DNA from: a virus
Lineage: Duplodnaviria > Heunggongvirae > Uroviricota > Caudoviricetes
Reading direction: 5' to 3' (one strand)
Length of the DNA stretch: 34,195 nucleotides
Virus record (IMG/VR): IMGVR_UViG_2579778804_000007
Coordinates: 1-34,195 of that record
In this document: one piece after another, positions 1 to 34,195 of the stretch
How the letters are laid out: each line of letters starts with the position of its first letter
How positions within the stretch are numbered: position 1 is the first letter of the stretch
Made by a program: the position numbers and the translations under genes
Notes under the pieces: model-generated
The model's input: only the letters and a program-made list of their open reading frames with translations
What the model was told of the DNA's origin: nothing
Database searches by the model: none

Positions 1-120
1 TACCCAATTTTTCTGAATCTAAAAAGCGCCTGCGGGTGGTTTTGGTGGTGTATTAACATATTGAAAATAAAGGTTTTTTATTTTCATGTGTCCAGATAAC
101 GTCCATCTTTGAAACAAAAA

Positions 121-153
121 GCCCGCAGTTTTTACGCTGCGGGCTTTGTTTTT
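121..153. terminator. Rho-independent terminator hairpin (GCCCGCAG / CTGCGGGC) with A-run upstream and T-run downstream; ends hok-like locus 1 on the minus strand
   Basis: Perfect 8-bp GC-rich inverted repeat with 8-nt loop, flanked by aaaaa and tttgtttttc; functions as a terminator in either orientation. Confidence 0.5.
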
Positions 154-238
154 CTTTGTGACTTTTGTGTGAGGGTGCGACTTTCGACCGAACCTTTGGC
201 AACCGGATAGCGGGGGCTTTCACCCCCGCTGCGGTTTC

Positions 239-379
239 TTACGGTTTACACTGCAAGAACGCCGCAAATTCTGACCACATGATGTTAAGTCTGAACTCAC
301 ACGGAGAACGGTGTATCATCCAGACGGTCAACAACATGGTTAAGCATAAAATGCTCACGATGATCGTTTTTTGCGGCAT
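239..379 (-). CDS. Hok/Gef-family type I toxin, 46 aa (copy 1)
   Basis: Minus-strand ORF MPQKTIIVSILCLTMLLTVWMIHRSPCEFRLNIMWSEFAAFLQCKP: N-terminal TM helix, then R-S-x-C-E and E-x-A-A-F motifs as in Hok/HokA toxins. AAGGAG 9 nt upstream of ATG. Below the ORF-track size cut-off. Coordinates +/-2. Confidence 0.7.
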   Translation of the reverse strand: MPQKTIIVSILCLTMLLTVWMIHRSPCEFRLNIMWSEFAAFLQCKP

Positions 380-534
380 AGCGCTTGACTCCTTTTACAG
401 GGAGGCGCTAACCTTCCACTTGTCTAGGGTAGGAAGGGTTAGGCCTCGGGTTAAACAAATGTTTTACTCGGGGCCTTTCCACATCCGGCCTTCAGGTATT
501 CCTTCCAGCCGTCAGCCGAAAGGCACCCGCATGT

Positions 535-563
535 AATTTACTGATTTCCCTTTGTGTGCGCAA
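535..563 (-). promoter_or_regulatory. Putative sigma70 promoter of hok-like locus 1 (TTGCGC-N17-TAAATT on minus strand)
   Basis: Hexamers read on the minus strand; the same arrangement recurs upstream of copy 2. Confidence 0.35.
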
Positions 564-592
564 TGCTCAGTATTGAAGCTGTTGAGGGGAGA

Positions 593-621
593 CGGCAAAA
601 AAAAGCCCGCATATTGCGGGC
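593..621 (-). terminator. Rho-independent terminator ending hok-like locus 2 (GCCCGCA-tat-TGCGGGC followed by U-run on minus strand)
   Basis: 7-bp GC stem with 3-nt loop, A8 on + strand immediately 5' (T-run on minus). Confidence 0.5.
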
Positions 622-711
622 AATGAAGTCAGTACGCTAACCCAAAAGGGTGCCATATCAGCCGAACCCGGCAACCGGATAGCGGGGGGCTTTCACCCCC
701 GCTGCGGTTTC

Positions 712-852
712 TTACTGTTTACACTGCAAGAACGCCGCAAATTCTGACCACATGATGTTAAGCCTGAACTCACACGGTGACTTGTGTATCATCCAGACAA
801 TCATCAAAATAGTTATGCATAAAATGCTCACTATGATCGTTTTTTGCGGCAT
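712..852 (-). CDS. Hok/Gef-family type I toxin, 46 aa (copy 2)
   Basis: ORF MPQKTIIVSILCITILMIVWMIHKSPCEFRLNIMWSEFAAFLQCKQ; differs from copy 1 only by conservative substitutions (L/I, M/I, R/K, P/Q) despite nucleotide divergence, suggesting purifying selection. AAGGAG ribosome-binding site. Coordinates +/-2. Confidence 0.7.
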   Translation of the reverse strand: MPQKTIIVSILCITILMIVWMIHKSPCEFRLNIMWSEFAAFLQCKQ

Positions 853-1003
853 AGCGCTTGCTCCTTTTTCAAAGAGGCGCTAACCTTCCACTTGCTAGGT
901 AGATGGTCAGGGCCTCGGGTTAAACAAATGTTTGACTCGGGGCCTTTCCTCATCCGGCCTTCAGGTATTCCTTCCAGCCGTCAGCCGAAAGGCACCCGCG
1001 CGT

Positions 1004-1032
1004 AATTTACCTTTTACGTCCGTTACGTGCAA
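1004..1032 (-). promoter_or_regulatory. Putative sigma70 promoter of hok-like locus 2 (TTGCAC-N17-TAAATT on minus strand)
   Basis: Same spacing and -10 hexamer as locus 1; overlaps the first TTACGT repeat cluster. Confidence 0.35.
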
Positions 1033-1600
1033 CGGATGACGTGGCTGTTTTTCCTTCCCCTTCGCCATCCTTTTTCGGAGCAGTTGTGCAAAAGTGTGCA
1101 AAAGTGATTTTTGCTGCCACTCCCCGCCAGGCCGCGCCAGTTCTGGCTTTCCAGATTTTTTCGTTTTCGTCGTCGGATCCTTTTTCAGATCTTCGATCGT
1201 GACGTAATTTTAAAAATCTCTTGTTATTCAGTGCATTAAAATTTTTCGGGATCCTCAGAAAGCCGGAGTTTTTGCACACTTTTGCAAAACCTTGCACAAA
1301 GTGCAAAACCATTCAGAAGGGAAAACCTCAGTAATGGCGCGCCCTGGAGGGGTGTTTTGCACCCCTTTCGATTTGCAAAATTTATCGTACACAAATACCG
1401 GAGGCGTGTGCGGGGTAGCGCCGATTACGTCACTTTACGCGTTACGTCGCCCCCGAAAATTTCCTGCCATTTGCGGCGATTTTGGGGCGCAGAAATCGTT
1501 TTCTGATGTCAGGGGATCGAATCGGGCTGTCGGGGTTATCTCTTCGTTACGTGGCGTTACGTGACGTTTTACGCGGGGATTACGTGGGGCGTTTCGTCCA
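1010..1600. repeat. Non-coding array of short direct and inverted repeats: about 10 copies of TTACGT(G/C) in clusters (about 1012-1045, 1196-1206, 1425-1450, 1545-1590) interleaved with GTGCAAAAG direct repeats and TTGCAC-N3-GTGCAA inverted repeats (about 1085-1110, 1270-1312, 1355-1385)
   Basis: Repeats seen directly; ORFs called here (1007..1312 minus, 1282..1564 plus) look non-protein-like. Function unknown. Confidence 0.5.
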
Positions 1601-1667
1601 TCTTTTTTTCTGCTGCGGGCGGTTTTTTCGTGGTGGGTGATGTCCGGTGATGAATATTTTTTATTGT

Positions 1668-1700
1668 CGGGGGAATAAAAAAGGCCACATTGCGCGGCCT
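1668..1700 (-). terminator. Rho-independent terminator of the phage late (tail) operon
   Basis: On minus strand: AGGCC-gcgcaatgt-GGCCT hairpin followed by TTTTTTATT, just past the stop of the last tail gene at 1715. Confidence 0.4.
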
Positions 1701-1714
1701 GTTAAAGTGAATGA

Positions 1715-3388
1715 TTATTCGATTATTGGTGAATATTTATTTTTAAGCTGGCGGCACTCCTGAGCGACCTGGCTGAACTGTGCGGCCTGCGGAGACGTGC
1801 CCGTTTTGGGGTGGGTATGTGATGCTGTAATATCTGCCAGCTCTTCCACCACATCGGCAAGGTCCGTCAGCATGGTCAGTACATTAATGCCCTCGTTTCC
1901 CAGCTTCACCGTATCGCCAACCAGCTTCTGCGCCAGCGCAATACTGTGACGGACGCCCTTAATCTTTTCGGTAAGGCTGCCGCCCACGGTGTCCAGTGTG
2001 TCGCCTTCCACGTCGCGCTCACAGGTACCGGCAACCACCATCATGTGCCCGCCCGTGCTGATGCTGTAGTTCTCTTCAGTGATATGGGTGACCGCGCCAG
2101 CCTGAAGCGTGGATACGCCCAGGACGGTGGTTGTGTCGGTTGCCTGTATGGTGGTCTCCCGGCTGGTCAGGCTCCGCATTTCCTCGTCTGCGCTCACCAC
2201 GCGCTCGCGTGATCTCTCCTGTATCCGCTGGTCTGTCTGGCGCTCCCAGTCTCCGGCGACCGTCACGCGCTGCGATACGCCGTCGCGCTGTTGCTGCAAC
2301 TGCTCGCCCGGCTTCACGTCGGGCAGATTGTGGCCCTCTGCCATTATCTGGCGGATGAAGGGCTTATCCGCCCGGCCTTCCACAAATCCCACTTCCACCA
2401 GGGTTCCGGGTGGCGGGAACTGGAACATGCCGGACTCACTGCCCGCCATGGGAACGGGGAGGGGAACGGCGTTATAAACGGGCGTATCCGCTGCCGGGTT
2501 GCCGTTCTCGTCAAGCAGCTGGAGATTCACCGCGTAGCGGGGTCTGAACGGGTCGGCAATATTGCCCGCGCTGACGGCTTCGGTCGGCGCCTCAACACGT
2601 GCCAGTTTGGGCAGGTGAAGCCCTGATGCCAGTTCAGGGAAGGCCTTTTCAGCCTGGCGACGGAAAGGGGACTTCTGGAGGGGGGCGCCGGTGGCTTTAT
2701 TGCGTGGTGTCCACGTGATGGTCATGTTGTCATCTTCCAGCATGACCATCGTCAGGCGCTGACCGTTCACCTCCACACCCGGTCGCAGCGTCTGAATCAT
2801 CGGGAGGGTCATACTGTGCCCGCCCGTTGATGCCTGGCTGAACTCGTGCGGGATGGTGACGGGGCGACCGGAAAACATCCCCTGCGCGGCAGCAGCGGCC
2901 ATAATGCCGCCGTCCGGTAACGGATGCCAGATGTAATCCGGTACGGAGAAAATACGCCCCAGACTGGCCAGCAGTTCGTAGCCCGTGCCGCTGTGCGTGA
3001 AATGCGGAACGGGCCTGTCAGTGTAAGCCGCGTTGTCCGGCAGGATGATTTCCAGCCCGCTGGTCTCACTCAGCCACTGTGTGACCGTGCGCATTGTCGG
3101 GTGCTGAAATGAACAGGGGAAGGGGTGATCAAGGATCCCCGCCATTTCACGAATCAGAAGCCGTACCGAACCGTTTTCAGCGGGCTGGCTGCGTTCAACG
3201 TATCCGGTAAACCAGCGCACCAGGTCGTTTCCGTAGCCGATATCGAGACGAACGGGGCGCCCGGTGTAGTTCTGCTCTGTTCTGGCCGTGATAAATCCGC
3301 GTCCGCACGCGTTCAGCTCAAGCATGACGGAACAACTGACCAGCTGAATGGTGTCGTTACCCAGTAACAGACGTTTAGTGGGGTTCAT
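1715..3388 (-). CDS. Phage baseplate hub / central spike protein (gpD / VgrG-like), 557 aa
   Basis: Last gene of late operon; size and C-terminal H-x-H (SHTHP) motif resemble hub-spike proteins. Family assignment from memory only. Confidence 0.45.
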   Translation of the reverse strand: MNPTKRLLLGNDTIQLVSCSVMLELNACGRGFITARTEQNYTGRPVRLDIGYGNDLVRWFTGYVERSQPAENGSVRLLIREMAGILDHPFPCSFQHPTMRTVTQWLSETSGLEIILPDNAAYTDRPVPHFTHSGTGYELLASLGRIFSVPDYIWHPLPDGGIMAAAAAQGMFSGRPVTIPHEFSQASTGGHSMTLPMIQTLRPGVEVNGQRLTMVMLEDDNMTITWTPRNKATGAPLQKSPFRRQAEKAFPELASGLHLPKLARVEAPTEAVSAGNIADPFRPRYAVNLQLLDENGNPAADTPVYNAVPLPVPMAGSESGMFQFPPPGTLVEVGFVEGRADKPFIRQIMAEGHNLPDVKPGEQLQQQRDGVSQRVTVAGDWERQTDQRIQERSRERVVSADEEMRSLTSRETTIQATDTTTVLGVSTLQAGAVTHITEENYSISTGGHMMVVAGTCERDVEGDTLDTVGGSLTEKIKGVRHSIALAQKLVGDTVKLGNEGINVLTMLTDLADVVEELADITASHTHPKTGTSPQAAQFSQVAQECRQLKNKYSPIIE

Positions 3389-3390
3389 GG

Positions 3391-3933
3391 TTACTCCAGC
3401 GCATCATTGACGGGTTTGAGGACCTTTTCTTCGAACCAGGTCATTTTCTCCGGTGTTTCGTCGGCCACGGTCCCGCCTTTTGCGCCGGGCGTCTGCGGCG
3501 TCTGTTTACGGCTGCTGCCGGGGGTGGCGCGTGCCTGGCGTTTTTCCGGTACGCTTCGTCTTTCGCGTAATGTGAAGCTGACCTGCCAGGCGAGGCGGTC
3601 GGTCTGTTGCTGTGCGTCTATCTGCCCGGAAAATGTCCCTTCACGAAAGTTAATGGCGGCAGCGGTGGCGTTTGCGATACGGTAAACTTTCAGGGCACCG
3701 TCCCCGGTGGTGGCAGAGGCCAGCTGGAAAATGCGCTGAAGGGCCCGCTCATTGTCAAAGGTGATCATCCCGGTTACGCGAAGCTCTTTGGCCTTGATGC
3801 CCTGCTCGGCGTTCGCGGTGCTCGATGTCTGGCCGGACTGGTCCTTTTCCTGGAACTGCATCGAGGGTGAAATCACCATGTTCTGCATGAAAATACCCTC
3901 ACCATCAAGGGCGAGCAGTGCGGTCTGGCTCAT
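3391..3933 (-). CDS. Uncharacterised tail-module protein, 180 aa (possibly gpU-like)
   Basis: Abuts the hub gene and overlaps the upstream ORF; no motif recognised. Confidence 0.35.
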   Translation of the reverse strand: MSQTALLALDGEGIFMQNMVISPSMQFQEKDQSGQTSSTANAEQGIKAKELRVTGMITFDNERALQRIFQLASATTGDGALKVYRIANATAAAINFREGTFSGQIDAQQQTDRLAWQVSFTLRERRSVPEKRQARATPGSSRKQTPQTPGAKGGTVADETPEKMTWFEEKVLKPVNDALE

Positions 3934-4630
3934 GGATCATTTTCCCCAGTTCAGTTAATGAGTCTGCCGCCAGGAGTGCGGCCACGGTATGTACGGCGGT
4001 CGGAGCCGGGATATCCTTCACCATGGCCGCCGCTGCGGCGCGGTGATACCCCCGGTACTGAAATACCCAGGCCTGCGCCTTCTGTTCTGCCAGTGTTCTG
4101 ATCCCCTCTTCCAGTCCGGCAAGTGCGCCAGCCCGTCTGCTGATAAAGCGGCTTATCTGGCTGCGAAGCCCTGCGGCATCCGGGCGTTGTGCTGCCAGCT
4201 GCCTGGCCTGTGCTGCACGGGCGGCGCTGACTGCGTTGCGCATTGTGGCAACGGAAAGATGCACAGGTGCGGGCAGGGTGTCGGTGGTGATCGGGATTTG
4301 CATTTTGTCAGTGCTCAGACTGGCGGCAGCCTGTGCCATGCGCTGTGCCTGCGTGAATACCGGCACGGGCAGAACGGCGGTCAGTGCCGCCATTGACTGT
4401 ATAAAAAGATCGTGGGTGTTTTCGGCAATCATGATAATGGTCACGTCGCCGGATGCACGGCTTCCGGCCATTTTCCCGGCCAGCCAGTTTATGGCGTTCG
4501 GAGGGCTTAAATATACCCCCGATTCTTCATATCGTCCCAGCCCGTAAGTCCACGGTGTGACGGGGATGACGGAACAGCTCAGCGGGGGCATGTCAGCGCT
4601 GACGCTGATTGTTTTTCTTGTCCACGTCAT
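3905..4630 (-). CDS. Uncharacterised late-operon protein, 241 aa, Ala-rich
   Basis: GGAGG ribosome-binding site 4 nt before ATG, directly after the fibre-assembly gene; no family recognised. Confidence 0.35.
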   Translation of the reverse strand: MTWTRKTISVSADMPPLSCSVIPVTPWTYGLGRYEESGVYLSPPNAINWLAGKMAGSRASGDVTIIMIAENTHDLFIQSMAALTAVLPVPVFTQAQRMAQAAASLSTDKMQIPITTDTLPAPVHLSVATMRNAVSAARAAQARQLAAQRPDAAGLRSQISRFISRRAGALAGLEEGIRTLAEQKAQAWVFQYRGYHRAAAAAMVKDIPAPTAVHTVAALLAADSLTELGKMIHEPDRTARP

Positions 4631-4641
4631 GGTGCCTCCGG

Positions 4642-5238
4642 TCAGCCTGCGTGATGATCCGGCGAAGGGGATTCAGGCCAGACAATATCCGGCGCGTTGC
4701 CCGTGTCTGTCCGGCTCAGTAATACCCGGTATTTTTTCCACAGGGGAAGCAGGGCGCTTTCATCGTCGGTCGCCATATTTAAATCCACGGCATCCTGAAG
4801 GATGTTTATTGTATTTGTTGCCTCCTGTATTAATTTCCGTTTTTTATTCTCTGCCTCGCTTACCCGGTAAGCCTGTTCTGCCGCTTCATCCTTAACCCAT
4901 GATGAACCGTCCCAGCGGCAGAACTCCCCGTCCGGTTTTATCATGGTCACGTTTTCCGGTAACGGGCCCGGCTCAGTAATCAGTAAGGCGCTTCCCGACT
5001 CCAGACGCCAGACGGTTTTACCCCGGTGATCTTCCATGAGGTGCCAGGTGTTTTCATCCTCATCAAAGATAGCCACGTGTCCTTCAGGAATGTCAGGCGG
5101 GGCAATGTCCGTTGAGTGCGCAGGCAGTCCGGTATGCGGAGGGATCCATGCATCGCCTTCGCCGATAAATTCATTTGTTCCGGCTGACAGGTTGTAGATT
5201 TTAATTGTCTGCGGGTGTTCGCTCATTTTAAAGGTCAT
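4642..5238 (-). CDS. Tail fibre assembly protein (Tfa / P2 gpG-like)
   Basis: 198 aa; C-terminal [18 protein letters not shown] motif typical of Tfa chaperones; directly after the tail fibre gene. Confidence 0.75.
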
Positions 5239-7280
5239 TATGCAAGCCTCACGATGTAGTTAAATGCGATGTTTTTAACGGTGTTTTCGGCATTACCGGT
5301 GGGGTTAATGGTCAGGCCGTGACCATGTGAACCCAGTGCGATCGTGTGGGCGTGTTCGCCAATGGCTACCGAATGTGTGTGCCCCGGAAGGTTTACTGTC
5401 AGGTTTGCTCCGGAACCCGGTCCGTATGCGGTCCAGTCGCCGCTGCCTTCCGGTGACGCGGTGGCGGTTCTCAGTGCTATGTTTGCAGAGCCTGAACCCG
5501 CGCTTCCTGTTGTTTTTGTGCCGTAATTGAAGGATGAGGTCGTTTTCGTGCCAAGGTTAGTGTTTGAGACGCTCCCCCCGTGGGTGTGGGATTTGATACC
5601 GTCCTGCTCCTGTGACAATACCGCACGACCGCTGGCGGGTTTCCCCTTGATTGTCCAGCCGCGCATATCCGGGATGCGACCGTTCGGATAGGCTTTTGCC
5701 AGCAGGGGGTATTGCGCTTTATCGAATGTCTGCCCCACCATGATGGCGTAACCGTCAGGCGGGGTGTCTGACGGCCACGGAAAAGGAATACCAGCCGGTA
5801 ATGCCTCAGTTGCAGGCAGTGCGCCGATGTCCTGTGGTGTGGGTTTGTTTTTATCCGTGTAAGTGCGGTACCAGATGGGTTTTCTTCCCCGATCCAGTAT
5901 CACCCCGGTAAATTGTGCCCGGTGTTCTTTTGTGGTCGGATCTGAATCTTCCAGCCCGGTGGTGATCCTGACTATTCCGCCGATGAGTTCGCCAAACACT
6001 TCAATCAGGCAGCCACCCAGGCAGATATCGCCATACCCCGTGTCAGTAAGCACGCTGTGCTGTGACAGTGAAATATTGGCCCTTAATACCCAGCTCCCCG
6101 TTCTGAATGCACCGCGCTCATTCAGCCATTCCACGAACTGTTCTGTTGTCCAGCGTTGCCCTGCTTTACCCACGTATCCGTCAGCATCATAAACCCGGGG
6201 AGCACCGATGTTGATAATAAACAATTCCTTGTTGGGGATGTCCTCACCATTGCGGTTTTTCGCAAGCCGACCATCGGCGTTGTCCATGGCGATCTTTATA
6301 GCCTTTGGCGTGGCTGCCTGTGTCTCTGATGTACTGGTGGTGGCGCTGCTTAACTGTGTGAATCCCTTTTCTTTCAGTGTTGCGTCCGGGTGGTTGCGTG
6401 ACTTCTCGTGTTTTTTCAGAGCGTCCAGACTGCGGCGCTCCTCCGGGGTTCCTGTGGGACGAAGGTCGGTTACAGTGCCTTCTGCGTTGATGTCCGCAAG
6501 GGCTGTGACATAATGCTGAATACCGTTTTCCTGGTAATCTTTCAGCGAATCGGTCACCGTGATTTTGTGCTGAACCTCCCATTCACTGGTGAGCGTGCCG
6601 GTCCAGCATACATCCAGCCAGAGGCGGGCTGGACGGCGGGGGATACTGACGGGCTGGCTGACTGCCAGTTCGGCGCGTAAGCCCTGTACGTAGCCGTAAC
6701 CCTTATTCACCGTGTAGGTGTTGCCGCTTCTGGTGATCAGCCAGCCGTCACCGAAGAATGCAGCGTTACCGTAAATATCGATGTTTTCGCGGCGCTGGCG
6801 TTCGTCCATGGATGCCAGGCGTGCCGTGAAGTCTATCTGCCAGGTCTGCGCCGGGGTGGTGATACCTGTGGCTTCCTTCGCACCGCTGTACTCCATGAGC
6901 ATGGAACGGACCAGCACATTACCTTCGTTACCGTTGTGGGTTCTGATTTTTTTCTGTGTGGGGGCGTGAACAATCATGGCCAGCGTGCTGGTTGCTTTGC
7001 TGACCAGTCCCACCCAGTTAAATTCAAAATCACCCAGCTCTGCCCCCAGGGTGACCGAATAAACCACGGCATTCTCATTCACCACGCCGGTTTTACCAAC
7101 GGCCTGGCGGTGAACAATCTGATCTTCAGGCGGCAGGATTTCGTCGGGGGATACCGGTGTTTCCGGGTTGAGGTCCGGGACGTTTGCAAAAATAAACTCA
7201 TCCAGCACGACGGGGGTGCCTTCCGCCGCCTGCTGTGCCTTGAGCCGGATAAAGGCGCTGGTAATTACAGATTTCGCCAT
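5238..7280 (-). CDS. Tail fibre protein (P2 gpH-like), 680 aa
   Basis: Conserved fibre N-terminus ([40 protein letters not shown]), Gly/Ser/Thr-rich distal region with His-rich C-terminal repeats. Confidence 0.8.
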
Positions 7281-7302
7281 AAAGTCATACTCCTTCAGTC
7301 AT

Positions 7303-7866
7303 TCACTCTGCCCTGGCCGTCCAGCAGATATACTCCCCTTCGTATGCGCCATAATGGATGATGAAGGGGTTGAGGGTTTCCACTTCAAAACGGTAACGGC
7401 GGCATGTCCTGCCATATTTGCGGATGATCTCCAGAAGAAGATCGCTGTTGTCGGCTATCTGGCTGTCTGTCACCCGCACCAGGATCACATCCCAGTCCAC
7501 GCCGGGCTGGCGCTCGAGTAACTCCACGTAGCCGATGCCCAGCCGTTCAAAAATGGCGATAAAGCCCGCCACCTCGCCAGCCTCCTGTGCATTGATGAAG
7601 GCGTAACTGATGCGGCGGCGGTAGATCTCCGTGGGTTCCCCTTTAAAGCGGGTGATGTCCCGCTCCCATGCCAGCAAATCAAGTACAGGCTCTGCACATG
7701 TCATAGGGTCAAACTGACGTTGCGGCCAGGTGATCCATTCCCATACGCGGGACCAGAACGCCTGTGCGGCCCGCAGTAGTTTGTCGGGTTCCCCCCTGTC
7801 CATCCACGAGGGCAGTTTCAACGAGCGAAGCTGTTGCAAAAAATCACTCAATGACCACCTCCACAC
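7303..7866 (-). CDS. Baseplate/tail protein (P2 gpI / Mu gp48-like)
   Basis: 187 aa between baseplate J gene and fibre gene; family assignment from position and general resemblance. Confidence 0.5.
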   Translation of the reverse strand: MWRWSLSDFLQQLRSLKLPSWMDRGEPDKLLRAAQAFWSRVWEWITWPQRQFDPMTCAEPVLDLLAWERDITRFKGEPTEIYRRRISYAFINAQEAGEVAGFIAIFERLGIGYVELLERQPGVDWDVILVRVTDSQIADNSDLLLEIIRKYGRTCRRYRFEVETLNPFIIHYGAYEGEYICWTARAE

Positions 7867-9028
7867 TCAGGGATTCGAGCCGTGGCACGGCCAGATCGCT
7901 GATGATGTCCTCCAGTGAAAACTGAACCGATGCCACCACCGGGAAGGTCTGATGAATTTCCTTGCCCAGCGTGGAAAACGAAAAGCGCGAATAGGGCCAG
8001 ACTTTTTTCACATTAAAGCGGGCGTTCTCCCGAAAAGCGCAGCGTATCAGGTCGCTGATATCCTGTTTCAGCCCGTCCACGCCGTCAGGTGGCAGGGTGG
8101 TTGTGCTTCTGACGTACACGGTGACGTCCAGAGTGTGGCTCGTCTCCGGCATGGCAAAACACTGTAAATCATCCCCGTGTCCGTGATGGCCCTCCTCGCT
8201 GATGTAACGGTTTACGGCCTCAATGAAAGGGGCGGATGCCTCGCCGCTGTCCAGCAAGAGGTAGGCGTTGGCTGTTCCCGGTCCTCTCGGAGCGTCGTGT
8301 TTAAAGTAGATCCGGTCGATGCTCAGGCCTGCCACGCTGGCGATAAGTCCCCGGTAGACGGCGTCCGTGTGGTAACTGCTCACGAGGTTAAACTGGTTGC
8401 GTATTCTGTCGCGCAGTTCGTCGTCGCTTTCCTCATCGGCACCCGGTACGGTCAGCCAGTCTTCCCGGTTCACCACGGATGCAATGCCGGGAATGGCAAC
8501 GGGAAGGATACGGAAGTACCCCGGCGCGAGGTTGTGCCCGCTGCCTTCGGTGGTGGCTTCCACGGGAACGGATGCGCCGCTTTTACCGCTGCTGATAAGC
8601 GTTTCTTCCGTGACGGTCATGCTGTATATCACGCCGTTAATTCTGGAGGTCTGGACGATGGTGCCTTCGGGGATGAGGACGTCATCATTTGCCCTGGTTT
8701 TGGCAAACCAGATCACGCCACTGGCCTTACTGGCCGGTTTTGGGGTGATGTTGACGTCGTGCGCATGAAGCAGAAGAAGTGACCGGTCAGCCGTGGCGAC
8801 AAACATACCGGGCAGCACAACGTCAACCAGCGCATCACGCAGCCACTGAACGGGTCGTATGACAATGGTCAGAATGAGCCGCCAGAAGGGACTCATGGGC
8901 GAGGTGTTGGTGATGAGTCCGGTTTTCTGTACATCCTCATGAAAGAGGGTGGCGATCTCTTCTTCTGTTTCCGGCATACCGCTTTCACGGAATACCTGAT
9001 TAAAATCAACGTCCGGTTTCCCTTTCAT
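7844..9028 (-). CDS. Baseplate J-like protein (P2 gpJ / Mu gp47 family)
   Basis: 394 aa; size and position typical of baseplate wedge J proteins. Confidence 0.7.
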   Translation of the reverse strand: MKGKPDVDFNQVFRESGMPETEEEIATLFHEDVQKTGLITNTSPMSPFWRLILTIVIRPVQWLRDALVDVVLPGMFVATADRSLLLLHAHDVNITPKPASKASGVIWFAKTRANDDVLIPEGTIVQTSRINGVIYSMTVTEETLISSGKSGASVPVEATTEGSGHNLAPGYFRILPVAIPGIASVVNREDWLTVPGADEESDDELRDRIRNQFNLVSSYHTDAVYRGLIASVAGLSIDRIYFKHDAPRGPGTANAYLLLDSGEASAPFIEAVNRYISEEGHHGHGDDLQCFAMPETSHTLDVTVYVRSTTTLPPDGVDGLKQDISDLIRCAFRENARFNVKKVWPYSRFSFSTLGKEIHQTFPVVASVQFSLEDIISDLAVPRLESLSVEVVIE

Positions 9029-9356
9029 AGTTCACCCTGGTGTTTATGCGTCCAAAATCCTGTGTCTCTGCCGTCACATGCAGCCTGCCCGGTGCCTCTT
9101 CGTTAATGAACACCGTCCCCGGAACCAGCCGTTCATCATCCTCAACCAGGAGGATAAGCCGGGTAATGATGTCGCTGCGCAGCGTCGGGCTGCGTTCGCC
9201 GATAAGCAGGGCGGCGATCCCGCTTTCGATAATGCTGTGCACCACGTCCTGGCCGATGCTGACCCGGTTATCACATCGCTGTGGCTCGTTGCCGCTGTTC
9301 AGCGTAAAACTGCCGTCAGTGATAAGCAGGTCGATGTAAAGCGATGGCGTGTTCAT
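9006..9356 (-). CDS. Small baseplate assembly protein (gpW / Mu gp46-like), about 116 aa
   Basis: Start taken as the ATG overlapping the tape-measure stop (ATGA coupling); the track's longer ORF starts at 9377. Family assignment weak. Confidence 0.4.
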   Translation of the reverse strand: MNTPSLYIDLLITDGSFTLNSGNEPQRCDNRVSIGQDVVHSIIESGIAALLIGERSPTLRSDIITRLILLVEDDERLVPGTVFINEEAPGRLHVTAETQDFGRINTRVNYERETGR

Positions 9357-11539
9357 CCCGCGTAAAGCTCCGTCCATTCATCCAGTTGCCCCGGCGTCAT
9401 CGGGTTCTGCGTGTTGATTGTCAGATTGCCGAACGTCCGGCTGTTGTCGATACGGGTTGAGGTGTCCGTGCGTATCTGGTTGCGTATGCCTCCGGGTGGC
9501 AGCTCTGCGCTGATGCGGTTGCCTGCCAGTACCGGGACGGCGGTTTCTGCAATCTGCGGAGGTACGGTGCTGCCTGTTGCGCCCCGCGTCATGGTGTTCA
9601 CCTGCTCCGTGGGCTTCATGTCGATACTGATACCGGGGATTTTGTTCAGCTTTTCCGCAAGCCAGTTCCACGTCCGGTTAAACGAGTTTTTAATGACGTT
9701 CCATAAGTCCCCGAAGACGTTACCGATGATCCCCGCCATTTTCCGGAAGGATTCGACCGGGGCAGTCGGGTCAAATGCAGCCACCACGTCCTGCCACCCT
9801 CTGATGACGATGGCGAAGATGTCGACCAGGGTTCTGATCACGCTGATAACCACCTCCAGCGCGGGGGATATCAGGCTTACCGCTGCGGCCACCACGCGAC
9901 CGCATGTTTCCCCGGCACGGGTGACGCTGTTCATCTGTCCCGTGGTCAGCTGTACCGGTGCAAACAGATCGGAGAAGGCACTGAACAGTGTTTTTATGCC
10001 CTGCCATACCGGGGTCAGCGCACGGGCAATGTCGCCGAACGCGGCAGTCACCGGGCTCATGGCGTCCAGTGCGCTGGTAAAACCATCAATAAAGCCGCGA
10101 ATAAAGGCTTTGACGGGCTGCCAGAACTTAATGGCCACCACCACCAGTGCGGCGATGGCGGCGGCAACCAGGAGGACCGGGGCGCTCATGGTCAGAAACG
10201 ACACGCCCGCCAGACGCGCGGCAAGACTGGTGGCAATGATGACGCTGCGTACTTTTGTGAGTGCGAGCGTGTACAGACCCCAGGCTGCCCTGGCGCCCTT
10301 TATGATGGCCTTATGGCCTTCCATGATGAAGCTGAACACACCCAGCACGATGTTCGTGACCGCACCGGCTGCGCCCAGCGCCAGCATGGTCAGCGTGATG
10401 TAACCCAGCCAGCGGGCGATGTTCGGGAACATGTTCAGCCAGCGCACGAACGTCGCGCCGATATCGGCAAAACGGCCAGCCAGTGGTGCGAGAATGGGGT
10501 AGAGGGCGTTACCGATGGCGGCCCGGATGTTGTAGAAGGAGGCCACAAGGCGGTCCCACGGGTCGGTCATGGCTTCCGCCATTTCCGTGGCACGCTTCAT
10601 GCCGTCATTACGCCCCAGCGCTGATATGCTCCGGTTAAGCATTTCCTGCTGTCCCCAGAGTTTTTTAATCACGTCCGCGCCACTGCCGAAGGCGTCATCC
10701 AGCGCCTGTTGTGCCGCCACGTTACCCTCAATGTTCCTGCCGAACCTCGCCTGCAGACGGTCGAGGATGTCACCCATGGGTAAAATCTTCCCGGTGGCAT
10801 CGACGAAACTCATCCCCATTTTTTGTGCGGCAGCGGGGGCACTGCGCAGGAACTCCTCATAGATGCCTGATGCCTCGGTACCCATGGTCCGTGACAGGGT
10901 GCCCAGTATGGCAAACTGCTCTGCCATGCTGACGCCAAAATCCGCGCCCGCGTTTTTGGTGCCCTCAATAAGCTCCTGCATGGTGCTCATTTCCACGCCG
11001 AACTGCTGAACCATCCACGCGGTTTTACCTGCCAGATCTTCAGCAAACCCCACGGCACCCATGGCAGAAAACTCACTGCGGAAACGGGCACCCATGGCGG
11101 CAAGGTAGCCGCTCGCCTCTTCGCTGCTGACGCGGGCAGCCACGGCCAGGGTGCTGGTTGCTGCCGTCACACGGGGTAAATCCCCGTCGCTCAGTCCGTC
11201 CAGTGCGCCGCGAATATGCCATGCGGAACGGATGATCTCCGTGGAAGACTGACCGAATGCGGTCCCCAGTTTCATGGCCTGCGTGGTGAGGGCGGTCAGC
11301 GCCTGCGCCCCGACGCCTTTGGCCTCAAGCTCGCCCAGCGCCTTCTGCATCTCCCACGCCGGATCCATCGCGGCGCGGATACCTTCAGCCACGCCCCACA
11401 GTCCGGCCACACCCACACCGATACGCGCGAACGCGCCCTGCGAGCGTTCGGCGAATCCCGTCACGGATTCCTGAACCTGCCGCAGCGGGCGGGTAAGCTG
11501 GTCTGTCAGATTGATAATGAAATCCAGCTGGCTGGCCAT
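9353..11539 (-). CDS. Tail tape measure protein, 728 aa
   Basis: Long Ala/Gly-rich protein with central hydrophobic segments, directly after the frameshifted chaperone gene. Confidence 0.8.
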   Translation of the reverse strand: MASQLDFIINLTDQLTRPLRQVQESVTGFAERSQGAFARIGVGVAGLWGVAEGIRAAMDPAWEMQKALGELEAKGVGAQALTALTTQAMKLGTAFGQSSTEIIRSAWHIRGALDGLSDGDLPRVTAATSTLAVAARVSSEEASGYLAAMGARFRSEFSAMGAVGFAEDLAGKTAWMVQQFGVEMSTMQELIEGTKNAGADFGVSMAEQFAILGTLSRTMGTEASGIYEEFLRSAPAAAQKMGMSFVDATGKILPMGDILDRLQARFGRNIEGNVAAQQALDDAFGSGADVIKKLWGQQEMLNRSISALGRNDGMKRATEMAEAMTDPWDRLVASFYNIRAAIGNALYPILAPLAGRFADIGATFVRWLNMFPNIARWLGYITLTMLALGAAGAVTNIVLGVFSFIMEGHKAIIKGARAAWGLYTLALTKVRSVIIATSLAARLAGVSFLTMSAPVLLVAAAIAALVVVAIKFWQPVKAFIRGFIDGFTSALDAMSPVTAAFGDIARALTPVWQGIKTLFSAFSDLFAPVQLTTGQMNSVTRAGETCGRVVAAAVSLISPALEVVISVIRTLVDIFAIVIRGWQDVVAAFDPTAPVESFRKMAGIIGNVFGDLWNVIKNSFNRTWNWLAEKLNKIPGISIDMKPTEQVNTMTRGATGSTVPPQIAETAVPVLAGNRISAELPPGGIRNQIRTDTSTRIDNSRTFGNLTINTQNPMTPGQLDEWTELYAG

Positions 11540-11540
11540 G

Positions 11541-11745
11541 TCACCTTCCGTTAAATGCGATCGCTATACCTTCAGCGGTCTTGTTGGCGCGGGTACGGGC
11601 AAAATATTCATCCAGCCAGATGGCCCGGGCGATGCTCTCTTCGTCGTCCGGCTCTCCGGGGAGGTAGTGACGCCGCAATGCCAGATACTGCTCAAGGGGA
11701 TTGCGGCGGATGCTTTCGACCCGCGCGGTCAGTTTTTTAACTCAA
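11541..11745 (-). CDS. E' extension of tail assembly chaperone, made by programmed -1 frameshift (E+E' product)
   Basis: Slippery heptamer A_AAA_AAC at 11738-11732 just before the E stop; the -1 frame stays open for 63 codons (KLTARVESIRRNPLEQYLALRRHYLPGEPDDEESIARAIWLDEYFARTRANKTAEGIAIAFNGR) and stops at TGA 11543-11541, two nt before the tape-measure ATG. Confidence 0.55.
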
Positions 11746-12004
11746 TCTCCAGTTTCGGGGAGTAAACCTCGTTAATCTTCTCGACGATCTGCATCTCACA
11801 GCCCGGATAACGCGCAATCAGGTCAGCCAGTGCGTCGCGGCTGGCAGGCGTCACGATGCGGTTAAGATAGGTGCTCATCGGCGCCACCTTGTTGGTCATC
11901 GTGATTTCGTTGATGAGGTTGTTAAATGCCGTCTTGTTCGGTTCAAAGCTCAGGGTTACGCCCGCAACGGACAGGATGATGGTGCCGGTGTTCTTCGTGG
12001 TCAT
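11729..12004 (-). CDS. Tail assembly chaperone (P2 gpE / lambda gpG analogue), 91 aa
   Basis: Small acidic protein immediately upstream of the tape measure gene, ending in a slippery site. Confidence 0.6.
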   Translation of the reverse strand: MTTKNTGTIILSVAGVTLSFEPNKTAFNNLINEITMTNKVAPMSTYLNRIVTPASRDALADLIARYPGCEMQIVEKINEVYSPKLEIELKN

Positions 12005-12294
12005 TGTAGTTTCTCCGTGTTTCGTATGGTTTCCACCAGGCTGTTATGCCTGGCGGCGCATTCGGTGTAGCGGCTCGTGAGGGTTCGCAGTGCCGCATCA
12101 AAATCAGCGCCTGTCGGGCCTGCCAGTCTCGGCAGTGTCTTCGGGCATTCCGTCAGCTGGTTTTCCTGCCAGGGTACGCTCAGCGGCTTCAGCACGGGCG
12201 TTGAACAGCCGGACGTAATCATCAGTAGCGCACACATTGCGGAATACCGGGCGGACGGTTTCCGTGTGAATAACGCGTTCAGTGTGAATTTCAT
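12001..12294 (-). CDS. Rz1-like outer-membrane spanin lipoprotein, overlapping the Rz gene in another frame
   Basis: Lipobox-like LLMITSGC; likely start at internal Met near 12237; reading frame begins inside the Rz gene and extends past it. Confidence 0.45.
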   Translation of the reverse strand: MKFTLNALFTRKPSARYSAMCALLMITSGCSTPVLKPLSVPWQENQLTECPKTLPRLAGPTGADFDAALRTLTSRYTECAARHNSLVETIRNTEKLQ

Positions 12295-12490
12295 TGCCCT
12301 TTAACGCCTCCAGCCGTTTTTCCAGTATGCGGGCGGACTGCTGCCCGGCTTCTGTCACCGCCCGTCGCGTGGCTTCCATGGCTTCCTGTTCGGCAAGCAC
12401 CACCCTGGCGTCATGCCAGTCATGGGCCAGCCAGCCCGCCCACATGGCGGCAAAGAGGATCACCAGGCAGCCCGCCAGCTGTTTCATCAT
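12104..12490 (-). CDS. Rz-like inner-membrane spanin
   Basis: 128 aa, N-terminal TM segment then charged coiled-coil-like region; follows the endolysin. Confidence 0.5.
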   Translation of the reverse strand: MMKQLAGCLVILFAAMWAGWLAHDWHDARVVLAEQEAMEATRRAVTEAGQQSARILEKRLEALKGNEIHTERVIHTETVRPVFRNVCATDDYVRLFNARAEAAERTLAGKPADGMPEDTAETGRPDRR

Positions 12491-12825
12491 TTCACCCCGT
12501 TGTGCTCAAGGCTGAAATGATTGCCGTCTGCCCGGCTGAAGCGCCCGCCCCATGTGCCGCCGATGGATTCCCAGTATTCCCCCAGCGGCCTGTAGGCGTC
12601 GGTGTCGGCCTGGTATTTGCCGTTAATAAACAGGTTGAAGTCCACCGCGAGGCGCAGGGTGTGAAGGCTGTTGCGGATGCCTTTTCCGGTTTTCGCATTC
12701 AGTGCTGCCTGCTCCGGCGTGCGGTATGCCTCGCCGAAGGTCAGGCGATAGCCGTGCTCCTGTGCCCAGTGGATGAGATCGGCAATCATGACGGCAAACA
12801 GTTGTTGTTTTTCGCTCAGATTCAT
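12487..12825 (-). CDS. Endolysin, peptidase M15 family (L-alanyl-D-glutamate peptidase type)
   Basis: 112 aa; motifs resemble small phage M15 endolysins; sits between holin and spanins. Confidence 0.65.
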   Translation of the reverse strand: MNLSEKQQLFAVMIADLIHWAQEHGYRLTFGEAYRTPEQAALNAKTGKGIRNSLHTLRLAVDFNLFINGKYQADTDAYRPLGEYWESIGGTWGGRFSRADGNHFSLEHNGVK

Positions 12826-12875
12826 GGGGTATCTCCTGTGCGTTATACAGGTTCAGGGAAGGTGAAATGTAAGGC

Positions 12876-13181
12876 TTATGGGTCATTTCTGCGTTCCTTC
12901 TGCTTCAGGTAGCGGTCTGCCAGACGGCAAAAGCATTCTTCAATAAAGGCGCTGCCCATAATGCCCAGCGCGCACGCCAGACCGACCACAACCAGTTCCG
13001 GCATGTCCGGAAATTTAAACAGCGGAATGGCGGCAACCGGCGCCACGGCAGAGCCCATAATCATTCGCCCGATAAGCAGACGGGCTGTGATGCGATCGCG
13101 GCTCACCATGAGACGCCCCAGCCCGATGGCGGCACCGATGATAATCAGTTTTGCCAGGAGTGAAGTCTGACCGTCCGGCAT
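12876..13181 (-). CDS. Holin (predicted three TM helices)
   Basis: 101 aa with three hydrophobic segments and charged C-terminus, immediately upstream of the endolysin. Confidence 0.5.
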   Translation of the reverse strand: MPDGQTSLLAKLIIIGAAIGLGRLMVSRDRITARLLIGRMIMGSAVAPVAAIPLFKFPDMPELVVVGLACALGIMGSAFIEECFCRLADRYLKQKERRNDP

Positions 13182-13185
13182 GGCA

Positions 13186-13677
13186 TCACCCCTTCAGATC
13201 GCGGGTGTCACGGGCTGACAGGTAGGGCACGCCGTCAATGCTGATAAAGTCCGGGCTTGTGACCATGAACTTGATTTTTTTCGTGGTCTTTCCGGCTTCG
13301 CCTGCGCTGATGTTCACCACGTCCGACAACATGGGGACGCAGCCGAATACCTCGATTTTTTCCTCCTCGCTGCCGTTGTTGGCATAAAAGAGAAAATCCT
13401 TTTCAGGAATGGCACGCCACGACCCCGCAGAGCGGGCCACGGCACCAAACTTTTTAAAGTTCTGCGCGTCGACTTCCACCTCCACATCGGCAGAAACAGA
13501 ACCACGGGTGTAGCCGTTCGGCACGCCGCGCGTCTGTGCCACGGCGCTGTTGTCGGTGATGGTGACGGTGGCGCTTTCCACGTGGATCATGATCCCGTCG
13601 TAGTTGATATCAAACGCGCCGCCGCTGATACGTTCATTTCCGGCCATGTCAGATCTCCAGTGCTGTGTCGAGTTCAA
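13186..13677 (-). CDS. Contractile tail tube protein
   Basis: 163 aa directly after the putative sheath gene; size and position fit a tail tube. Family not verified. Confidence 0.5.
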   Translation of the reverse strand: MNSTQHWRSDMAGNERISGGAFDINYDGIMIHVESATVTITDNSAVAQTRGVPNGYTRGSVSADVEVEVDAQNFKKFGAVARSAGSWRAIPEKDFLFYANNGSEEEKIEVFGCVPMLSDVVNISAGEAGKTTKKIKFMVTSPDFISIDGVPYLSARDTRDLKG

Positions 13678-14794
13678 TACTTACGCCAATGGCTTTTGCG
13701 CTCTCGTAGGGGCGTACCACAATGTAAATCTGCACGTGTGTACTGCTGGTCCAGACGATGGTGATATCCCCGTCCTGTGGCGGTTTAACCTCGCCGGGGA
13801 ACGGTACGCCGTTAATCTCCGTGGCGAGCGCCATTTCACGCAGCGTGCGGCTGAAATATGTCTGGCTGGCGGCAATGCTGCCCGGTGTGCTGTTGAGTGC
13901 GCGATCTGCAAGGCGGGCAATGGCGCGCAGACGTACACGGCGGGAGACTTTATCCACCACGCGCACGTTTTCGATGACCTGGTAATCGCCCCCCTCCACA
14001 TCAAGGGTGCGTCCGTCTGACCAGTAGAGCCCGTCGAAATCGTGATACCACATGGGCACGCTGAAGCGTTTGCCTTCCAGCGAGCGCAGCGTGGCCAGTT
14101 CAAGGGGCTGTTTCTTGCCGTCCTGCGGGATCTCATCGTTACCCATCGCCACCAGGGCACCGGTTGCCACACGTGCCGGACTGTCCGCAACGGTGACGGA
14201 AGGATTACAGAGACGGCCCGCCAGTACGCCGGGCTCATTTCCCCATAAGCGGGGAACCACCATCACGCCAGGTGCTGCCACGCCGTCCTGTATGGCACTG
14301 ATGCGGGTGACGTATGCCGCCCATGCTTCATCCCTGCCCGGTCCGGCCACGCACAGCATGAACCAGACAAAACGGCCATAAGCGGACTGAAGCAGGGCGC
14401 GGGTTTCGGTGGCGCGGTTAACGGCATCTTTAGCCGTGATGTCAATGGCAATCACCACGCCTTCGGCAGAAGCAATGGTCTGCGCTTTTTTCACCGCGTC
14501 CACCCATGCGGCGTTAGCGTCGCCGCCCTCCGGTGCCGGGGGTTTGGGTTCAGACAGAACGTGAACATAGGCAAACCAGTTCTGGCCACCGTTGGCGATT
14601 GCGGCGGTAAGCGTGGATTTAAGCAGGCTTTCATCCGGTCCCAGCACGTCGTCCAGGTCGGTCTCAGGGGAGACGGAAAGGGTGTTACCTGTGTTCTTTT
14701 TGCCATAGCCCACAAAAAGCAGCGTGCGCTCCACTTCACGGGTGGCACCGTTGAAACGGTTCTGATGGCTTACGGTTACATTCGGCCAGCTCAC
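13649..14794 (-). CDS. Contractile tail sheath protein
   Basis: 381 aa between tail completion genes and the tube gene; not P2 FI-like in sequence, so assigned by position and size. Confidence 0.5.
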   Translation of the reverse strand: MSWPNVTVSHQNRFNGATREVERTLLFVGYGKKNTGNTLSVSPETDLDDVLGPDESLLKSTLTAAIANGGQNWFAYVHVLSEPKPPAPEGGDANAAWVDAVKKAQTIASAEGVVIAIDITAKDAVNRATETRALLQSAYGRFVWFMLCVAGPGRDEAWAAYVTRISAIQDGVAAPGVMVVPRLWGNEPGVLAGRLCNPSVTVADSPARVATGALVAMGNDEIPQDGKKQPLELATLRSLEGKRFSVPMWYHDFDGLYWSDGRTLDVEGGDYQVIENVRVVDKVSRRVRLRAIARLADRALNSTPGSIAASQTYFSRTLREMALATEINGVPFPGEVKPPQDGDITIVWTSSTHVQIYIVVRPYESAKAIGVSIELDTALEI

Positions 14795-14805
14795 GGTGTG
14801 ACTCC

Positions 14806-15516
14806 TTATCTGATATCCTGTGCGTCAACGTCCAGGCCGTAGCCCATTGCGTTCATCTGGCGTGCCAGGATGTGTGAAAATTCTTCGTTTGTTACCCCCA
14901 GAAAGACGCGCGACGGAAGGGTAATGGTCCATGTCCGGGCCTTCTGCTGGCGTGGTCCGGCGATAATCTGATCTTCCATAATGGTGATCAGCAACCCGGC
15001 CTGCGCCCGCGAAAGCGTTAACAGGTATTTCATGGATGCTTTCCGCCAGCGCCCCTTCTGGCGTACCTTAAAGCCCAGCTCCCGCAGTCGTTTTGCCTGT
15101 CGGCGGGTGGCGGTCTGCCCGTTCTGGTCCTGACCGCTGAAGCTGTCAGCACTGACCCGGATTTCTGCGCCGTTGTGGTGAACCCAGCCCACGGCACCGG
15201 CACTGATGCGGCTCCTGCCACTGGTGTGATTGCCGTTACGGAAATAAACCTTTACGGCATCCTGTCCGGGCATCTCACGGACCGCCAGAAGACGCGGCAG
15301 CTTTCTGAACATTTTCCCTTTGCCGCGTTTCCGGGGGGCCCATGCTGTACCGTCCGGTGCGGCCTGATCGCGCTGATGGCGTCTGGCAGCGGCGATAATG
15401 CCGTGCCGGGCAATACGCCATAACAGGCGACGGCGTTTTTTCGGGGGCAGATCCAGCGACTGAAGCATCGCCTGCGCTTCTGCCAGCTGCTGCGGGTTCA
15501 GCTGGCCGCTTATCAT
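14806..15516 (-). CDS. Phage virion morphogenesis / tail completion protein (gpS-like)
   Basis: 236 aa basic protein following the gpR-like gene. Confidence 0.45.
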   Translation of the reverse strand: MISGQLNPQQLAEAQAMLQSLDLPPKKRRRLLWRIARHGIIAAARRHQRDQAAPDGTAWAPRKRGKGKMFRKLPRLLAVREMPGQDAVKVYFRNGNHTSGRSRISAGAVGWVHHNGAEIRVSADSFSGQDQNGQTATRRQAKRLRELGFKVRQKGRWRKASMKYLLTLSRAQAGLLITIMEDQIIAGPRQQKARTWTITLPSRVFLGVTNEEFSHILARQMNAMGYGLDVDAQDIR

Positions 15517-15986
15517 TCGCGGCTCCTGCTGACAAACAGATCCATGGTTTCCGCCGTCCAGATTTCAGGGTTAACCAGTGTCCAGCGTTTCCCCCTGTAC
15601 GGAACGGGGCCGTCCTCCTGCACCTGGATGATCAGCGGGTCAGCCAGTCCCACCGTGATATCGAGAAGGCACGAGTCCTCATCGTTAAACTGCGGGTCGA
15701 CGTTCACATCCTCCGGGCGGAATTCCTCCCTCAGCGGGTCCGCGTGCTCTTCCAGCCAGGCCATGACCAGCGCGTAAACCAGCCCCGGTGAGTATTTGCG
15801 GAACGGGAAGTTATCCCATGCAATCACGCCTGTGTACGTCATCACACCCATGCGGATCTGGTTGTTACCCAGCGCCTTCTGACTGCGGATAAGCTGCGCG
15901 TCTTCCTGACTGCTCATGAAGAACTGCATGGCGTCAGGCGGCAGATTTTCGGTAATGAAGGCGGTCAGGCTTTCCAGCTGGTTCAT
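15513..15986 (-). CDS. Tail completion protein (gpR-like)
   Basis: 157 aa, overlaps the head completion gene stop; P2-like position. Confidence 0.45.
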   Translation of the reverse strand: MNQLESLTAFITENLPPDAMQFFMSSQEDAQLIRSQKALGNNQIRMGVMTYTGVIAWDNFPFRKYSPGLVYALVMAWLEEHADPLREEFRPEDVNVDPQFNDEDSCLLDITVGLADPLIIQVQEDGPVPYRGKRWTLVNPEIWTAETMDLFVSRSRE

Positions 15987-16456
15987 ATGATGTGCACTCC
16001 CGCGCGTCTGTGCCCCAGCATGTTACGCATGACCAGCGAGGCTTCAGCCAGTAAGGTGGCGCGCGTGTCCTCGCTTTCCTGCCCCGGATAGGTTTCACGG
16101 CGACCAATGGTGGCGAACTCGCCCATAAGATCGGCCTTGGCACGGGCATAAACGGCCTTTTTGTACTGTGCGACCAGCTGGGTTTCATCGCCCAGCCTGG
16201 CCCCCGGTACGTCTGCGGCGCGTTCATGCCCCTGCGCCTTCCAGTGCGCCACAACCGGCGCAAGCGTGGTGTTCACCTCGGCCACTGCGGCAAGCAGCGC
16301 CATGGCCGCCGTGTCGTCGGGTAAATCAGCCGGAAGCGTGCGTGACCCCTGAAGCTCAGCCAGATCAAGGTCCGGCCAGAACGGCTCGCCGTTTGTCACC
16401 GTCTGCGGTGTGGATTTCAGCGGTTTACCGCTGACGCTGAAGCTCGGTTCGCTCAT
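15983..16456 (-). CDS. L: Head completion/stabilisation protein (P2 gpL-like)
   Basis: Start chosen at MSEPSF with GAGG 8 nt upstream (track ORF extends to 16507); follows the small terminase gene as in P2. Confidence 0.6.
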   Translation of the reverse strand: MSEPSFSVSGKPLKSTPQTVTNGEPFWPDLDLAELQGSRTLPADLPDDTAAMALLAAVAEVNTTLAPVVAHWKAQGHERAADVPGARLGDETQLVAQYKKAVYARAKADLMGEFATIGRRETYPGQESEDTRATLLAEASLVMRNMLGHRRAGVHII

Positions 16457-16563
16457 GACGTGCCTCATATGAATAAAAAGGCGGGCTGTCCGGGATTCCA
16501 CGGCCATACAGCTCGCAGAGCTGATGCCTCCTCCCGCGCCCGCCCGGCCCTGCGGGTAGTCGT

Positions 16564-17262
16564 TTACGCTGCATTAAGGGCGCTGATGCGTGCCCTGATG
16601 CGCGCCCTGATACTTTTTACGCCAGCGGTACGGCTCAGTGCTGCCGCCTGTGCCAGGTATGCATCTGCCTTTTCCAGTACGGCAGTATCATTAATCGCGG
16701 TGGCTCTCGGTTTGCCCGCCTCGTCGCGCAGAAGATACAGCCCGGCAAATCTGAACCACTTCGCGCGGATTTCCTCATGCAGCCGCCACGAGGTGGTGAC
16801 GTTCCTGAAGGTGCGCGAAAAATACGGTTCTATGCTGTGTCCGGCCTCGCTGTTGTCGGTGGCCCACTGCAGCACCGTGTCTGCCACGAAGGCGGGCAGG
16901 GTGCTGCGGAAGTTGTCCGGTGTGGTCTGGCCTTCACTGATGGCAATGTCTGCCCAGTCAAGGGCGCGACTCAGGTCGCCCGTGTCGAACAGCCAGATGA
17001 TGCAGTACACCAGTACCGGGCAGGCGTGGCGCTTTCCGTCAGCGATATAGCGCTCCGCGACGGGCAGCCAGCGCGGCAGGAGAATGTCGCGCTTGAACGC
17101 CAGCCGCTCTTCGCGGACCGGAAGACTGCGCAGCCGTGCCACATCGCGATCAAGCTCCGCGCGTAACAGGTGGAAGCTGACCGGGGAGGCCGTCATCGCC
17201 TCCCGTCGTTCCAGTGCCTCCTGTGTGCGGATTTTCGCCCGGTGCCGCTGGCAGGGTGTCAT
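16564..17262 (-). CDS. M: Terminase small (endonuclease) subunit (P2 gpM-like)
   Basis: Start chosen at MTPCQ with GGAGGG ribosome-binding site (track ORF extends to 17418); follows the capsid gene; C-terminal RARI repeats come from GCCCTGATGCG direct repeats. Confidence 0.7.
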   Translation of the reverse strand: MTPCQRHRAKIRTQEALERREAMTASPVSFHLLRAELDRDVARLRSLPVREERLAFKRDILLPRWLPVAERYIADGKRHACPVLVYCIIWLFDTGDLSRALDWADIAISEGQTTPDNFRSTLPAFVADTVLQWATDNSEAGHSIEPYFSRTFRNVTTSWRLHEEIRAKWFRFAGLYLLRDEAGKPRATAINDTAVLEKADAYLAQAAALSRTAGVKSIRARIRARISALNAA

Positions 17263-17279
17263 TGCGCCGCCCTCCGTCC

Positions 17280-18299
17280 TCAGCCGCCGACGCCCGGTAC
17301 GGCTTCTGCGCCCTTGATGGTCAGTTTGTCGTAGGCCGCGTAAATTTCGTCGTGCTCCACGGCGTAACCTTCCATGCGCAGATAGTTGTTTTCGAAACGC
17401 TTGCGATCGTCGTTCCACTCTGCCCGGCGCTGACGGGTACCGCGCTGCGTGTAGATGTGAAGGTTCGCCAGCGTGGTGACAATCAGACGGCCTTCCGGCA
17501 TAAACGGCGGGGTGTATGCCGTCAGTCCGGCGATCTGGCGACCGATAAGCTGTGCGGCCACTTTTTCGGTGGGGGCGTCGATAGCGTTAAGCAACGTCAC
17601 CTTGTCCTGTGCCACAAGGTCGGGGGCTACCAGTACCACCAGATCCGGATGACCTCGATACGACTCATCAATGAGGGTGTGCACGAGATCTGCCACTGCC
17701 GCATCCAGCCCGATAAAGTCGCCACCCTTGCCCAGCGTCGGGCCTGCGTCCACGATCTGTTTTGTGCTTCGGGCTTTGACGATGGCATGCCAGCCGGTGT
17801 TGACGTCCTCGCCGTTTTTGTTGGTTACCGGGTCAGTATTTTCGGCCACGCTGGTACCGTTAAAGGCGATGCGCAGGATATCCAGCGCAATCTGTCTGTT
17901 AACGAAATTCTGAATGCGGTTAAAAAACTCGTTTTCACCGCCGGCGTTGGCCCAGGTCACCAGTGTGGTGTACAGGAGGTGGGCACCGGAATCGGTCTCA
18001 GCCAGCTTGTATTCATTCCCGGTGACACCCAGCGGAAGGGTGAAGCGGGCATCTTTTTTACGACCGGTGTGCAGACCCGGAGTGCCGGTGGTGACCACCT
18101 GGCCTGTCACCTGTTCAACATCCAGCACGTTCGGCAGTTTTGATAAAAACTCATCGGAGTGCATGATGGCGTCACGCAGCGCGGTCTCCTTCGGGTCAGA
18201 CAGCGCAAAATAGCGTGAGACATCGTCAGTTCCGTTTGCCGCGCCCAGCCCGGCTGCGTACTTGCGAAGCAGGGCTTCAGTTTTCTGGTTCAGTTGCAT
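17280..18299 (-). CDS. N: Major capsid protein (P2 gpN family)
   Basis: 339 aa; resembles P2 gpN; position between scaffold and small terminase. Confidence 0.85.
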   Translation of the reverse strand: MQLNQKTEALLRKYAAGLGAANGTDDVSRYFALSDPKETALRDAIMHSDEFLSKLPNVLDVEQVTGQVVTTGTPGLHTGRKKDARFTLPLGVTGNEYKLAETDSGAHLLYTTLVTWANAGGENEFFNRIQNFVNRQIALDILRIAFNGTSVAENTDPVTNKNGEDVNTGWHAIVKARSTKQIVDAGPTLGKGGDFIGLDAAVADLVHTLIDESYRGHPDLVVLVAPDLVAQDKVTLLNAIDAPTEKVAAQLIGRQIAGLTAYTPPFMPEGRLIVTTLANLHIYTQRGTRQRRAEWNDDRKRFENNYLRMEGYAVEHDEIYAAYDKLTIKGAEAVPGVGG

Positions 18300-18310
18300 G
18301 TTGCGTATCC

Positions 18311-19360
18311 TTAAACAAAGTCAAACGGTTTTTCGCTTTCTGCCGGCGCGCCTGCCGGGCGTGGCGTGATGCCGGTGGCTGACAGCTTCGTGGTCAGTTC
18401 ATCAAGTTTTTCGGCAATGGCTTTGATTTCTTCTTTGTCGGTATCGTCCCGGCGACGGGCGGCAAAGCGGCGGTAACGTTCGCCTTTTTCCGGTGTGATG
18501 GTGCTGAAGGCTTTGATGCTATCTTCCAGCTTCGCTTTTGCAGCGGTAAAGGCTTCGGCTTTAACCTCGTCTTCCGGGGCGGCTTTCACTTCTTCTGCCA
18601 GCTCTGCCACCTCTGCGGCGGCGTCGGCGATTTCGGCGGCGATTTCCGCGACTTCGGCTTTTGCTTCTTCCGGCGTGTCTGCTGTGCCCTCGCCAGCGGC
18701 AGCGGCGCTGCCGCCTTCCACCAGGGTGATCAGCTTTTCAAGCAGTGCTTTAATTTCGTCCATTTTTGCGTCCTCGCCTGTATCAGGCTTACTGGTGTCG
18801 GTGTTGTCGGTCTGTCCTGCGCTGAACAGGCGTTTCAGGAATGATTCAGGTTTACGGGGGGCCGGGGAGGCGTCCGGTGACAGGCTGCCCAGCGTGAACG
18901 CCTGGCAGTTCGCCCGCTGTGCCGTGTATTCCTCGTTGTTCAGGGTGAGGCGTATTTTTTCCGTCCCCAGACTGGCGGGGATATCCGTCACCGCCACGCC
19001 CATGAGATAGTCGCGTCCGCTTTTGGCAAAGTTCGGTATTAATTCGACTGATGTGAAGAGTTTTTGCCCCAGCCTGTTGGCTTCAATCAGGTACTGATTA
19101 GGGACCAGTCGCGCGTAAAGACGGGTTTTACCGTCCTCGCCGGTTTCCACTTTCAGCGCGTCCACTTCGCCCAGATTGAAGGTGTGCTGGCGGTAACTGG
19201 TGTCGCCCTCATGGCAGGGCCACAGCATCGCCGTGTAGGTGTTGCGGGAATAGGTTTCAGCGGCATCAATCAGCCACTGCGGATCAATTTCGCGACCGTC
19301 AGCGGTCGGCCCTGATGTGGCGATGCATGTCCAGTCGGTCATCAATGTTGGCTGCGGCAT
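18311..19360 (-). CDS. O: Capsid scaffolding protein (P2 gpO family)
   Basis: ELIPNFAKSGRDYLMGVAVTDIPASLGTE matches the conserved gpO core; Ala/Glu-rich C-terminal coiled coil. Start set at second ATG with AAGAGG 5 nt upstream (track ORF extends to 19552). Confidence 0.8.
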   Translation of the reverse strand: MPQPTLMTDWTCIATSGPTADGREIDPQWLIDAAETYSRNTYTAMLWPCHEGDTSYRQHTFNLGEVDALKVETGEDGKTRLYARLVPNQYLIEANRLGQKLFTSVELIPNFAKSGRDYLMGVAVTDIPASLGTEKIRLTLNNEEYTAQRANCQAFTLGSLSPDASPAPRKPESFLKRLFSAGQTDNTDTSKPDTGEDAKMDEIKALLEKLITLVEGGSAAAAGEGTADTPEEAKAEVAEIAAEIADAAAEVAELAEEVKAAPEDEVKAEAFTAAKAKLEDSIKAFSTITPEKGERYRRFAARRRDDTDKEEIKAIAEKLDELTTKLSATGITPRPAGAPAESEKPFDFV

Positions 19361-19526
19361 CATGGCCTCTTTTACGTGAAAATCTGAAGAACTCCGGTGA
19401 GTGTCGGGATTTTTACAGCGGGGGGCTACTGGCTGAATTCGGCTGTCTTCGGATAACACGGGATAGCCGAACACAGCCGAAATTTTCTGCCTGAATGCGG
19501 GCCGGATGCGCCGCCATAATGGGCGC
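19361..19526. promoter_or_regulatory. Divergent late promoter region between scaffold (minus) and terminase (plus) operons; contains dyad TTCGGCTGT...ACAGCCGAA and TGT-N10-ACA elements
   Basis: Intergenic space between divergent late operons, as at the P2 O/P promoters that Ogr activates; dyads seen directly. Confidence 0.4.
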
Positions 19527-21329
19527 ATGGCTAAATATTCTGACGAAATCAAAGAGGCGGCGCGATCGCTTTACCTGAAGCGGTGGCACCCCCGCGATAT
19601 TGCGGCGGAACTCGGTATTCCGCCGCGCACGGTTTACCACTGGTGTGATGTGGGGCAGTGGGCTACCCTGCTGCCCGCTGAATCCGTTGAGGACGTGATC
19701 GCCCGGCGTATTGATGTTCTGACCGGACGGGAGGGCAAGACAGAGTGTGAACTCGCCGAACTGCGTGAACTTATCGCGCAGCACGTGAAGATCATCGCCC
19801 AGAAAAACAAACATGCTGAAAGGATGGCGGAAATTGCCGCCACGCGTCCGGCAGTGTACGACGACGGTGTGGCGGCGACCAGCGGCGGGGGTGAAGGGAA
19901 AAAGCGGCGCTACCGGAAAAACGACGTTTCCGGGCTGACTGCTGAAATGCTGGATGAATGGGCGCGTAAAAATCTTTATGCCTATCAGCTGCACTGCCGC
20001 GAGAACCGGCACCGTGAGCGCCGTTTCATCCTCAAGAGCCGCCAGATAGGCATGACCTGGTATTTTGCATGGGAGGCGTTCGAAGATGCGGTGGTGACCG
20101 GTGATAACCAGATTTTCTTTTCTGCGTCACGGGTACAGGCGGAAATCTTTCGTGAATATATTATTGATTTCGCCCAGCAGTTCGGGATCACGCTCACGGG
20201 TAAGCATATCCGTCTGAGCAATGGTGCAATGCTGCGCTTCCTGTCCACCAATGCCAGTACCGCCCAGGGATTTAACGGCCACCTTTACGGCGATGAGGTG
20301 TTCTGGATCCCAAAATTCACGCGACTGCATGAAGTGGCCTCGGCAATGGCGACCCACGACAAATACCGCACGACGTACTTTTCCACACCCAGCGCCAAAA
20401 CCCACCAGGCTTATCTGGTCTGGAACGGTGACGACTGGCGCGGGGATGACCCGACGCGTCGTGCTGTTGAGTTTCCGAAAGAAAGCGCGATGCGTGTGGG
20501 CTGTGAATGCCCTGACGGGATCTGGCGCTACATTATCCGGCTGGAAGAGGCGGTGGCGGGTGGCCTGTCTGCACGGGTTGATATTGAACGTATCAGGAAC
20601 CTCTACAACCCGACCACCTATGCGATGCTGTACGGCTGCGAGTTTGTTGACAGCAAGGATGCGGTATTTAAGTTCTCCGAACTGGTCAGGTGCGAGGTGG
20701 AGATGGAGACGTGGGGTGACTACGATCCCACGGCGGCACGTCCGTTCGGCAATCGTGAGGTGTGGGCGGGCTTTGACCCGTCAAGGTCCGGGGATAATTC
20801 CACGTTTGTGATTGTGGCTCCGCCTGTCCATGAAGGCGAGCGGTTCCGTGTGCTCGCCGTCTGGCAGTGGCAGGGATTTAACTTCACCTGGCAGGCCGAT
20901 CAGATCCGCGAACTGATGCAGCGCTTTAACATTACCTATATCGGCATAGATATCACCGGTATCGGGAAAGGGGTGTTTGATATCGTCAGTCGCTTTGCGC
21001 CACGTGAGGCTAACGCCATTCTTTACAGCGTGGAGAGCAAAAACCGCCTGGTGATGAAAATGATAGACGTGGTGGCCCATAAGCGTATCGAGTGGGCGAA
21101 AGACGCCATTGATGAGGCCAGCCGTGAACGCACGGAGATCCCCGCGTCGTTCATGTCCATACGCCGCACCACCACAAAAAGCGGTAACGCGCTGACGTTC
21201 GTGGCGGAACGGTCGGATGTTACGGGGCATGCGGATGTGTTTTTTGCCATTTCGCACGCCGTGATTAATGAGCCTGTAGATTATGACTATGAACGCCCGT
21301 CCACATGGGCCTTCGGGAAAGCCGCATGA
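19506..21329 (+). CDS. P: Terminase large (ATPase) subunit (P2 gpP-like)
   Basis: 607 aa; terminase-like ATPase region; divergent from O and followed by portal with ATGA overlap. Alternative start at 19527. Confidence 0.85.
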   Translation: MRRHNGRMAKYSDEIKEAARSLYLKRWHPRDIAAELGIPPRTVYHWCDVGQWATLLPAESVEDVIARRIDVLTGREGKTECELAELRELIAQHVKIIAQKNKHAERMAEIAATRPAVYDDGVAATSGGGEGKKRRYRKNDVSGLTAEMLDEWARKNLYAYQLHCRENRHRERRFILKSRQIGMTWYFAWEAFEDAVVTGDNQIFFSASRVQAEIFREYIIDFAQQFGITLTGKHIRLSNGAMLRFLSTNASTAQGFNGHLYGDEVFWIPKFTRLHEVASAMATHDKYRTTYFSTPSAKTHQAYLVWNGDDWRGDDPTRRAVEFPKESAMRVGCECPDGIWRYIIRLEEAVAGGLSARVDIERIRNLYNPTTYAMLYGCEFVDSKDAVFKFSELVRCEVEMETWGDYDPTAARPFGNREVWAGFDPSRSGDNSTFVIVAPPVHEGERFRVLAVWQWQGFNFTWQADQIRELMQRFNITYIGIDITGIGKGVFDIVSRFAPREANAILYSVESKNRLVMKMIDVVAHKRIEWAKDAIDEASRERTEIPASFMSIRRTTTKSGNALTFVAERSDVTGHADVFFAISHAVINEPVDYDYERPSTWAFGKAA

Positions 21330-22378
21330 GCAAGAAACGCAGAAACAAAACGTCACGCGTGACGAAAAAAGCATTCACGCCCGCACGTGGCAGCACAATC
21401 ACCTTTGGCCAGCCGGAACCGGTGCTGACCACCGGCACGGACTACCATAACATCTGGTATGACAACGAACACAACCACTGGCAGCTGCCGATTAACCGCC
21501 TGGCACTGGCGCAGCTCCCGAACCTTAACGCCCAGCATGGTGGGGTGCTGTATGCCCGCCGTAACATGGTGGCGGGGGGCTATACCGGTGGTGGTCTCAC
21601 AACGGACCAGATGGAACAGGCGGTATTTGACTACCTGTTGTTCGGCGATCTCGCCCTGCTCAAGGTGCGTAACGTATTCGGCGACGTCGTGGCACTTGAG
21701 CCGCTTCCGTCGCTGTATCTCCGGCGCCGCAAAACCGGTGAGTTCGTGGTGCTTCAGGAAGGCCCCGCGCTGGTCTATACGCCGGAAGATATTATCTTTC
21801 TGCGGATGTATGATCCGCGTCAGCAAATTTACGGGCTGCCGGATTATATCGGTGGCATTCACTCGGCGCTGCTGAACAGCGAGGCCAGCCTTTTTCGTCG
21901 CCGTTACTACAACAACGGGGCACATATGGGTTTTTTGCTGTATACGAACGACCCGGGGATCACCACGGAGATGGAGGATGAGATCCGCGAGAAGGTGGCG
22001 GAGTCTAAGGGGCTGGGAAATTTCCGCAATCTGTACATCAACATCCCCAAAGGTTCGCCGGATGGGGTGAAAATTATTCCGATTGGTGAGGTGAGCGCCA
22101 AGGATGAATTTTCAAACATCAAGGGGATCAGCGCCCAGGATGTGTTTACGGCACACCGTTTTCCTGCCGGTCTTGCGGGGATCATCCCCACGAACGGGGC
22201 CACCATCCCTAACCCGGAGACGACGCGTGAAACGTACCGCAAGGATGAGGTGATACCGCTTCAGCGTAAAATCATGAACGCCGTGAACAGCGATCCCGAT
22301 ATACCGGAACACCTTTATCTTTGTTTTGATGTGGATGCCGGGCATGTGGCGGAAGAAAAAGCGGTGCCGGTCGGGTAA
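21326..22378 (+). CDS. Q: Portal protein (P2 gpQ-like)
   Basis: 350 aa; start overlaps the terminase stop (ATGA); P2-like position downstream of P. Confidence 0.8.
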   Translation: MSKKRRNKTSRVTKKAFTPARGSTITFGQPEPVLTTGTDYHNIWYDNEHNHWQLPINRLALAQLPNLNAQHGGVLYARRNMVAGGYTGGGLTTDQMEQAVFDYLLFGDLALLKVRNVFGDVVALEPLPSLYLRRRKTGEFVVLQEGPALVYTPEDIIFLRMYDPRQQIYGLPDYIGGIHSALLNSEASLFRRRYYNNGAHMGFLLYTNDPGITTEMEDEIREKVAESKGLGNFRNLYINIPKGSPDGVKIIPIGEVSAKDEFSNIKGISAQDVFTAHRFPAGLAGIIPTNGATIPNPETTRETYRKDEVIPLQRKIMNAVNSDPDIPEHLYLCFDVDAGHVAEEKAVPVG

Positions 22379-22415
22379 AATGTCCTCCCCGGGATACGTG
22401 TTATCGGGAGGTAAG

Positions 22416-22679
22416 ATGCGGATTTTTAAAGCCCGGTGTCCGGACTGTGGCGCACCTGCTGTCATCCGGAAGACAGACTGGAAAACCCTTGAACTTGCGG
22501 ATCTTTACTGTGCATGCAGTGATGTCGAATGCGGGCACACCTTCGTCTGTACGATGACCTTTTCCCATACCCTCAGCCCCGGTGCCCGCTCCGGTCGCAA
22601 TATGGTGAAGTTCCTGGTGGATGCCATGCGCCCGGAAGATCGCCGGTATGCGCTTGAACTTCTGTCGCGGCGTTCCTGA
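22416..22679 (+). CDS. ogr: Ogr/Delta-family zinc-finger late-gene transcriptional activator
   Basis: CPDC-x18-YCACSDVEC cysteine pattern and downstream GHTFVCTMTF...SPG match the Ogr C-x2-C...C-x4-C finger; GGGAGG ribosome-binding site before ATG at 22416. Confidence 0.7.
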   Translation: MRIFKARCPDCGAPAVIRKTDWKTLELADLYCACSDVECGHTFVCTMTFSHTLSPGARSGRNMVKFLVDAMRPEDRRYALELLSRRS

Positions 22680-22706
22680 CGCGCTTCGCTTGTCTGCTGC
22701 TTCGCC

Positions 22707-22729
22707 GGGGCAAAAAGAATTTTTGCCCC
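22707..22729. terminator. Perfect palindromic hairpin GGGGCAAAAA-gaa-TTTTTGCCCC; bidirectional terminator between ogr and the minus-strand genes after gpA (alternatively part of cos)
   Basis: 10-bp perfect inverted repeat with 3-nt loop seen directly. Confidence 0.45.
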
Positions 22730-22773
22730 GACTCACCAGCTCCAGTGGTTCTTCATATCATTCGTTTTTTCTT

Positions 22774-22938
22774 TCAGCATACCATCCAGATAACCGCAAC
22801 GGTTGCCGCGTAAATTCTGGCGATAAAGCCCGGTGTGAAGTGTCGAAACGGGTTTTCCCACGTCAGGAATGCCATTAAAGCAATCCATGCAATGGTAAAA
22901 ATCAGCGCGCCCTTAACGGCGATAAACAGTTCGTTCAT
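22774..22938 (-). CDS. Small membrane protein, 54 aa, two predicted TM helices
   Basis: ORF MNELFIAVKGALIFTIAWIALMAFLTWENPFRHFTPGFIARIYAATVAVIWMVC with AAAGGAG 8 nt upstream; not in ORF track (under 60 aa); overlapping + strand track ORFs look spurious. Confidence 0.45.
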   Translation of the reverse strand: MNELFIAVKGALIFTIAWIALMAFLTWENPFRHFTPGFIARIYAATVAVIWMVC

Positions 22939-23011
22939 TGTGGTGTTCTCCTTTATGTGTCGGGCGAATAAACCGCGTTGCGGTGAAAAAATCAGGCGCG
23001 CCAGCGCAGCC

Positions 23012-23167
23012 TTACTGCTGACGGCGTTCCCGGAGTTCGGTCAGTGCCGCAAGTAAATTCTCCCACCACGTTTCTTCCACGACCGGGTTTTGTCGTGAAA
23101 GCAGCTGCTGTGCCGACTCAATCATTTTCTTCAGGTCTTTGTCGCTGATCCTCCTGATGTCGTTCAT
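23012..23167 (-). CDS. Small hypothetical protein, 51 aa
   Basis: Start chosen at MNDIRR with AAGGAG ribosome-binding site (track ORF 23012..23206). Confidence 0.4.
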   Translation of the reverse strand: MNDIRRISDKDLKKMIESAQQLLSRQNPVVEETWWENLLAALTELRERRQQ

Positions 23168-23214
23168 GGTGTGCTCCTTCAGTTTGCTGTTTCTGGTTAT
23201 GTTCATGGTCTTTG

Positions 23215-23619
23215 TTACCTGCGTGATTGCCTGTTGGCGGCCGAATGCACATAGCGGGCAATTGCCGCTTTTCGGTTAATCGATGCCAGTGTTCTGGTGA
23301 GTTCTGCGTTGTGTTTGTGTGCCTGCTCTTCGTGGTACTGCCGCATGATTTTTCCGGCAGGCGTGAGCGGCTCCGGCTCCCCGGGCGGACGGCGCGGACG
23401 AACGGCGACAAGCCAACTGCGGTTAGTGCTGTCCGGTCGTCCGTTGAGTATGTCGGTGATGATGGCCGTGGTGGTGCGATCGGGACTGACGACCGTGATT
23501 TCCAGCTCATCGCCAGGTTGTGGCCCCGTGGCAATGTTGTTCAGGGTCAGTAAGGGCGTGCGCTGGCGCATCAGTTCGTCAAAACGCTGTCGCTGCATGG
23601 CGCAATAAAAGCGGGTCAT
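23215..23619 (-). CDS. Hypothetical protein, 134 aa, immediately after gpA
   Basis: Start overlaps the gpA stop (coupled translation); no family recognised. Confidence 0.45.
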   Translation of the reverse strand: MTRFYCAMQRQRFDELMRQRTPLLTLNNIATGPQPGDELEITVVSPDRTTTAIITDILNGRPDSTNRSWLVAVRPRRPPGEPEPLTPAGKIMRQYHEEQAHKHNAELTRTLASINRKAAIARYVHSAANRQSRR

Positions 23620-26135
23620 TGTGGCGCCTCCGTATTCGGTGCGGGGGTGATATCAATGCGGCGGGTGCTGTCATTCCAGTACGCGGTGCGTCCGTCAGCC
23701 AGGCGCACGCGGGCACCGTGACGGACGGAAACGACGGCGCTTTCATGCAGCTGCACGCCCAGCGCATCAAGCTCACGGGTGATTTGTGCGGTGATGTGTG
23801 GCTCAGCGGTCAGAGCGATACTCACGCGAACGCCGCCAGCGGGCGCACTGATGCCGCCGTTTTTCACGGTTTCCGTGTCAGGTGGTGGGTTTTTCAGCTG
23901 CCTGGTGAGTTGTTTTCGCTCTGTGGGGGTCAGTGACCTTAACCATTCACCCAAATCACCTTCCGGCAGGGTAAGTCGCTGCTCCCTGCGTCCGTCCGGC
24001 TGCCTTTCTGGCGGGTCGTTTATGGTCAGATTCTGGTCAGGGGGACAGTTATTGCCACGAGTCCAAGGTGCGGCAAAGCCGCACTCAACGTCAAAACCCT
24101 CGTCCGTGCGGTCTTCGTTTTCCGGCTTACGTCTGACCAGTTTCCAGGTGTCCGGGTGGGTGCATATGGTGTAGCGCTCCCCGAGTGACGGGGCGCGGAC
24201 GCCGTAAATGCGTTGCGGGAATTCGCCGTAGTCGTTGGCCTCTTCGGCAGTTTCGTATGCGGTGCGGACCAGGTACGTGTTGCGGGGAATGAGCACACCA
24301 CCCTGGCGGGTGATATAGGTGGCAAAACATCCCACGTCGGCGGCGGCCAGTATGGCGTCAATGTCGTCATGGTCCAGACGCTGCGGGGCTGCCGGGTTAC
24401 GGGCCATCTGCCCGGCAAGGCGGCGGAGTTCGCGCCATACCTGGCGGGGCGGGATGCCGAAGAACTGGAACTGGTGGATGCGGTGAAGGCCTGCCCAGCC
24501 GATTGCGTTCTCCACGGTTTCGGCCATGGTTTTGCCTGATTCCTTATCGACGTAAGGTTTGCCGGTTTTCGGGTCATTCCCCATGAAGGCGCTGGCGTCC
24601 AGGTTCTTACCGATATAGGTCGCGATATAGCTTGTCGGTGTGCCTTTTGCCGGGTCGATTTTTTCGCATTTAAAACGCGGGGAGATATCATCACCCAGCT
24701 CTGCGCGGTCCTCCCTGATGGCGGCGTTGCGCATGATTTCAGTGATACGGGCTTCGTTTTCCGGGCTGGTGAATACCAGCATGTGCCAGTGCGGTGTACC
24801 GTCGTGGTGGGGCTCTACTGTGCGCACGCCGTACCAGCCCAGCCCGGCCTTGTTGATGGCCTTGCGGACGGCGGCGAAAAAGCGGTAAACCAGATAATCA
24901 CTGGCATCACGTACCGTTGCCCCGCAGTATTTCGGGTTCAGACTGCCGTCATCGTTCACGCTGTGAAAACGGGAAGGGGCTGTGACGGTGACGAAAAACG
25001 CCACGTCGCCGCGTGCTTCGGCGACCTGCTCCATTCCCCGGACGCAGGCCATCATCTCGTTACGGCGGTTACGCGGATTAGAGAGACCTGCCCAGTAGAT
25101 ATCCTCAAGGCTGAACCGTTCTCCCTCTTCGTTCTCGATGTCCCAGGCCTTCAGAAAATCGCGGGTGCGCTGGCGTTTTTCGCGCCAGTCCAGTAACGCT
25201 TCATGGCTGATATATACCGACGTCTTACGTGACACCAGGCCTGCGGCGCGTAACAGCTCTTCACGCCAGATGTCCCGGAGGTGTCTTAACTGACTGTTCC
25301 ACCATGTCGCACAGGAAAGGCGCATGACCGCACCCGGCACCTGTTCCGGGTCGGGGGCGGTGCGGCGGTCGGGCCTGATTTCCAGCGACGGCCAGCAGGG
25401 TGGCGTGATACCCAGTTTTAACGCCATGTGTGCCAGTGGCTGGTAGGTCAGTAACCAGGTGAACAGGTCATCGTCACCCCTGCCGGTCTTTTCGATGACC
25501 TCATCACATGCGCGCTCCAGTGCGGTGGAAAACGCGGTGGCGGTCAGGGTGGCAAGGCGCTGGATTTCGTCACGGCTCAGCTGCGGCAGCATAAGCAGTT
25601 CATCCAGCCGTTCGCGCGCGGCGGTGGCCTTAAAGGCCGGGGTGGCAAAGCGATCATTTACACGGGCGATACGTTTCAGGCGGGCACGCAGCCCGTGACG
25701 AACGAAGTTATCCGCCGCGTATGCGCTGTTGTTCTTAAGCCCTTCCCGGCGTGCGCTCTCCTGTTTGCGGCTCAGGCGTGCCAGGTCACGGATGAGCGGA
25801 CCGGCAAGAAACGGCGGCAGGGCGCGCAGCTCTGCCATGGCTTCAGATACCAGTGTGGGCGGATTCTCGTGTTTGTGCCGCGCCAGTTTTTCCAGTCTGA
25901 TCCGACGCTCTTCGTCGTGGTGAAGATGCGAATTAATTCGCTTGCCTTCGTCTGTGTTTGTCTGGAAGTCGACGGTCTCTTCATCCAGTCTTGCATCAAT
26001 GCGAATGTCTTCGTTGATGTAGCTCTGAATGGCCTGGCGCAATGCAGTTGGTTGCGCTCTGCCGAATGTTTCAGGATCGATAACCGGTAGCGGGGCGTTC
26101 CACGGGTACGCCAGTTGTGCATTATGGTCGCTCAT
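23616..26135 (-). CDS. A: Replication initiation endonuclease (P2 gpA family, rolling-circle HUH nuclease)
   Basis: About 840 aa; HUH motif in HHDGTPHWHMLVF; ATG at 26135 with GGGGAG ribosome-binding site (track starts at GTG 26144). Confidence 0.85.
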   Translation of the reverse strand: MSDHNAQLAYPWNAPLPVIDPETFGRAQPTALRQAIQSYINEDIRIDARLDEETVDFQTNTDEGKRINSHLHHDEERRIRLEKLARHKHENPPTLVSEAMAELRALPPFLAGPLIRDLARLSRKQESARREGLKNNSAYAADNFVRHGLRARLKRIARVNDRFATPAFKATAARERLDELLMLPQLSRDEIQRLATLTATAFSTALERACDEVIEKTGRGDDDLFTWLLTYQPLAHMALKLGITPPCWPSLEIRPDRRTAPDPEQVPGAVMRLSCATWWNSQLRHLRDIWREELLRAAGLVSRKTSVYISHEALLDWREKRQRTRDFLKAWDIENEEGERFSLEDIYWAGLSNPRNRRNEMMACVRGMEQVAEARGDVAFFVTVTAPSRFHSVNDDGSLNPKYCGATVRDASDYLVYRFFAAVRKAINKAGLGWYGVRTVEPHHDGTPHWHMLVFTSPENEARITEIMRNAAIREDRAELGDDISPRFKCEKIDPAKGTPTSYIATYIGKNLDASAFMGNDPKTGKPYVDKESGKTMAETVENAIGWAGLHRIHQFQFFGIPPRQVWRELRRLAGQMARNPAAPQRLDHDDIDAILAAADVGCFATYITRQGGVLIPRNTYLVRTAYETAEEANDYGEFPQRIYGVRAPSLGERYTICTHPDTWKLVRRKPENEDRTDEGFDVECGFAAPWTRGNNCPPDQNLTINDPPERQPDGRREQRLTLPEGDLGEWLRSLTPTERKQLTRQLKNPPPDTETVKNGGISAPAGGVRVSIALTAEPHITAQITRELDALGVQLHESAVVSVRHGARVRLADGRTAYWNDSTRRIDITPAPNTEAPQ

Positions 26136-26542
26136 GCGTCGCACTCCCCGGCAGTTGCCGCCTGAAACGCCGCGCGGTACAGCACGAGAAGGCGCTGGTA
26201 TTCACCGATAAAGTCTTCTGCGGTGTATATACCTTTCACGGCCACGCTGTGGTTTGTCATTTCCAGCACAAGCGTCATCTCTGACGACGACCAGCTGATG
26301 GCGGTGCTGTCGGTTCCGTTGATGTGAAATAAACCAAAACCATCACCTTTCACGTCCACGCGGTAACGGTCGTCAACGGTGAAGGAGAAATCCCCGTATG
26401 TGGTGACGCGTCTGGCGGCCTGTTTACAGGCGCGGCGGTAATAGTCGTGCCAGTCGTTGAGGCGGGAAGCCAGCCGGGGCTCCACTGCCCACATCCAGTT
26501 AAAAAAATCCTGAATATCTGAAAGTCCCTTAACGTTCTTCAT
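26132..26542 (-). CDS. Hypothetical early protein, 136 aa
   Basis: Overlaps gpA start by a few nt (operon coupling); no family recognised. Confidence 0.5.
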   Translation of the reverse strand: MKNVKGLSDIQDFFNWMWAVEPRLASRLNDWHDYYRRACKQAARRVTTYGDFSFTVDDRYRVDVKGDGFGLFHINGTDSTAISWSSSEMTLVLEMTNHSVAVKGIYTAEDFIGEYQRLLVLYRAAFQAATAGECDA

Positions 26543-26610
26543 GAGAACCTCCGGTAACAGACGTGCGGAAGCCTCCCGCGCACGGGTGCGGGATGGCTTC
26601 AGGATGTTGT

Positions 26611-26838
26611 TTAGTGGTGGTGTTGCTGGTTGATGAGGCTTTGCAGTTCTGCCATATCTTCGGCGAGATAGCTGAAGACAGCAGCGCAGTAACGGTTTGA
26701 TAGCGCGTGCGTGCGCTCATGCAGCATGTTGATATGCATGATTTGCGCGACGCGTGATGCGCGCCAGAGTCTGCGGTTGATTTCGGTGCGGATGTGAAGA
26801 CGCTCAGCGCGGGCGCGCTGTTGCTTGCGGTTTGCCAT
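26611..26838 (-). CDS. Small basic hypothetical protein, 75 aa
   Basis: Helical-looking basic protein; GAGG upstream of ATG. Confidence 0.45.
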   Translation of the reverse strand: MANRKQQRARAERLHIRTEINRRLWRASRVAQIMHINMLHERTHALSNRYCAAVFSYLAEDMAELQSLINQQHHH

Positions 26839-26877
26839 GACGTGGCCTCGTGTATAGTAAGTTTTGAAAACTCACCA

Positions 26878-27073
26878 TCCAGAGTTGAGAATCTCGGGGT
26901 GGCGAGACGTACGGGGTTCTCAACACCGGCTACACACGATCCCGGCCCGACCGAAGTCGGCCCCGTACGCCCCGCCATAATTCTGACGCGAAAAAGACGT
27001 GGCAATACAGTACGCACAAAAAAACCGCTGGCGCGGTTGTGCGCGTGTGTAGTCAGCGGGTTGAGAATCCCGG
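26878..27073. promoter_or_regulatory. Intergenic regulatory region: GTTGAGAATC direct repeats (about 26881 and 27060) with an inverted copy (about 26915), inverted repeat CGTACGGGG / CCCCGTACG, and a minus-strand terminator hairpin AACCGC-tgg-cGCGGTT followed by a T-run (about 27015-27045)
   Basis: Repeats and hairpin seen directly in a roughly 380-bp non-coding gap. Confidence 0.4.
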
Positions 27074-27132
27074 CACCCGTTTTATGAGGTGCAGCGGAAA
27101 TGTAACCTGACTCAACGAGCGCTGGCAAGCGG

Positions 27133-27163
27133 TTTTTGTGTTGCGTGCTGAAGTATGTATAAT
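27133..27163 (+). promoter_or_regulatory. Sigma70-like promoter (TTGTGT-N16-TATAAT) for the + strand membrane-protein gene
   Basis: Consensus -10 TATAAT at 27158-27163 with a -35-like hexamer at the right spacing, about 60 bp before the start codon. Confidence 0.45.
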
Positions 27164-27224
27164 CGCGGCGCAAAAATGGAATGCGCCGAAGGATAGCGGC
27201 GTTTATTAACAATGGAGGTTGTTT

Positions 27225-27692
27225 ATGCCTGTTGCTATGGAGCAAGCAGACAAGAAGATTTTTTTCCATCTGTGGTACAGCTACTGGCTGGAAGAGATGG
27301 TTTTCATACTCAGCAATAAAGCCGCTGCCGTGTTGCGCGCCGGGGCACTGATTGCTGCGGTATTCTCCTTTCTTCTCGTAGGTTTCCCCGTCCTGATGAG
27401 TCTTTGCGGGCTGGCGTTTTTTGTTTTTTCCTGGTTTTGCAGTAAGTTTGAGTGCGTCGCCGAATGGGCGTGCTGGCAGAAACAGAGCTACCTTCGTCTG
27501 ATTACGCAAAGGGATTTCATGAGCACTGAACGCCTCATTGAGCGCATTCTGTACCTGGAGGAAACGAACAGCGCATTCATGAAGGCGTTTGTCAGGCCCG
27601 CAAAAAACAAAGCGAGCGCATCTGTTGGTCTGTCTGCCAGCGAGCATTTGCGTTACTCCGAAAGGTTAATCTGCTGGTTGTGCGGCTTCTGA
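27225..27692 (+). CDS. Membrane protein of unknown function, 155 aa, transcribed opposite to the flanking phage genes (moron)
   Basis: GGAGG 6 nt before ATG 27225 (track ORF starts at TTG 27219); two or three hydrophobic helices and an amphipathic C-terminal region; own promoter. Confidence 0.55.
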   Translation: MPVAMEQADKKIFFHLWYSYWLEEMVFILSNKAAAVLRAGALIAAVFSFLLVGFPVLMSLCGLAFFVFSWFCSKFECVAEWACWQKQSYLRLITQRDFMSTERLIERILYLEETNSAFMKAFVRPAKNKASASVGLSASEHLRYSERLICWLCGF

Positions 27693-28016
27693 CCGGCGAA
27701 GCAGCTGCGCGACGGTTTCGCTGGCTGCCCGGTCAGACGGGTATGACACTGGCATATTCAGCTTAAGTGCCATTGCGTACTCAGCCCGTGCGCCAGCGGA
27801 CTCTTCCCATCCATCCAGTAAGTAAATGACGTCGACACACATGAGCATCGGAATACAAATGCTCATGTACTGCTGTTGGCTTAATCCGTCCGGCAACATG
27901 GCAGGGCTCAGCACAACGTGCGCGGCTGCTTCGAGCTCCGTCGCCGCTATGGAAAACGCCGTTCTGTTGTGGTCTTTGTATCCGGTCATGGGACCTGCGA
28001 TATAAATCACTGCCAT
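27666..28016 (-). CDS. DUF4406-family protein (nucleoside 2-deoxyribosyltransferase-like fold)
   Basis: MAVIYIAGPMTG N-terminus and DGWEESAGARAE motif match recalled DUF4406 consensus. Confidence 0.6.
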   Translation of the reverse strand: MAVIYIAGPMTGYKDHNRTAFSIAATELEAAAHVVLSPAMLPDGLSQQQYMSICIPMLMCVDVIYLLDGWEESAGARAEYAMALKLNMPVSYPSDRAASETVAQLLRRSEAAQPAD

Positions 28017-28225
28017 GCTTTACCTCCCGTATTGCGTGTTGCTGTCAGCACGCGTACTTCTTCCACGTTCGTGGCGCAGAAGTGCGAACCGTTGATAAGG
28101 CGGATGTGATGCATCTCAGAATTGCGTGAGTCCTGGCGTGTCATGCCCTGGTCAATCAGGCTTTCGTCGACTTCATACTGACGGTCGTTGGCTGTGAATC
28201 TGATAACGGTTGACTCCTTGATCAT
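28007..28225 (-). CDS. Hypothetical small protein, 72 aa
   Basis: ORF in operon register, overlapping neighbours by a few nt. Confidence 0.4.
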   Translation of the reverse strand: MIKESTVIRFTANDRQYEVDESLIDQGMTRQDSRNSEMHHIRLINGSHFCATNVEEVRVLTATRNTGGKAWQ

Positions 28226-28458
28226 TGCTTGACTCCTTGCCCGGCAGATTTCTCGTTGAGCTGCTTTTTAAGGGCGGCGATTTCACTTTCCTGATCCTGA
28301 ATTACCTGGATTGCTTCCATGGTGATCCTCAGTGAAATCGCTGAAGAGATAACGACCTTTGGTCTTCCAGCGGCTGCGGCAGCTCTTGCTGTTTCCTTGT
28401 GTGCATGGGCGATGAGACGCAATTCCCGCAAAAGCCCTTTGTTGTTTTCGCTATTCAT
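28222..28458 (-). CDS. Hypothetical small protein, 78 aa
   Basis: ORF in operon register; coiled-coil-like C-terminus. Confidence 0.4.
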   Translation of the reverse strand: MNSENNKGLLRELRLIAHAHKETARAAAAAGRPKVVISSAISLRITMEAIQVIQDQESEIAALKKQLNEKSAGQGVKQ

Positions 28459-28493
28459 TTCCTGACTCCGGCGTTACTGATTCATCTGTTTAT

Positions 28494-29474
28494 TCACGTA
28501 TTGGCTGTGGCAAACATTGCGCTGTAAGTTGCATCTCCCGTTACCGGTCCGCAGTCCGGGCAGTAGCCACCGCCATGGCGACCGCAGGCGTTGCACTGTC
28601 TCAGGGTGGCGATAACCTCCGGTGCTGATTCCCGGGTTCTTGCGCCAACGCTTCGTGGTGCCTGTATGCAGTTCATCCGGTAACCCCGATAAATGCGTCG
28701 TGTTTCCGGTGTGTCGGAATTGGAGATGGTGATGCTGGTCATGCCGCCCGTTTCCTGTGAAAGGCGGTCAAGCGCTGCCCTCAGACGAACGTGCTCGCCT
28801 TCATCGAATGGTTTTCCGTAGGCGGTAAAATTGTCCCGGCCACTGAATTGCAGGTAAGGGGGATCGCAGTACACGCAAAGCGTGTTACCCATGCTGAACA
28901 GGTGGCTGGCACAGCTCAGCGTTTTTCGAAAATCGCCATGAACAAGCAGTGTTCGGGTGCTGTTTGCCTTGTCTGCAAATGCGCGGATTTCCCGTTCAGG
29001 GAAGTAGGGGGTCCGGTAGCCGCCGAAAGAAACGTTAAAGTCACCTTTTCCGTTCACCCGGTACAGGCCATTAAAGCAGTGCCGGTTGAGATACAAAAAC
29101 ATGGCGGCCAGTCGCAGTTCACGGCGGTCTCTCATTCCCGTTCTGCTACTCAGGAAGGCATGATTCTCTGCGTTAAAGGTTTCGCGAATGATGAGATAGT
29201 CACCCCTGTTGTTGTGGTTCAGGAACAGGGTTTTCGCCTCGTCGATCAGGCTGTCGGTGTTGTCCCTGGCTTGCCGGTAGAAATTAATCAGCGCACCATT
29301 GGAATCACCCAGGATGTAACGCTTGTAACTGGTGTTCATGAATACCGATGCGCCACCCACAAACGGCTCAACCAGGCAGTCTGCTTCTGGCAGATGCGCC
29401 TTCAGTGTGTTCATGATGCGACTTTTTCCGCCCACCCATTTCAGCGGCGTACCGGATAACAGTTCTTTGCTCAT
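28494..29474 (-). CDS. dam: DNA adenine methyltransferase (Dam-like) with C-terminal Cys4 zinc-ribbon extension
   Basis: DPPY catalytic motif and N-terminal SAM-binding region; C-terminal CNAC-x9-CPDC. Confidence 0.8.
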   Translation of the reverse strand: MSKELLSGTPLKWVGGKSRIMNTLKAHLPEADCLVEPFVGGASVFMNTSYKRYILGDSNGALINFYRQARDNTDSLIDEAKTLFLNHNNRGDYLIIRETFNAENHAFLSSRTGMRDRRELRLAAMFLYLNRHCFNGLYRVNGKGDFNVSFGGYRTPYFPEREIRAFADKANSTRTLLVHGDFRKTLSCASHLFSMGNTLCVYCDPPYLQFSGRDNFTAYGKPFDEGEHVRLRAALDRLSQETGGMTSITISNSDTPETRRIYRGYRMNCIQAPRSVGARTRESAPEVIATLRQCNACGRHGGGYCPDCGPVTGDATYSAMFATANT

Positions 29475-29677
29475 AACGCGGCCTCTTTGTTATAGGTTTC
29501 GTGCGTTAATAAATCCCATGACACCCCGTTGTTTTTGCTCAGCAGTCGCCAGCGAAAACCGATTCTTATTACCAGGTAGTCGTGGGGTTTTATGCGTGAA
29601 AAATTCCGCACGCCGTCGCGGAATAAACGCAGTGATGCGCGGGCTTTTCTTTCCACGTTCAGGGGGGGCAGCAACAC
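29471..29677 (-). CDS. Hypothetical small protein, 68 aa (GTG start), coupled to dam
   Basis: Stop overlaps dam ATG (ATGA); an alternative overlapping 63-aa ORF exists (29490..29681). Confidence 0.3.
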   Translation of the reverse strand: MLLPPLNVERKARASLRLFRDGVRNFSRIKPHDYLVIRIGFRWRLLSKNNGVSWDLLTHETYNKEAAL

Positions 29678-29706
29678 ACATTCAGGATGGCGACCATAGC
29701 TTCACC

Positions 29707-30297
29707 TCATATGCTCAGGAATGGTGTTGTGAAGCGTTGCCAGATTTCTGACACGACCTTTGCCTGGTAAATGGCATCGCCCAGTGCAGTGTGAGCAATG
29801 GTCTCTTTGCCTGATCGGCCTGGCATTCTCCAGCCGGAGGACTTAGCCATGTCGATAAGCGAACGCATACAGCGCTCGTTCCAGTAGCGCCACGGAACGC
29901 TTTTTTCTCCGGCCGTGCGCTTTATGGCGGATCTCAGGATCGGGAAATCAAAGGATGCGCCCTTGCACCATACGATCAGTTGATTGCCTAGGGTTTCGTC
30001 TTGCATGTTGCGCGAAATGAACGCCAGAAATTCGGTTACTGCCGCAAGTTCTGTTCCCTCTGCGTTGAGCAGGCAGGCTCTGGCCTTCGCGGATTCCCCG
30101 GCCCACCATACGGCGGTTGATGCATTGACGGTTCCGCCGTTGCGCTCTGAATCCACCGGGTCGATGAGTTTCTCAAACTGCTTGCCCAGCTTTCCGGTGA
30201 ACGGGTCGAAAAACACCGCGCCGATCGCGAATATGACTGCATCCGGTCCGGTACCCAGTGTTTCGGTGTCGATCATGAGATGGTTCACTGTGTGCAC
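29707..30297 (-). CDS. DEDD-type 3'-5' exonuclease (DnaQ-like fold)
   Basis: LMIDTETLG Exo I motif near N-terminus and later H/D motifs; start codon uncertain (GTG candidates at 30297 and 30288). Confidence 0.6.
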   Translation of the reverse strand: MHTVNHLMIDTETLGTGPDAVIFAIGAVFFDPFTGKLGKQFEKLIDPVDSERNGGTVNASTAVWWAGESAKARACLLNAEGTELAAVTEFLAFISRNMQDETLGNQLIVWCKGASFDFPILRSAIKRTAGEKSVPWRYWNERCMRSLIDMAKSSGWRMPGRSGKETIAHTALGDAIYQAKVVSEIWQRFTTPFLSI

Positions 30298-30518
30298 TCC
30301 TTCTGTTCGGCGTTGTTCGTGAGCGTTGCAATCAGTCGTTCAATGGATGAACAGGTTTCCTCCGGGGAGGTGTGCTTCTCTCTCGCTGTGTCAACCAGGT
30401 CACGCAGTAATTCGCAGATATGCGCACGTTCGGCTTTTCTTGCGGTCATGCTGATGTGTGCATGTGGCTGTTCCGGTCTGGCGGTTATTTCTCTGCTGGG
30501 TGATTCGGCAGTTCTCAT
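30285..30518 (-). CDS. Hypothetical small protein, 77 aa
   Basis: AGGAG 7 nt upstream of ATG 30518 (track ORF extends to 30542); stop overlaps exonuclease start. Confidence 0.4.
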   Translation of the reverse strand: MRTAESPSREITARPEQPHAHISMTARKAERAHICELLRDLVDTAREKHTSPEETCSSIERLIATLTNNAEQKECTQ

Positions 30519-30623
30519 TTGTTGACTCCTGAAAAAAGACAAAGGGAAGCCGAAGGCATGAGTGCCTTAATTAATTGCTTGTGTGTTTTCTGGTGTTATT
30601 CCGCTCCTGCTTTCGGCTTCAGA

Positions 30624-30719
30624 TTATCCCCAGATCTTCAGGGCTAACCAGATAAGCGCGCACACCTGAAATATCAGCCATACAGTGGCGATGGTGAGTA
30701 TTGCTTTTACATTCTTCAT
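30624..30719 (-). CDS. Short hydrophobic peptide, 31 aa
   Basis: MKNVKAILTIATVWLIFQVCALIWLALKIWG; single TM helix; no clear ribosome-binding site, 12 nt after the upstream peptide stop; not in ORF track. Confidence 0.35.
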   Translation of the reverse strand: MKNVKAILTIATVWLIFQVCALIWLALKIWG

Positions 30720-30731
30720 AAAGTTTTTGCT

Positions 30732-30857
30732 TTATTTGCGGCGTTTGTCGCCAGTAAAAAATAATTCGATATCCTTCAGTGCGTGGATAATTCGCATAAT
30801 GCCGATTGCCATAAGCACGGAGATAATCAGAATTACCCATGAAAGAAATATGCTCAT
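30732..30857 (-). CDS. Short hydrophobic peptide, 41 aa
   Basis: MSIFLSWVILIISVLMAIGIMRIIHALKDIELFFTGDKRRK; AGGAG 7 nt upstream; ATG overlaps TGA of the upstream 80-aa gene (ATGA); not in ORF track. Confidence 0.45.
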   Translation of the reverse strand: MSIFLSWVILIISVLMAIGIMRIIHALKDIELFFTGDKRRK

Positions 30858-31096
30858 GCTGCCGCTCCTGTGAAGTAAGGCTCAACAATTTCACCTTCAA
30901 ACAGTTCGGCCACAATAACTTTTAATTCTTCCAGTGCTTCGCGGTCATCGCTGCCCAGCGCGCAGTTATACAGTCCCATAATTGCGCCGCGCAGTGAGTT
31001 ACGAAGGCTTTCATCCTTAGTTACGCCCCGGTTTGCAAGTTCGAAGTGGTAACGCTGCAACGCGTTATTAATAAGTATTTTGTAGGCTTCGATCAT
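30854..31096 (-). CDS. Hypothetical protein, 80 aa
   Basis: ORF in operon register, coupled to the downstream short peptide gene. Confidence 0.45.
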   Translation of the reverse strand: MIEAYKILINNALQRYHFELANRGVTKDESLRNSLRGAIMGLYNCALGSDDREALEELKVIVAELFEGEIVEPYFTGAAA

Positions 31097-31115
31097 GGCT
31101 GAATCCTTTTATTTA

Positions 31116-31454
31116 TCAGCGGCGATGTTCCGGGTGCTGAAAACTGCGACCGCTGATTAACCGGTCTGCCGTTCTTAATGCTTCGTGCAGGGTGAAATCC
31201 TGCCCGAACTGCTCATCTCCGCGAGTCAGGGAGTAACAGGTATTTCCGGTAATCGGGTTGCGTGCGCCTCTGTGTATGACAATTCCGGCATCATTAATCA
31301 GCCAGGTGTGTTTACCGGTTTGTTTAACCAGATGCCCGTCAGGTGTGGCGTGCGTTTCCTGCAGACTGTAGTGCGTGTTGCTGCGTGATGCACTGGTTGA
31401 GAAACGGGCTGCGTGGCGTTCTGTGCCAGTGCGGAAGCTGCGTCGCTGTGTCAT
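31116..31454 (-). CDS. Hypothetical protein, 112 aa
   Basis: ORF following a 300-bp gap that holds a palindromic operator-like site. Confidence 0.45.
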   Translation of the reverse strand: MTQRRSFRTGTERHAARFSTSASRSNTHYSLQETHATPDGHLVKQTGKHTWLINDAGIVIHRGARNPITGNTCYSLTRGDEQFGQDFTLHEALRTADRLISGRSFQHPEHRR

Positions 31455-31489
31455 ATCGGAAAACCCCGTTTAAGTTAAATGAAAATCAG

Positions 31490-31530
31490 TACCGGGATGT
31501 TTAACCACGCCCGGCGCGTGGTATTCTGGT
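31490..31530. promoter_or_regulatory. Palindrome CCACGC-ccggc-GCGTGG inside a promoter-like TTTAAC...TATTCT arrangement; candidate operator between divergent transcription units
   Basis: Inverted repeat seen directly in the gap between minus-strand early genes, just upstream of the + strand ORF at 31562. Confidence 0.35.
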
Positions 31531-31561
31531 GTTTCCACACAACCAGAAAAAGGAGATAGCA

Positions 31562-31786
31562 ATGTCTTACGACGATGAATTAATAAAAATGCTTAAATCA
31601 GTAATTGAAATCGTGGATAAAATCCCCGAAGTTCCTCCGTCTTCTGATGATAAGTACGATCAAATCAGAGATCTGGCTAACGATGTCCGCGAAAAAGTAC
31701 TTCATAAATACCCTCGCAAGAGTTCCTGGAACTTTTCTAAGGGACCAACATGCCGGGTTACTCCGGCATTTTTCTTTTGTAAATAG
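31562..31786 (+). CDS. Hypothetical + strand protein, 74 aa, in AT-rich island
   Basis: AGGAG 8 nt upstream of ATG 31562; convergent with, and 3'-overlapping, the minus-strand 131-aa gene. Confidence 0.4.
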   Translation: MSYDDELIKMLKSVIEIVDKIPEVPPSSDDKYDQIRDLANDVREKVLHKYPRKSSWNFSKGPTCRVTPAFFFCK

Positions 31787-32153
31787 TGGTTTTATTAAGT
31801 GCTATTTCTCCGAATATATCCACAGCCTGCTCAACGGGCAGATTAATCATTATTCCACGGGTTGCGTATAGCATTATTCCGATGCATCCATTTTCTCTAC
31901 TTTCGCAAAAGTGCCCGAACTCTGCTTCTGGTTTAAGTATCAGGTCATCAATGTTTTCATTCGCTTTTAGCTTTGAACAAAAGTTAATTAATCCTTTAAG
32001 CTCTTTGTGTAACTCGCTATAGGTTGTTGTGATTGTTATTTTCGGTGAGCCTTCCAGATGCATCAATATCGTGGCGTCCTTGTGTTCCTCTTTCAGGAGG
32101 CTTAACTGCTTAAGGACGGTTGCGGTTTTTTCTGATTTATTTTTGCCGCTCAT
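31758..32153 (-). CDS. Hypothetical protein, 131 aa, AT-rich, second gene of early operon
   Basis: Start 6 nt after the Cox-like gene stop; markedly lower GC than surrounding phage genes. Confidence 0.5.
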   Translation of the reverse strand: MSGKNKSEKTATVLKQLSLLKEEHKDATILMHLEGSPKITITTTYSELHKELKGLINFCSKLKANENIDDLILKPEAEFGHFCESRENGCIGIMLYATRGIMINLPVEQAVDIFGEIALNKTTIYKRKMPE

Positions 32154-32159
32154 CGATCA

Positions 32160-32684
32160 TCACCGTTCGTTTACATCCTGGCTCTGTTCCAGCTTTGACT
32201 TTCTGCCTTTGTAAACCCGTTTTCCATTGACGGTCTGGCAATCTTCCTTATCAGCCGGGGTAAACTTTCTTTTCTGGCGGTCGTATGTCCAGTAGCTTTT
32301 CCAGTTGTGCCATTCTGGTGGCTCACATTCCGGGAGTTCGTCGGCCAGCTTGTCCCACTCTCTGACGTTAAACCACCAAACACCATCCGAATTCTCATCT
32401 TCAGGGTTTGAGCGGGTTTTATGCCCTGGCATCTGGTTACGCTGAAGAGCTGCGCGTAATGCTGTTTTTGTTAATCCGATGTAGGCGGCCCCTTTTTCAA
32501 GTGAGCAAAGCCCGGCTATTGGGCCATCCAGCCGCAGGGTTGCCCCTTTTTTATATGTGCGCTGTGGCTTTTGTTCGTCGTTGTTATCTGTTGCTTCTTG
32601 TTGACTGGTATCGGCGTTGATGTACGCCGCTCCAGTTGTGTGATCGGTGTCAGATAACTCTTTATCGGCAATGAAGTCCCGCAT
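32160..32684 (-). CDS. Cox-like helix-turn-helix protein (putative excisionase / early regulator) with acidic N-terminal extension, 174 aa
   Basis: First gene of the early operon, divergent from the repressor; HTH AAYIGLTKTALRAALQRN then Trp-rich segment resembling P2 Cox; GAGAGGA ribosome-binding site. Confidence 0.45.
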   Translation of the reverse strand: MRDFIADKELSDTDHTTGAAYINADTSQQEATDNNDEQKPQRTYKKGATLRLDGPIAGLCSLEKGAAYIGLTKTALRAALQRNQMPGHKTRSNPEDENSDGVWWFNVREWDKLADELPECEPPEWHNWKSYWTYDRQKRKFTPADKEDCQTVNGKRVYKGRKSKLEQSQDVNER

Positions 32685-32785
32685 TTGTTATCCTCTCGCA
32701 CAGGTGCGCCTATTGCACCTTATGAAGGTTTGTTTTGGTTTGTTTAATGTCGAAATTACGACACTTTTGCGAGGATTTTAGTGGT
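32685..32785. promoter_or_regulatory. Immunity switch region: divergent early and repressor promoters with inverted repeat GGTGC-gcctatt-GCACC (candidate operator)
   Basis: Intergenic between divergent Cox-like and repressor genes; palindrome seen directly; promoter hexamers not confidently assigned. Confidence 0.4.
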
Positions 32786-33133
32786 ATGAATTCGACACTG
32801 TCAATAAGTATCGGTGAAAAAATCTTGATGATCCGGAAAAGTGAGAGGCTTACAAGGAAGCAATTCTTTGAGCTTACAGGGATTCCTGTTAATACGCAGA
32901 GGTATTACGAAACGGGAAGGCAAGATGGAATCGGAAGTGAGATCTTATTAAAGATCACAAAAAATTTACGTTTTAAAAAATATGCACTTTGGTTAACAAC
33001 TGATGAAACGTTTGAAGCTGGAGGTCAAATTGCCCCGGCTCTCTCTCTTGATGGATCTTCTCAGTCGGAGGGCGATCTGGCTTCAATCGACGTTACCCAA
33101 AAATCATCCCGATCAGGCCGCAATGCTGGCTGA
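32786..33133 (+). CDS. CI-type immunity repressor (XRE-family helix-turn-helix)
   Basis: HTH IRKSERLTRKQFFELTGIPVNTQRYYETGR; start at ATG 32786 (track ORF from 32735); immediately upstream of the integrase, as P2 C-int. Confidence 0.7.
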   Translation: MNSTLSISIGEKILMIRKSERLTRKQFFELTGIPVNTQRYYETGRQDGIGSEILLKITKNLRFKKYALWLTTDETFEAGGQIAPALSLDGSSQSEGDLASIDVTQKSSRSGRNAG

Positions 33134-33202
33134 CGTTACACATCGAGCGGGTTTCATCCCGCAGGGAGTGTTTGGTTAATTTATCCGTTGGAGGGGCTAA
33201 TC

Positions 33203-34195
33203 ATGTCGATTAAGCAACTCAAAGACGGACGTTATAAGGTTGATGTAAGGCCACAAGGGACGGAAGGAAAGCGGATTCGTAAGATTTTTACCCTGAAGTC
33301 AAAGGCGCAGGAGTTTGAAAGGTATGTTTTGCAGAATTTTCATGATAAGCCATGGCAGGCTAAGCCAGTAGATCAGCGTCGGTTATCCGAACTGATAGAG
33401 GCCTGGTGGTTGCTTGATGGTCGTAACCAGGATTACGGGGATACCTACAGGGTCAGACTGGAAAAGATAAACCGTGAGATGGGTGATCCTCGTGCCAGTC
33501 AGATGACGCGAAAATTTATGCTCGGGTACCGGTCCGACAAATTACAGGCCGGGTTAATGCCTTCCAGCATTAACCGCGATTTGTGTGCCTTGTCTGCAAT
33601 GTTCAGCTCGCTGATTGAGGGTGAGGTGTTCCATAACGAAAACCCGGTTCGGGGAATACGTAAGCTGAAAGTCAGGAACACAGAGATGGCCTTTCTTTCA
33701 GATGAGGAGATTGAACGACTGCTTGAACGACTCGATGGAGATGCGCGGCGTGTTGCCATTCTGTGTCTTTCCACGGGGGCAAGGTGGGGTGAAGCAGCTG
33801 GTTTACGTGGGGAACATATTGTAGGTAACCGCGTGATGTTCTTTAACACCAAGAACGGAAAATCTCGTGCCGTTCCCGTTTCTGATGCGGTACTTGCGTT
33901 AATTAAAACCCGCAGAACCGGATTGTTGTACCAGGCTGATTACCTCAGATTTCGGGAGATCCTTCAGGAGGTGAAGCCGGACTTGCCGAAAGGGCAGGCC
34001 ACCCATGTCATGCGTCATACATTCGCTACACATTTCATGATGAATGGCGGAAATATCGTTACGCTACAACGAATCCTGGGCCATGCCACGATTCAACAAA
34101 CGATGACGTATGCGCATTTTTCGCCGGACTTTTTACAGGATGCAATCAGCTTTAATCCGCTGGCTGAAAGTGTCCATAAACTGTCCATCGATTAG
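33203..34195 (+). CDS. int: Tyrosine site-specific integrase (P2 Int-like)
   Basis: C-terminal catalytic motifs HVMRHTFATH and LGHATIQQTMTYAHF; GGAGGGG ribosome-binding site before ATG 33203; stop codon at 34193-34195, the last bases of the window. Confidence 0.9.
   Translation: MSIKQLKDGRYKVDVRPQGTEGKRIRKIFTLKSKAQEFERYVLQNFHDKPWQAKPVDQRRLSELIEAWWLLDGRNQDYGDTYRVRLEKINREMGDPRASQMTRKFMLGYRSDKLQAGLMPSSINRDLCALSAMFSSLIEGEVFHNENPVRGIRKLKVRNTEMAFLSDEEIERLLERLDGDARRVAILCLSTGARWGEAAGLRGEHIVGNRVMFFNTKNGKSRAVPVSDAVLALIKTRRTGLLYQADYLRFREILQEVKPDLPKGQATHVMRHTFATHFMMNGGNIVTLQRILGHATIQQTMTYAHFSPDFLQDAISFNPLAESVHKLSID

Follow-up and report, generated by a model that had tools for sequence, protein, structure and literature searches.

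Tandem hok/sok-type cassettes lacking a conserved mok frame near the end of an Escherichia coli P2-family prophage

Two adjacent and very similar units, each with a short minus-strand ORF, lie near the left end of the window (the whole 34,195-nt stretch of viral DNA analyzed here). They raise the question of whether these ORFs are hok-type toxin genes in working order, whether they belong to the phage or to its host, and whether each unit possesses an antidote RNA of its own. We consider, with good confidence, that the region holds two intact type I toxin-antitoxin cassettes of the hok/sok type, arrayed in tandem and carried by the phage. The observation made in an earlier note on this DNA is correct but ordinary, save for two features: a missing mok frame and antidote RNAs that have diverged.

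Window positions 112–1032 consist of two head-to-tail hok/sok-type units with a minus-strand toxin ORF in each (Table 1). The tandem duplication of hok-type loci described in the earlier note stands, with the copies sharing 90% identity over 372 nt, well above the chance level; the unit size of about 415 bp does not, since the measured repeat period is 469–473 bp and the values of about 415 and about 400 nt are the lengths of the two transcripts. Both 46-aa ORFs were found at the loci originally given for them. The two coding sequences have 13 nucleotide differences (pS 0.22, pN 0.067, pN/pS 0.31), and this ratio was counted in favour of selection acting on the peptide. A 101-aa ORF at 1007–1312 had no match in Pfam or PHROG, and a PADLOC run returned no defence-system match for the region.

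Table 1. Features of the tandem hok/sok-type array and of the adjoining prophage end (window positions)
Feature	Position	Strand	Basis or remark
att core CCTGCGGG	29..36	.	host/prophage junction; serS-downstream host DNA on left
Intrinsic terminator, hok-1 mRNA	112..147	-	terminator scan; hairpin 112-154 bidirectional
fbi-1, 3' partner of mRNA 5' end	173..190	-	MFE pairs nt 1-17 here
3' stem-loop of hok-1 mRNA, stable; expected processed 3' end	209..232	-	scan, folds
hok-1, 46-aa Hok/Gef-family toxin ORF (MPQKTIIVSILCLTMLLTVWMIHRSPCEFRLNIMWSEFAAFLQCKP)	239..379	-	ORF, Pfam, PHROG, BLASTP
Predicted Sok-1 promoter TTGACT-N18-TAACCT	385..414	+	-10 box conservation, position
Shine-Dalgarno AAGGAG, hok-1	389..394	-	AAGGAG in 24/26 units, AAAGAG in two
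Target hairpin 1, GAGGC (mok SD box homologue) + GCCUC (dcb)	402..447	-	truncated-RNA fold
Predicted Sok-1 antisense RNA	421..482	+	inferred ends; ~21-nt 5' tail, hairpin 442-475, UUUCC
ucb-1 (GGAAAGGCCCC)	470..480	-	partner: GAGGC in full-length RNA, tac in truncated RNA
tac-1, 5' end of hok-1 mRNA (GGGUGCCUUUC)	518..528	-	inferred start near 528
hok-1 promoter TTGCGC-N17-TAAATT	535..563	-	hexamers kept in homologues
Intrinsic terminator, hok-2 mRNA	597..621	-	terminator scan
fbi-2	648..664	-	MFE fold, homologue pairing
3' stem-loop of hok-2 mRNA	681..705	-	scan, folds, covariation
hok-2, 46-aa Hok/Gef-family toxin ORF (MPQKTIIVSILCITILMIVWMIHKSPCEFRLNIMWSEFAAFLQCKQ)	712..852	-	ORF, Pfam, PHROG, BLASTP
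Predicted Sok-2 promoter TTGCTC-N17-TAACCT	858..886	+	weak, 6/12 consensus positions
Shine-Dalgarno AAGGAG, hok-2	861..866	-	read from sequence
Target hairpin 2	874..916	-	per-sequence folds
Predicted Sok-2 antisense RNA	893..951	+	~17-nt 5' tail, hairpin 910-944, UUUCC
ucb-2	939..949	-	predicted folds
tac-2, 5' end of hok-2 mRNA	987..997	-	inferred start near 997
hok-2 promoter TTGCAC-N17-TAAATT	1004..1032	-	hexamers kept in homologues

Both peptides have an N-terminal hydrophobic helix followed by a C-E motif (R-S-P-C-E in peptide 1, K-S-P-C-E in peptide 2) and then by the (E)xAAF motif (E-F-A-A-F in both). Their assignment to Hok/Gef, for which HMM and BLASTP comparisons had been proposed, was upheld by both methods: they score 27.8 and 31.0 bits against Pfam HOK_GEF (PF01848; gathering score 22 bits), aligning to profile positions 7–42 of 42, and show 45% identity (21/47) to HokA of E. 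coli K-12, including S-x-C-E and AAFL-CK. They also match PHROG 251 (E 5e-19 and 3e-20), and the RefSeq entries for the identical proteins, WP_001135720.1 and WP_032211837.1, are named Hok/Gef family protein. Scores against the NCBIfam HokA equivalog NF007290 (37.9 and 39.5 bits) and the Hok subfamily NF007279 (27.3 and 30.4 bits) fall far below the cut-offs of 89 and 73 bits, respectively. At the RNA level, Rfam RF01794 (sok, which covers the hok mRNA leader) aligned at all 157 model positions to both units with 51.3 and 50.0 bits (E 7e-10 and 2e-9), scores that are under the gathering score of 59. In view of these sub-threshold NCBIfam and Rfam scores, the units form a distinct subfamily and are not orthologous to a named hok; judged from sequence, the peptides are not orthologues of HokA. 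Both are presumably toxic.

The signals expected of hok mRNAs were found in each unit where the earlier note had placed them: the promoter TTGC(G/A)C-N17-TAAATT, an AAGGAG ribosome-binding site 9–10 nt upstream of the ATG, a stem-loop after the stop codon and a terminator. Comparison of 28 homologous units showed that the TTGC.. and TA(A/G/C)ATT hexamers are kept and the 17-nt spacer is free to vary. A generic promoter scan of both strands gave no call, the hok promoters being passed over because only 7 of 12 consensus positions match. The 5' end of the hok-1 mRNA would coincide with tac-1: the Rfam sok model begins at 528, and the segment is invariant in 26 units and lies 7 nt past the -10 box. 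At the other end, the helix of the hok-1 3' stem-loop has four pairs with compensatory changes among homologues, and the hok-1 terminator recurs behind the last hok unit of other prophages and of phage P88.

Folding of the full-length RNAs gave minimum free energies (MFE) of -176 and -169 kcal/mol (z -9.0 and -7.6). The long-range 5'/3' pairing that the earlier note had named as typical of hok mRNAs closes the structure in both units and is accompanied by covariation in 26 homologues. In the consensus of 84 pairs drawn from these homologues, 98.4% of the cells were paired, versus 37–43% in slid controls, and compensatory changes occurred at 13 pairs; helices 1–2 were 98–99% paired, with one-sided as well as compensatory changes, and tac-fbi pairing was predicted in 26/26 units. 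For truncated RNAs, at every 3' end tried from nt 312 to nt 344, a conformer combining tac-ucb pairing with the target hairpin is the MFE structure or lies at most 2.2 kcal/mol from it, and at one chosen 3' end it is the MFE structure in 16 of the 26 homologues. An alternative tac-ucb fold with a GAGG-dcb hairpin is thus predicted to form after removal of the 3' end. The target hairpin was present in all 26 units (-15 to -22 kcal/mol); in target hairpin 1, which aligned onto Rfam sok model positions, the 5' arm and the loop vary and are complementary to the 5' tail of Sok-1. The target-hairpin arm and the upper Sok hairpin were evaluated by per-sequence folds, since indels defeated column-wise covariation.

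The earlier note had mapped no antisense RNA and suggested a search of the plus strand, which placed candidates in both units by prediction only (Table 1). The candidate Sok-like gene is positionally homologous to Sok of an R1-type plasmid locus. Its predicted -10 box, TAACCT (409–414 and 881–886), does not vary among the 26 units and corresponds in the alignment to TATCCT of the R1-type locus. The predicted Sok RNA consists of a tail plus a hairpin in 26/26 units (-21.6 to -30.3 kcal/mol). G-U pairs of the plus-strand stem would become C-A mismatches on the mRNA strand, and no more than three U residues come after the hairpin. We infer that Sok is transcribed and that the hok mRNA is processed at its 3' end.

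No ORF beginning with ATG, GTG or TTG and reaching the hok Shine-Dalgarno sequence, as expected of a mok frame, was found in 19 of the 26 units, including unit 1 of the window, and the ORFs that do so in the other 7 use unrelated starts; in the R1-type locus, used as a control, the search detected mok at nt 112. The absence of mok extends throughout the subfamily, including the free phages P88 and VT2-Sakai, and is therefore no lesion of the present locus, although it does remove a step by which the R1 mechanism is defined. Since no mok frame is conserved, Sok cannot work via a leader-peptide block; most likely, it acts by duplex cleavage and decay or by occlusion of a ribosome standby region. 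We also considered a substitute for mok, in which the freed GAGGC would capture GCCUC and release the hok Shine-Dalgarno sequence in the truncated RNA. It found no support, since the predicted accessibility of this sequence hardly shifts, from 0.28 for the full-length RNA to 0.33 after truncation and back to 0.28 once Sok is bound to the truncated form.

The segments by which Sok would recognize its target are the most divergent parts of the units. Nucleotide diversity (pi) is 0.35–0.40 in the Sok 5' tail and apical loop, values that are raised by gaps in these segments, and 0.01–0.08 in most other segments, with 0.155 in the fbi region and a synonymous pi of 0.15 in the adjacent coding sequence. 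At least 16 Sok tails and at least 10 loops occur in the subfamily on an otherwise constant scaffold, and one tail was found with different loops (L001b vs L012a), suggesting that Sok segments are exchanged as modules. In the window, the tail-target duplexes of units 1 and 2 are predicted at -40.0 and -34.0 kcal/mol for cognate pairs and at -14.6 and -11.2 kcal/mol for non-cognate pairs; within arrays in general, the ranges are -34 to -40 and -11 to -23 kcal/mol, respectively. As the 5' tails of the two copies differ despite nearly identical hairpins, each Sok probably recognizes its own mRNA only, and the two copies probably do not cross-regulate. The hairpin regions are 96% identical, which makes some cross-reaction possible.

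These elements can be combined into a mechanism, modelled in part on R1. From a moderate promoter, each cassette would produce a minus-strand mRNA that is stable and about 400 nt long. Its 5' tac (GGGUGCCUUUCGG...) would pair with the 3' fbi (...GCACCC) to give a closed form in which the hok Shine-Dalgarno sequence and AUG would be paired. Slow 3' trimming to the stable stem-loop, assumed by analogy with R1, would strip off fbi, whereupon the 5' end would switch to ucb and the GAGGC...GCCUC target hairpin would form. An unstable plus-strand Sok-like RNA of about 60 nt, transcribed from TTG(A)CT(C)-N17/18-TAACCT and consisting of a single-stranded 5' tail and one long hairpin, would bind this target hairpin and inactivate the mRNA. 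Once Sok synthesis stops, because the prophage is lost or because transcription is shut off during induction or by an infecting phage, the cell would make the 46-aa membrane peptide and its inner membrane would be damaged.

The carrier is an E. coli prophage of the P2 family, inserted in the serS terminator, and the array is situated about 130 bp inside the attR-proximal prophage end. About 5,000 prophage-free genomes match window positions 1–43 only, host homology stopping at about 36–43. The dmsA-side junction of a sister lysogen bears an identical att core, and the core together with the phage arm was also found at a zapB-side site. Comparison of genomes, which the earlier note had proposed for deciding between host and phage, thus shows that the array is phage-borne, with host DNA ending near position 36. 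A boundary at position 172, from which several genomes match onward only, was ruled out by this end of host homology: positions 44–172 are a phage arm common to the prophages at serS and zapB, and matches start at 172 because the ytfP prophages have another terminal arm, which diverges there. The array and its flanks recur in prophages at serS, ytfP and zapB in 1, 2 or 3 copies, and the unit-to-unit junction is identical among prophages differing in copy number. An exact copy of unit 1 (100% identity) is present in a prophage inserted elsewhere, and unit 2 has an identical counterpart in a third genome. Any member of the subfamily was detected in 665 of 5,426 genomes, i.e. about 12% of complete E. 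coli genomes, and the tandem junction in 21 of 5,426. An alignment-based search for related loci yielded 11 viral loci, and zero among species-representative genomes. In Sp5 (VT2-Sakai), a further, unannotated subfamily member is located downstream of lom. Keyword searches of the literature turned up neither tandem hok arrays in P2-family prophages nor a mok-less hok subfamily, such absence not being proof.

We tentatively propose that the units are stackable cassettes (1 to 3 copies) of temperate E. coli phages, in which diversifying selection together with modular recombination maintains the differences in Sok tail and loop and each copy would thus be an independent, non-cross-reacting lock; mok would have been dispensed with, and Sok would silence a ribosome-binding site at least 27 nt away via decay or a standby block. 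Neutral duplication, by unequal recombination between the hok cassettes of related prophages, with Soks that cross-react and tails and loops that drift without constraint, is a serious but by no means assured alternative. Copy numbers of 1 to 3 with an identical junction are what unequal crossing-over predicts, and the rarity of tandem junctions relative to members of the subfamily and the 96% identity of the Sok hairpin part fit it as well. The diversity of the variable segments is inflated by gaps, and the differing tails in 7/7 arrays were not counted as evidence, since with 16 tail types in 26 units they are expected by chance and not significant. Drift alone sits less easily with a pi in the single-stranded Sok segments that exceeds both the synonymous value and that of other non-coding segments (0.01–0.16), with the retention of the target hairpin in every unit, or with the modular exchange indicated by one tail joined to different loops. 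There is also a precedent in zorO-orzO/zorP-orzP, in which 3-nt differences in a single-stranded region suffice to discriminate the duplicated loci (PMC3919570).

It is unlikely that one or both copies are decaying remnants, unexpressed or non-toxic like the hok loci of E. coli K-12, among which hokA carries an IS150 insertion. Promoters that match the consensus weakly and an absent mok frame might be expected of decay, but this absence is shared by the whole subfamily, free phages included; moreover, the ORF, Shine-Dalgarno sequence, promoter hexamers, pairing elements and terminator are all intact in both copies, pN/pS is 0.31, and identical units exist in other genomes. We give rather little credence to a longer antitoxin RNA that would start inside the hok coding region, span both the AUG and the Shine-Dalgarno sequence of hok, and share its terminal hairpin with the short Sok. 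It would explain direct translational control in a mok-less family, with neither mok nor action at a distance needed, and a TAAAAT at 347–352 on the plus strand (a 5/6 match to the -10 consensus) recurs at the same place in unit 2. No -35 element was found, though, and the hexamer coincides with hok codons (I-L-C) that constrain it, whereas the invariant TAACCT with a hypervariable segment 7 nt later fits a short Sok, as does the Sok promoter of the R1-type locus at the homologous place. It is exceedingly improbable that the gene proper is a 123-aa ORF on the plus strand (165..536), the longest of unit 1, with the small ORFs arising by chance: as had been observed, it is broken in copy 2, into pieces of 43 and 53 aa, the long frame is not seen conserved across homologues, it has no significant match to any Pfam or PHROG family, and conservation and covariation all track the minus-strand RNA and peptide.

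If the proposed arrangement of stackable cassettes is true, mok-less Sok silencing would be a mechanistic variant of the textbook hok model. As a hok lineage without mok, the subfamily could also be used to probe if hok regulation can do without coupling to a leader peptide. The variants, at least 16 tails and 10 loops, form a natural set for studying how orthogonality evolves in cis-antisense pairs. The cassettes may stabilise prophages, exclude other phages or aid lysis in STEC and other E. coli. As for annotation, the toxin ORFs were already annotated here and the antitoxin RNAs and cis elements are all unannotated; VT2-Sakai/Sp5 is among the phage records missing even the toxin ORF. Current understanding is not overturned by any of these findings.

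Among the closest known systems is the type I toxin-antitoxin paradigm, hok/mok/sok (parB) of plasmid R1, whose element definitions (PMC9841398) were used. [quoted passage not shown] In contrast to R1, where mok is found at nt 112 and the peptide has 52 aa, most units here (19/26) are without mok, the peptide has 46 aa, and the locus is in tandem on a prophage with an Rfam score below gathering. The K-12 hokA/mokA/sokA locus provides the best NCBIfam match, sharing 45% identity and the pattern MPQK..WMI..S.CE..AAFL.CK, and its 5' GGGUGC and 3' GCACCC ends are identical to those found here. However, DNA similarity is limited to short words, the peptides score 38–39 bits against the HokA equivalog cut-off of 89, and hokA stands singly on the chromosome, where IS150 has inactivated it.

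Carriage of hok/sok on a prophage has a counterpart in hokW-sokW of the Stx2 prophage Sp5, which was demonstrated experimentally to encode a functional toxin and RNA antitoxin (Takada et al. 2021, PMC8621323); its Sok RNA vanishes upon induction and phage release is approximately doubled (PMC8621323). HokW belongs to a different, 51-aa subfamily encoded elsewhere in Sp5, with no tandem array described. Head-to-tail toxin/sRNA duplicates in one intergenic region are known for zor/orz, ibs/sib and ldr/rdl (PMC3919570, PMC2887945), and these have few-nucleotide differences in the single-stranded recognition region of the sRNA, as do the units here, for which discrimination is only predicted. Unlike the present array, they are chromosomal and belong to unrelated toxin families, and the Orz sRNAs are divergently encoded and not true cis-antisense RNAs. 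For tisB/istR-1, competition with standby ribosomes was reportedly described by Darfeuille et al. in 2007. As proposed here, the toxin ribosome-binding site is structured, the antitoxin pairs a long way upstream of it and no leader peptide is involved; the two loci have no homology, and purely by analogy tisB/istR-1 is a possible model for the action of Sok without mok.

Two head-to-tail repeats lie within window 100–1040, matching at 91% between 212–396 and 685–869 and at 96% between 442–541 and 911–1010, with a start-to-start spacing of 469–473 bp. Aligned as units, unit 1 and unit 2 share a mean column identity of 87% (90% over 372 nt by BLASTN). Each contains a 46-aa ORF (hok-1 or hok-2) with AAGGAG 9–10 nt upstream of the ATG, a TTGC(G/A)C-N17-TAAATT box pair, an intrinsic terminator and a G+C-rich stem-loop 3' of the stop codon. 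The earlier note described these features accurately but gave a unit size of about 415 bp; it is the predicted transcripts, not the repeats, that measure about 415 and 400 nt. Unit 1 also has a 123-aa plus-strand ORF, which is interrupted in unit 2 and matches no known family. A 40-codon ORF found in unit 2 only (831–953, minus strand) begins with an AUG at mRNA nt 45 and ends 22 nt beyond the hok-2 start; since this AUG, invariant in the family, opens just 1–29-codon frames in the other units, the ORF is probably fortuitous. A 101-aa ORF (1007–1312, minus strand), a RefSeq hypothetical protein with no match in Pfam, PHROG or PADLOC, overlaps the hok-2 promoter. From unit 2 to a 557-aa ORF (1033–1714), about 680 bp lack a convincing gene and contain 21–23-nt inverted repeats (1083–1106/1270–1299) and iterated TGCAAAA/TTTTGCA motifs.

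Toxin ORFs and predicted antisense promoters of the two hok units
Feature	Position	Strand
46-aa ORF, unit 1	379..239	minus
46-aa ORF, unit 2	852..712	minus
Predicted Sok-1 promoter, TTGACT-N18-TAACCT	385-414	plus
Predicted Sok-2 promoter, TTGCTC-N17-TAACCT	858-886	plus

The proposed Hok/Gef membership was borne out, both peptides scoring above the Pfam gathering score of 22 (27.8 and 31.0 bits) and matching PHROG 251. In NCBIfam, HokA ranked first with a score far under the cut-off, and K-12 HokA is 45% identical to the peptides. They are identical to RefSeq WP_001135720.1 and WP_032211837.1, and their close database relatives all come from E. coli and already bear the name Hok/Gef family protein. 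Between the hok-1 and hok-2 coding sequences pS is 0.22 and pN 0.067; the ratio of 0.31, based on small numbers, is consistent with selection on the peptide.

The long-range 5'/3' pairing typical of hok mRNAs, suggested earlier as a check, was predicted in both folded transcripts: the partner of the 5'-most 15–17 nt lies just upstream of the terminator, and the full-length RNAs gave z values of -9.0 and -7.6 against shuffles. On the hok strand, the Rfam sok model, which extends over the hok mRNA leader to the hok AUG, aligned end-to-end with both units (E 7e-10 and 2e-9), at 51.3 and 50.0 bits, under the gathering score of 59. Alignment of 26 distinct homologous units (72–100% identity) yielded an RNAalifold consensus of 84 pairs. 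Although the consensus structure came from the same alignment, 98.4% of its cells were paired versus 37–43% when partners were slid by 1–3 columns, with compensatory changes at 13 pairs (0–8 in slid controls) and a covariation score of 0.170 (0.026–0.044). Conserved helices include that between the mRNA 5' end (tac) and its 3' partner (fbi), the 5' hairpin, the 3' stem-loop, and a 10-bp helix between the hok start codon region AUGCCGCAAA and UUUGCGGCGU within the E-F-A-A-F codons. In 3'-shortened RNA, the 5' end is predicted to pair with GGAAAGGCCCC (ucb, the alternative tac partner) and GAGGC with GCCUC, enclosing a variable loop. This conformer was the MFE structure or at most 2.2 kcal/mol from it at every tested 3' end of both window units, and the MFE structure in 16 of the 26 homologues (one chosen 3' end); the GAGGC/GCCUC target hairpin is kept in all 26. 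The elements recognised in the window units are the same as those defined for R1 hok (PMC9841398).

A plus-strand search for an antisense promoter and terminator, also suggested earlier, found promoter-like boxes in both units, followed by a 17–21 nt single-stranded stretch, a 17–18-bp hairpin and UUUCC. The predicted promoter is weak by consensus. Its -10 box TAACCT is invariant (26/26 units) and aligns with TATCCT of an R1-type plasmid locus, directly after the GAGGC-box complement. Because G-U pairs at three positions of the plus-strand stem (19/20, 19/20 and 13/20 sequences) would be C-A mismatches on the mRNA strand, the hairpin is indicated to be shaped for a plus-strand RNA. The predicted Sok-like gene at this position is well supported by homology.

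We detected the mok ATG of an R1-type locus at nt 112 with a script which, applied to the 26 units, found no upstream ATG/GTG/TTG ORF reaching the hok Shine-Dalgarno sequence in 19, including window unit 1; the ORFs of the other 7 are unrelated. The mok frame is not conserved in this subfamily, a departure from the textbook arrangement. An IncFII R1-type hok locus (NZ_CP128973.1 32150–33005) has a mok ATG in frame with hok, owing to a length that differs by 1 nt from the R1 sequence, and only a shortened Hok ORF is annotated there in RefSeq. The predicted Sok-paired region (mRNA nt 47–108) misses the hok Shine-Dalgarno sequence (nt 135–140), and a proposed refolding switch of the hok mRNA was not supported. 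Predicted Sok may block translation either through duplex cleavage and decay or by occluding a standby site.

Localised variation is the second departure. Among 19 closely related units, nucleotide diversity (pi, inflated by gaps) reached 0.40 at the apex of the Sok hairpin; it was 0.35 for the Sok 5' tail and target loop, versus 0.01–0.08 in most other segments, 0.155 in the fbi region and 0.15 at synonymous sites; the array-level comparison is underpowered. The 26 units contain 16 tails and 10 loops, which assort independently. Predicted Sok-1 and Sok-2 have almost identical hairpins and different tails, and their cognate tail-target duplexes are predicted at -40.0 and -34.0 kcal/mol versus -14.6 and -11.2 for non-cognate ones. 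This pattern resembles that of the duplicated zor/orz loci, which are kept apart by recognition regions (PMC3919570). It suggests that units 1 and 2 may be orthogonal.

The window comes from an E. coli chromosome and begins directly after serS. A P2-family (Peduoviridae) prophage of about 33 kb, with an integrase gene at its end, takes up nearly the whole window. Since prophage-free genomes match window 1–43 only, and the core CCTGCGGG (29–36) is also present in a sister lysogen, at the dmsA-side junction, and, with the same phage arm, at an unrelated zapB-side insertion, everything from about position 37 on can be assigned to phage DNA, including the bidirectional terminator (112–154) ending hok-1. 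The insertion site, within window 1–60, lies in the terminator hairpin of serS; as the zapB-side site (NZ_AP042483.1) has the same arm and core, this integrase seems to use short cores of similar sequence located in different terminators. The insertion weakens the terminator of serS, and the hairpin at 112–154, flanked by T-runs on both sides, could also halt read-through from that gene. Elsewhere in the prophage, matches at Rfam gathering level to C4 antisense RNA (26895–26982, minus strand, 76.8 bits) and isrK (27018–27092, minus strand, 61.8 bits) mark a predicted P1/P7-type c4-like immunity RNA module.

The same array occurs in related prophages at three chromosomal sites, with two copies at serS, two adjoining ytfP and three adjoining zapB, beside different phage genes (ogr/D in one case, tail and baseplate genes in others). 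Single copies occur in phage P88, other Peduoviridae, many Stx phages (downstream of lom) and some plasmids bearing prophage fragments. A relative is present in 665 of 5,426 complete E. coli genomes and the full unit-to-unit junction in only 21; with the patterns used, species-representative genomes from other taxa yielded no relative. These data demonstrate a phage-borne array whose copy number varies. Phage VT2-Sakai (Sp5) contains, besides the experimentally studied hokW, a 46-aa hok of the present subfamily (NC_000902.1 44533–44906), which lies downstream of lom and is unannotated; deletion of hokW-sokW alone would spare this gene. In E. coli O157 Sakai alone there are 14 Hok/Gef genes (PMC2887945).

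The interpretation in the earlier note is supported; the toxin family had been annotated before and the prophage setting is familiar. Added here are the map of cis-elements and predicted Sok, the phage-borne array of variable copy number, the lack of a conserved mok frame and the hypervariability of the recognition segments. The array sits at an attR-proximal moron position and has promoters and terminators of its own, consistent with expression from the lysogen. The candidate functions are the three known roles of hok/sok systems. The R1 system kills cells losing the element. It also interferes with infecting phage T4 (cited in PMC8621323), and hokW-sokW aids lysis and phage release upon induction (PMC8621323).

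Follow-up and report, generated by a model that had tools for sequence, protein, structure and literature searches.

Between two hok/sok loci on one side and a tail gene on the other, the 34,195-bp stretch of DNA analysed here (the window) carries about 600 bp packed with short repeats, and the question raised by this locus is which process they serve. An earlier note on this DNA had proposed a multi-site DNA-binding array, such as integrase arm sites at the prophage junction, a partition-like site or iterons; the generic idea fits all findings, but every specific proposal (arm, partition, iteron) fails. Comparison with related phages makes it highly probable that window positions ~1014-1632 are the cos region of an HP1/ESSI-2-like temperate myovirus prophage located between serS and dmsA. 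That note correctly placed the array between the hok loci and the terminator of the tail operon, as the sok matches stop at 997 and this terminator (Table 1), which lies downstream of the orf35 homologue, forms the right limit of the cos region.

Motifs were counted on both strands of the window. TTACGTS was found 14 times, against 5.6 ± 2.2 in shuffled sequences, with 8 of the 14 copies falling in 1014-1586 (binomial P = 1.7e-11, ~1e-9 once corrected for the choice of interval), seven on the plus strand (1014, 1023, 1425, 1442, 1547, 1557 and 1580) and one inverted (1201-1207). Together with close variants (TTACGCG at 1435 and 1569, TGACGTG at 1037, TTTCGTC at 1165 and 1592, TTTCGTG at 1626), these copies make up ~11-14 heptamer sites in four clusters, in agreement with the roughly ten TTACGT(G/C) motifs in four clusters described before. 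TGCAAAA was also present in 14 copies, 8 of them within 1087-1380 (P = 8.6e-14). Direct repeats had been reported among the heptamers and were recovered as GTGCAAAAGTGTGCAAAAG at 1086-1104; the TTGCAC-N3-GTGCAA palindrome reported alongside them is present (1292-1306), but as a single exact copy and not in the plural. Spacing of repeats within clusters was 7-14 bp, and 9-12 bp in most cases.

The layout is given in Table 1. Counted from the start of a conserved 17-mer at 1402, the proximal heptamers begin at +23, +33 and +40, and in the distal right cluster four core copies lie 10-12 bp apart, with degenerate TTTCGTC (1592) and TTTCGTG (1626) added. An inverted-repeat search returned, besides the GC-rich boxes, a 21-nt pair (1083-1103 and 1270-1290, 95% complementary) and a 10-nt pair (GTGACGTAAT and ATTACGTCAC, 100% complementary). 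GATC sites reach four in 75 bp, compared with 0.35 per 100 bp window-wide. The A/T-rich segment is possibly a bend or IHF-type site; by eye, no clear IHF consensus was seen in it.

Table 1. Coordinates of features in and around the repeat array (window positions)
Feature	Position	Strand	Remarks
att crossover core CCTGCGGG	29..36	.	true left prophage boundary; outside array
GTGTCCA-N6-GTCCATC, likely integrase arm-type repeat	88..107	+	recurs at 3' end of int
Distal left heptamers TTACGTC 1014, TTACGTG 1023, TGACGTG 1037	1014..1043	+	adjoins hok/sok cargo
Distal left TGCAAAA repeats GTGCAAAAGT GTGCAAAAG	1086..1104	+	10 bp apart
GC-rich inverted boxes, 1119-1145 and 1329-1355	1119..1355	.	27 nt, 81% complementary; A/T-rich centre between
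GATC sites (n = 3)	1176, 1188, 1195		ahead of inverted heptamer
Inverted heptamer GACGTAA	1201-1207	-	exact reverse complement of TTACGTC; -201 from core
A/T-rich segment AATTTTAAAAATCTCTTGTTATTCAGTGCATTAAAATTTTT	1206..1248	.	
Central TGCAAAA block TTTTGCAC-AC-TTTTGCAAAA-CC-TTGCAC-AAA-GTGCAAAA	1270..1308	.	includes palindrome 1292-1306
Core-proximal TGCAAAA pair TTTTGCAC-N11-TTTGCAAAATTT	1355..1383	.	19 bp (1384-1402) short of 16-nt core
cosN-like core GGCGTGTGCGGGGTAG, predicted cohesive-end segment	1403..1418	+	homology to relatives' genome ends
Inverted tetranucleotides GGCG / CGCC around core	1403-1406 / 1419-1422		
Proximal right heptamers TTACGTC 1425, TTACGCG 1435, TTACGTC 1442	1425..1448	+	
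Distal right cluster TTACGTG 1547, TTACGTG 1557, TTACGCG 1569, TTACGTG 1580	1547..1632	+	
Intrinsic terminator, tail operon	1682..1700	-	8-bp stem, 5 GC pairs, then T run
gpM-type small terminase subunit	16564..17262	-	Pfam PF05944, E 1.3e-36
gpP-type large terminase subunit, Terminase_5	19506..21329	+	Pfam PF03237, PF17289, PF06056; N-terminal HTH_23 sub-threshold
Portal protein	21305-22378		

A core homologous to the genome ends of related phages

Searches of the region against a phage collection left the array unmatched (megablast returned the hok part only, and blastn the terminator only), so homologues were reached via the neighbouring tail gene, a 557-aa homologue of HP1 orf35 (1715-3388, minus strand). 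Homology to sequenced phages rests on short conserved blocks in conserved order, at a DNA similarity too low for blastn. The orf35 gene is the last before the right genome end in HP1, HP2, K139, F108 and phiO18P, and the records that break at genome ends (HP1, HP2, K139, F108, phiO18P, SW5 and ESSI-2) stop ~160-220 bp past the orf35 homologue. The array has the position of the HP1 cos site, with the last tail gene (the orf35 homologue) on one side and attP/int on the other; the cos site of HP1 and HP2 adjoins attP and not the portal gene (Lavigne et al. 2009, PMC2771037).

Window positions 1403-1418 are identical at 14 of 16 bases to GGCGGGTGCGGTGTAG of ESSI-2, which is duplicated as a 15-nt repeat at both ends of the ESSI-2 record, whose first and last sequence are both GCGGGTGCGGTGTAG. 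The break of the SW5 record falls inside the core sequence, sequencing-adapter remnants are joined within the core in ev015 and ev129, and the annotated 16-nt cosL/cosR of phiO18P, GGCGGGAGCGGATGAG, is homologous to the core (~11/16 identical by hand count). For PV94, a relative of K139, 16-nt 5' overhangs were determined experimentally (PMC3986222). The 17-mer AGGCGGGTGCGGTGTAG is invariant in 22 of 22 prophage loci from other Enterobacterales (~15 genera), and its copy in the window has two substitutions, which could represent a change of specificity or a defect. The 19-mer of the P2/186 cos site was absent from the whole window at up to 3 mismatches, and inspection of the portal-ogr region showed neither a P2-position cos site beside the portal gene nor a sizeable non-coding gap. 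Homology between the centre of the array and the physical genome ends of related phages argues that the array is a cos site, and a cos-type terminase pair (gpM small subunit and gpP large subunit) is encoded by the same element.

In the packaging step proposed here, the gpP/gpM terminase would cut at the core GGCGTGTGCGGGGTAG (1403-1418), with the gpP-type large subunit as the presumed nuclease, and, judging from the homologous phiO18P and PV94 sites, would leave ~16-nt cohesive ends; precise nick positions and overhang polarity are presumptive.

Flanking repeats in relatives and their candidate readers

Heptamers of the form TT[CTA][CT]G[TC]N were present in 22 of 22 related loci at +22/+23 and +40/+42/+43, with the last base always C or G, and TT[CTA]CGTG lies directly right of the cos ends in HP1, F108, K139 and phiO18P. 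On the left, a loose inverted-heptamer pattern ([CGT][AG]C[AG][AGT]AA) was located exactly at -203 in 16 of the 22 relatives (-201 in the window) and at -194 to -200 in three further ones, with mostly C/GAC-type matches and weaker ones in L014 (GGCAAAA) and L028 (TGCAAAA). Heptamer types (TTCCGTC, TTTTGTC, TTTCGTC, TTACGTC) follow lineage, and their register to the core is fixed. Since the inverted copy in TTCCGTC phages is mostly GACGGAA and the counterpart pair in the window is TTACGTC/GACGTAA, the inverted heptamer covaries with the right-hand heptamer; exact covariation is limited to the TGCAAA lineage; in ESSI-2-type phages the right-hand TTTTGTC goes with a left-hand C/GACGTAA. Repeat type tracks the overall phylogeny.

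Elements between the heptamers hold their places as well. The block CTTTTAAAAACA..GTTAT.CAGT of the A/T-rich segment is conserved in position, and relatives have boxes similar to the GC-rich pair (CCAG.C.GCGCC with its complement) in corresponding places. At the distal left TGCAAAA position, relatives have one TTTGCAAAA or, as in L010 (TTTGCAATA), a near match to it. When the window was aligned with L010-L013 and L030 (56% identity), the conserved columns fell on the core, the inverted heptamer and the TGCAAA units, and an aligned block at the core-proximal pair, TTTGC(A/G)CAAAA..TTTTGCAAAATTTTT, is found in L010-L013, L030 and SI7. ESSI-2-type relatives have AAACTGAAAAA at the position of this pair, and CTGAAA(A)/TTTTCA repeats replace TGCAAAA in their central block. 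As judged from these alignments, the motifs picked out in the earlier note are lineage-specific versions of conserved cos-flanking repeats.

The distal clusters (1014-1043 and 1547-1632) are without counterpart in most relatives; in L013, a similar cluster at the distal left is made of the TTCCGTC/GACGGAA heptamers of that prophage. The close relatives L040-L043 and L001 share the distal right cluster and tolerate T/C exchanges at the sixth heptamer base; at ~97-99% identity they are too similar for testing selective motif conservation. More distant relatives lack this cluster, which marks it as a lineage-specific expansion. Of the whole proposal, a packaging role for the distal clusters has the least support.

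Most likely, we infer, the repeats are recognition sites of the gpM/gpP-type terminase, read by gpM and/or the N-terminal HTH of gpP. The two repeat families would act as recognition and assembly sites for the packaging complex, with the gpM-type small subunit as candidate trans-acting reader and the gpP-type large subunit as a second candidate. Such a complex would meet TTACGY(G/C) heptamers directly right of the core, a single inverted heptamer ~200 bp leftward and further clusters distally on either side, together with three blocks of TGCAAAA units left of the core. The repeats recur roughly once per helical turn and are grouped around an A/T-rich centre that GATC sites flank and the inverted GC-boxes enclose.

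Three changes co-occur in the lineage of the window: the switch from TTCCGTC to TTACGY(G/C) with a matching inverted copy, the two core substitutions, and the expansion from 2-3 to ~11-14 heptamers. A more specific scheme, in which the two families form a two-part address for gpM and the gpP HTH, and the switch, core substitutions and expansion mark a shift of packaging specificity, is speculative and, in our estimate, rather doubtful; if true, the shift would protect this E. coli lineage against cross-packaging, whether by related phages or by satellites that carry cos.

Improbable, and more so than this scheme, is a reading in which the cos core is real but the repeats serve something other than terminase. 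A nucleoid protein of the host or a phage regulator might bind them, or the GATC cluster might form a switch that depends on Dam, and such a factor might control the time of packaging or transcription through the cos region. It would be compatible with the GATC density in the array, with a GATC site lying ~15 nt or less from the inverted-heptamer position (10 of the 15 relatives displayed), and with the lineage-specific nature of the distal clusters. Against it, the register of the repeats to the core is fixed across genera, their sequence differs between lineages in the way that co-evolution with a phage protein would be expected to produce, a scan for sigma-70-like promoters across 950-1760 found none, and TTACGTS and TGCAAAA are missing from the C-cox switch region. 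Methylation of the GATC cluster by a Dam of the phage's own was discounted, as the DNA methyltransferase of the NZ_CP148318 prophage, a close relative, is missing from the lysis cassette of the window's phage.

Plasmid-type, integrase and coding readings

With its phased direct repeats, A/T-rich segment and clustered GATC sites, the locus superficially resembles an iteron origin, and the adjoining hok/sok loci are typical plasmid-stabilisation cargo, so that a plasmid-type iteron origin or partition (centromere) site, perhaps reflecting a plasmid-prophage state or a hitch-hiking satellite, had to be weighed. Neither suggestion of the earlier note in this direction held, and we regard this reading as very improbable, because the neighbouring genes include no rep or par gene, the local ORFs are without family match, the phage has its own replication gene (a P2 A-type rolling-circle replication endonuclease), and the middle of the array shares homology with the ends of virion DNA. 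Full-length copies of the sequence were found inside prophages in 12 E. coli chromosomes and not in genuine plasmids, the sole 'plasmid' match being a 1.2-Mb record; the prophage lineage is rare in E. coli (12 of 5,426 complete genomes). A permissive-threshold Rfam search gave no family within 1000-1720, and returned two sok RNAs only, outside the array.

Integrase arm-type or Cox sites of attP at the prophage junction would likewise be non-coding multi-copy repeats sharing an inter-module gap with att, and cos and attP adjoin in HP1-like phages (PMC2771037). The location of the att site makes this reading even harder to credit. The element is an HP1/ESSI-2-like Peduoviridae prophage integrated between serS and dmsA, with attL within the window and attR beside int in NZ_CP148318, and its crossover core was placed at 29-36 by the K-12 empty serS-dmsA site (aaaaagcgCCTGCGGGcgcttttttt) and both NZ_CP148318 junctions. 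The array was previously thought to lie exactly at the left prophage boundary; alignment with the empty site and comparison with the right prophage end both put that boundary at 29-36, and the array begins ~1 kb further, at 1014. Two hok/sok loci, cargo between the att core and the array, and the array itself are thus inside the prophage. Another motif, the bipartite GTGTCCA-N6-GTCCATC, flanks the crossover core on both att arms; it is unrelated to TTACGT or TGCAAAA and is likely an integrase arm-type repeat. In SI7 and ESSI-2, att is flanked by motifs resembling it (GTGTCCAC..GTCCAC). The int-proximal arm contained no TTACGTS or TGCAAAA, bar one copy within the int coding sequence (33803), and both motifs are missing from the C-cox switch region, as given above. 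When prophages of relatives with other cargo were compared, the repeats were found to track the cos core and not att.

That the region encodes a small protein, as a 101-aa ORF (1007-1312, minus strand), plus-strand ORFs of 74-90 aa and a 96-aa RefSeq/PGAP 'hypothetical protein' (minus strand, NZ_CP148318, equivalent of window ~1007-1297) might suggest, is scarcely credible, since the five local ORFs (52-101 aa) had zero Pfam or PHROG matches, the minus-strand ORF had no significant tblastn match in relatives, stop-free stretches of relatives lie in differing frames and strands, and two overlapping plus-strand frames gave equal tblastn scores against relatives over the same DNA, so conservation is at the DNA level and not at the codon level. 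The initial impression of no convincing ORF was accurate.

Meaning and comparison with known packaging sites

The repeat stretch is an ordinary, so far unannotated phage feature and no new kind of system, and the value of the assignment lies mainly in annotation, as such an array could be read as iterons or att arms, or give rise to a spurious gene call; PGAP currently places a 'hypothetical protein' over the packaging site. For enterobacterial HP1/ESSI-2-like phages, a compact cos description can be given (the invariant 17-mer, heptamers at +23/+43, an inverted heptamer at -203, and TGCAAA or CTGAAA on the left), usable for orienting and trimming prophage and virome assemblies. The repeats are candidate recognition elements for gpM/gpP-type terminases. 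A limited literature search yielded the HP1-like cos position and the PV94 16-nt overhang, and found no defined gpM/gpP-type terminase binding sites or terminase-binding repeats in the HP1-like group.

The attP arm-site arrays of lambda, P2 and HP1 likewise consist of short, clustered direct repeats in a non-coding stretch close to att, whereas the array described here is ~1 kb off the crossover core, is built from another motif and is centred on a cos core.

In lambda, the cos region has the order cosQ - cosN - cosB, with R1-R3 and the IHF site I1 in cosB. The arrangement of cosB (R sites and IHF site) and cosQ around cosN may be likened to that of the repeats around the core here. By established knowledge and work of Feiss et al. 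cited in PMC7617512, lambda cos combines a short nicking site, repeats recognised by the small terminase and an A/T-rich bendable segment within a few hundred bp, on which the packaging complex assembles. The sequences and the small terminases are unrelated (gpNu1 versus gpM, PF05944), and the array here, for which terminase binding is a prediction, has repeats of two families to the left and right of the core over ~600 bp.

The P2/186/P4 cos site (19-nt cohesive ends, GGCGAGGCGGGGAAAGCAC) is served by a homologous gpM and gpP terminase. Its core in P2 is G-rich, starts with GGCG and has the same orientation as the core in the window, and five TGCA(T/A) units left of cosN at the P2 right end recall the TGCAAAA units here. 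The 200 bp right of the P2 core hold one distal match to the heptamer pattern and none beside the core, and P2 cos adjoins the portal gene Q (PMC2771037), whereas cos in the window is on the att side.

A close likeness is with the HP1-like cos sites (HP1/HP2, phiO18P, PV94, ESSI-2, SI7/SW5), which occupy the same place, between the orf35 homologue and attP/int, have a homologous core with TTNCGTG-type heptamers directly on the tail-gene side, and are accompanied by gpM- and gpP-type terminase genes, as here. The window differs from them in its heptamer, TTACGY(G/C) in place of TTCCGTC, TTTTGTC or TTTCGTC, in having ~11-14 heptamers against 2-3, with extra distal clusters on both sides, and in the two hok/sok loci that its phage carries between att and the predicted cleavage site.

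The core beside orf35 as a predicted cos site

The 557-aa gene at 1715–3388 (−) is a homologue of HP1 orf35 (38% identity), and is also homologous to the equivalents in ESSI-2, SI7/SW5, K139, F108 and phiO18P. In the records broken at genome ends (HP1, HP2, K139, F108, phiO18P, SW5 and ESSI-2) the orf35 equivalent is the last gene, all seven stop ~160–220 bp past it, and the HP1 record opens with an annotated cosL, next to which lie attP and int. In HP1 and HP2 cos adjoins attP, and in P2 it adjoins the portal gene (Lavigne et al. 2009, PMC2771037). Neither a P2-type 19-mer nor a non-coding gap beside the portal gene was found in the window.

Data from relatives put virion ends at the sequence homologous to the window core. 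The ESSI-2 (Cronobacter phage) record carries an identical 15 nt at its start and end, GCGGGTGCGGTGTAG; the break of the SW5 (Salmonella phage) record falls inside this sequence, and sequencing-adapter remnants in E. coli phages ev015 and ev129 are joined within it. For phiO18P, 16-nt cosL/cosR is annotated (GGCGGGAGCGGATGAG), and for PV94, a K139 relative, 16-nt 5' overhangs were determined experimentally (PMC3986222). The window core, GGCGTGTGCGGGGTAG at 1403–1418, matches the ESSI-2 sequence at 14/16 positions and shares its flanking context. The 17-mer AGGCGGGTGCGGTGTAG was invariant in 22/22 usable prophage loci (Citrobacter, Buttiauxella, Rahnella, Erwinia, Ewingella, Kosakonia, Brenneria, Mixta, Raoultella, Pantoea and others), 180–815 bp downstream of the orf35 homologue. 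Relative to it, the window 17-mer (1402–1418) has two substitutions, G to T at 1407 and T to G at 1415, which recur in the NZ_CP148318 prophage (L001) and four IMG/VR contigs (L040–L043) and are therefore fixed in the window's E. coli lineage; they could reflect altered specificity or decay. From these comparisons, the region is predicted to be an unannotated cos site, of the same kind as the attP-adjoining cos already known in HP1-like phages.

Bases 1–48 of NC_049395.1 (L006, ESSI2_ev015) are left-over Nextera transposase adapter, as are the first ~43 and last ~50 bases of NC_049394.1 (ev129; L038, L039), joined in both cases inside the cos core; the adapter in these RefSeq/ENA records reads TCGTCGGCAGCGTCAGATGTGTATAAGAGACAG and its complement. 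The cos core of SI7 (NC_049460.1; L003 ~2480–2500) reads AGGCGGGTGC-CGCCG, without the 7 nt GGTGTAG of SW5 and a Citrobacter prophage (L010), probably because the cohesive end was collapsed in a circularised assembly.

Repeats flanking the core

The earlier note saw no convincing ORF in the array, and this held: ORFs of the region (52–101 aa) matched no Pfam or PHROG family. No Rfam family was matched inside 1000–1720, two Rfam sok matches stopping at 997. PGAP calls a 96-aa hypothetical protein, WP_238873752.1, over the left half of the cos region (1007–1312 (−), also given as ~1007–1297; L001 20109–20399), with neither a family match nor protein-level conservation, which is probably a spurious gene call. 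In tblastn over the cos-flanking DNA two overlapping reading frames score equally, which argues for constraint on the DNA and not on protein.

Over its two strands the window has 14 copies of TTACGTS (shuffles, 5.6 ± 2.2), and 8/14 copies fall within 1014–1586 (binomial P 1.7e-11), seven in + orientation and one inverted at 1201–1207; including near-variants, there are ~11–14 sites in four clusters. Eight of the 14 window copies of TGCAAAA lie in 1087–1380 (P 8.6e-14). Spacing inside clusters is 7–14 bp, mostly 9–12 bp. Motif counts and clustering P values confirm that the clustered TTACGT and TGCAAAA repeats are real; of the TTGCAC-N3-GTGCAA palindromes described with them, one exact copy was counted.

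Features of the cos region and related elements (offsets counted from 1402)
Feature	Window position	Strand	Remark
GTGTCCA-N6-GTCCATC direct repeat	88–107		bipartite; again at 3' end of int (L002, NZ_CP148318 prophage, 10075–10055), i.e. both sides of att core
hok ORFs	239–379, 712–852	−	
sok-like RNAs	368–528, 842–997	−	
Tandem GTGCAAAAGTGTGCAAAAG	1086–1104		
TTGCAC-N3-GTGCAA palindrome	1292–1306		single exact copy
Heptamer near-variants	TTACGCG 1435, 1569; TGACGTG 1037; TTTCGTC 1165, 1592; TTTCGTG 1626		motif count
Heptamers right of core	TTACGTC +23, TTACGCG +33, TTACGTC +40		
Terminase_5/HTH-like domain	19506–19715		N-terminal, gpP-type large terminase
P2 TGCA(T/A) units			TGCAATGA, TTGCATTCA, GTGCATGA, TTGCATTAA, GTGCATTAA; same side of cosN as window TGCAAAA

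Directly to the right of the core, a heptamer TT[CTA][CT]G[TC]N occurs at +22/+23 in every one of the 22 loci and another at +40/+42/+43, the final base being C or G in every site, and the types TTCCGTC, TTTTGTC and TTTCGTC track lineage. A loose inverted-heptamer pattern, mostly C/GAC-type, lies at exactly −203 in 16/22 loci (the two weaker matches are GGCAAAA and TGCAAAA), and the window has GACGTAA at −201. The closest lineage pairs TTCCGTC with GACGGAA where the window pairs TTACGTC with GACGTAA, so both orientations changed together; pairing is imperfect in ESSI-2-type phages (TTTTGTC right, C/GACGTAA left). Left of the core, TGCAAA(A) units occur in SI7, five other Enterobacterales loci (L010–L013, L030) and the window, and CTGAAA(A)/TTTTCA units take the aligned positions in the ESSI-2 lineage. 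Conserved columns of the ~56%-identity alignment coincide with the TGCAAA units and the inverted heptamer, and also with an A/T-rich block, two inverted GC-rich boxes and the core. The array repeats thus appear, by alignment, to be conserved cos-flanking elements; a regulatory role distinct from packaging seems improbable. The window lineage adds a duplicated distal TGCAAAA unit (1086–1104) and heptamer clusters at 1014–1043 and 1547–1632, and L013 has a comparable distal-left cluster in its own heptamer type; what the distal clusters do is the least secure point of the cos account. No description of the conserved arrangement of repeats was found in the literature searched, coverage of which was incomplete.

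Prophage boundary and cargo

Of 5,426 complete E. coli genomes, only 12 have the full-length region, and in all 12 the copy is chromosomal. The NZ_CP148318 copy is 98% identical to the window, in the order serS, hok, hok, array region, tail genes, P2-type capsid genes, terminase and portal, ogr, replication endonuclease, cox, C, int, dmsA. The serS stop codon immediately precedes window base 1. Comparison of the empty K-12 serS–dmsA site (aaaaagcgCCTGCGGGcgcttttttt) with the same junction in the window (aaaaagcgCCTGCGGGtggtttt) and the int-proximal junction (aaacctCCTGCGGGcgcttttttt) gives a crossover core, CCTGCGGG, at 29–36, which puts both the array and the hok/sok loci within the prophage. 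The array, which the earlier note had placed at the left boundary, begins ~1 kb from it, and the att core lies outside the array.

An iteron origin or partition-like site, also suggested for the array, is not needed, since the phage replicates by means of an A-type replication endonuclease; no rep or par gene is adjacent and the distribution is not that of a plasmid. Integrase arm sites are excluded by the ~1 kb distance from the att core, by a different motif, and by repeats that travel with the cos core. The arm-type integrase site is likely GTGTCCA-N6-GTCCATC, not TTACGT. Motifs of the form GTGTCCAC..GTCCAC occur near att in SI7, ESSI-2 and L010 and are likewise probable arm-type sites.

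Two tandem hok/sok toxin–antitoxin loci are the cargo between attL and cos (200–1000), where ev015 has a serine acetyltransferase and small ORFs, ESSI-2 an unrelated ORF and SI7 almost nothing; with such differing cargo, the slot looks like a moron hotspot. The tail side looks like a second cargo slot: in five loci (L014, L015, L018, L021, L027) the cos core lies 480–815 bp from the orf35 stop, against ~180–220 bp in most, the added DNA being A/T-rich and beyond the terminator. L001 also has a hok region ~250 bp longer than the window's, and its M15 peptidase and holin genes are separated by a gene for a site-specific DNA methyltransferase (31951–32703) that is absent in the window (12825–12876).

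Packaging and comparison with known systems

Among the genes of the element are those for a gpM-type small terminase subunit (PF05944), a gpP-type large subunit whose N-terminus has an HTH, and a portal protein. On the most economical reading, terminase would assemble on the phased repeats, bending or wrapping of the DNA would be made possible by the A/T-rich centre and inverted boxes, and the large subunit would nick the core to give cohesive ends of roughly 16 nt, with recognition specificity coming from the fixed-register heptamers and TGCAAAA units. The HTH-like domain may give the large terminase its own DNA sequence reader, besides gpM; the equal number of repeat families and DNA-binding modules, two of each, is no more than suggestive.

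The proposed arrangement follows the same logic as lambda cosQ–cosN–cosB. HP1, F108, K139 and phiO18P have TTCCGTG, TTTCGTG or TTACGTG just past the cos end on the orf35 side, and HP1 has an inverted ACGTAA on the opposite side of cos. In P2, five TGCA(T/A) units stand to the left of a cosN that has the same orientation as here, within the final 220 bp ahead of cosR at the right end (L053); TGCA-type units may be old in the family and could represent an ancestral element recognised by P2-family terminases.

Follow-up and report, generated by a model that had tools for sequence, protein, structure and literature searches.

What are the two small genes that separate the tail fiber-assembly gene from the baseplate hub gene in a prophage of Escherichia coli? 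We analyzed a 34,195-nucleotide stretch of Caudoviricetes DNA (IMG/VR record IMGVR_UViG_2579778804_000007, positions 1 to 34,195; here called the window), in which two overlapping open reading frames (ORFs) on the minus strand fill this slot: one for an alanine-rich protein of 241 amino acids (aa; positions 3905 to 4630) and one for a 180-aa protein (3391 to 3933). An initial annotation described both ORFs exactly as we find them, likened the slot to the accessory Z/fun locus of P2, and proposed that the products are either displaced tail components, such as gpU or gpV equivalents, or cargo. We argue that both are probably ordinary late tail-operon genes that, together with the adjoining 557-aa gene, encode the central baseplate, the 180-aa protein being the tube initiator and the 241-aa protein an accessory baseplate protein. 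The argument draws on family membership, synteny, operon structure, a predicted tube fold, the inheritance of the genes together with those of the baseplate, and the presence of a homolog in virions reported in the literature.

The window is a complete HP1-type prophage

The window is a complete Peduoviridae prophage of E. coli and is of the HP1 type, which is related to P2, rather than of the P2 type itself. Pfam scans of its large ORFs identified the P2-family head genes gpL, gpM, gpN, gpO, gpP, and gpQ, with portal, terminase, scaffold, capsid, and small terminase among the functions matched, together with gpR, a gpS-like protein, and the replication protein gpA. The tail and lysis genes include the sheath (DUF2586), the tube (Phage_HP1_Orf24), a holin, an M15 endolysin, a spanin, a tail chaperone, and the tape measure, and the remaining matches are to DUF2590, Baseplate_J, Tail_P2_I, the fiber, and Caudo_TAP. 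An integrase sits at the end of the window. Pfam still assigns DUF names to the sheath (13649 to 14794, DUF2586) and to the gene at the gpW, or sheath-initiator, position (9006 to 9377, DUF2590), a sign of how poor the annotation of HP1-type tail proteins is.

Both the lysis genes and the tape-measure gene come after those for sheath and tube, and three more genes follow the fiber module. This order is the same as that of orf27 to orf35 of the Haemophilus phage HP1 and differs from that of P2. At the 3′ end, the agreement with HP1 is gene for gene (fiber, assembly protein, orf33, orf34, orf35), with products of 258, 187, and 533 aa for the last three genes in HP1 versus 241, 180, and 557 aa here. 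Equivalents of the HP1 trio are found in K139 (orf37 to orf39), phiO18P (gp44 to gp46), YenM_324 (033 to 035), ESSI-2, and SI7/SW3, and the HP1-type systems show significant full-length homology to both the 241-aa and the 180-aa proteins. Because orf33-orf34-orf35 form a conserved 3′ end of the tail operon in HP1-type genomes, with sheath and tube upstream, the slot is not an accessory locus and the analogy to Z/fun of P2 fails.

HP1 infects Haemophilus, while the host here is E. coli, in which the prophage is rare: its nearest proteins come from E. coli (99% identity), its DNA was found in 12 of 5,426 complete E. coli genomes, beside serS, and a DNA search returned no deposited phage close to the window. 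In one of the 12 carriers, strain Bongo (locus L095, 8348 to 10414), the annotation breaks the tail-fiber gene into two pseudogene fragments, and this copy of the prophage is therefore probably defective. Just beyond the prophage end, the window holds a tandem duplication of ∼470 bp (212 to 541 and 685 to 1010, 91 to 96% identity), and in a near-identical RefSeq locus the interval from serS to the prophage contains three toxin genes of the Hok/Gef family.

Both genes are internal to the late tail operon

Both ORFs are real genes and not chance reading frames, as judged by a Shine-Dalgarno sequence before each, many homologs, and invariant columns in alignments of 45 to 46 sequences. The GGAGG of the 241-aa gene (4635 to 4639, minus strand) lies 4 nt before its ATG at 4630 and begins 2 nt past the stop codon of the fiber-assembly gene; GGGGAA precedes the ATG of the 180-aa gene at 3933. 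The end of the 241-aa gene overlaps the start of the 180-aa gene by 29 nt (3905 to 3933), an arrangement that probably couples their translation. The corresponding overlap measures 14 nt in HP1 and 35 nt in YenM_324, and the two genes overlap in all 80 IMG/VR loci of close relatives as well. On the other side, the ATG of the hub-spike gene (3388) stands only 2 nt beyond the stop codon of the 180-aa gene (3391), and the same succession of a 180-aa-type gene and a hub gene is seen in HP1, K139, phiO18P, PV94, ACA2, and others. An intrinsic terminator on the minus strand (1682 to 1700; an 8-bp stem with 5 GC pairs, then TTTTTATT) closes the operon 15 nt past the hub-spike stop codon; it is the sole strong terminator in the region from 1300 to 5400, and K139 has an annotated terminator at the equivalent place. 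No σ70-like promoter site was found in the same region. The tight junctions, the lack of a promoter, and a terminator that follows only the hub gene therefore place both genes inside the late tail operon.

This layout bears directly on the proposal that the two genes are accessory cargo (morons) serving, for example, lysogenic conversion or defense. The proposal rests on position, namely, a place after the fiber-assembly gene like that of Z/fun in P2, and it could accommodate a 241-aa protein that has no annotated function. The likeness to Z/fun ends with that place: Z/fun is a single 528-aa gene, non-essential and oppositely oriented, that is bounded by a terminator and the promoter of the F operon and has a regulatory region of its own, whereas the window has two co-transcribed genes of structural type, co-directional with and overlapping or abutting their neighbors. 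The pair is thus not Z/fun-like cargo, since it has no promoter or terminator of its own and PADLOC returned no credible match to a defense family. The GC content of both genes (0.59 to 0.60) is typical of the operon and like that of the hub gene, their synteny is kept across at least six host genera (from Haemophilus, Vibrio, Aeromonas, and Pseudomonas to enterobacteria), the pair is present in all 80 close relatives, and a tail-tube fold is predicted for the 180-aa protein. We regard the cargo proposal as highly improbable and effectively refuted.

The 180-aa protein is an HP1 orf34 homolog with a predicted tube fold

The initial annotation could place neither protein in a family; both in fact belong to catalogued ones. 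The 180-aa protein matches Pfam PF25759 (HP1_ORF34 baseplate complex protein) with 183 bits against a cutoff of 27 (E = 5.2e-54), and the match covers profile positions 3 to 175 of 180, i.e., the full model length. A search of word-filtered candidates from 90% identity clusters gave 224 matches at E ≤ 1e-3, all of which carry PF25759. A near-identical E. coli protein is named “baseplate complex protein” in RefSeq, and identity to the proteins of any deposited phage is 43 to 74%.

An AlphaFold2 model built from 46 homologs has a confident core (pLDDT of ∼90 at residues 50 to 120) and consists of three β-strands, a long loop, a β-α-β-β-β-β unit, a disordered linker of ∼40 residues, and a C-terminal helix. 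The domain formed by residues 1 to 125 (3559 to 3933, minus strand) is predicted to adopt the tail-tube (Hcp-like) β-sandwich fold, the fold of tube initiators. When the model was used in a fold search, only tube, Hcp, and tube-initiator proteins were returned; the best matches were tube initiators and ripcords, including PA0626 of pyocin, with ordinary tube proteins and Hcp scoring below them. PDB sequence searches with the protein, by single sequence and by profile, gave nothing significant.

Homologs of this protein carry GenBank product names that would make it an enzyme or a DNA-binding protein (YenM_324, PV94, SMHB1, PY3, phi3, and ValB1MD-2). We find such a function hardly credible: Pfam, NCBIfam, and PDB sequence searches revealed no glycosylase or DNA-binding domain, the fold search led to tube-related proteins exclusively, and Pfam and RefSeq agree on a baseplate complex protein. 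The misleading names are “adenine glycosylase,” “nucleoid DNA-binding protein,” and “DNA-binding protein,” and the mislabeled homologs lie in loci L001 (9701 to 10246), L005 (4998 to 5561), L088 (6001 to 6546), L087 (5995 to 6534), and L091 (6001 to 6474).

Two elements of the protein stand out by their conservation. The most conserved segment, residues 29 to 52 (KDQSGQTSSTANAEQGIKAKELR; 3778 to 3849, minus strand), has invariant or near-invariant family columns at positions 30 to 52, and its residues 30 to 46 have pLDDT values below 50 in the monomer model. By analogy to the tail-tube fold in general, this loop may become a long hairpin facing the lumen once six subunits assemble into a ring, and its disorder in the monomer would be in keeping with such a role. 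At the other end, a low-confidence linker (residues 127 to 163) precedes a predicted C-terminal helix (residues 166 to 178, W-F-E-x-K-V-L-K-P; 3400 to 3438, minus strand), in which W166, F167, E168, V171, L172, and P174 are invariant in the family. In the structure of P2, six gpU subunits sit on three gpD subunits and the C-terminal helix of gpU touches the gpJ/gpI triplex (bioRxiv 10.64898/2026.09.14.750843). The predicted 180-aa protein has the same domain layout as gpU, and its terminal helix may be the counterpart of that of gpU.

Is the 180-aa protein, then, the displaced gpU equivalent that had been suggested? Its predicted fold, its match to PA0626, and its Pfam name fit a gpU-like protein; the other half of that suggestion, a gpV equivalent, is not borne out, as neither protein resembles gpV and the gpV-like part lies inside the 557-aa gene. 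The gene order also differs, with gpU following the tape-measure gene in P2 and the 180-aa gene following the fiber module here. At the sequence level, none of the called genes scanned in the window has a product that reaches Pfam thresholds for the families of gpU, gpD, gpV, or gpX, the 180-aa protein has no match to PF06995 (Phage_P2_GpU) at E ≤ 0.1, and hhalign comparison of orf34 profiles with P2 gpU gave a probability below 1%, a weak test with a single sequence as the template. HHpred has linked gp47 of phage ACA1, an orf34 homolog, to HP1 orf34 and to PF06995 at 15% identity, a link marked “uncertain” by its authors, and gp47 was not detected in ACA1 virions by mass spectrometry (PMC10612066). 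Because we reproduced no sequence-level link to gpU, we limit our claim to a protein that works like gpU and do not make it a member of PF06995.

Comparison with other tube initiators (P2 gpU, PA0626, the N-terminal domain of Mu gp43, and Pam3 gp17) further delimits the protein. PA0626, the 285-aa “ripcord” of pyocin R2, has a long helical ripcord domain that is absent from the 180-aa protein, and the initiators of extracellular contractile injection systems carry a LysM domain, which the 180-aa protein does not have. The tube itself is encoded by a separate gene of the window (Phage_HP1_Orf24). From the predicted fold, the gene position, and the lack of a rival candidate, we infer that six copies of the 180-aa protein assemble into a ring seated on the trimeric hub, below the first ring of the tube.

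The adjoining gene encodes a putative hub-spike fusion

Downstream of the pair lies a gene for a 557-aa protein of the HP1 orf35 family (1715 to 3388, minus strand), in which a gpD-like N-terminal part appears to be fused to a gpV-like OB/spike part. The protein matches PHROG 2258 (“baseplate protein,” E = 1e-241) and, at residues 25 to 128, PHROG 196 (“baseplate hub”); weak matches below the cutoffs are to the Phage_base_V OB domain at residues 310 to 345 (E = 0.0025) and to VgrG TIGR01646 (E = 0.0013). A PDB sequence search returned nothing significant, the best hits being Pvc8 and VgrG. By HHpred, the N-terminal part of HP1 orf35 has been related to P2 gpD and the C-terminal part to gpV (PMC10612066, Table S1). 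Our own hhalign comparisons of orf34, orf35, and DUF2590 profiles with single sequences of P2 gpU, gpD, gpV, and gpW were all negative; they are evidently insensitive, because they also missed the relationship between DUF2590 and gpW (the sheath initiator) that the ACA1 study reported from HHpred (PMC10612066).

The hub-spike is a single gene in the window, HP1, K139, and phiO18P and is split into gpD-like and gpV-like genes in PV94, yong1, SMHB1, ACA2, UFJF_PfPro, and a Vibrio prophage (split loci: L005, 5558 to 6999; L086, 6553 to 7928; L088, 6543 to 7951; L092, 6547 to 7898; L093, 6477 to 8107; L094, 6543 to 8191). PV94, yong1, and the Vibrio prophage have an additional gene of ∼65 aa after the spike.

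The 241-aa protein belongs to a modest family found in HP1-type phages

The 241-aa protein (18.3% Ala, pI 9.8) is a member of PHROG 1677 (E = 7.5e-59), listed as “function unknown,” and a full-length homolog of HP1 orf33 (hhalign probability of 99.5%, E = 4.6e-23, residues 2 to 235). It was also related to phiO18P gp44 (96.9%), and a broad profile of 78 orf33 sequences matched ACA2 gp46 (97.3%). It has no Pfam or NCBIfam family, and Pfam scans of 78 family members, like those of unusually long members, revealed no informative domain; a 1240-aa member proved to be an unrelated low-complexity match. Identity to the proteins of any deposited phage is 27 to 47%. The family is modest in size, since an exhaustive HMM search recovered 236 representatives among 1.84 billion 50% identity clusters. 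Structure prediction gave a medium-confidence AlphaFold2 model (pLDDT of 70.8, pTM of 0.66) with no meaningful fold match in the PDB and no known baseplate fold; PDB searches by single sequence and by profile likewise returned nothing significant.

Evidence that orf33 products are virion components comes from ACA1, whose gp46, judged to be an orf33 homolog by hhalign against the ACA2 copy (probability of 97.3%), was detected in virions with 2 spectra, 6% coverage, and 0.09 spectra/kDa, so that virion support for the family amounts to two spectra from one distant phage; the same data set gives comparable values of 0.08 spectra/kDa for gpW, 0.05 for gpJ, and 0.06 for gpV (PMC10612066, Table S2). 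The YenM_324 record labels its orf33 homolog “structural protein.” Literature searches on HP1 orf33/orf34 and on the proteomics of vB_YenM_324 led only to the ACA1/ACA2 paper. Homology to tail structural components is clear for the 180-aa protein and takes a weaker form for the 241-aa protein, that of a conserved family with one homolog in virions.

Among the close relatives, orf33 lies directly upstream of and overlaps orf34 in all 80 IMG/VR loci; among diverse HP1-type phages, it was found upstream of orf34 in 8 of 13. In the other five (PV94, yong1, C5a, SMHB1, and a Vibrio cyclitrophicus prophage), orf34 and orf35 are present but no orf33 homolog was detectable upstream, and therefore orf33 is not an indispensable core part. 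In three of the five (PV94, yong1, and C5a), the fiber gene abuts orf34 and there is no separate fiber chaperone. Neither the fibers of these three nor the small ORFs that SMHB1 and the Vibrio prophage carry were found to contain an orf33-like domain.

orf33 is inherited with the baseplate genes

Upstream of the 241-aa gene lie the tail fiber-assembly gene of the P2 gpG/lambda gpK type (4642 to 5238, minus strand; Caudo_TAP, E = 3.6e-38) and the tail-collar fiber gene (5238 to 7280). The assembly gene has a GC content of 0.52 versus about 0.60 for its neighbors, the DNA of the G/H junction is 78% identical to an unrelated phage, vB_EcoM-613R2, and gpG and the fiber C terminus can no longer be recognized in the majority of relatives that have retained orf33, orf34, and orf35. 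Together, the assembly gene and the fiber C terminus (4642 to 5500) look like a horizontally swapped fiber-tip cassette.

Does the 241-aa protein belong to this fiber module, perhaps as a second assembly factor or as an adaptor for fibers that require a chaperone, and not to the hub or wedge? Its gene directly follows the fiber-assembly gene, and in seven of the eight diverse orf33-bearing phages a small chaperone-like gene follows the fiber gene, with genes of the diversity-generating retroelement (DGR) of the receptor-binding protein at that place in ACA2. Conversely, PV94, yong1, and C5a have neither the chaperone gene nor orf33, and the close relatives ACA2 and C5a differ both in fiber type and in the presence of orf33, although this sample of phages is small and not phylogenetically independent. 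A database protein, P0272, even joins a Caudo_TAP fragment to the orf33 N terminus; that chimera is probably a gene-calling artifact. The ACA2 DGR, comprising an accessory variability determinant and a reverse transcriptase, occupies positions 3481 to 5096 of locus L093, between the receptor-binding gene and the orf33 homolog, which is without the N-terminal ∼60 residues.

The pattern of divergence speaks against a fiber function. Although orf33 evolves faster than its neighbors, the identity of the 241-aa protein to its relatives tracks that of gpJ (Spearman's rho of 0.91), orf34 (0.79), and orf35 (0.77), and not gpG or the fiber tip. In about 60 loci, orf33 is retained while gpG and the fiber C terminus have been replaced by sequences that are no longer recognizably related. 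At 0.60, its GC content agrees with the hub gene and not with gpG (0.52), and it overlaps orf34, not gpG. From co-inheritance and GC content, we conclude that orf33 moves with the baseplate backbone and not with the exchangeable fiber-tip cassette. We therefore consider a place in the fiber module, the main rival reading, unlikely; the 241-aa protein is most likely an accessory baseplate protein.

A model of the HP1-type central baseplate

Under the baseplate reading, six copies of the 180-aa protein would form the first ring atop a trimeric hub-spike made of the 557-aa gpD-gpV fusion, and this ring would serve as the template on which the tail tube polymerizes about the tape-measure protein, the job of gpU in P2. 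The long, conserved loop would face into the lumen of the tube, and the flexible linker would let the C-terminal helix extend to the wedge made of gpJ/gpI-like proteins. The 241-aa protein, made from the same transcript as orf34, would be a low-copy virion component that binds the complex of hub and tube initiator or ties that complex to the wedge or the fiber base.

In such a position, the 241-aa protein may fill the connector (“glue”) role played by the LysM protein gpX in P2 and by gp53 in T4, a functional analogy between low-copy baseplate proteins. No LysM domain of this kind was found, and it is because the window encodes no LysM protein that the role of gpX suggests itself for the 241-aa protein. 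Taken a step further, the orf33 family could be a baseplate protein peculiar to this lineage, with a fold so far absent from solved contractile tails, that replaces gpX between the hub/tube-initiator complex and the wedges; we put this forward tentatively, as a possible but somewhat doubtful extension of the model.

Significance

Both genes fall into families that are already catalogued in a known subgroup of phages, and Pfam and RefSeq have already given the 180-aa protein a correct name. The practical value of our findings is mostly in annotation: the 241-aa gene is still “hypothetical” in this rare E. coli prophage, homologs of the 180-aa protein are wrongly named, and recognizing orf33 and orf34 as HP1-type baseplate genes removes an apparent cargo locus. 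To our knowledge, no HP1-type baseplate structure has been solved. If the orf33 family, which numbers at least 236 clusters (50% identity), does take the place of the LysM glue known from P2, HP1-type baseplates would be built partly unlike those of P2, pyocin R2, and Mu.

Follow-up and report, generated by a model that had tools for sequence, protein, structure and literature searches.

An HP1-type tail and lysis module in an Escherichia coli prophage of the Peduoviridae

Introduction

Haemophilus phage HP1 (sequence: Esposito et al. 1996, cited in PMC2771037) is the founding member of the HP1-like group. The HP1-like viruses have been defined and their tail genes found to be unlike those of P2 (PMC2771037), and both the split between HP1 and P2 tail modules and the presence of lysis modules among tail genes have been described (PMC10612066). 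In the HP1 subgroup the head, connector and replication genes are of P2 type, and the tail module has diverged deeply. In HP1 the late genes run orf20 (L)-orf21 (R)-orf22 (S)-orf23 (sheath)-orf24 (tube)-hol-lys-orf25 (Rz)-orf26 (chaperone)-orf27 (tape measure protein, TMP), followed by orf28-orf29-orf30-orf31 (fibre)-orf32-orf33-orf34-orf35, and the Pfam families of the tube and orf34 bear the HP1 name. P2 has the order L-X-Y-K-lysA-lysB-lysC-R-S, then V-W-J-I-H-G, then FI-FII-E-E'-T-U-D; its lysis genes lie between L and R, and its baseplate and fibre genes precede those for sheath and tube.

Seven further phages, K139 (Vibrio), phiO18P (Aeromonas), phi3 (Pseudomonas), C5a (Pseudoalteromonas), F108 (Pasteurella), SMHB1 (Salinivibrio) and ESSI-2 (Cronobacter), keep the order sheath-tube...chaperone-TMP-DUF2590-J and have their lysis genes in the interval from tube to chaperone; these cassettes vary, with a lysozyme, a pesticin-like muramidase or an M15 peptidase.

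The element analysed here is a prophage in Escherichia coli (IMG/VR record IMGVR_UViG_2579778804_000007), and its 34,195 nucleotides are referred to as the window. A first-pass annotation had outlined the P2 order, correctly according to the P2 record, and had read the tail as rearranged and mosaic. We conclude, with a probability of about 0.93, that the prophage is an HP1-type member of the Peduoviridae in E. coli with an ordinary late-gene (tail plus lysis) module.

Results

Tail genes

The tail and lysis ORFs, all on the minus strand, lay where the first-pass annotation had placed them, and the order that it gave from the R/S-like genes to the hub was recovered from the ORFs, Pfam and PHROGs (Table 1). 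Pfam matches above curated cut-offs back the ORFs, with PHROGs in agreement, and the functions proposed for R/S, sheath, tube, holin, endolysin, Rz/Rz1, the E/E'-type chaperone and the TMP all held. The same searches bore out its downstream order of DUF2590, J, I-like, fibre, Tfa, two small proteins and a 557-aa protein, for which the profile matches weakly suggest a baseplate/hub-like role.

Table 1. Features of the window in order of position.
Feature	Coordinates	Strand	Evidence
Intrinsic-terminator-like hairpin, then T-run	1682-1700	minus	Consensus scan only; 15 nt past last tail gene
Rest of tail module	1715-9377	minus	Pfam DUF2590, Baseplate_J, Tail_P2_I, Phage_tail_fib/Collar, Caudo_TAP, HP1_ORF34; PHROGs
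Putative baseplate/hub-like protein, 557 aa	1715-3388	minus	Phage_base_V below cut-off; phrog_196, 1.9e-5; Pvc8/VgrG, E 0.1-0.8
HP1_ORF34	3391-3933	minus	
HP1 orf33-like	3905-4630	minus	
Tfa	4642-5238	minus	
Fibre	5238-7280	minus	
I-like	7303-7851	minus	
Baseplate J	7844-9028	minus	
DUF2590	9006-9356	minus	
TMP, 728 aa	9353-11539	minus	PF10145 PhageMin_Tail, 45 bits; phrog_28 TMP, 5.3e-68
-1 frame extension, about 64 codons, DUF6890	11541-11738	minus	PF21830 DUF6890, 74.9 bits
Slippery heptamer A_AAA_AAC, predicted programmed -1 frameshift site	11732-11738	minus	Last two chaperone sense codons
Tail assembly chaperone, 91 aa, gpE/gpG analogue	11729-12004	minus	PF10963 Phage_TAC_10, 106.3 bits
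Rz1/LysC-like o-spanin lipoprotein, 97-aa ORF	12001-12294	minus	Lipobox ITSG|C; phrog_2425, 7.8e-22; phrog_456 Rz-like spanin, 1.6e-5
Rz-like i-spanin, 128 aa	12104-12490	minus	phrog_1152 Rz-like spanin, 1.8e-30; N-terminal hydrophobic segment
Endolysin, small M15-family zinc peptidase, 112 aa	12487-12825	minus	PF13539 Peptidase_M15_4, 41 bits; phrog_1768/465
DNA methyltransferase gene remnant, first 52 nt, giving MTHKPYISPSLNLYNAQ	12835-12886	minus	Alignment with E. coli 04-00955
Holin, 101 aa	12876-13181	minus	PF04550 Phage_holin_3_2, 71 bits; phrog_175 holin, 5.7e-31
Tail tube protein, most likely 153 aa from ATG 13647	13186-13647	minus	Phage_HP1_Orf24, 173.5 bits
Contractile tail sheath protein, 381 aa, DUF2586 family	13649-14794	minus	DUF2586, 430.8 bits
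gpS-like tail completion/virion morphogenesis protein, 236 aa	14806-15516	minus	PF05069 Phage_tail_S
gpR-like tail terminator/tail completion protein, 157 aa	15513-15986	minus	PF06891 P2_Phage_GpR, E 1.7e-18, 67.5 bits
gpL adaptor	15983-16456	minus	tblastn
Small terminase	16564-17262	minus	tblastn
Capsid	17280-18299	minus	tblastn
Scaffold	18311-19360	minus	tblastn
Large terminase	19506-21329	plus	tblastn to HP1, K139, phiO18P, SI7; weaker to P2
Portal	21305-22378	plus	tblastn to HP1, K139, phiO18P, SI7; weaker to P2
Ogr/Delta-type zinc-finger activator	22416-22679		Ogr_Delta, 56.5 bits (Pfam)
Integrase	33188-34195		Sister prophage annotated accordingly

The gpR-like protein also matched phrog_65 (tail terminator, 1.1e-24) and has collinear homologues in all nine HP1-like loci compared below. 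The gpS-like protein matched Phage_tail_S over residues 12-120 (29.6 bits; cut-off 24.3) and phrog_26 (Neck1/completion, 2.1e-30); it is 37% identical to P2 S over 34% of its length (tblastn), is longer than P2 gpS and resembles HP1 orf22. For the 381-aa protein, a PHROGs tail sheath match (1.7e-146) is joined by a structural model that matches the sheath fold over its N-terminal two-thirds, the model being poor at residues 259-381 (pLDDT < 50). Its neighbour matched a PHROGs tail protein (6e-67) and has the Tail tube/Hcp fold, a length of about 150 aa and a gene that adjoins the sheath gene. The earlier assignment of this protein as the tube stands, but its length is most likely 153 aa and not the 163 aa given with it: homologues are 149-153 aa long, the PGAP CDS in a near-identical prophage is 462 nt, and the 163-aa ORF (13186-13677) has a TTG start and would overlap the sheath gene. 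PGAP names the two products 'DUF2586 domain-containing protein' and 'phage protein'; the fold matches support better names.

On these assignments, tail assembly would follow the course usual for myoviruses: the tube would polymerise around the TMP on the baseplate and the sheath around the tube, with the R- and S-like proteins capping the tail and the L-like adaptor joining it to the head.

Lysis cassette

The holin, endolysin and spanin genes form a predicted lytic cassette, judged by Pfam, PHROGs and motifs read from the sequence. The holin gene starts 4 nt past the tube stop codon, and inspection of its product shows three hydrophobic stretches and a C-terminus that is charged. The holin is 41% identical to P2 gpY over 70% of its length (tblastn) and gave no tblastn match to the holins of HP1, K139 and phiO18P. 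In the endolysin the motifs H-x6-D (H55..D62) and D-x-x-H (D100..H103) are visible, and there is no signal sequence; the protein is 84% identical to the SI7 and 79% to the ESSI-2 endolysin and had no tblastn match in HP1, K139 and phiO18P, which carry other endolysin types. The Rz-like protein had no Pfam match. Rz1 begins within Rz in a different frame, extends 103 nt beyond the Rz stop and scored 19.5 bits against Pfam LysC (cut-off 27); its stop overlaps the chaperone start (ATGA). With such close junctions to the tube and chaperone genes, the cassette would therefore have to be co-transcribed with the tail genes, and lysis would be timed by the triggering of the holin, not through a transcript of its own.

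E. coli 04-00955 has a 753-nt DNA-methyltransferase CDS between holin and endolysin, and 11 of 12 near-identical E. coli prophages align as two segments and have about 690 bases more. The methyltransferase gene has been deleted from the present prophage, leaving a scar, and is intact in most of its sisters.

Predicted chaperone frameshift

Homologues of the chaperone occur at the same position in HP1-like phages (tblastn). The -1 frame is open from 11738 to a TGA at 11541-11543, with the stop 1 nt before the TMP ATG. Two overlapping ORFs between the tube and TMP genes, a zero-frame slippery heptamer of the form X_XXY_YYZ close to the end of the first ORF, and a second, -1 ORF ending at the TMP start are features of the frameshifted chaperone pairs of lambda (G/GT) and P2 (E/E'), which the predicted long chaperone resembles; a -1 slip at A_AAA_AAC would yield a longer E'/GT-like chaperone ending just before the TMP gene. 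A heptamer (AAAAAAC or AAAAAAA) in the same place, with a -1 extension, was found in SI7, HP1, phiO18P, K139, C5a, F108, SMHB1 and ESSI-2, that of HP1 being A_AAA_AAC as here, and the extension shows 32-84% identity across nine genera (tblastn). PGAP labels it as a separate small 'DUF6890 family protein' CDS; the conserved slippery site supports a better name.

Head, control and replication genes

The divergent head module (Q-P/O-N-M-L) is shared with P2, and its six genes match P2 at 29-41% identity (tblastn). Phage_GPL scores 118.7 bits (Pfam), and PGAP head-gene names in the sister prophage agree. Elsewhere in the window Phage_GPA scores 360.9 bits and Phage_Cox 27.4 bits, just under its cut-off of 27.5 (both Pfam), and there is a repressor-like gene. 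Other likenesses to P2 are the R and S families at profile level, the gpY-type holin, the overlapped lysB/lysC-type spanins, an E/E'-type chaperone with a predicted frameshift ahead of the TMP gene, and the presence of Ogr, gpA and Cox.

The scaffold-to-hub genes are packed closely into a single minus-strand block (about 19.4 kb to 1.7 kb) that is presumably transcribed late, the transcript probably ending at the 1682-1700 hairpin. P2-type Ogr sites (TGT-N12-ACA) numbered 8 against 6.75 expected by chance, none of them in the P/O intergenic region, and no promoter was identified.

Comparison with HP1-like phages

By annotated records and tblastn positions, the late order L-R-S-sheath-tube-(lysis)-chaperone-TMP-DUF2590-J-I-fibre-Tfa-orf33-orf34-orf35 (hub) matches, one gene after another, that of phages from nine ICTV genera of the Peduoviridae: SI7 (Irrigatiovirus), HP1 (Hpunavirus), phiO18P (Bielevirus), K139 (Longwoodvirus), phi3 (Phitrevirus), C5a (Catalunyavirus), F108 (Irtavirus), SMHB1 (Playavirus) and ESSI-2 (Seongnamvirus). 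A tblastn matrix placed homologues of R, S, sheath, tube, chaperone, extension, TMP, DUF2590 and J collinearly in the HP1-like phages. DUF2586, Phage_HP1_Orf24, Phage_TAC_10, DUF6890, DUF2590 and HP1_ORF34 all score above their Pfam cut-offs, and the prophage has the other marks of an HP1-like phage: a P2-type head/connector module whose divergent portal and large terminase genes face the other head genes, and genes for control and replication of the temperate P2 type (integrase, Cox, gpA nickase, Ogr/Delta activator).

The nearest classified phages are Salmonella phages SI7, SW3 and SW5 (Irrigatiovirus), with an identical terminase-to-hub order. Late proteins are 47-85% identical to those of SI7 (holin 69%, endolysin 84%, Rz 60%, Rz1 65%), whereas the early and immunity regions differ; the window adds hok/gef, C4/isrK and a different methyltransferase set, and the host is E. 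coli rather than Salmonella. Protein identity to HP1 is 27-59%, with no detectable similarity for the HP1 holin, endolysin (lysozyme) and spanin. ESSI-2 is the only one of the other seven phages with lysis proteins clearly homologous to those here. The slot between tube and chaperone genes contains a P2-Y-type holin and an M15 peptidase in this prophage, and lysozymes or muramidases elsewhere.

Discussion

The first-pass annotation had proposed that the tail of this element was rearranged. On one explanation of that kind, recent recombination rearranged or exchanged the tail of a P2-like phage, giving a mosaic specific to the element. The head genes do match P2 while most tail genes do not: R, sheath, tube, chaperone, DUF2590, J, I and hub had no P2 match, and P2 FI, FII, E, W, J, I, U and D had no match to proteins of the window (tblastn). 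The holin resembles P2 gpY and the surrounding tail genes have no such likeness, and the order differs from the P2-type (Peduovirus) tail/lysis layout when the P2 record is set against the ORFs of the window. However, the order is collinear in nine genera including HP1, and the head genes are also nearer to HP1-like phages, with 47-78% identity for portal and terminase against 33-41% to P2 (tblastn); the whole genome, not just the tail, therefore belongs to the HP1 subgroup. Any module exchange was ancient and lineage-wide (PMC10612066). A recent, element-specific rearrangement is ruled out by the nine-genus collinearity, and we consider the reading as a P2-like phage with a reordered tail very unlikely.

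The order is not a rearrangement because it is the normal layout of the HP1-like branch; the whole HP1 lineage departs from P2 in this way, and no event in the present genome is involved. The first-pass annotation had itself said that its reading would fall if the order proved to be the norm for a described genus, and synteny with HP1 and eight other genera established that norm. Its description of the tail as mosaic was sound in that likeness to P2 extends over the genes for head, replication and control but not over the tail (tblastn), although such mosaicism has already been published for the whole HP1 subgroup.

That misassembly or an unrelated insertion, or a misplaced prophage boundary, joined lysis to tail genes is hardly credible. 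Nothing specific speaks for it, although the holin and endolysin genes do flank a deletion scar; the block recurs at approximately 99% identity in 12 of 5426 complete E. coli genomes, which are independent of each other, the cassette is edged by a 4-nt gap and an overlapping stop/start, and lysis genes occupy the same slot in nine genera. Another possibility is a domesticated tailocin or defective phage-tail cluster, its lysis cassette releasing tails as in R-type pyocin loci, in place of a functional temperate phage. This too is most improbable: the window has a complete head set (portal, large and small terminase, scaffold, capsid, L adaptor) as well as gpA-type replication, Ogr, Cox, repressor-like and integrase genes, every late ORF is intact, and the cultured phages SI7, HP1 and K139 share the layout. 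The HP1-type prophage could nevertheless carry defects invisible in the present data.

By the ICTV criterion, phages of one genus share 70% or more nucleotide similarity along the full genome. Whole-genome similarity was approximately 40% to SI7, short of that required for Irrigatiovirus, and approximately 3% to P2, both figures being our own VIRIDIC-like blastn approximation and not the output of the official tool. SI7 is also the nearest DNA match of the tail/lysis region (71.8% identity, 90% of the region covered). In one of the 12 E. coli genomes that carry the block, the full prophage lies between ytfP and ppa. At approximately 40% to its nearest classified phage, this rare E. coli prophage lineage may deserve taxonomic placement.

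The module holds no mechanistic novelty, as its tail/lysis layout has long been described. The lysis cassette lies between tube and chaperone genes in all nine genera while its content varies, and accessory genes also occur in the slot: DksA-like zinc-finger genes, placed after the tube gene, in K139, phiO18P, phi3 and C5a, and in phiO18P a methyltransferase gene that separates hol from lys. We tentatively suggest, at somewhat less than even odds, that the tube-chaperone slot is a conserved exchange or cargo site of HP1-type tail operons, its contents replaced non-orthologously, and that the prophage represents an unclassified genus-level lineage of E. coli Peduoviridae. P2 is unsuitable as the sole reference layout for the Peduoviridae, the HP1-type order being the norm in a large part of the family.

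Late gene order and its relation to P2 and HP1

The window is nearly all one prophage, whose late genes form a single minus-strand block of tightly spaced ORFs between about 19.4 and 1.7 kb. The gene order proposed for 11541-15986 by the first-pass annotation was borne out, with ORFs at the expected positions and both limits at gene ends, 15986 being the start of the R-like gene and 11541 the stop of the −1 extension of the chaperone. Its functional labels, from the R/S-like proteins, sheath and tube through holin, endolysin and Rz/Rz1 to the chaperone and tape measure protein (TMP), were confirmed by Pfam and PHROGs profile searches; the Pfam placements of the listed late proteins were above curated cut-offs, Rz1 against LysC excepted.

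Table. Features of the prophage and the profile matches supporting them
Feature	Position	Strand	Size	Evidence or remark
R-like tail terminator	15513-15986	minus	157 aa	Pfam P2_Phage_GpR; PHROG tail terminator
S-like tail completion	14806-15516	minus	236 aa	Pfam Phage_tail_S; PHROG tail completion/Neck1
Sheath	13649-14794	minus	381 aa	Pfam DUF2586; PHROG tail sheath, 1.7e-146
Tube	13186-13677	minus	163 aa from TTG	Pfam Phage_HP1_Orf24; PHROG tail protein, 6e-67
Holin	12876-13181	minus	101 aa	Pfam Phage_holin_3_2; PHROG holin
Endolysin	12487-12825	minus	112 aa	Pfam Peptidase_M15_4; PHROG endolysin
Rz	12104-12490	minus	128 aa	PHROG Rz-like spanin
Rz1	12001-12294	minus	97 aa	Overlaps Rz ORF; spanin PHROGs
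Chaperone	11729-12004	minus	91 aa	Pfam Phage_TAC_10
Tape measure	start 11539	minus	728 aa	Pfam PhageMin_Tail; PHROG tape measure
Hok/Gef-like toxins, tandem pair	239-379, 712-852	minus	46 aa each	About 473 bp apart
C4 antisense RNA	26895-26982	minus		Rfam 76.8 bits, above gathering score
isrK	27018-27092	minus		Rfam 61.8 bits, above gathering score
DUF4406 protein	27666-28016			Early region
D12-class (Dam-like) N6-adenine methyltransferase and Rv2179c-like 3'-5' exonuclease	28494-29474, 29707-30297	minus		Early region

The P2 order with which this segment had been compared is correct (L-X-Y-K-lysA-lysB-lysC-R-S, followed by V-W-J-I-H-G and lastly FI-FII-E-E'-T-U-D in the P2 record). An unusual rearrangement is nevertheless not supported, because the order in the window is the norm for described genera and represents the standard HP1-type architecture. 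It recurs in the deposited annotations of nine phages from as many genera: SI7 (Irrigatiovirus), HP1 (Hpunavirus), phiO18P (Bielevirus), K139 (Longwoodvirus), phi3 (Phitrevirus), C5a (Catalunyavirus), F108 (Irtavirus), SMHB1 (Playavirus) and ESSI-2 (Seongnamvirus). The HP1-like group has HP1 as its founding member (PMC2771037). In all nine, the head adaptor gene leads into terminator and completion protein, then sheath and tube, the lysis genes, chaperone and tape measure, DUF2590 and baseplate J; where the comparison locus is long enough, fibre, Tfa, two small proteins and a large baseplate protein come next. When 25 window proteins were compared with the nine loci in a tblastn matrix, collinear homologues were obtained throughout. 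By blastn of the region against phage genomes the nearest matches were Salmonella phages SI7, SW3 and SW5 (71.8% identity over 90%), with ESSI-2-like phages, Yersinia vB_YenM_324, Aeromonas phiO18P, Vibrio K139 and kappa, and Haemophilus and Pasteurella phages farther off. These relatives are too diverged for megablast and required blastn in 'distant' mode; a megablast search of phages with the first 25 kb returned short matches only, in the replication gene and the hok-like cargo.

As the sheath and tube had been assigned mainly by position and size, and their Pfam names denote only a DUF and an HP1 ORF, both were tested by fold: homologues were collected and aligned and the two structures predicted. 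The PDB contains no sequence relative of either protein, and both assignments stand after the fold test. Because tube homologues are 149-153 aa long and the PGAP CDS in a sister prophage (a near-identical copy in a complete E. coli genome) is 462 nt, the true start of the tube gene is almost certainly ATG 13647, one base past the sheath stop, and not TTG 13677.

The 557-aa protein proposed as the hub (1715-3388, minus strand) lies at the far end of the tail operon, past fibre and Tfa, the position typical of HP1 orf35. It scored 18.6 bits against Phage_base_V (cut-off 23.8), matched phrog_196 at 1.9e-5 and gave E values of 0.1-0.8 against Pvc8, a baseplate central spike protein and VgrG; PGAP calls it hypothetical. 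These matches point weakly to a spike or hub protein.

The suggestion that the tail is mosaic holds in a deep evolutionary sense but not as a novelty, having already been published. By tblastn, the portal, terminases, scaffold, capsid and L adaptor match P2 at 29-41% identity, while the R-like protein, sheath, tube, chaperone, DUF2590, J, I and hub have no P2 match; among tail proteins only S, TMP and parts of the fibre and Tfa do. The head genes are closer to those of HP1-like phages (portal, 47-78% identity, compared with 33% to P2), which on sequence similarity places the whole genome in the HP1 subgroup. In a 2023 analysis HHpred alone linked sheath, tube and further tail proteins between the two subgroups (PMC10612066), and the window adds nothing beyond the published tail split (Lavigne et al.; PMC10612066).

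The sheath shares 99% identity with a protein cluster from E. coli. Of 5426 complete E. coli genomes, 12 carry the 8-kb core of the module at ~99% identity, in each case in the chromosome; in strain O22:H8 154 it lies within a full prophage between ytfP and ppa. Readings of the module as a tailocin or as a misassembly were rejected. With a similarity of ~40% to SI7 and 3% to P2 in a VIRIDIC-like calculation, the prophage is an unclassified lineage, probably at genus level, of a known kind.

Predicted chaperone frameshift

The E/E' label given to the chaperone is well supported at the sequence level. Its ORF ends ...GAG TTA AAA AAC TGA, placing the heptamer A_AAA_AAC, the classic −1 slippery sequence, at 11732-11738 (minus strand) in the correct phase for a −1 slip. 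The −1 frame runs on for about 64 codons before it reaches a TGA at 11541-11543, immediately ahead of the tape measure ATG, and the extension forms its own Pfam family, DUF6890 (74.9 bits). In all eight other HP1-like phages checked, from eight other genera (loci L001-L004 and L009-L012), the chaperone gene has AAAAAAC or AAAAAAA as its final two sense codons and a DUF6890 extension lies in the −1 frame, conserved by tblastn at least as well as the chaperone itself. Public annotations give the extension as a separate small CDS or, in HP1, leave it without annotation. We infer a programmed −1 frameshift at A_AAA_AAC.

The lysis slot

Among the lysis proteins, the 97-aa Rz1 ORF carries a lipobox (ITSG|C), and the M15 zinc-ligand motifs H-x6-D and D-x-x-H can be read in the endolysin sequence. 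Homologues of the lysis proteins were found only in SI7 and ESSI-2 among the phages compared, the holin also matching P2 gpY (41%). In HP1, K139, phiO18P, C5a and SMHB1 the position of the window's cassette (12001-13181) is taken by unrelated lysis genes: the window has a P2-gpY-like holin and an M15 peptidase, whereas the endolysins of HP1 and K139 are of lysozyme type and C5a has a pesticin-like muramidase. In several HP1-like genera a DksA-like zinc-finger gene directly follows the tube gene. Because unrelated lysis genes occupy one position across genera, the comparison indicates that the position of the slot is conserved and its content exchanged.

In sister prophages the interval from holin to endolysin holds a 753-nt DNA methyltransferase gene (4326-5078 of comparison locus L006), intact in 11 of 12. 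This gene is deleted in the window and in strain O22:H8 154; in the window only its first 52 nt are left (12835-12886, minus strand), and this stub gives rise to a spurious 87-aa ORF, 12623-12886. Phage phiO18P has a methyltransferase in the same slot, related to the sister-prophage gene at motif level only (47% over 57 aa, with just the methyltransferase motifs in common); the gene of this slot may be ancestral or may have been acquired repeatedly.

Other elements of the prophage

The segment 173-1010, which spans the toxin pair, is ~86% identical to 'MokW-like host killing' regions of Stx-converting phages, and the two ORFs are annotated as Hok/Gef family in a sister prophage; no Rfam sok/hok RNA scored above threshold. 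C4 and isrK both fall inside a 372-aa ORF (26529-27647) whose only match is a sub-threshold one to Phage_ASH over that same stretch, and the ORF may be partly spurious. The two RNAs suggest that the early operon of this HP1-like prophage contains an antisense-RNA immunity or anti-repressor element of P1/P4 type. This segment is seemingly missing from the sister prophage in strain 154.

Transcription and late control

Consensus and Ogr-site scans found no convincing promoter or terminator inside the late block; a good terminator-like hairpin lies past the last tail gene (1682-1700). Sigma-70 consensus sites were fewer than in shuffled controls (5 against 8.7), and P2-type Ogr sites (TGT-N12-ACA) numbered 8 against 6.75 expected by chance, with none in the P/O intergenic region, 19361-19505. 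One such site in the tube gene, 142 nt before the gene end and also present in SI7, was considered as a lysis promoter and rejected because it falls within conserved coding sequence and the other genera lack it. The divergent P/O region contains a perfect inverted repeat of 9 bp, TTCGGCTGT ... ACAGCCGAA, its arms about 26 nt apart; this repeat is a candidate that could be the binding site of the late activator.

The tube stop and the holin start are 4 nt apart, and the stop codon of Rz1 shares bases with the chaperone ATG (ATGA), so that the cassette is wedged in with no space for signals of its own. We propose that one long late transcript, or a few, would be activated by the Ogr/Delta-type protein encoded at 22416-22679. 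With assembly roles as predicted from the protein families, lysis and tail proteins would then be made together, and the timing of lysis would be left to the holin.

Follow-up and report, generated by a model that had tools for sequence, protein, structure and literature searches.

A probable programmed −1 ribosomal frameshift in the tail assembly chaperone gene of an HP1-like Escherichia coli prophage

The tail assembly chaperone gene of an HP1-like E. coli prophage (Peduoviridae) most probably encodes two products, the longer of which is made by a programmed −1 ribosomal frameshift of the λ G/GT (P2 E/E+E′) type; we put the probability of this reading at about 90%. The prophage DNA was analyzed as one window of 34,195 nucleotides (the whole of the stretch taken from IMG/VR record IMGVR_UViG_2579778804_000007), and all genes of the region discussed are located on the minus strand. 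According to the proposed mechanism, most ribosomes would make a 91-aa chaperone, the short and abundant product, terminating at the UGA that abuts a slippery heptamer, A_AAA_AAC. A minority would slip back by one base, tRNA-Lys leaving AAA and tRNA-Asn leaving AAC to re-pair on A_AA A_AA, and would continue with CUG ACC..., adding 63 residues. The predicted product of the slipped ribosomes is a 154-aa protein of about 17 kDa, composed of the chaperone and a C-terminal DUF6890 domain, that ends one base before the start codon of the tape-measure gene. The shift itself, its efficiency, and the functions of both proteins are inferred.

The 0-frame chaperone ORF in the program-made ORF list comprises 91 codons and a TGA stop (12004..11729, minus strand, as for all features below). 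A GGAG ribosome-binding site could be read 8 nt upstream of its ATG (12016..12013), and the terminal ATGA of an upstream Rz1-like ORF overlaps this ATG. The gene that follows encodes a tail tape measure protein of 728 aa (11539..9353), recognized by its matches to Pfam PhageMin_Tail and to phrog_28 and other tape-measure PHROGs. The tube gene (13677..13186), whose product has 163 aa, lies upstream of the chaperone gene, like the sheath gene, and a holin–endolysin–Rz/Rz1 cassette is inserted between the tube and chaperone genes, as in HP1, SI7, and phiO18P. The whole order of sheath, tube, lysis cassette, chaperone, and tape measure is the same in SI7, phiO18P, ESSI2_ev239, HP1, and K139. The locus has the layout of the G/GT type, namely an overlapping pair of ORFs that comes after the tube gene and immediately precedes the tape-measure gene; the definition of this type of chaperone frameshift reportedly goes back to the 2004 work of Xu, Hendrix and Duda.

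The upstream ORF had been described as a tail assembly chaperone before any database was searched, and the searches agreed with that: besides its position directly upstream of the tape-measure gene, residues 10–91 of its product matched Pfam Phage_TAC_10 (PF10963; E = 9.2e-31, 106.3 bits vs. a gathering cut-off of 25.7), and the product also matched phrog_1214. An AF2 model of the chaperone, built from a shallow alignment, reached a pLDDT of 74 and a pTM of 0.64. Many of its Foldseek matches in BFVD were annotated as "tail assembly chaperone" or "pre-TMP frameshift protein", all of them weak (TM 0.57–0.67, E 0.03–1), and its best match in the PDB was an uncharacterised protein, 3fgx_A (TM 0.65, E 0.04).

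The chaperone ORF ends with GAG ATT GAG TTA AAA AAC TGA. Its last three sense codons contain the heptamer A_AAA_AAC (11738..11732) in the X_XXY_YYZ phase, and the 0-frame TGA (11731..11729), a candidate "shifty stop" stimulator, follows it directly, exactly where the preliminary description had placed the site. In the −1 frame, a TGA is present two codons 5′ of the A run (11744..11742), so the two frames can be joined only at the heptamer, and a productive shift is confined to a window of 9 nt that coincides with it. Past this TGA the −1 frame reads GTT AAA AAA CTG ACC... and, as had been claimed, stays open for precisely 63 codons (LTARVESIRRNPLEQYLALRRHYLPGEPDDEES...AFNGR, 11732..11544), which, added to the chaperone, give the 154-aa fusion. 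It ends at a TGA (11543..11541) inside the ribosome-binding region of the tape-measure gene, GGAAGGTGAcATG. Between this TGA and the tape-measure ATG (11539) there is a single base, C (11540); the preliminary description was right about the stop and wrong only in counting two bases there, which is trivial.

The heptamer alone has little meaning, because the window contains 42 in-phase heptamers in about 10,700 codons of 44 putative genes, and we did not accept it as evidence on its own. The chaperone heptamer is the only one of the 42 located at 0 codons from the stop of its ORF, and it is followed by the longest open −1 frame among them; at least 54 open −1 codons were found after three of the 42, the chaperone site included. 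The significance of the site rests on its conservation in relatives, and it is the comparative evidence that decides.

For this comparison, 115 loci were fetched, which represented 107 distinct homologous DNAs from Enterobacterales, Aeromonas, and Shewanella, and four further phage records (HP1, K139, Vibrio 1.202.O, and Yersinia YenM_324) were added. An A run at the last two codons, followed immediately by a stop, was present in 115/115 loci and in all four additional records, and the open −1 frame was kept in each of them. Conservation of the slippery site and of the −1 frame had been proposed as a check of the frameshift, and the relatives passed it. Among the distinct DNAs, codon −3 ends in A (NTA) in 107/107, codon −2 is AAA in 106/107, and codon −1 is AAC in 103/107; elsewhere in the same genes, GTA accounts for 15% of the Val codons and ATA for 1% of the Ile codons. 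Clearly, the heptamer is under selection at the nucleotide level: its synonymous sites are frozen in the 107 DNAs while the neighboring codons are free to vary, and synonymous alternatives to its codons are common elsewhere in the same genes. A_AAA_AAC itself was found in 103/107. Three of the other four have A_AAA_AAA or A_AAA_AAG, all of them belonging to the most distant relatives, and one (L114) has a non-canonical site. The heptamer site is present in the HP1, K139, and Yersinia phages as well. The stop directly after it was retained in 107/107, though its identity drifts (TGA in 66, TAA in 31, and TAG in 10). Within the species, the identical arrangement was found in 12 complete E. coli genomes, at 96–99.7% identity.

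Right behind the slip site, starting with the very first codon, the −1 frame has the properties of a coding sequence. It is open for 62–64 codons in 86 of 87 distinct protein pairs and for 57 in the most distant pair, so that the extension, whose lack of conservation would have spoken against the frameshift, is in fact kept over 57–64 codons throughout. Its stop is located between −11 and +33 nt relative to the tape-measure ATG. The entropies at the three codon positions of this frame were 44/35/90 overall and 11.7/11.6/25.3 over the first 18 codons, i.e., the third position was about twofold more variable, including the 18 codons right after the slip. This periodicity and the match to a protein family substantiate the earlier impression that the −1 sequence is protein-like. 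Residues 110–153 of the fusion (11678..11547) match DUF6890 (Pfam PF21830; E = 2.7e-20, 72.3 bits vs. a gathering cut-off of 23.6) and phrog_7050 (E = 3.9e-25), and DUF6890 was matched by 21/21 diverse extensions. HP1 orf26 together with its −1 extension likewise gave the pair of Phage_TAC_10 and DUF6890 in Pfam. The extension lacks independent initiation signals, and a start codon ahead of its conserved motif is usually missing: no ATG or GTG is present within its first 22 codons in 74/107 sequences, and no ATG, GTG, or TTG in 50/107.

A tblastn search with the fused protein retrieved 67 phage records with at least 80% query cover, all of them as two adjacent pieces, as would be expected for a change of frame. 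When the 154-aa fusion was used as a query for homologues, only chaperones of 89–91 aa were found, and a HMMER scan with the extension, run over 1.84 billion representatives, yielded nothing beyond ORFs of 45–62 aa and one spurious 800-aa repeat protein. As no database protein contained both parts in one chain, there was no "Rosetta stone" fusion. A search of PDB sequences gave no matches, and the AF2 model of the fusion, made from the single sequence with no alignment, was unusable (pLDDT 54).

The flanks of the heptamer were inspected for stimulatory elements. In the window, no significant RNA structure was detected downstream of the heptamer (MFE z −0.8 to +0.3). A degenerate hairpin counterpart with 6/8 pairs and two internal mismatches (11723..11693; 5′ arm 11723..11716, 3′ arm 11700..11693) begins 8 nt 3′ of the heptamer and is probably not a significant stimulator there. 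Its counterpart in a sister clade (Evevirus/ESSI2-like) is a perfect hairpin of 8–9 bp, 8 nt downstream, with z −4.1 to −4.8 and compensatory changes, and the helix was fully paired (8/8) in 29/78 distinct relatives. With the helix specified manually in 24 diverse sequences, 76.6% of cells were paired vs. 68.6% in shuffles (0/500 reached the observed value). As the helix is weak in the window and perfect in the sister clade, the structure seems to be clade-specific and not a defining part of the window's signal. A structure common to the whole family was rejected: RNAalifold yielded no consensus across clades, and the helix is real in one clade only. A conserved upstream SD-like stimulator, as in dnaX, was rejected too, as an SD-like tetramer occurs within 20 nt in only 10/78 distinct relatives; in the window, a GGAG does precede the heptamer by 8 nt. 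The heptamer A_AAA_AAC performs poorly in E. coli reporters: Sharma et al. 2014 (Table S3) give 0.16% frameshifting when no stimulator is present, 0.19% when the IS911 stimulator is added, and 0.74% when the IS3 pseudoknot is. Unless it is raised by the adjacent stop, the efficiency at the chaperone site probably does not exceed about 1%.

The role of this stop is where the most serious alternative arises, one that leaves the −1 shift and its product unchanged and has the slip taking place one step later. The stop codon would then be in the A site, and during slow termination the peptidyl-tRNA-Asn on AAC in the P site would slip onto AAA, the abutting stop acting as a stimulator that compensates for the weak heptamer. 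Of all flanking features, only the stop immediately 3′ of the heptamer is shared by 107/107 sequences and the HP1, K139, and Vibrio phages, and it is kept while its identity changes among TGA, TAA, and TAG. The intrinsic weakness of the heptamer in E. coli and the lack of a conserved RNA stimulator in the window's clade fit this possibility, as does the precedent of stops at or near shift sites as known stimulators (in PEMV, the stop is 3 nt after a −1 site). However, the position of the stop may be frozen for another reason, since its loss would add 53 residues to the chaperone of the window; moreover, re-pairing of tRNA-Asn on AAA would involve a mismatch at the wobble position, of a kind poorly tolerated by bacterial ribosomes, and in the reporters of Sharma et al. 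2014 (Table S2), whose A site had no stop, the A_AAC tetramer alone gave only background shifting. We regard this late slip as a tentative possibility, with the odds against it. The broader proposal it leads to is equally tentative: the adjacent stop might be a stimulator conserved across the HP1-like lineage, and a natural bacterial "shifty-stop" signal for −1 shifting. Throughout that lineage (Haemophilus, Vibrio, Aeromonas, Enterobacterales, and Shewanella) a weak heptamer and an abutting stop occur together, and the downstream hairpin varies between clades.

The remaining explanations dispense with a ribosomal shift. RNA polymerase could add one A on the A6 run, which yields the same downstream frame with ...ELKK-LTAR... 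instead of ...ELKN-LTAR... at the junction. The site is indeed a homopolymeric A run, and three of the most distant relatives have A7 runs (GTAAAAAAATAG or TAA), but exactly six A's followed by C occur in 103/107 sequences. Productive sites of transcriptional slippage in bacteria are typically about nine or more long, and selection would favor longer runs. The conserved pattern is instead exactly that of an in-phase heptamer for tandem slippage, and the same A6C serves ribosomal frameshifting in IS1, which makes slippage of the polymerase very unlikely. Gene callers, for their part, have repeatedly predicted ORFs of 45–62 aa here, as if the extension were an independent small gene ("DUF6890 family protein") translated with no frameshift from an internal start or by termination–reinitiation, and the window does have a TTG at extension codon 19 (11678). 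Yet the chosen start codons differ from record to record, the annotation of HP1 and K139 leaves the interval blank, and in nearly half of the sequences no such codon is available in the first 22 (see above). The segment LTARVxAIxxNxLEQ precedes any such start and shows conservation with the periodicity of the −1 frame; where the stop is TAA or TAG (41/107), the codon overlapping it is CTA, which is no start; and separate initiation leaves the frozen heptamer unexplained. An independent gene is accordingly hard to credit, and we consider it highly improbable. As for a heptamer that meets an open −1 frame by chance, or a single gene split by a sequencing indel, the abundance of in-phase heptamers in the window, with long open −1 frames after a few of them, speaks for the former, but the same frame structure recurs in independent assemblies, which gave 107 distinct sequences, as well as in complete phage genomes, and 12 complete E. 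coli genomes have the same arrangement. The comparative data effectively refute both readings, whose probability we take to be negligible.

The preliminary description had compared the programmed frameshift with the E/E+E′ (G/GT-type) arrangement, and in its arrangement the locus does resemble P2. Both phages belong to Peduoviridae and have contractile tails, and in both a 91-aa chaperone ORF is located directly upstream of the tape-measure gene, with a −1 shift near its 3′ end giving a fusion of about 140–155 aa whose stop lies at the tape-measure start. The P2 heptamer, U_UUU_UUG, is also weak in E. coli reporters (0.12–0.77%; Sharma et al. 2014). The protein families and the slip site, in contrast, did not bear the comparison out. 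P2 E+E′ consists of Phage_TAC_7 (PF10109) and Phage_P2_GpE (PF06528), whereas the fusion of the window matched PF10963 and PF21830 only. P2 slips at T_TTT_TTG six codons before the E stop (GGT TTT TTG TCG ... TGA; its annotation puts the shift 20 nt ahead of this stop), whereas A_AAA_AAC abuts the stop in the window. The P2 chaperone gene directly follows FII, whereas the lysis cassette separates the tube and chaperone genes in the window. Homology between DUF6890 and P2 E′ was considered and found unsupported: a BLASTP alignment of HYLPGE...W with HWPPSE...W seemed suggestive at first but had E = 14, hhalign of the extension profile with P2 E′ gave a probability of 0.3%, and lenient Pfam scans of 21 extensions produced no weak matches to Phage_P2_GpE. 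As the proteins show no homology in sequence and the slip sites differ, "E/E+E′" describes an analogy of arrangement and not membership in one family. Additionally, the P2 frameshift is annotated and experimentally supported according to the cited literature, whereas that of the window is a prediction.

G/GT-type frameshifting is a general property of phages with a tape measure, and all that such a frameshift predicts at the level of sequence is borne out in the window. As in the case of λ gpG/gpGT, the window would have two products with a common N-terminus, arising because some ribosomes slip by −1 on a heptamer close to the 3′ end of the upstream ORF, and both genes are located just before the tape-measure gene. 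The functional model of λ assigns binding of the tape measure to the G part and recruitment of the tube subunit to the T part (Levin 1993; Xu, Hendrix & Duda 2013, 2014). By analogy with gpG/gpGT, the shared N-terminal part might coat the tape-measure protein, the rare C-terminal domain might recruit the tail tube protein and so start tube polymerisation, and the chaperone and the fusion may both be absent from the finished virion. The differences from λ are nevertheless considerable: its heptamer, G_GGA_AAG, is efficient in bacteria, its tail is that of a siphovirus, and its proteins have no sequence relationship to those of the window. Moreover, a fixed low ratio (30:1) and the mechanism were established experimentally for λ and are predicted for the window. 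The same heptamer as in the window, A_AAA_AAC, is a proven low-level −1 site of IS1 insA-insB′ in E. coli, with no established stimulator; the IS1 product, however, is a transposase fusion with no part in phage assembly, and its heptamer has other flanks. What the window shares with the shifty stops (Weiss et al. 1987; PEMV) is a stop at or next to the shift site, which is the conserved flanking feature here. The classic cases, however, comprise +1 shifts (RF2, antizyme), synthetic constructs, and one plant RNA virus, and the stop of the window is only a candidate for such a role.

In the GenBank and RefSeq records that were inspected (HP1, K139, phiO18P, SI7, ESSI2_ev239, Vibrio 1.202.O, Yersinia YenM_324, and an E. 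coli prophage), the frameshift is unannotated. Some of these records show two genes, whose start codons were chosen arbitrarily, and the others have nothing in the interval. A 99.7% identical prophage in RefSeq, for example, has 11541..11678 (minus strand) as a separate 45-aa "DUF6890 family protein" with a TTG start. The literature that was searched contained no mention of the frameshift for HP1-like or phiO18P-like phages and none of DUF6890, and the window's cluster is not among the prophage clusters of Sharma et al. 2014.

The mechanism proposed here is an ordinary one, near-universal in phage tails, and the view of tail assembly is unchanged by it. Judged by their sequences, the phages of the HP1-like branch of Peduoviridae appear to build the G/GT-type frameshift from protein families other than those used by P2. 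The value of the finding is mainly practical, in that the orphan DUF6890 "gene" would be recognized as the frameshift extension of a chaperone, and that DUF6890 and phrog_7050, listed as of "unknown function", would gain a role as the −1-frame C-terminal (T-like) domain of the Phage_TAC_10 chaperone. The site also offers a clean and deeply conserved natural case of a weak heptamer with an adjoining stop, which could be used for testing stop-stimulated −1 frameshifting in bacteria. If the stop does act as the stimulator, the kinetics of termination, dependent on the level of release factor and the growth state, would set the ratio of chaperone to fusion and in this way tune tail assembly.

The tail assembly chaperone of the window is encoded on the minus strand by a 91-aa ORF (12004..11729; ORF reading and Pfam Phage_TAC_10, E 9e-31), which is preceded by GGAG (12016..12013, minus strand). 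The ORF ends with GAG ATT GAG TTA AAA AAC TGA, its stop abutting the heptamer A_AAA_AAC (11738..11732, minus strand), which is in the X_XXY_YYZ phase that tandem -1 slippage requires. A TGA (11744..11742) closes the -1 frame two codons 5' of the A run; past it, this frame reads GTT AAA AAA CTG ACC GCG..., remains open for 63 codons (11732..11544, minus strand) and stops at TGA (11543..11541). As just 9 nt separate the opening of the -1 frame from the end of the chaperone ORF, a switch between the two frames is possible nowhere but at the heptamer. The gene downstream of the extension, identified by family match, encodes the tape-measure protein (728 aa, 11539..9353, minus strand). Clearly, the preliminary description was accurate in all that matters: the heptamer directly before the chaperone stop and the 63 open codons were found as it had given them, and the extension that it had called protein-like matches Pfam DUF6890 (E 3e-20) and phrog_7050 and shows codon periodicity in relatives. 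The TGA of the -1 frame does adjoin the tape-measure ATG, but the gap is one base and not two.

Genes upstream of the chaperone encode the sheath (DUF2586/phrog_907), the tube (Phage_HP1_Orf24) and a cassette of holin, M15 endolysin and Rz/Rz1. The chaperone ATG shares bases with the stop of the Rz1-like ORF (ATGA), which suggests that the lysis and tail-assembly genes are translationally coupled. This Rz1/LysC-like ORF (97 aa, 12001..12294, minus strand; weak Pfam LysC match, E 9.5e-4, below the cut-off) overlaps, in a different frame, the 3' part of the Rz-like ORF (12104..12490, minus strand). A DNA methyltransferase gene lies between holin and endolysin in the closely related prophage of E. 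coli 04-00955 (L001:1524-2276; L-numbers denote fetched homologous loci, with local coordinates) and in Aeromonas phiO18P (L003:880-1956), whereas the window has there only a gap of ~50 nt (12826..12875), and this position looks like a variable cargo slot of the lysis cassette.

Among 5,426 complete E. coli genomes, 12 carry the prophage of the window at 96-99.7% identity, and it is related to phages of the HP1-like part of Peduoviridae, namely Salmonella phage SI7, Aeromonas phiO18P and Escherichia phage ESSI2_ev239. A nearly identical prophage is annotated in RefSeq with a 'putative phage tail assembly chaperone' and, as a gene of its own, a 'DUF6890 family protein' of 45 aa that starts at TTG; in other phage records the extension interval is given differing arbitrary starts or is blank (HP1, K139, a Yersinia phage, a Vibrio phage). 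None of the records inspected (the RefSeq prophage, SI7, phiO18P, ESSI2_ev239, HP1, K139, and the Yersinia and Vibrio phages) carries a frameshift annotation, and no single chain with chaperone and extension was present in the databases searched. K139 orf30 (L119:283-861) is annotated as one 192-aa ORF, the N-terminal half of which resembles an o-spanin lipoprotein (LLLSGC lipobox) and the C-terminal 92 aa of which are the chaperone; this gene call probably begins too far upstream, and the true chaperone start would be the internal Met.

The heptamer on its own is not beyond chance. In a crude set of 44 ORFs of the window (10,689 codons), 42 in-phase X_XXY_YYZ heptamers were found, and behind three of them, the chaperone site among these, the -1 frame is open for 54 codons or more. 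The chaperone heptamer is the only one at 0 codons from the stop of its own ORF and has the longest -1 frame of all 42, but it is the comparative evidence that is decisive. We compared 115 loci encoding chaperone relatives, from viral contigs, one-genome-per-species bacterial contigs and annotated records, with HP1, K139, a Vibrio phage and a Yersinia phage added, and counted codons over 107 distinct DNA sequences. The conservation of slippery site and -1 frame that the preliminary description had proposed to check was evident. The third-last codon ends in A in all 107 (GTA 93, ATA 13, TTA 1), even though elsewhere in the same genes Val is encoded by GTA in just 15% of cases and Ile by ATA in 1%; the second-last is AAA in 106/107, and the last is AAC in 103/107, against a 52% share of AAC among Asn codons. 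Codons beside the heptamer vary freely at synonymous sites (GAG 52/GAA 51; ATT 65/ATC 41). A stop directly follows the heptamer position in every sequence, its identity drifting (TGA 66, TAA 31, TAG 10). HP1 orf26 ends with GTA AAA AAC TAA, K139 with CTA AAA AAC TAA and Vibrio 1.202.O with GTA AAA AAA TAG, all with a DUF6890-type -1 extension. Of 87 distinct protein pairs, 86 have a -1 frame that stays open for 62-64 codons, and the most distant pair has one of 57; relative to the tape-measure ATG, the frame terminates at -11 to +33 nt. Moreover, tblastn with the fused protein matched 67 phage records, always as a pair of adjoining segments that together span at least 80% of the query, the pattern that a change of frame should give.

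Exceptions at the slip site are confined to the four most distant relatives, with A_AAA_AAA, A_AAA_AAG or, in one, a non-canonical site. The two most distant are L114 and L115 (MAGs of Saccharospirillaceae and Lentisphaerota): L115 has A_AAA_AAG TAA, and L114 has GTA AAG GTA TAA, at best a site of A_AAG P-site slippage; in both, the -1 frame is still open and matches DUF6890. In a MAG labelled Bacillota bacterium (L093, JAEWTL010000126.1), a locus belonging to the Enterobacterales Evevirus-type clade is probably a binning contaminant.

Independent initiation or reinitiation of the extension cannot account for this conservation. Over the whole extension, the -1 frame has codon-position entropies of 44/35/90, and over the first 18 codons, which precede the start annotated in RefSeq, of 11.7/11.6/25.3; conservation of the peptide L-T-A-R-V-x-A-I-x-x-N-x-L-E-Q begins at the first codon past the heptamer. 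ATG, GTG and TTG are all missing from the first 22 extension codons in 50/107 sequences, and ATG and GTG in 74/107; where the stop is TAA or TAG, the overlapping codon is CTA, which is not a start codon. The conservation can be explained by a frameshift. Transcriptional slippage on the A6 run could replace the ribosomal shift, but the number of A's is kept at six, with a C after them, which in our view makes this very improbable. The interpretation in the preliminary description is supported, and we put the probability that the window locus produces a -1 frameshift fusion at about 0.9.

The best-supported mechanism is classical tandem -1 slippage: tRNA-Lys (P site, on AAA) and tRNA-Asn (A site, on AAC) would re-pair together on A_AA A_AA, and CUG would be the next codon decoded, giving a product of 154 aa in which residue 91 is Asn. 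The efficiency of the shift is likely low. In E. coli lacZ reporters without a stimulator, with the IS911 stimulator and with the IS3 pseudoknot, A_AAA_AAC gave 0.16%, 0.19% and 0.74%, the equally weak U_UUU_UUG of P2 0.12%, 0.25% and 0.77%, and A_AAA_AAG 0.29%, 4.3% and 39% (Sharma et al. 2014, Table S3); AAC-to-AAA re-pairing is poorly tolerated by bacterial ribosomes (Sharma et al. 2014). The same heptamer, A_AAA_AAC, is a proven low-level frameshift site in IS1. By analogy with λ, in which the G:GT ratio is ~30:1, a low ratio is what this system would need.

As for stimulators, folding of the RNA downstream of the heptamer was not significant in the window (z between -0.8 and +0.3), RNAalifold detected no family-wide structure, and an upstream SD-like motif was not conserved (10/78 relatives). 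In a sister clade (Evevirus/ESSI2-like), a perfect hairpin of 8-9 bp, CGAGUCCG...CGGACUCG, begins 8 nt past the heptamer (z -4.1 to -4.8; L004:3215-3262, with homologous positions in L037-L099). Its arms show compensatory changes, such as CGAAUCCG/CGGAUUCG in L062. At this register, 76.6% of cells were paired in 24 diverse sequences vs 68.6% in shuffles. The window counterpart (11723..11693, minus strand) keeps 6/8 pairs, and the stimulator therefore appears to be clade-specific. The MFE fold of the window is dominated by a 9-bp perfect inverted repeat inside the extension, CGCCGCAAU/AUUGCGGCG (11708..11700 and 11679..11671, minus strand). It lies 24 nt 3' of the heptamer, farther away than a canonical stimulator would be, and SI7 and other relatives do not conserve it. 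The abutting stop is the sole flanking feature conserved throughout. This stop might itself stimulate the shift as a 'shifty stop', for which there are precedents in the literature, but it may be merely frozen, as its loss would lengthen the chaperone by 53 residues, and we hold a stimulating role to be rather unlikely.

The locus has the G/GT-type arrangement, of which P2 E/E+E' is the known example within Peduoviridae. In P2, E is 91 aa long, T_TTT_TTG lies six codons before its stop, and the 142-aa fusion ends inside the start of T. The likeness to E/E+E' that had been proposed holds for the arrangement but not for the protein families, which are Phage_TAC_7 and Phage_P2_GpE in P2 and Phage_TAC_10 and DUF6890 here; no homology between them was detected by BLASTP (E = 14), hhalign (probability 0.3%) or lenient Pfam scans, which gave no weak matches. 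The locus thus probably works like E/E+E' but lies outside those families. By analogy with λ G/GT and P2 E/E+E', the chaperone part would bind the tape measure and the DUF6890 part would recruit the tube subunit. The AF2 model of the chaperone (pLDDT 74) gave Foldseek matches that are weak (TM up to 0.67, E 0.03-1) but thematically consistent, falling on proteins named as tail assembly chaperones. Its best PDB match, 3fgx_A (TM 0.65, probability 1.0), an uncharacterised 96-aa structural genomics protein, Geobacillus RBSTP2171, may be a prophage tail assembly chaperone.

Frameshifting in tail chaperone genes is a textbook mechanism and has reportedly been predicted for most phages with a tape measure. 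A frameshift of the HP1-like lineage was found neither in the searchable literature nor in any public record inspected, where DUF6890/phrog_7050 is of 'unknown function', and the locus is therefore a new, or at least unannotated, case of this mechanism. Its value for annotation is modest, and it may serve as a model of stop-assisted -1 frameshifting.

Follow-up and report, generated by a model that had tools for sequence, protein, structure and literature searches.

Immediately behind a small zinc-finger gene of the Ogr/Delta type, the E. coli prophage analysed here carries a sharply bounded island of about 67 bp, which we consider to be, with fair probability, its cos site, the ogr-like gene closing the late operon that encodes the terminase and the portal. 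The terminase would make a staggered cut around GCCGGGG, on the left shoulder of a perfect palindrome with 11-bp arms, this cut would yield virion ends with a 7-nt cohesive overhang, and the palindrome and two direct GCTTCGC repeats would probably form part of the sequence recognised by the terminase. Several features argue for a cos site at this place: (i) two adapter-marked DNA ends, at 22703 and 22711 and in complementary geometry, lie inside the island; (ii) the island lies in non-coding DNA, with portal and ogr on one side and the replication genes on the other, where P2 and 186 have their cos; (iii) it is kept as a discrete block amid flanks that are unrelated at the DNA level, even where 525 bp of inserted DNA lie between it and the portal gene; (iv) the cargo genes vary from its right edge onwards, as they do at the published hotspot of the P2-like phages (PMC9122126); and (v) a compensatory change preserves its palindrome. 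All positions refer to the window, by which we mean the whole stretch of 34,195 nucleotides that was analysed.

The window comes out as E. coli O22:H8 strain 154 (chromosome record NZ_CP067426.1), with 100% identity over the 2.4 kb compared, and its prophage sits between ppa and ytfP. It is a mosaic member of the P2 family (Peduoviridae): its structural and packaging genes follow the layout of HP1, K139 and SW3, and its replication side is kin to that of the P88-like phages. The relevant genes and sites are the following:

Left of the terminase gene and divergent from it, minus strand: scaffold gene, gpO
19506..21329, plus strand: terminase large subunit, gpP-like, with the Pfam domains Terminase_5, Terminase_6N and Terminase_6C (RefSeq start, 19527)
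21305..22378, plus strand: portal protein, gpQ-like, Pfam Phage_portal and PHROG 68, E 1e-119 (RefSeq start, 21326)
22416..22679, plus strand, ATG at 22416 and TGA at 22679: zinc-finger protein of the Ogr/Delta family, 87 aa, PF04606
22677..22743: conserved island of about 67 bp, the proposed cos region; its left edge includes the ogr stop codon, and variable cargo starts from its right edge
22774..23619, minus strand: three small ORFs (54, 64 and 134 aa) of unknown function between the island and the replication gene
23616..26144, minus strand: gpA-type rolling-circle replication endonuclease, Pfam Phage_GPA, E 7e-108
About 24044..24094, minus strand, inside the gpA gene: P2-type ori, located by alignment to 186

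The two sides of this genome have different relatives. The large terminase subunit is 76% identical to that of the Salmonella phage SW3, 47% to that of K139, 39% to that of 186 and 35% to those of the P88-like phages, and the portal behaves in the same way (76% for SW3, 47% for K139, 31% for the P88-like phages). Compared with the P88-like phages, gpM, gpP and gpQ show 25%, 35% and 31% identity, respectively. The replication endonuclease, by contrast, is 53% identical to its P88-like counterparts and only 34–37% to those of SW3 and 186. The small ORFs beside the island, which match PHROGs 14672 and 14984 (both families of unknown function), share 82–90% identity with other E. coli prophages.

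Some further observations concern the source genome and the left part of the window. NZ_CP067426.1 has three copies of the island: the window locus is at about 4.80 Mb, and a second one, at 3,541,977-3,545,945, belongs to a prophage of the same type that has another cargo gene by the island and is 99.3% identical to contig L212. At 5238..7280 we read one intact ORF of 680 aa, where RefSeq (after conversion of the coordinates) has two partial tail-fibre pseudogenes; it may be a chimeric tail fibre that was split by the annotation pipeline. Near the start of the window, TTCGGCTGA occurs three times on the minus strand (512-520, 658-666 and 981-989), in a region to which RefSeq assigns two Hok/Gef genes.

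The preliminary description had placed an Ogr-type zinc-finger gene on the plus strand after the portal, and this assignment was confirmed by the coordinates, by the cysteine pattern and by the profile search. The ORF, which begins 37 nt past the portal stop codon (22378), matches PF04606 (Ogr_Delta) from one end of the model to the other (positions 1-47 of 47), with 56.5 bits and an E value of 2.5e-15 (gathering cut-off, 26.3), and PHROG 603, 'transcriptional regulator', with an E value of 2e-29. Its cysteines are arranged as C8-x2-C11-x22-C34-x4-C39, and none of the four varies when the protein is aligned with 186 B and P4 Delta. Thus, the protein has the single C-x2-C-x22-C-x4-C finger, the small size and the aligned Cys, Phe and Pro positions of P2 Ogr, 186 B and P4 Delta; however, it is only 25% identical to 186 B, and it differs from these three proteins in a C-terminal extension of 34 residues that is common to SW3, ESSI-2 and K139 orf13. 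By family resemblance it is presumed to be the late-gene activator. RefSeq already annotates it (WP_028985696.1, 'ogr/Delta-like zinc finger family protein'), and both the gene, an ordinary member of its family, and its placement are already known.

The position of this gene was initially described as a departure from P2, in which ogr sits next to gene D. The gene does follow the portal rather than gene D, but family-wide this is not unusual. Proteins 45–60% identical to it are encoded by SW3, SW5 and SI7, ESSI-2 and its relatives, the Yersinia phage vB_YenM_324, K139 (orf13), Kappa, PV94 and phiO18P. In SW3 and K139, the two phages that we inspected closely, the order is the same (portal, ogr-like gene, convergent genes, replication gene); the portal-then-ogr arrangement recurs in SI7, ESSI-2 and phiO18P, and it has already been published for K139 and Smhb1 (PMC8537503). 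In K139, Smhb1, SW3/SI7, ESSI-2 and phiO18P a leftward scaffold gene is followed by rightward terminase, portal and ogr-like genes, and then by convergent genes of the replication side.

No sigma-70-like promoter was found ahead of the ogr-like gene, and only 37 nt separate it from the portal; it is most simply understood as closing the late operon of terminase and portal. Late transcription of terminase, portal and ogr would then reinforce its own activator, in a positive feedback. The P2 ogr gene also lies at the end of a late operon and is read through from it. A hairpin masking the ribosome-binding site of the gene was considered and discarded, the predicted structure being no better than those of shuffled sequences (z = 0.2). 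As regards the targets of the putative activator, the TGT-N12-ACA dyad of P2-type late promoters occurs 8 times in the window (expected number, 6.75), but never in the divergent intergenic region between scaffold and terminase; the binding site of this Ogr subfamily may differ from the P2 type. The same region holds a candidate operator, to which the late activator may bind:

19438..19481: inverted repeat, TTCGGCTGTCTTCGGATA / TAGCCGAACACAGCCGAA, with arms of 18 nt that are 89% complementary, in the divergent scaffold/terminase promoter region

What distinguishes the prophage from these relatives is what follows the ogr-like gene. In about 70 relatives from IMG/VR, whose Ogr proteins are 53–60% identical to that of the window, there is a Rho-independent terminator within a few nucleotides of the ogr stop codon; SW3 has AAGCCCGC-ataa-GCGGGCTTTTTT there, and the K139 record annotates a terminator at this point. 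This slot, therefore, normally holds a canonical terminator, straight after the ogr-like gene, whereas the window has the conserved island with a palindrome that lacks the U-tract. Among the loci that were fetched, only four (L131-L134, with Ogr proteins 99% identical to that of the window) have the palindrome element in place of the terminator. The elements that make up the island are:

22683..22689 and 22699..22705, plus strand: direct repeat of GCTTCGC at a spacing of 16 nt, its second copy spanning the proposed cut
22704..22710: GCCGGGG, the 7 nt between the two adapter-marked ends, proposed as the core of the cohesive end (cosN)
22706..22730: perfect palindrome CGGGGCAAAAA-gaa-TTTTTGCCCCG, with 11-bp arms, which include a flanking C and G, and a 3-nt loop

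The perfect 10-bp stem reported in the preliminary description (GGGGCAAAAA-gaa-TTTTTGCCCC, 22707..22729) is real and extends to 11 bp with its flanking C and G. It is not a chance occurrence, since the window has three perfect stems of at least 10 bp where Markov shuffles predict 0.42. The other two, at 62-86 and 118-147, are near the start of the window, and the second of them (GCCCGCAG...CTGCGGGC, followed by a T-run) resembles an ordinary terminator. In the P88-type variant, GGGGCATAAA-aaa-TTTATGCCCC, a compensatory double change (A>T on one arm and T>A on the other) leaves the palindrome intact. A few relatives (L016, L024 and L021/L131/L132) have GGCGAAGCAGC to the right of the palindrome, which complements the left flank exactly, so that the arms reach 21 bp; this sequence includes an inverted third copy of GCTTCGC. 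Such variants look like the product of quasi-palindrome correction by template switching, which suggests that the hairpin forms in vivo.

Could the palindrome be only a transcription stop, or an RNA-stabilising hairpin, between the convergent late and early operons, with cos elsewhere, for example near attP? Transcription does converge on it from both sides, the relatives mentioned above have their terminators at exactly this slot, HP1 and PV94 have their cos near attP, and the RNA hairpin would be stable: the 37-nt segment that holds it (22700-22736) folds with −17 kcal/mol, z = −4 relative to shuffles. Nevertheless, we regard this explanation as unlikely. The bidirectional terminator that had been suggested is not supported, and the palindrome is not a canonical terminator, because the stem is not followed by a T-run on either strand (the sequences after it are GACTCACC on the plus strand and GGCGAAGC on the minus strand, and the stem itself contains the A and T runs); a scan with the terminator consensus does not call it either. 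In addition, about 30 nt to the left of the stem and about 13 nt to its right are near-identical across unrelated flanks, which a terminator would not need, and the adapter-marked DNA ends lie inside the element. Returning to the cos reading, the element could serve both as cos and as a barrier between the convergent operons.

The extent of the island became apparent when the 2.4 kb around the site was compared by megablast with the phage records: the only match was at 22674..22746 of the window. The island is 91–94% identical (about 93%) in P88, in other E. coli phages of the Xuanwuvirus type and in the Citrobacter phage phiSM; in the P88-like phages the stop codon of the portal gene marks its start, and no alignment extends into the flanks. 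Its right boundary was set by divergence among the window-type prophages, in which the sequence is constant up to ...CCAGCTC (22743) and the cargo differs beyond. Column-wise diversity along the island was left out, being confounded by indels in the loop. Of the 5426 complete E. coli genomes, 1111 contain the island, at 1246 places in all. In the contexts examined, it always accompanies a P2-like prophage, either directly beside the portal gene or with an inserted gene of 525 bp in between; no satellite bearing the island was seen among these contexts. It is nearly restricted to E. coli, with hits in 2 of about 185,000 species-representative genomes. An exact E. coli-type island was found in a 226-kb contig labelled 'Vagococcus sp. 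WN89Y' (L302, NZ_JBQPOM010000071.1), probably as a result of contamination or of a mislabelled assembly.

The island lies in the only non-coding gap between portal/ogr and the replication module. The preliminary description had remarked that the palindrome is where P2 has cos, next to Q; the element does sit at that position, and a cargo hotspot adjoins it. Among near-identical prophages (L292-L301), the segment between the island and the replication gene contains an ORF of 54 aa, one of 72 aa or larger inserts. This variation resembles the cos-proximal cargo and defence hotspot that has been described between gpA and gpQ in the P2-like phages (Rousset et al., PMC9122126).

The closest indication of physical DNA ends comes from two viral contigs whose tips are fused to sequencing adapter within the island. 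IMGVR_UViG_3300018478_000024 (16.7 kb), which runs leftwards through ogr, portal and terminase and onward, ends with ...TGACGCGCTTCGCTTGTCTGCTGCTTC (...CTGCTTC) at 22703, followed by AGATCGGAAGAGCGTCGTGTAGGGAAAGAGTG. IMGVR_UViG_3300018479_000124 (10.0 kb) starts with ...GCTCTTCCGATCT followed by CAAAAAGAATTTTTGCCCC, at 22711 (in longer form, ...ACACGACGCTCTTCCGATCT followed by CAAAAAGAATTTTTGCCCCGACTCACC); it runs through a replication gene of 842 aa to the integrase and is 99% identical to the window-type E. coli prophages. The fused sequence is in both cases the Illumina TruSeq universal adapter, in complementary geometry. These were the only matches to the two junction patterns (half of the island plus adapter, with up to 30 nt allowed between them) among 2.9 million viral contigs. 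They come from sibling samples (3300018478 and 3300018479, whose libraries may be of DNA or of RNA), and neither has a partner contig from the same sample. An adapter on a contig tip would mark a fixed physical end, and two tips 7 nt apart fit a staggered cos cut; we infer that the ends at 22703 and 22711 are made by the terminase. The left arm of the palindrome overlaps the proposed cut site, and the sequence around it has a partial dyad symmetry centred on 22707 (CT..TT..CC.GG..AA..AG). The cosN of phage lambda is likewise partly symmetric. According to the PhageTerm paper (PMC5557969), 5' overhangs are filled in and 3' overhangs trimmed off during end repair, and termini that do not overlap therefore indicate 3' cohesive ends; by this standard logic, the overhang would provisionally be assigned 3' polarity.

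It could be argued that these junctions are artefacts of assembly or library preparation, and that the island was conserved only through a recent horizontal spread, with no function. The junctions are indeed in only two contigs, palindromes can disturb assembly, and one contig (L027) breaks inside the palindrome and has no adapter. We found neither further adapter junctions at the end of the right arm or with an upstream start nor contig ends at the island in 76 metagenome loci. However, two independent junctions, 7 nt apart, in complementary orientation and with no microhomology between adapter and genome at either of them, are hard to reconcile with this explanation, and more than 1000 genomes have kept the island despite insertions and differing flanks. 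We consider an artefact highly improbable.

In comparison with the established cos sites of the family, the proposed one shows similarities and differences. P2, 186 and P4 have a 5' cohesive end of 19 nt, GGCGAGGCGGGGAAAGCAC, within a conserved region of 55 bp. As in these phages, the island comes shortly after the portal gene, a hotspot of variable cargo lies alongside, there is a GCGCGC-like motif on the portal side, and as in P2, where it reads CCGCCC-N8-GGGCGG, an inverted repeat abuts the cut. In contrast, the stagger would be of 7 rather than 19 nt, and the polarity is apparently different, the ends of P2 and PV94 being 5' overhangs (16 nt in PV94; PMC3986222) and the non-overlapping ends seen here implying 3' overhangs. 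In the cos junctions of P2, P4 and 186 (L007-L010), an inverted repeat abuts the cohesive end in all three (CCGCCCCGtgaaGCGGGCGG in P2 and CCGACCCAtaaaGTGGGCAGG in 186, with changes on both arms), and a hairpin-like element by the cut may be a general feature of the cos sites of the P2 family. The GCTTCGC copies are possible terminase-binding repeats.

The suggestion that the palindrome marks a cos candidate has thus gained the adapter-fused ends, the position and the hotspot, but not significant similarity to the cos of P2, 186 and P4. Local alignments to these cos sequences were no better than those of shuffled sequences, and the same was true of the P2-type core region (GGCGWGGCGGGGA...). 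Within the interval from portal to replication gene, GGTGAGTCGGGG (minus strand, 22726..22737) is the only sequence that comes within two mismatches (10/12) of GGCGWGGCGGGG, the P2-family core, and its orientation is that of P2; as support for cos, this is weak evidence. Other candidates were discarded. The P2 cohesive end has no match in the window with up to 3 mismatches; a match of 13/19 that can be picked out by eye is not evidence, as alignments to the circularised P2, 186 and P4 junctions, in both orientations, stayed at shuffle level; and a P2-cos-like motif of SW3 (CTTTCCCGCCCTCAGC) is absent from the window and lies in a methylase cargo shared with SEN4 and SEN5, in which it is away from the ends.

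HP1 and PV94, both of them studied experimentally, offer a different comparison. They share the structural gene order of the window and have a related terminase, 40–47% identical. The cohesive end of HP1 is, like the one proposed here, short: it measures 7 nt, and the HP1 record annotates a cosL of 9 nt. In contrast to the island, to which they show no sequence similarity, the cos sites of these two phages lie beside attP and not beside the portal (PMC2771037), and this speaks against cos at the position that we propose. Literature searches on the ends of Xuanwuvirus, Irrigatiovirus and P88 returned nothing, and no published termini came to light for the lineage of the window either.

Further points against a cos site come from the terminases. 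The two lineages that bear the island have terminase subunits only 25–35% identical, and conservation between them is no higher in the DNA-binding N-terminal part of gpP than in the rest of the protein. SW3, whose gpP is the nearest relative, has no island and an ordinary terminator in its place. Thus, the expected co-variation of cos with terminase was not seen: the P88-like phages have the island and SW3, at 76% identity, does not. Because gpA is 53% identical between the window and the P88-like phages, compared with 25–35% for the packaging proteins, and because SW3 is devoid of the island, it is the replication-side module, and not the terminase, that the island accompanies, which is odd for a cos site.

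This association raises the possibility that the island is a cis site of the P88-like replication module, such as a sequence bound by an early protein or a hotspot of recombination, and that the ends arise from structure-dependent breakage or nicking at the palindrome. Besides the distribution of the island, the high identity of the neighbouring small ORFs to those of other E. coli prophages and the variants with 21-bp arms, with the hairpin in vivo that they suggest, are in line with it. There are, however, several observations that it does not accommodate. The island is not the origin of rolling-circle replication, a role that we considered and rejected, as the conserved ori motif and its hairpin lie inside gpA, as they do in P2 and 186, with an alignment to 186 that scores 36 against 18.7 ± 2.1 for shuffles. 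Nor is it a parC-type site, since the phage of the window is devoid of ParMR genes. The ends are asymmetric about the centre of the palindrome and 7 nt apart, as for a staggered enzymatic cut, and Rfam returned only sub-threshold chance matches for palindrome and island, with no known RNA family. We consider it quite improbable that the island belongs to replication in this way. With regard to the origin itself, a hairpin precedes its motif (...CTTGGACTCGTGGCAATAACTGT), with a stem unlike that of 186 but with the pairable arrangement kept.

If the island is the cos site of the prophage, the P88-like phages probably use the same sequence as their cos. We therefore put forward, tentatively and as a possibility rather than an expectation, that one cos of about 67 bp, with a stagger of 7 nt that possibly protrudes 3', serves two peduovirus lineages, one rare and HP1/SW3-like and the other very common and P88-like, in spite of the divergence of their terminase subunits.

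The practical gain is a candidate cos, with cut positions at the nucleotide level, for the P88-like prophages, which are present in about one fifth of the complete E. coli genomes, as well as for the rarer lineage of the window. Should the cos be shared, divergent prophages that reside in the same cell would be compatible in packaging, raising the question of cross-packaging, and entire late and early modules would be exchanged at cos as their junction, with a bearing on why the hotspot of cargo and defence genes adjoins it. And if one cos is cut by two very different terminases, this would bear on how the specificity of packaging is encoded in the P2 family.

Follow-up and report, generated by a model that had tools for sequence, protein, structure and literature searches.

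Small genes of unequal conservation between gpA and ogr in a P2-like Escherichia coli prophage, with a single-gene swap slot beside a conserved hairpin

The window, by which we mean the whole stretch of 34,195 nucleotides analysed (IMG/VR record IMGVR_UViG_2579778804_000007), comes from a P2-like E. coli prophage (Peduoviridae) in which three small genes on the minus strand lie 3' of gpA and face ogr and the portal gene. Read along the locus, the order is gpA, a gene for a 134-aa protein, a gene for a 51- or 64-aa protein, a gene for a 54-aa membrane peptide, a hairpin, ogr and portal; the three genes and the hairpin that the original prediction placed between the gpA stop and the ogr/portal block are thus all present there. 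RefSeq annotates all three open reading frames as coding sequences in a genome with 100% identity across 22300-23700. The features are as follows.

23616-26144, minus strand: gpA replication endonuclease, flanking gene (Pfam Phage_GPA, E 7e-108; phrog_91); 23616-26135 with the RefSeq start
23215-23619, minus strand: gene for the 134-aa protein
23012-23206, minus strand: gene for the 51/64-aa protein, 51 aa from the ATG at 23167 and 64 aa from the ATG at 23206
22939-23011, minus strand: 73-bp spacer
22774-22938, minus strand: gene for the 54-aa membrane peptide with two transmembrane segments
22743-23021, no strand: variable slot, marked by recombination breakpoints among relatives
22674-22746, no strand: conserved 73-bp element containing the hairpin (22706-22730), at the Q-side edge of the slot
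22416-22679, plus strand: ogr/Delta-type zinc-finger late activator, flanking gene convergent with the three small genes (Pfam Ogr_Delta, E 5e-15; RefSeq coding sequence)

The start codon of the 134-aa gene, preceded by GGAGG, and the gpA stop share 4 nt (ATGA; 23616-23619), an overlap that is annotated in nine genomes. We found the gene in all 30 related loci, despite gpA identities of 53-100% and portal identities of 30-100%, and it lies directly after gpA in every one of the 30 for which upstream sequence is available. It has the same GC content as gpA and a dN/dS of 0.21-0.44. Because it is coupled to gpA by the overlap and kept across the 30 loci, we read it as backbone and not as cargo. 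Members of the family occur only in E. coli prophages: a set of 1.8 billion proteins yields about three clusters at 50% identity, and species-representative genomes contain no relative. Two weak extra matches of the family profile in an all-against-all HMMER search proved to be repeat proteins and not family members. The closest isolated phages are P88-like, with a gpA 53% identical to that of the window, and a tblastn search with each of the three proteins against 50,697 phage records gave no match; the clade is known only as prophages. The region of the 134- and 51-aa genes occurs in 68 complete E. coli genomes, compared with 7 of 5426 for the segment carrying the 54-aa gene.

The second gene has two candidate starts. 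The 51-aa form has AAGGAG 6 nt upstream of its ATG, and the 64-aa form, annotated by RefSeq, has a weak ribosome-binding site; since the internal methionine is missing in some homologues, either start is possible. The protein matches phrog_14672 (E 8e-31) and falls into 74 clusters, all from E. coli. AlphaFold2 (AF2) predicts for the 51-aa form two helices, residues 9-24 and 32-50, arranged as a helix-loop-helix or helical hairpin (pLDDT 82), and comparison of this structure with the PDB gave no significant match. The gene is present in 15 of the 30 loci (GC 0.503; dN/dS 0.23-0.48 for the 64-aa form), and in all four annotated relatives with a MarR-like gene it overlaps that gene by 4 nt. It is a semi-conserved partner of the 134-aa form.

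The third gene, also preceded by AAGGAG, encodes a peptide with hydrophobic segments at approximately residues 3-27 and 37-54 and a GRAVY of 1.18. It is found in five of the 30 loci, in only three protein clusters among 5.8 billion and in two IMG/VR contigs, with no relative among species-representative genomes. Its dN/dS is 0.28 among close copies and 0.71 against a distant homologue, and constraint on it is weaker than on the 134-aa and 64-aa genes. That homologue, 59% identical and encoded in strain E7-1N7, keeps the 54-aa length, both hydrophobic segments, the N-terminal motif and a loop motif, W-E/D-N-P-x-x-H-F-T-x-G-F-I-x-R-I, and its gene overlaps an upstream 143-aa gene by 4 nt. T4 Imm and type I toxins are likewise small membrane proteins; the peptide, here phage-encoded, resembles them in being very small, hydrophobic and two-segmented, but sequence and profile comparisons link it to no described family. 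Between it and the 51/64-aa stop lies the 73-bp spacer, which carries a weak stem-loop followed by UGAUUUUUU immediately 3' of that stop and then the AAGGAG of the 54-aa gene. Our scan called neither a promoter-like nor a terminator-like site in the spacer, and we rejected the stem-loop and U-run as a real structure, the fold being no better than that of shuffled sequences (z = +0.57).

The interval between gpA and gpQ is a published hotspot of P2-like prophages (Rousset 2022, PMC9122126; PMC13586616), and the window interval, with gpA and the portal gene (gpQ) as its flanks at the cos-proximal end, coincides with it in position, as had been predicted from its location at the P2 tin/old-type site. 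Comparison across related prophages, proposed with that prediction, bore out variable content: there are 14 arrangements among the 30 loci, and each of the three genes is missing from some P2-like phages. The variation is nevertheless localized, being a property of the 54-aa gene and not of the 134-aa gene, with the 51/64-aa gene intermediate. Breakpoints among the closest relatives fall at 22743/22750 and 23021/23022, with the 54-aa gene alone inside them, and the slot is approximately 280 bp long with sharp edges formed by the conserved hairpin element and the end of the 51/64-aa gene. In relatives the slot holds MarR, SSB, Ead/Ea22-like proteins, a TumE-family pair or a RosmerTA-like pair, the last consisting of RmrA (E 3e-35) and a PIN protein. 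The table of Rousset 2022 (PMC9122126) lists relatives of the 134-aa protein and of a 69-aa protein within 'hypothetical + SSB + ...' arrangements; the 'hp + hp + hp' system of the same study, which protects against P1, is unrelated, its proteins being large and different. Such reusable edges offer a precise spot at which to seek new small cargo genes, and surveys that count every gpA-gpQ gene towards the hotspot lump genuine cargo together with genes that are conserved in the lineage and coupled to gpA.

The hairpin, CGGGGCAAAAA-GAA-TTTTTGCCCCG, sits where the early and ogr/portal transcription units converge. It had been described as a perfect palindrome; the 11-bp stem is indeed perfect, but the palindrome does not run through the 3-nt loop. 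The 96 nt around the hairpin fold at -31.8 kcal/mol (z = -3.6), a stability that none of 200 shuffles reached. The 73-bp element that contains it is present, at 91-94% identity, in 1111 of 5426 complete E. coli genomes, where sampled matches adjoin the 3' end of portal or ogr or lie within unannotated sequence. In P88-like phages (Xuanwuvirus) the element lies directly 3' of the portal stop and borders the last early-operon genes, as it borders them here, and the stem carries a compensatory A-T to T-A swap; in the window, by contrast, the element comes after ogr, which is itself inserted between it and portal. P88 differs further in that its longer, 940-aa gpA is followed by ParM-type partition genes and by no 134-aa homologue; fusion of the 134-aa domain into that longer gpA was tested and is not the case. 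The hairpin does not have the form of a Rho-independent terminator, in that the stem is stable but the T-run lies inside it and none follows on either strand, nor was the hairpin picked up by the terminator scan. We also rejected the hairpin as a P2-type cos site, the 19-nt cohesive end GGCGAGGCGGGGAAAGCAC being unmatched at up to 3 mismatches; the best local match (13/19 at 22719-22737, minus strand) is no better than 12 other sites in the window and is at chance level. An Rfam gyrA-RNA match on the hairpin, scoring 25 bits where the threshold is 45, was taken as chance.

The 134-aa protein is predicted to fold into an ASCH/DUF3850-like β-barrel (residues 1-75), of the ASCH-type PUA-like kind, followed by a long basic C-terminal helix (residues 87-133). 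The best AF2 model has a pLDDT of 84 and is the one confident model among five, the others lying at about 56, from a shallow alignment (Neff about 2); a Foldseek search of BFVD with this model returned DUF3850/ASCH phage proteins with probability 1.0. No sequence method places the protein in this group. Aligned by hhalign to a 9-sequence DUF3850 alignment, the N-terminal domain is co-linear but not significantly similar (pairwise P 0.015, probability just 3%), with only F13, G36-D37-x-L39 and I54-T55-D56 aligned. The DUF3850 motif GxKxxExR that follows helix 1 is absent, the aligned segment reading QRTPLLTL. Neither the window protein nor any of 19 family members gave a match to PF12961 or PF04266 in a search extended to E 10, and none therefore reached the gathering threshold; a PDB profile search gave no match.

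This predicted fold invites comparison with P2, where the gene immediately 3' of gpA (A, 28034-30319) is orf91 (30316-30645), which has the same 4-nt start/stop overlap and encodes a small protein of the DUF3850 family (Pfam, E 1e-16). An Eganvirus example likewise has a DUF3850 gene adjoining gpA. Full-length and global hhalign runs between the 134-aa protein and Orf91 detected no similarity, and a local run restricted to the domain was co-linear without being significant, with probabilities of 0.1-3% across the runs; the two differ both in the missing GxKxxExR and in the additional 47-residue basic helix of the window protein. We treat the 134-aa gene as the probable positional and fold equivalent of orf91, a diverged look-alike; because the function of Orf91 is itself unknown, the parallel yields a class and no mechanism.

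From these observations, we lean towards reading the interval as a composite 3' tail of the early (replication) operon and not as a tin/old-type cassette. Its position, with gpA on one side and the portal end of the genome on the other, is shared with the P2 tin/old locus, as are the exchange of content between close relatives and the occurrence of TA-type and defence-type genes in relatives. In P2, however, old and tin code for large proteins, lie on the opposite strand and are served by a promoter of their own close to cos, whereas the window genes are tiny and run in the direction of the early operon, with overlaps of 4 nt, and the slot holds the 54-aa gene only. The originally proposed equivalence to tin/old is not supported, on account both of this shared direction and of the apparent correspondence of the 134-aa gene to orf91. 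No sigma-70-like site was called on either strand of 22300-23800, although the scan is a crude consensus test that a weak constitutive promoter in the 73-bp spacer could escape; nor does the interval contain a LexA box such as that at the 186 tum promoter. Expression with the early operon is suggested by these two results together with the common direction of the genes and the overlap of the E7-1N7 membrane-peptide gene with its upstream gene. The early promoter would then drive all three genes on induction or infection and leave them silent in the lysogen, with transcription stopping at, or converging on, the hairpin. The 134-aa protein would be produced in step with gpA; its barrel and basic helix may bind RNA or ssDNA, and it could assist replication or early expression in the manner of an Orf91-type accessory. 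Early in lytic growth, the 54-aa peptide would enter the inner membrane as a putative small exclusion or host-membrane-modifying factor.

Alternatively, the 54-aa peptide could act on its own in prophage defence or superinfection exclusion: a weak promoter within the spacer would express it in the lysogen, and at the inner membrane it would block DNA entry or cause abortive depolarisation. We consider this unlikely, although several observations point in its direction: the gene is the sole occupant of the swap slot beside the conserved hairpin, has a strong ribosome-binding site and a GC content below that of the backbone, and is separated from the upstream gene by a spacer with a hairpin and a U-run. 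Many uncharacterised hotspot genes are predicted or have been shown to be antiviral (PMC13586616), and the RmrA and PIN pair in the same slot of relatives leaves room for a defence role. Against this, the promoter scan was empty, the peptide is limited to one clade and was not seen on other mobile elements, and the E7-1N7 homologue, which overlaps its upstream early gene by 4 nt, has no room for a promoter of its own. Nor was any defence family matched. In agreement with the earlier statement that none of the three proteins resembles a known defence protein, PADLOC returned no matches at E values up to 1, none exceeded a Pfam threshold, NCBI-style annotation was equally empty, and PHROGs returned only families of unknown function, with none for the 54-aa protein; the profile and structure searches that had been suggested thus produced the predicted fold of the 134-aa protein and no defence match. 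Should the peptide exclude phages, it would be among the smallest such determinants at the hotspot; should it have no exclusion phenotype, the locus would be an ordinary operon tail. A broader proposal, which we put forward as doubtful, is that a small ASCH/DUF3850-fold protein, produced together with gpA, the rolling-circle initiator, and serving it as a cofactor that binds nucleic acid or reads modified bases, recurs across Peduoviridae and that, separately, the 54-aa peptide is a new single-gene exclusion determinant. The recurrent partner is suggested by three cases, namely P2 Orf91, the Eganvirus DUF3850 gene abutting A and the 134-aa family, and the link of ASCH-fold proteins to gpA function is a testable idea.

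It is quite improbable that the 54-aa reading frame is a decaying remnant or spurious and without function. Its extreme rarity, the lack of a matching family and the dN/dS of 0.71 against the distant homologue would fit such a reading, but the lower ratio among close copies and the preservation of length, hydrophobic segments and both motifs at 59% identity argue against it, as do the strong AAGGAG and the second context in which the gene overlaps its upstream neighbour by 4 nt.

It appears very unlikely that the three genes together make up a single non-essential accessory (anti-phage) set, the counterpart of tin/old. All three lie at the gpA-gpQ hotspot, are narrowly distributed and have no assigned function, and defence-type and TA-type genes occupy the same interval in relatives; yet they are conserved unequally (30, 15 and 5 of 30 loci for the 134-, 51/64- and 54-aa genes), differ in GC content and are split by the breakpoints, PADLOC was empty, and orientation and promoter arrangement differ from those of tin/old. 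What survives of the accessory label is the 54-aa gene in its swapped segment; the 134-aa gene, coupled to gpA as orf91 is in P2, is backbone-like. Least probable of all is a toxin-antitoxin or abortive-infection pair of the soluble 51/64-aa protein and the 54-aa membrane peptide: the genes are small neighbours with GC contents below the backbone, one product acidic and helical and the other hydrophobic, but they are not co-inherited, since 11 of the 15 loci with the 51-aa gene lack the 54-aa gene and E7-1N7 carries the membrane homologue without the 51-aa gene, which in most relatives is coupled instead to the MarR-like gene.

The window carries a P2-like (Peduoviridae) prophage whose host is E. 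coli, and its positions 22300-23700 match E. coli O22:H8 strain 154 at 100%. The original prediction had described three small genes after gpA, ending at a hairpin; all of these are present, and RefSeq annotates the same genes in strain 154. The genes of the region are as follows.

Genes around the interval between gpA and the portal gene
19506-21329, plus strand, terminase large subunit
ending at 22378, plus strand, portal
22416-22679, plus strand, Ogr/Delta zinc-finger gene (Pfam E 5e-15)
22774-22938, minus strand, 54-aa ORF
23012-23206, minus strand, 64-aa ORF (alternative of 51 aa from an internal ATG at 23167)
23215-23619, minus strand, 134-aa ORF
23616-26144, minus strand, gpA (Phage_GPA E 7e-108), converging on the plus-strand genes

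The three small ORFs look like real genes, as judged from their ribosome-binding sites, their dN/dS values and the hydrophobic segments of the 54-aa protein (two segments, GRAVY 1.18). A GGAGG or AAGGAG motif lies upstream of the 134-aa, 51-aa and 54-aa starts, with a weak site for the 64-aa start. Comparison with diverged homologues gave dN/dS values of 0.21-0.44 (134-aa gene), 0.23-0.48 (64-aa gene), and 0.28 and 0.71 (54-aa gene). The GC content is 0.598 in gpA, 0.593 in the 134-aa gene, 0.503 in the 64-aa gene and 0.485 in the 54-aa gene. We also observed that the ogr/Delta activator (22416-22679) lies immediately after the portal gene and converges on the early operon, and that it is absent at the corresponding place in relatives carrying another portal type; in P2, ogr lies between D and int.

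Mapping breakpoints by blastn of the interval against relatives among complete E. coli genomes, we found that the sequence is common to all relatives up to window position ~22742, just beyond the hairpin, and is common again from 23022. The swapped segment, which we call the slot, therefore holds the 54-aa gene only. Strain Bongo has a MarR-like gene in place of 22744-23021, while G6/7 and STEC17-183 have 1.8-2.4 kb encoding MarR, SSB, a multi-TM protein and a 167-aa protein in place of the slot. We then compared 30 loci: the window, 21 contigs from IMG/VR and eight related loci in complete E. coli genomes; the genome loci were chosen for diversity, so that counts over this survey are not frequencies. 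A 133-143-aa homologue of the 134-aa gene is kept throughout, over a spread of identity of 53-100% for gpA and 30-100% for the portal, and it directly follows gpA in all 29 loci with upstream sequence. The three genes had been read as a single, possibly accessory set, a view supported neither by the breakpoints nor by their distribution: they occur in 30, 15 and 5 of the 30 loci, respectively, with the 51-aa gene found in exactly those loci that have the 133-138-aa form of the first gene, and at least 14 gene arrangements are represented. Of the 5426 complete E. coli genomes, 7 carry the 54-aa segment and 68 the 134/51 region; both genes of that region are present in 37 of the 68. The set is thus a composite, for whose members we infer the roles of an Orf91-type backbone gene (Orf91 being the P2 DUF3850 protein), a semi-conserved helical protein and a tiny membrane-peptide cargo.

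Between gpA and gpQ, 1,650 arrangements have been described in E. coli, and relatives of the 134-aa and 69-aa proteins are already tabled there as 'hypothetical' in SSB-containing arrangements (Rousset et al., PMC9122126); unknown genes stand alone at the hotspot in 19% of P2-like elements (PMC13586616). Where relatives carry the 143-aa form, the slot is occupied by what we take to be a RosmerTA-like defence pair (6046-7699 of the relative's locus L026; also in L025 and L027): a protein with an HTH and an M78 peptidase that matches RmrA in PADLOC (E 3e-35), and behind it a PIN-domain protein. The slot contents among relatives also include a TumE-family pair, Ead/Ea22-like proteins, SSB, a ClpX-zinc-finger protein and IS3-family insertions, the last within the slot of L025 and L028. 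In the sense used in the literature, the slot is a defence hotspot in this clade. These defence-type contents raise the prior for the 54-aa gene as a conflict gene, without showing such a role. The peptide itself is nearly an orphan, with 3 clusters in 5.8 billion proteins, 2 IMG/VR contigs and no relative in species-representative genomes or phage records. Its sole diverged homologue, in strain E7-1N7, is 59% identical, of conserved length, and has kept the two hydrophobic segments as well as the loop motif W-E/D-N-P-x-x-H-F-T-P-G-F-I-x-R-I. In that strain it shares 4 nt with the 143-aa gene and the 51-aa gene is absent, so that the 51-aa gene and the 54-aa gene do not form an obligate pair.

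The family of the 134-aa protein is very small: clustering at 90% identity yields 36 groups, all named ones being from E. coli, and at 50% identity about 3 clusters exist in a set of 1.8 billion proteins. Sequence searches of Pfam, PADLOC and PDB gave no match for the protein. AlphaFold2, given a 19-sequence alignment, produced one confident model (pLDDT 84) and four near 56. In the model, residues 1-75 form a strand, a helix and four further strands and residues 87-133 a single long helix, and Foldseek against viral models returned several DUF3850/ASCH phage proteins (E 1e-4 to 1e-2). P2 Orf91 (sequence from PMC9122126 Table S2A) matches Pfam DUF3850 (E 1e-16) and ASCH (E 2e-10), and in the P2 record its gene (30316-30645) directly follows A (28034-30319) with a 4-nt overlap, just as the 134-aa gene follows gpA in the window. 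Full-length hhalign of the 134-aa protein against Orf91/DUF3850 found nothing; a comparison limited to the domain, against an alignment of nine DUF3850 sequences, was co-linear, with a pairwise P of 0.015 and a probability of only 3%, and aligned F13, G36-D37-x-L39 and I54-T55-D56. In place of the DUF3850 motif GxKxxExR, the 134-aa protein has QRTPLLTL. Given the weakness of the sequence comparison, we regard the protein as equivalent to Orf91 in position and in predicted fold, rather than as a demonstrated family member. Together with the precise edges of the slot, this apparent connection of gpA with an ASCH-type fold is the most useful output of the analysis. The function of Orf91 is listed as unknown; a passing remark in one preprint terms it essential.

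DUF3850 seems to be tied to replication modules. The P2 DUF3850/ASCH gene (3817-4146 of the P2 locus, L037) adjoins A on the downstream side, the DUF3850 gene of the Eganvirus Yersinia phage vB_YpM_MHG38 (404-685 of its locus, L038) lies before gpA and overlaps it, and Aeromonas phage pIS4-A has a homologue between helicase and primase.

The middle protein is a predicted helix-loop-helix (helices 9-24 and 32-50, pLDDT 82) for which a search gave no significant structural match. Its core, MIESAQQLLSRxNPVVEETWWENLLAALTELRERR, is almost invariant across 74 clusters, all named ones from E. coli. Since some homologues have no internal Met, either the 64-aa or the 51-aa start may be used. A MarR-like winged-helix gene overlaps the middle gene by 4 nt in all four annotated relatives carrying one; this partner is missing from the window.

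The original prediction had likened the interval to the tin/old accessory hotspot of P2. The accessory reading stands insofar as this is a known hotspot position and the genes are non-universal; it falls short in that they are not one set and are organized unlike tin and old. The latter lie on the strand opposite A, with a mapped old-tin mRNA that begins near cos, an arrangement that permits action in the lysogen, whereas the window's three genes are co-directional with the early operon. Two of the three overlap their neighbours or are separated from them by short gaps; a crude scan of 22300-23800 gave no sigma-70-like site on either strand, and no LexA box was found in the interval. Expression of the three genes would be confined to periods of early-promoter activity. 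The 73 bp upstream of the 54-aa gene could harbour a weak promoter; a stem-loop with a U-run in this spacer folds no better than shuffles.

Between the converging units lies the hairpin CGGGGCAAAAA-GAA-TTTTTGCCCCG (22706-22730), whose 11-bp stem is perfect; the surrounding sequence folds at -31.8 kcal/mol (z = -3.6). Of 5426 complete E. coli genomes, 1111 have the 73-bp element around the hairpin (22674-22746) at 91-94% identity; in the sampled matches it adjoins the portal or ogr 3' end or lies within unannotated sequence. It is retained even where portal protein identity is only about 30%, and P88-like phages carry it too, with an A-T pair of the stem changed to T-A in a compensatory manner. 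The element could serve in bidirectional termination, as part of an unrecognised cos, or as a homology anchor for cassette exchange. A canonical terminator is rejected, as no U-tract follows the stem and a terminator scan made no call; so is the P2 cos sequence, whose 13/19 match is equalled at 12 other window sites and is no better than chance. A gyrA RNA motif (Rfam) at 22685-22738 on the minus strand is sub-threshold (25.2 bits against a gathering score of 45, E 0.0015), and we attribute the hit to chance resemblance, the hairpin being a simple one. Conservation of the 73-bp element is far above that of its flanks.

A third, nested breakpoint lies at window 23215-23286, in the 3' end of the 134-aa gene. 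About 31 of the 68 E. coli genomes match only its first ~110 codons and then have the different tail of the 143-aa form, which is followed by an 82-aa protein or Ead/Ea22-like proteins, not by the 51-aa gene. The early operon upstream of gpA holds a second variable region (26529-30297), located between int and gpA.

Genes of the second variable region
26529-27647, Ash-like 372-aa protein
27666-28016, DUF4406
28494-29474, Dam-type D12 N6-adenine methyltransferase
29707-30297, Rv2179c-like 3'-5' exonuclease

Strain 154 is 99.7% identical to the window over 21900-24600; despite that match, it has a MarR gene and different small ORFs in the region equivalent to 26529-30297.

Follow-up and report, generated by a model that had tools for sequence, protein, structure and literature searches.

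An IsrK/C4-type RNA module, very probably a P4-type immunity region, in the early operon of a P88-like prophage (P2 family)

What is the function of a structured 380-bp gap in a P2-like prophage? The interval comprises positions 26839-27224 of the window (the whole stretch of DNA that was analysed, 34,195 nt) and is bounded by the ATG at 26838 of a minus-strand 75-aa ORF and the ATG at 27225 of a plus-strand 155-aa ORF. The window represents a prophage of the P2 family and belongs to the P88 type (genus Xuanwuvirus). The assignment is supported by an integrase, by genes of a C-like repressor (32735..33133) and of the Cox type at the right end, by an early operon on the minus strand and by an initiator of the GPA family. 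P2-like phages of the Xuanwuvirus group are usually described through their C/Cox protein switch only. A preliminary description of the gap had noticed repeats and a terminator and had proposed either an operator array controlling the plus-strand gene (a moron) or the replication genes, or a small RNA gene. The analysis presented here leads to the conclusion that the region is very probably a P4-type RNA immunity module located in the early minus-strand operon. By analogy with known systems, a leader RNA and a C4/CI-type RNA would most likely silence an anti-repressor-like gene together with the replication gene.

All reported repeats are present. On the plus strand, GTTGAGAATC occurs in two exact direct copies (26884-26893 and 27060-27069) and in one inverted copy that matches at 9 of 10 positions (26915-26924). 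The inverted repeat CGTACGGGG / CCCCGTACG is the core of two 17-nt arms (26900-26916 and 26961-26977) with 44 nt between them. A second repeat, CTAYACACG, had been missed. Its copies at 26849-57 (minus strand), 26930-38 (plus strand) and 27044-52 (minus strand) are all three copies of the 34-kb window, and three matches were obtained in 0 of 100 shuffles. Taken alone, the number of GTTGAGAATC copies is weakly unusual: Four matches with at most one mismatch were counted, which was equalled in 7 of 100 shuffles. The repeats are judged to be non-random because of the Rfam E-values (1.5e-13 and 4.4e-11) and the covariation of the boxes across homologous loci.

A search of the whole window against Rfam, as had been suggested, yielded exactly two matches, isrK and C4. 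Both are located inside the region on the minus strand, and both score above their gathering thresholds. The option of a small RNA gene has thus turned into two RNA genes: The long inverted repeat corresponds to the outer stem of C4 and the reported terminator to the 3' end of an IsrK-like RNA. The latter, an IsrK/P4-seqA-type leader sRNA (27018..27092, minus strand), matches RF01394 over the complete model (1-77 of 77) with 61.8 bits, compared to a gathering score of 50. It is preceded by a predicted sigma-70 promoter, P_isrK (27099..27128, minus strand), the counterpart of P4 PLE, which is composed of TTGCCA (27128..27123), an 18-nt spacer and TACATT (27104..27099). The predicted transcription start site G27092 coincides with position 1 of the Rfam isrK model. 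Hexamers and spacing of P_isrK are identical in 24 of 24 distinct P88-like loci. The RNA forms hairpin 1 (27092-87/27078-73), in which four sequences have a compensatory AU to CG change, and hairpin 2 (27072-69/27060-57). Box b1 (GAUUCUCAAC, 27069..27060, minus strand) is located in the loop of hairpin 2 and box a1 (CUACACACG, 27052..27044, minus strand) in the linker ahead of the intrinsic terminator. This minus-strand terminator, a hairpin at 27038..27023 followed by seven U (27024..27018), was also found independently by a terminator scan. RNAs of the isrK family are expected to be primary transcripts of their own promoter, to be partially read through into the downstream operon and to bind Hfq. 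A P1-type a1b1 identity of the upstream element was rejected and the element assigned to the isrK type, since RF03163 (c4-a1b1) scored 15.9 bits here, far below its gathering score of 46.7. Likewise, a second candidate promoter (TTGCCA-17-AATTAT, 27005..26977) was rejected as main source of C4: Its -35 box is not conserved (TCGCCA, TCGTCA), and its spacing is altered by 6-9-nt deletions in distant loci.

The second RNA, a C4/P4-CI-type antisense RNA (26895..26982, minus strand), matches RF01695 over positions 1-87 of 87 with 76.8 bits (gathering score 45, E 1.5e-13). It comprises a 17-bp outer stem around two hairpins, and its minimum-energy fold (-49.1 kcal/mol, z -3.3) is identical to the Rfam consensus. 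Box a' (CGUGUGUAG, 26938..26930, minus strand) is displayed in the 12-nt loop of hairpin 2 and box b' (GUUGAGAA, 26924..26917, minus strand) in the single-stranded junction. The 3' tail, GCCACCC, is conserved and contains CCA. An alternative helix may form between the 3' strand of C4 and a downstream GGAUGGUGAG element. The RF01695 family includes c4 of P1/P7 and CI of P4, trans-acting immunity repressors whose 5' end is released from a precursor by RNase P. Two boxes complementary to the antisense RNA follow in the mRNA leader. Target box b2 (GAUUCUCAAC, 26884..26893, minus strand) begins two bases past the 3' end of C4, and target box a2 (CUAUACACGA, 26857..26848, minus strand) overlaps the Shine-Dalgarno sequence GAGG (26849..26846) of the 75-aa ORF, whose ATG is found 7 nt after it. 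Compared to a1 (CUACACACG), box a2 (CUAUACACG) has a C-to-U change; both pair with a', a2 by using a G-U pair. Duplex energies calculated for the single sequence are overall marginally better than those of shuffles; that of b':b2, -10.2 kcal/mol, was matched by 96 of 500 shuffles. As these energies are not decisive, covariation was relied on instead.

For this purpose, IMG/VR was scanned with a degenerate C4 pattern, which returned 120 loci, and 24 distinct P88-like (P2-like) loci were aligned almost without gaps. In this alignment, the promoter hexamers, the hairpin stems and the terminator are invariant, and the boxes vary between phages together. In the a1:a' helix, 7 of 9 pairs have changed on both sides and 100% of the cells are paired. 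For b1:b', double changes were found in 4 of 7 pairs with 99.4% of the cells paired, for a':a2 in 7 of 10 pairs (96.7%) and for b':b2 in 4 of 8 pairs (92%). C4 hairpin 1 is paired in all cells (100%) with 4 of 5 pairs changed on both sides, and the 17 pairs of the C4 outer stem are also 100% paired, with one double and six single-side changes. Control registers slid by 1-3 columns were paired in 39-50%, and the observed covariation score was reached by 0 of 500 shuffles. This means, the box sequences differ between homologous prophages yet change together, and loss of the repeats, which the preliminary description would have taken as evidence against a function, was not seen. The relationship extends beyond the P88-like loci: Among 107 distinct C4 loci, a cognate complement of a' (Watson-Crick, at least 8 nt) was present upstream in 65% and downstream in 71%, compared to 1-3% for non-cognate boxes. 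In 79 of 113 loci, an IsrK-like element is located 56-98 nt upstream of C4, and the spacing in our window falls within this range. The P88-like loci from IMG/VR comprise 13 a-boxes and 7 b-boxes in 17 combinations. Such a pattern is as predicted for RNA-RNA recognition with diversifying specificity; it is not explained by protein coding, and its fit to DNA operators is poor. The 13 a-boxes and 7 b-boxes in a near-invariant scaffold constitute a clean natural data set for the study of RNA-RNA specificity, and the three-way covariation could serve for typing heteroimmunity groups.

The operator array of the preliminary description deserves consideration at this point. It would consist of DNA sites, two direct and one inverted per box type, bound by a phage repressor at divergent promoters for the plus-strand cargo gene and the replication genes. 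Repeated boxes of 9-10 bp are indeed found near two back-to-back candidate promoters, and swaps of operator/repressor specificity would also generate boxes that covary among phages. However, no box overlaps either promoter, the nearest one being located 30 nt downstream of the -10 box. The positions of the 'inverted' copies coincide exactly with the exposed loop and the junction of a structured RNA that reaches a high score. All repeats are complementary RNA boxes positioned in a hairpin loop, in the loop or junction of C4 or near a ribosome-binding site. They tolerate G-U wobble and covary in such a way that pairing is kept, and their copies differ so that G-U pairing survives but identity is broken (a1 versus a2; UG/GU cells). 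In addition, free recombination is seen between the 13 variants of the a-box and the 7 variants of the b-box, and the module contains no linked variable gene for a DNA-binding protein. In our opinion, operators are highly improbable. The proposed direction of control can be revised as well. The module is transcribed away from the plus-strand gene, which speaks against control of the moron. Control of the replication genes, towards which it is transcribed (75-aa ORF, orf136 and gpA), is plausible.

The first gene translated after C4 is the 75-aa ORF (26611..26838, minus strand). It belongs to the 'Derepression' family (Pfam PF25738, 29.5 bits, cutoff 27; phrog_3688, E 1.5e-39) and shares 34% identity over 50 aa with epsilon, the helper-derepression protein of P4 (BLASTP, E 2e-8). 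By analogy, this epsilon-like protein may act as an anti-repressor. The next gene towards the 3' end is orf136 (26132..26542, minus strand; phrog_3237, function unknown). It is followed by gpA (23616..26144, minus strand), which encodes an 842-aa P2-type replication initiator (Pfam Phage_GPA, E 6.9e-108) and is presumed to be the last gene of the unit under control of the module. When the epsilon-like ORF, orf136 and the cargo gene were compared with PADLOC and NCBIfam, no useful match was obtained. In 28 IMG/VR loci, an epsilon-like ORF is located at the same distance from C4 and followed by gpA.

The region is also covered by a long open frame. This eta/Ash-like frame of 372 aa (26529..27647, minus strand) holds the promoter, both RNA genes and the leader and overlaps the epsilon-like ORF in frame +1. 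Its Phage_ASH-matching part (27104..26829) reaches 23.6-25.7 bits with Pfam PF10554, just under the cutoff of 26, compared to 59.7 bits for the eta ('cI') ORF of P4. It also matches PHROG 821/995/6928, and PGAP designates the equivalent stretch a truncated pseudogene of an 'ash family protein'. The frame is stop-free over promoter, IsrK, C4 and leader in 24 of 24 P88-like loci and across C4 in 78 of 78 distinct C4 loci of all types. Gaps in the alignment comprise 3, 6 or 9 nt or are compensated (+1/-1 in locus L091, +1/+2 in locus L069). In cargo-free loci, the ATG of the frame is found about 57 nt upstream of the transcription start site, close behind the stop codon of the preceding gene. There, it covers about 205-218 aa and crosses the epsilon-like ORF in frame +1; in P88, its end overlaps the following gene by ATGA. 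If the protein sequence of epsilon is taken as given, the chance of an open frame is 0.03-0.77 per sequence; the frame is open in 21 of 21 cases, and the other alternative frame over the epsilon-like ORF has 1-5 stops.

Could the region, therefore, be a plain Ash-family/eta-like coding gene and the matches to RNA families a by-product of conserved coding? The frame open in all 24 P88-like and all 78 C4 loci, the frame-preserving indels and the matches to Phage_ASH and to PHROG 821/995/6928 would be in accordance with this, and the preliminary description had regarded a conserved coding frame as an argument against an RNA. Such a frame does exist, but the RNA reading stands. Conserved coding does not predict double compensatory changes that keep pairs between sites 130-180 nt apart, nor a conserved promoter and an intrinsic terminator with U7 inside the frame. 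PGAP itself calls the frame a pseudogene. Moreover, cI was established as an RNA by P4 genetics, and the family owes its annotation to the old 'cI protein' CDS (PMC3632133). A purely coding region is, consequently, highly improbable. A conserved frame does not contradict RNA genes, since those of P4 are located inside the eta ORF, as described in PMC10111431. Coding and RNA function thus coexist, and the conserved frame is an argument in favour of a P4-type model.

In P4, the immunity region has the order PLE - seqA - CI RNA/seqB - seqC within the eta ORF, followed by kil, epsilon and alpha. Use of the downstream Rho-dependent terminator timm depends on CI. When P4 (NC_001609) was scanned in the same way, C4 was found at 8507..8420, where it corresponds to the CI RNA inside the obsolete 'cI protein' CDS, and isrK at 8692..8615, where it corresponds to the PLE leader with seqA; epsilon is located downstream. 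The leader contains the boxes GUGAGAA and UUCACAGG, CI contains their complements, and a second copy with UUCACAGG is positioned on the Shine-Dalgarno sequence of kil. P4 and our prophage have both Rfam families in common, with identical order and orientation and with IsrK and C4 in tandem on one strand. In both cases, a b1-a1 leader is followed by an a'-b' antisense RNA and by b2-a2 with a2 on the first Shine-Dalgarno sequence. In both cases, the promoter lies within a longer frame of the Phage_ASH family, and an epsilon homologue and then a replication initiator follow downstream. By contrast, the element investigated here is a complete P2-like phage, i.e. of the helper type, whereas P4 is a satellite. 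The epsilon-like ORF follows C4 directly, without kil, and is out of the Ash-like frame, whereas kil of P4 is nested in eta. The initiator is the rolling-circle protein gpA instead of the alpha primase-helicase, and the box sequences are unrelated. In all P88-like loci, the epsilon-like ORF is out of frame with the Ash-like frame, and in-frame nesting of the kil type was not encountered. As the first translated ORF is out of frame, unlike in P4 and in the other C4 loci inspected, the translational logic may differ.

Based on this likeness, the following mechanism can be envisaged. The conserved, probably constitutive promoter at 27128..27099 would fire at about position 27092. Most transcripts would stop at the intrinsic terminator, yielding an IsrK/seqA-like sRNA of about 75 nt with b1 and a1. 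The read-through RNA would carry the C4/CI-like RNA (26982..26895), which would be cut out as a stable antisense RNA exposing a' in its loop and b' in its junction. C4 could then pair with b2 and a2 in the leader of a transcript from its own or a superinfecting phage. Pairing of a2 at the Shine-Dalgarno sequence would block translation of the epsilon-like ORF, and the RNA, being untranslated, would be subject to Rho termination by analogy with P4 and P1. Epsilon-like protein, orf136 and gpA would hence be off in the lysogen. The IsrK-like RNA or leader might compete for C4 by means of the same boxes, either as a seqA-like target or decoy as in P4 or as an activator as in Gifsy-1. Transcripts from an upstream early promoter would be treated differently: Ribosomes on the eta/Ash-like frame would prevent pairing and termination, rendering lytic transcription insensitive. 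According to PMC10111431, PLE of P4 is internal to eta, and PLE transcripts are untranslated and terminated via CI/seqA, whereas transcripts from the late upstream promoter are translated through eta and termination is suppressed.

In this prophage, a plus-strand cargo gene complicates the picture. Homology to other P88-like loci ends just upstream of ACACAAAAACCGCTTGCCA. Beyond it, our window and two near-identical loci contain the cargo gene (27225..27692, plus strand in our window), which matches phrog_6315 and has two predicted transmembrane helices, as read from the sequence. A candidate promoter with a structured leader (27136..27224, plus strand) precedes it, composed of TTGTGT (27136-41), a 16-nt spacer and a perfect TATAAT (27158-63). 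This promoter is arranged back-to-back with P_isrK, located outside the conserved module and common only to the three cargo-bearing loci. The cargo leader folds with -22.7 kcal/mol (z -2.6). The Ash-like frame continues on the strand opposite to the cargo gene as far as an ATG at 27647, which is preceded by GGAG 8 nt upstream and located 19 nt past the stop codon of the early gene before it. The chance of such an open antisense frame is 0.02-0.16, varying with the null model; its openness is suggestive, not a proof, of significance. The cargo gene separates the early operon from the module, and upstream transcripts and ribosomes may fail to arrive there.

IsrK and C4 have been described as structural homologues of P4 seqA and CI (PMC3632133; PMC4825925), and the term 'IsrK-C4 immunity system' is already found in the literature (PMC3632133). 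A similar arrangement exists in the Salmonella prophage Gifsy-1, isrK-orf45(STnc1160)-anrP, where an IsrK sRNA with a leaky terminator is combined with a complementary processed RNA of about 80 nt and an anti-repressor gene (PMC4825925). This processed RNA, STnc1160, was detected downstream of IsrK (PMC4825925), and both RNAs are strongly transcribed in lysogens (PMC7067206). In the locus of an Stx2a phage, our scan revealed the same pair of isrK and C4. Gifsy-1 differs in that it is a lambdoid prophage, encodes an anti-repressor of another family and uses activation via an AUGA-coupled upstream ORF, which is absent here. As the net effect of IsrK in Gifsy-1 is activation, regulation by the leader sRNA might go in either direction in our prophage. 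A positive switch could even dominate: The read-through RNA, folded in cis and inert, would be opened in trans by the IsrK-like sRNA, and the epsilon-like anti-repressor would be switched on and cause induction. The module would then be a trigger of induction instead of an immunity device, although both functions overlap and are compatible with each other. The presence of the same Rfam isrK family and of an anti-repressor-like downstream gene would suit such a switch. In the minimum-energy fold of the 267-nt read-through RNA, the b1/a1 region is paired in cis with a'/b', and in Gifsy-1, IsrK supplied in trans raises anrP translation about 140-fold (PMC4825925). This effect, however, requires translation of orf45, which is AUGA-coupled to anrP. 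A search for an orf45-like coupled ORF in our prophage led to a single candidate that was rejected: The sole ORF starting inside C4 (GTG at 26926, 40 aa) is in a frame other than that of epsilon and terminates 34 nt beyond the epsilon ATG. Furthermore, a2 is located directly on the Shine-Dalgarno sequence of epsilon, as in the repression mode of P4 and P1. A dominant positive switch is, in our opinion, conceivable but rather unlikely.

The repressive P4-type module has a further parallel in immI of P1/P7 (c4 - icd - ant with a1/b1, a'/b' and a2/b2). There, an antisense RNA of the same C4 family is processed from the operon that it represses, and its target is located on the ribosome-binding site of the first gene, which precedes the anti-repressor. 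Differences are the isrK-type upstream target in our prophage and the other downstream genes. The system type, IsrK/seqA combined with C4/CI, is, thus, already known, and no new mechanism is involved. What is new is confined to the host lineage, the arrangement of the genes and the degree of box diversity. In the P2-like phages of the genus Xuanwuvirus, immunity and replication would come under an additional, RNA-based level of control that includes a P4-epsilon homologue.

One can speculate further that P88-type P2-family helpers carry the RNA immunity and epsilon cassette of satellite P4, either as evolutionary source of P4 immunity and helper derepression or as an arena of helper-satellite cross-talk. 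We consider this doubtful. In the IMG/VR sample, no (a,b) combination is common to P88-like and other element types, so that a direct sign of helper-satellite cross-immunity is missing. If cross-talk occurred, C4 RNAs with matching boxes could silence the replication of a rival, and resident P2-like prophages could be released from repression by the epsilon-like protein. If the cassette is of such a nature, the 17 box combinations would represent an RNA-encoded heteroimmunity code, and the frame, which stays open even on the antisense strand of the cargo gene, would reflect a translation-driven override of immunity.

In the inspected records, the RNAs have escaped annotation. Neither the P88 record nor the RefSeq record of E. 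coli O103 12009 contains an RNA annotation at this position. In the P88 record, a plus-strand ORF for a 'hypothetical protein', which we judge to be spurious, is placed on top of the RNAs. At the locus, two inspected E. coli RefSeq records show either nothing or a pseudogene labelled 'ash family'. The papers on P88 and PhiSM are also silent on an RNA module. The assignment of a function to the unannotated 380-bp gap is of wider relevance: A megablast search with a 651-bp query found sequence similar to the region in 1,181 of 5,426 complete E. coli genomes. The exact 34-mer of our window comprising a' and b' had no match when one genome per species was searched. The scaffold pattern was found in Escherichia (including E. 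albertii), Shigella and Citrobacter. It also matched one Vagococcus contig, which is probably a contamination.

In the window, the eta/Ash-like frame (26529-27647, minus strand), the long open frame that crosses both the IsrK-like leader RNA and the C4 antisense RNA, also runs antisense across the entire cargo gene (27225-27692, plus strand). It starts with an ATG at 27647 that is preceded by a good GGAG, and the stop codon of a DUF4406 gene lies 19 nt before this start. Given the cargo protein, the probability of an open antisense frame is 0.02-0.16. The frame may have been maintained to allow ribosomes from the early operon to still translate into the immunity region. A frame across C4 is open in all 55 non-P88 loci (among the IMG/VR loci L003-L122). 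Where translations of such loci were read, this frame extends without a shift into a longer protein encoded downstream. Judged from these translations and not from a family-library scan, this protein reads as Rha/Bro-type anti-repressor-like.

The RNA genes are covered by misleading annotations in databases. In the P88 record (L001, NC_026014), a plus-strand 'hypothetical protein' at 5280-5468 overlies them. At locus L131, PGAP labels the frame at 2790-3050 as a pseudogene of an 'ash family protein'. The frame translation matches PHROG 821/995/6928, labelled 'transcriptional regulator/repressor'; in our reading, this label was inherited from the old P4 annotation 'cI protein'.

The P88-like loci comprise 17 combinations of a and b boxes, none of which is common to the other element types among the IMG/VR loci L003-L122. 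In one compared locus, L010, box b1 of the leader (UUCUCAC) is mismatched to the locus' own b'/b2 (GUGGAAA / UUUCCAC; columns 64-71 vs 209-215 and 241-248 in the alignment of 24 distinct P88-like loci). From its sequence, L010 looks like a recombinant in which decoy and target differ in specificity.

Downstream of b2, a conserved GGAUGGUGAG element (26871-26880, minus strand) is complementary to the 3' strand of C4 together with its tail (CUCGCCACCC). At the P4 locus (L124, about 8395-8405), the corresponding pair is compensated: GGCGAUAGC / GCUAUCGCC. A complementary run of at least 8 nt between a GGAUGGUGAG-type element and the C4 3' strand or tail was found in 55% of loci for the cognate partners vs 32% of the non-cognate combinations. 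Pairing of GGAUGGUGAG with the C4 3' strand may form an alternative helix that would rival the C4 fold in the precursor.

Two further structured regions were predicted. A strong GC-rich hairpin (26569-26601, minus strand; predicted fold, -27 kcal/mol, z -2.7) lies within the Ash-like frame, after the stop codon of the epsilon-like ORF and before the start of orf136. It lacks a U tract and may mark a site of processing or of pausing. The cargo gene's leader (27164-27230, plus strand) is predicted to fold into two hairpins, the second of which hides the GGAGG ribosome-binding site. On its opposite strand, the terminator scan yielded a weak terminator-like site (27201-27184, minus strand).

Two C4 genes, spaced about 1.3-7.6 kb apart, occur on some of the viral contigs: L013 has them at 221-308 and 7845-7932, and L016 has two C4 pattern matches. 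An IsrK scaffold of the enterobacterial type is present in a Firmicutes assembly, on a contig of Vagococcus sp. WN89Y (L128), and is likely due to contamination. In an Stx2a-converting phage (L123), an ALIL pseudoknot, a frameshift element of insertion sequences, is located at 1054-1170. Some 2 kb separate it from that phage's isrK-C4 pair, and it has no relation to this module.
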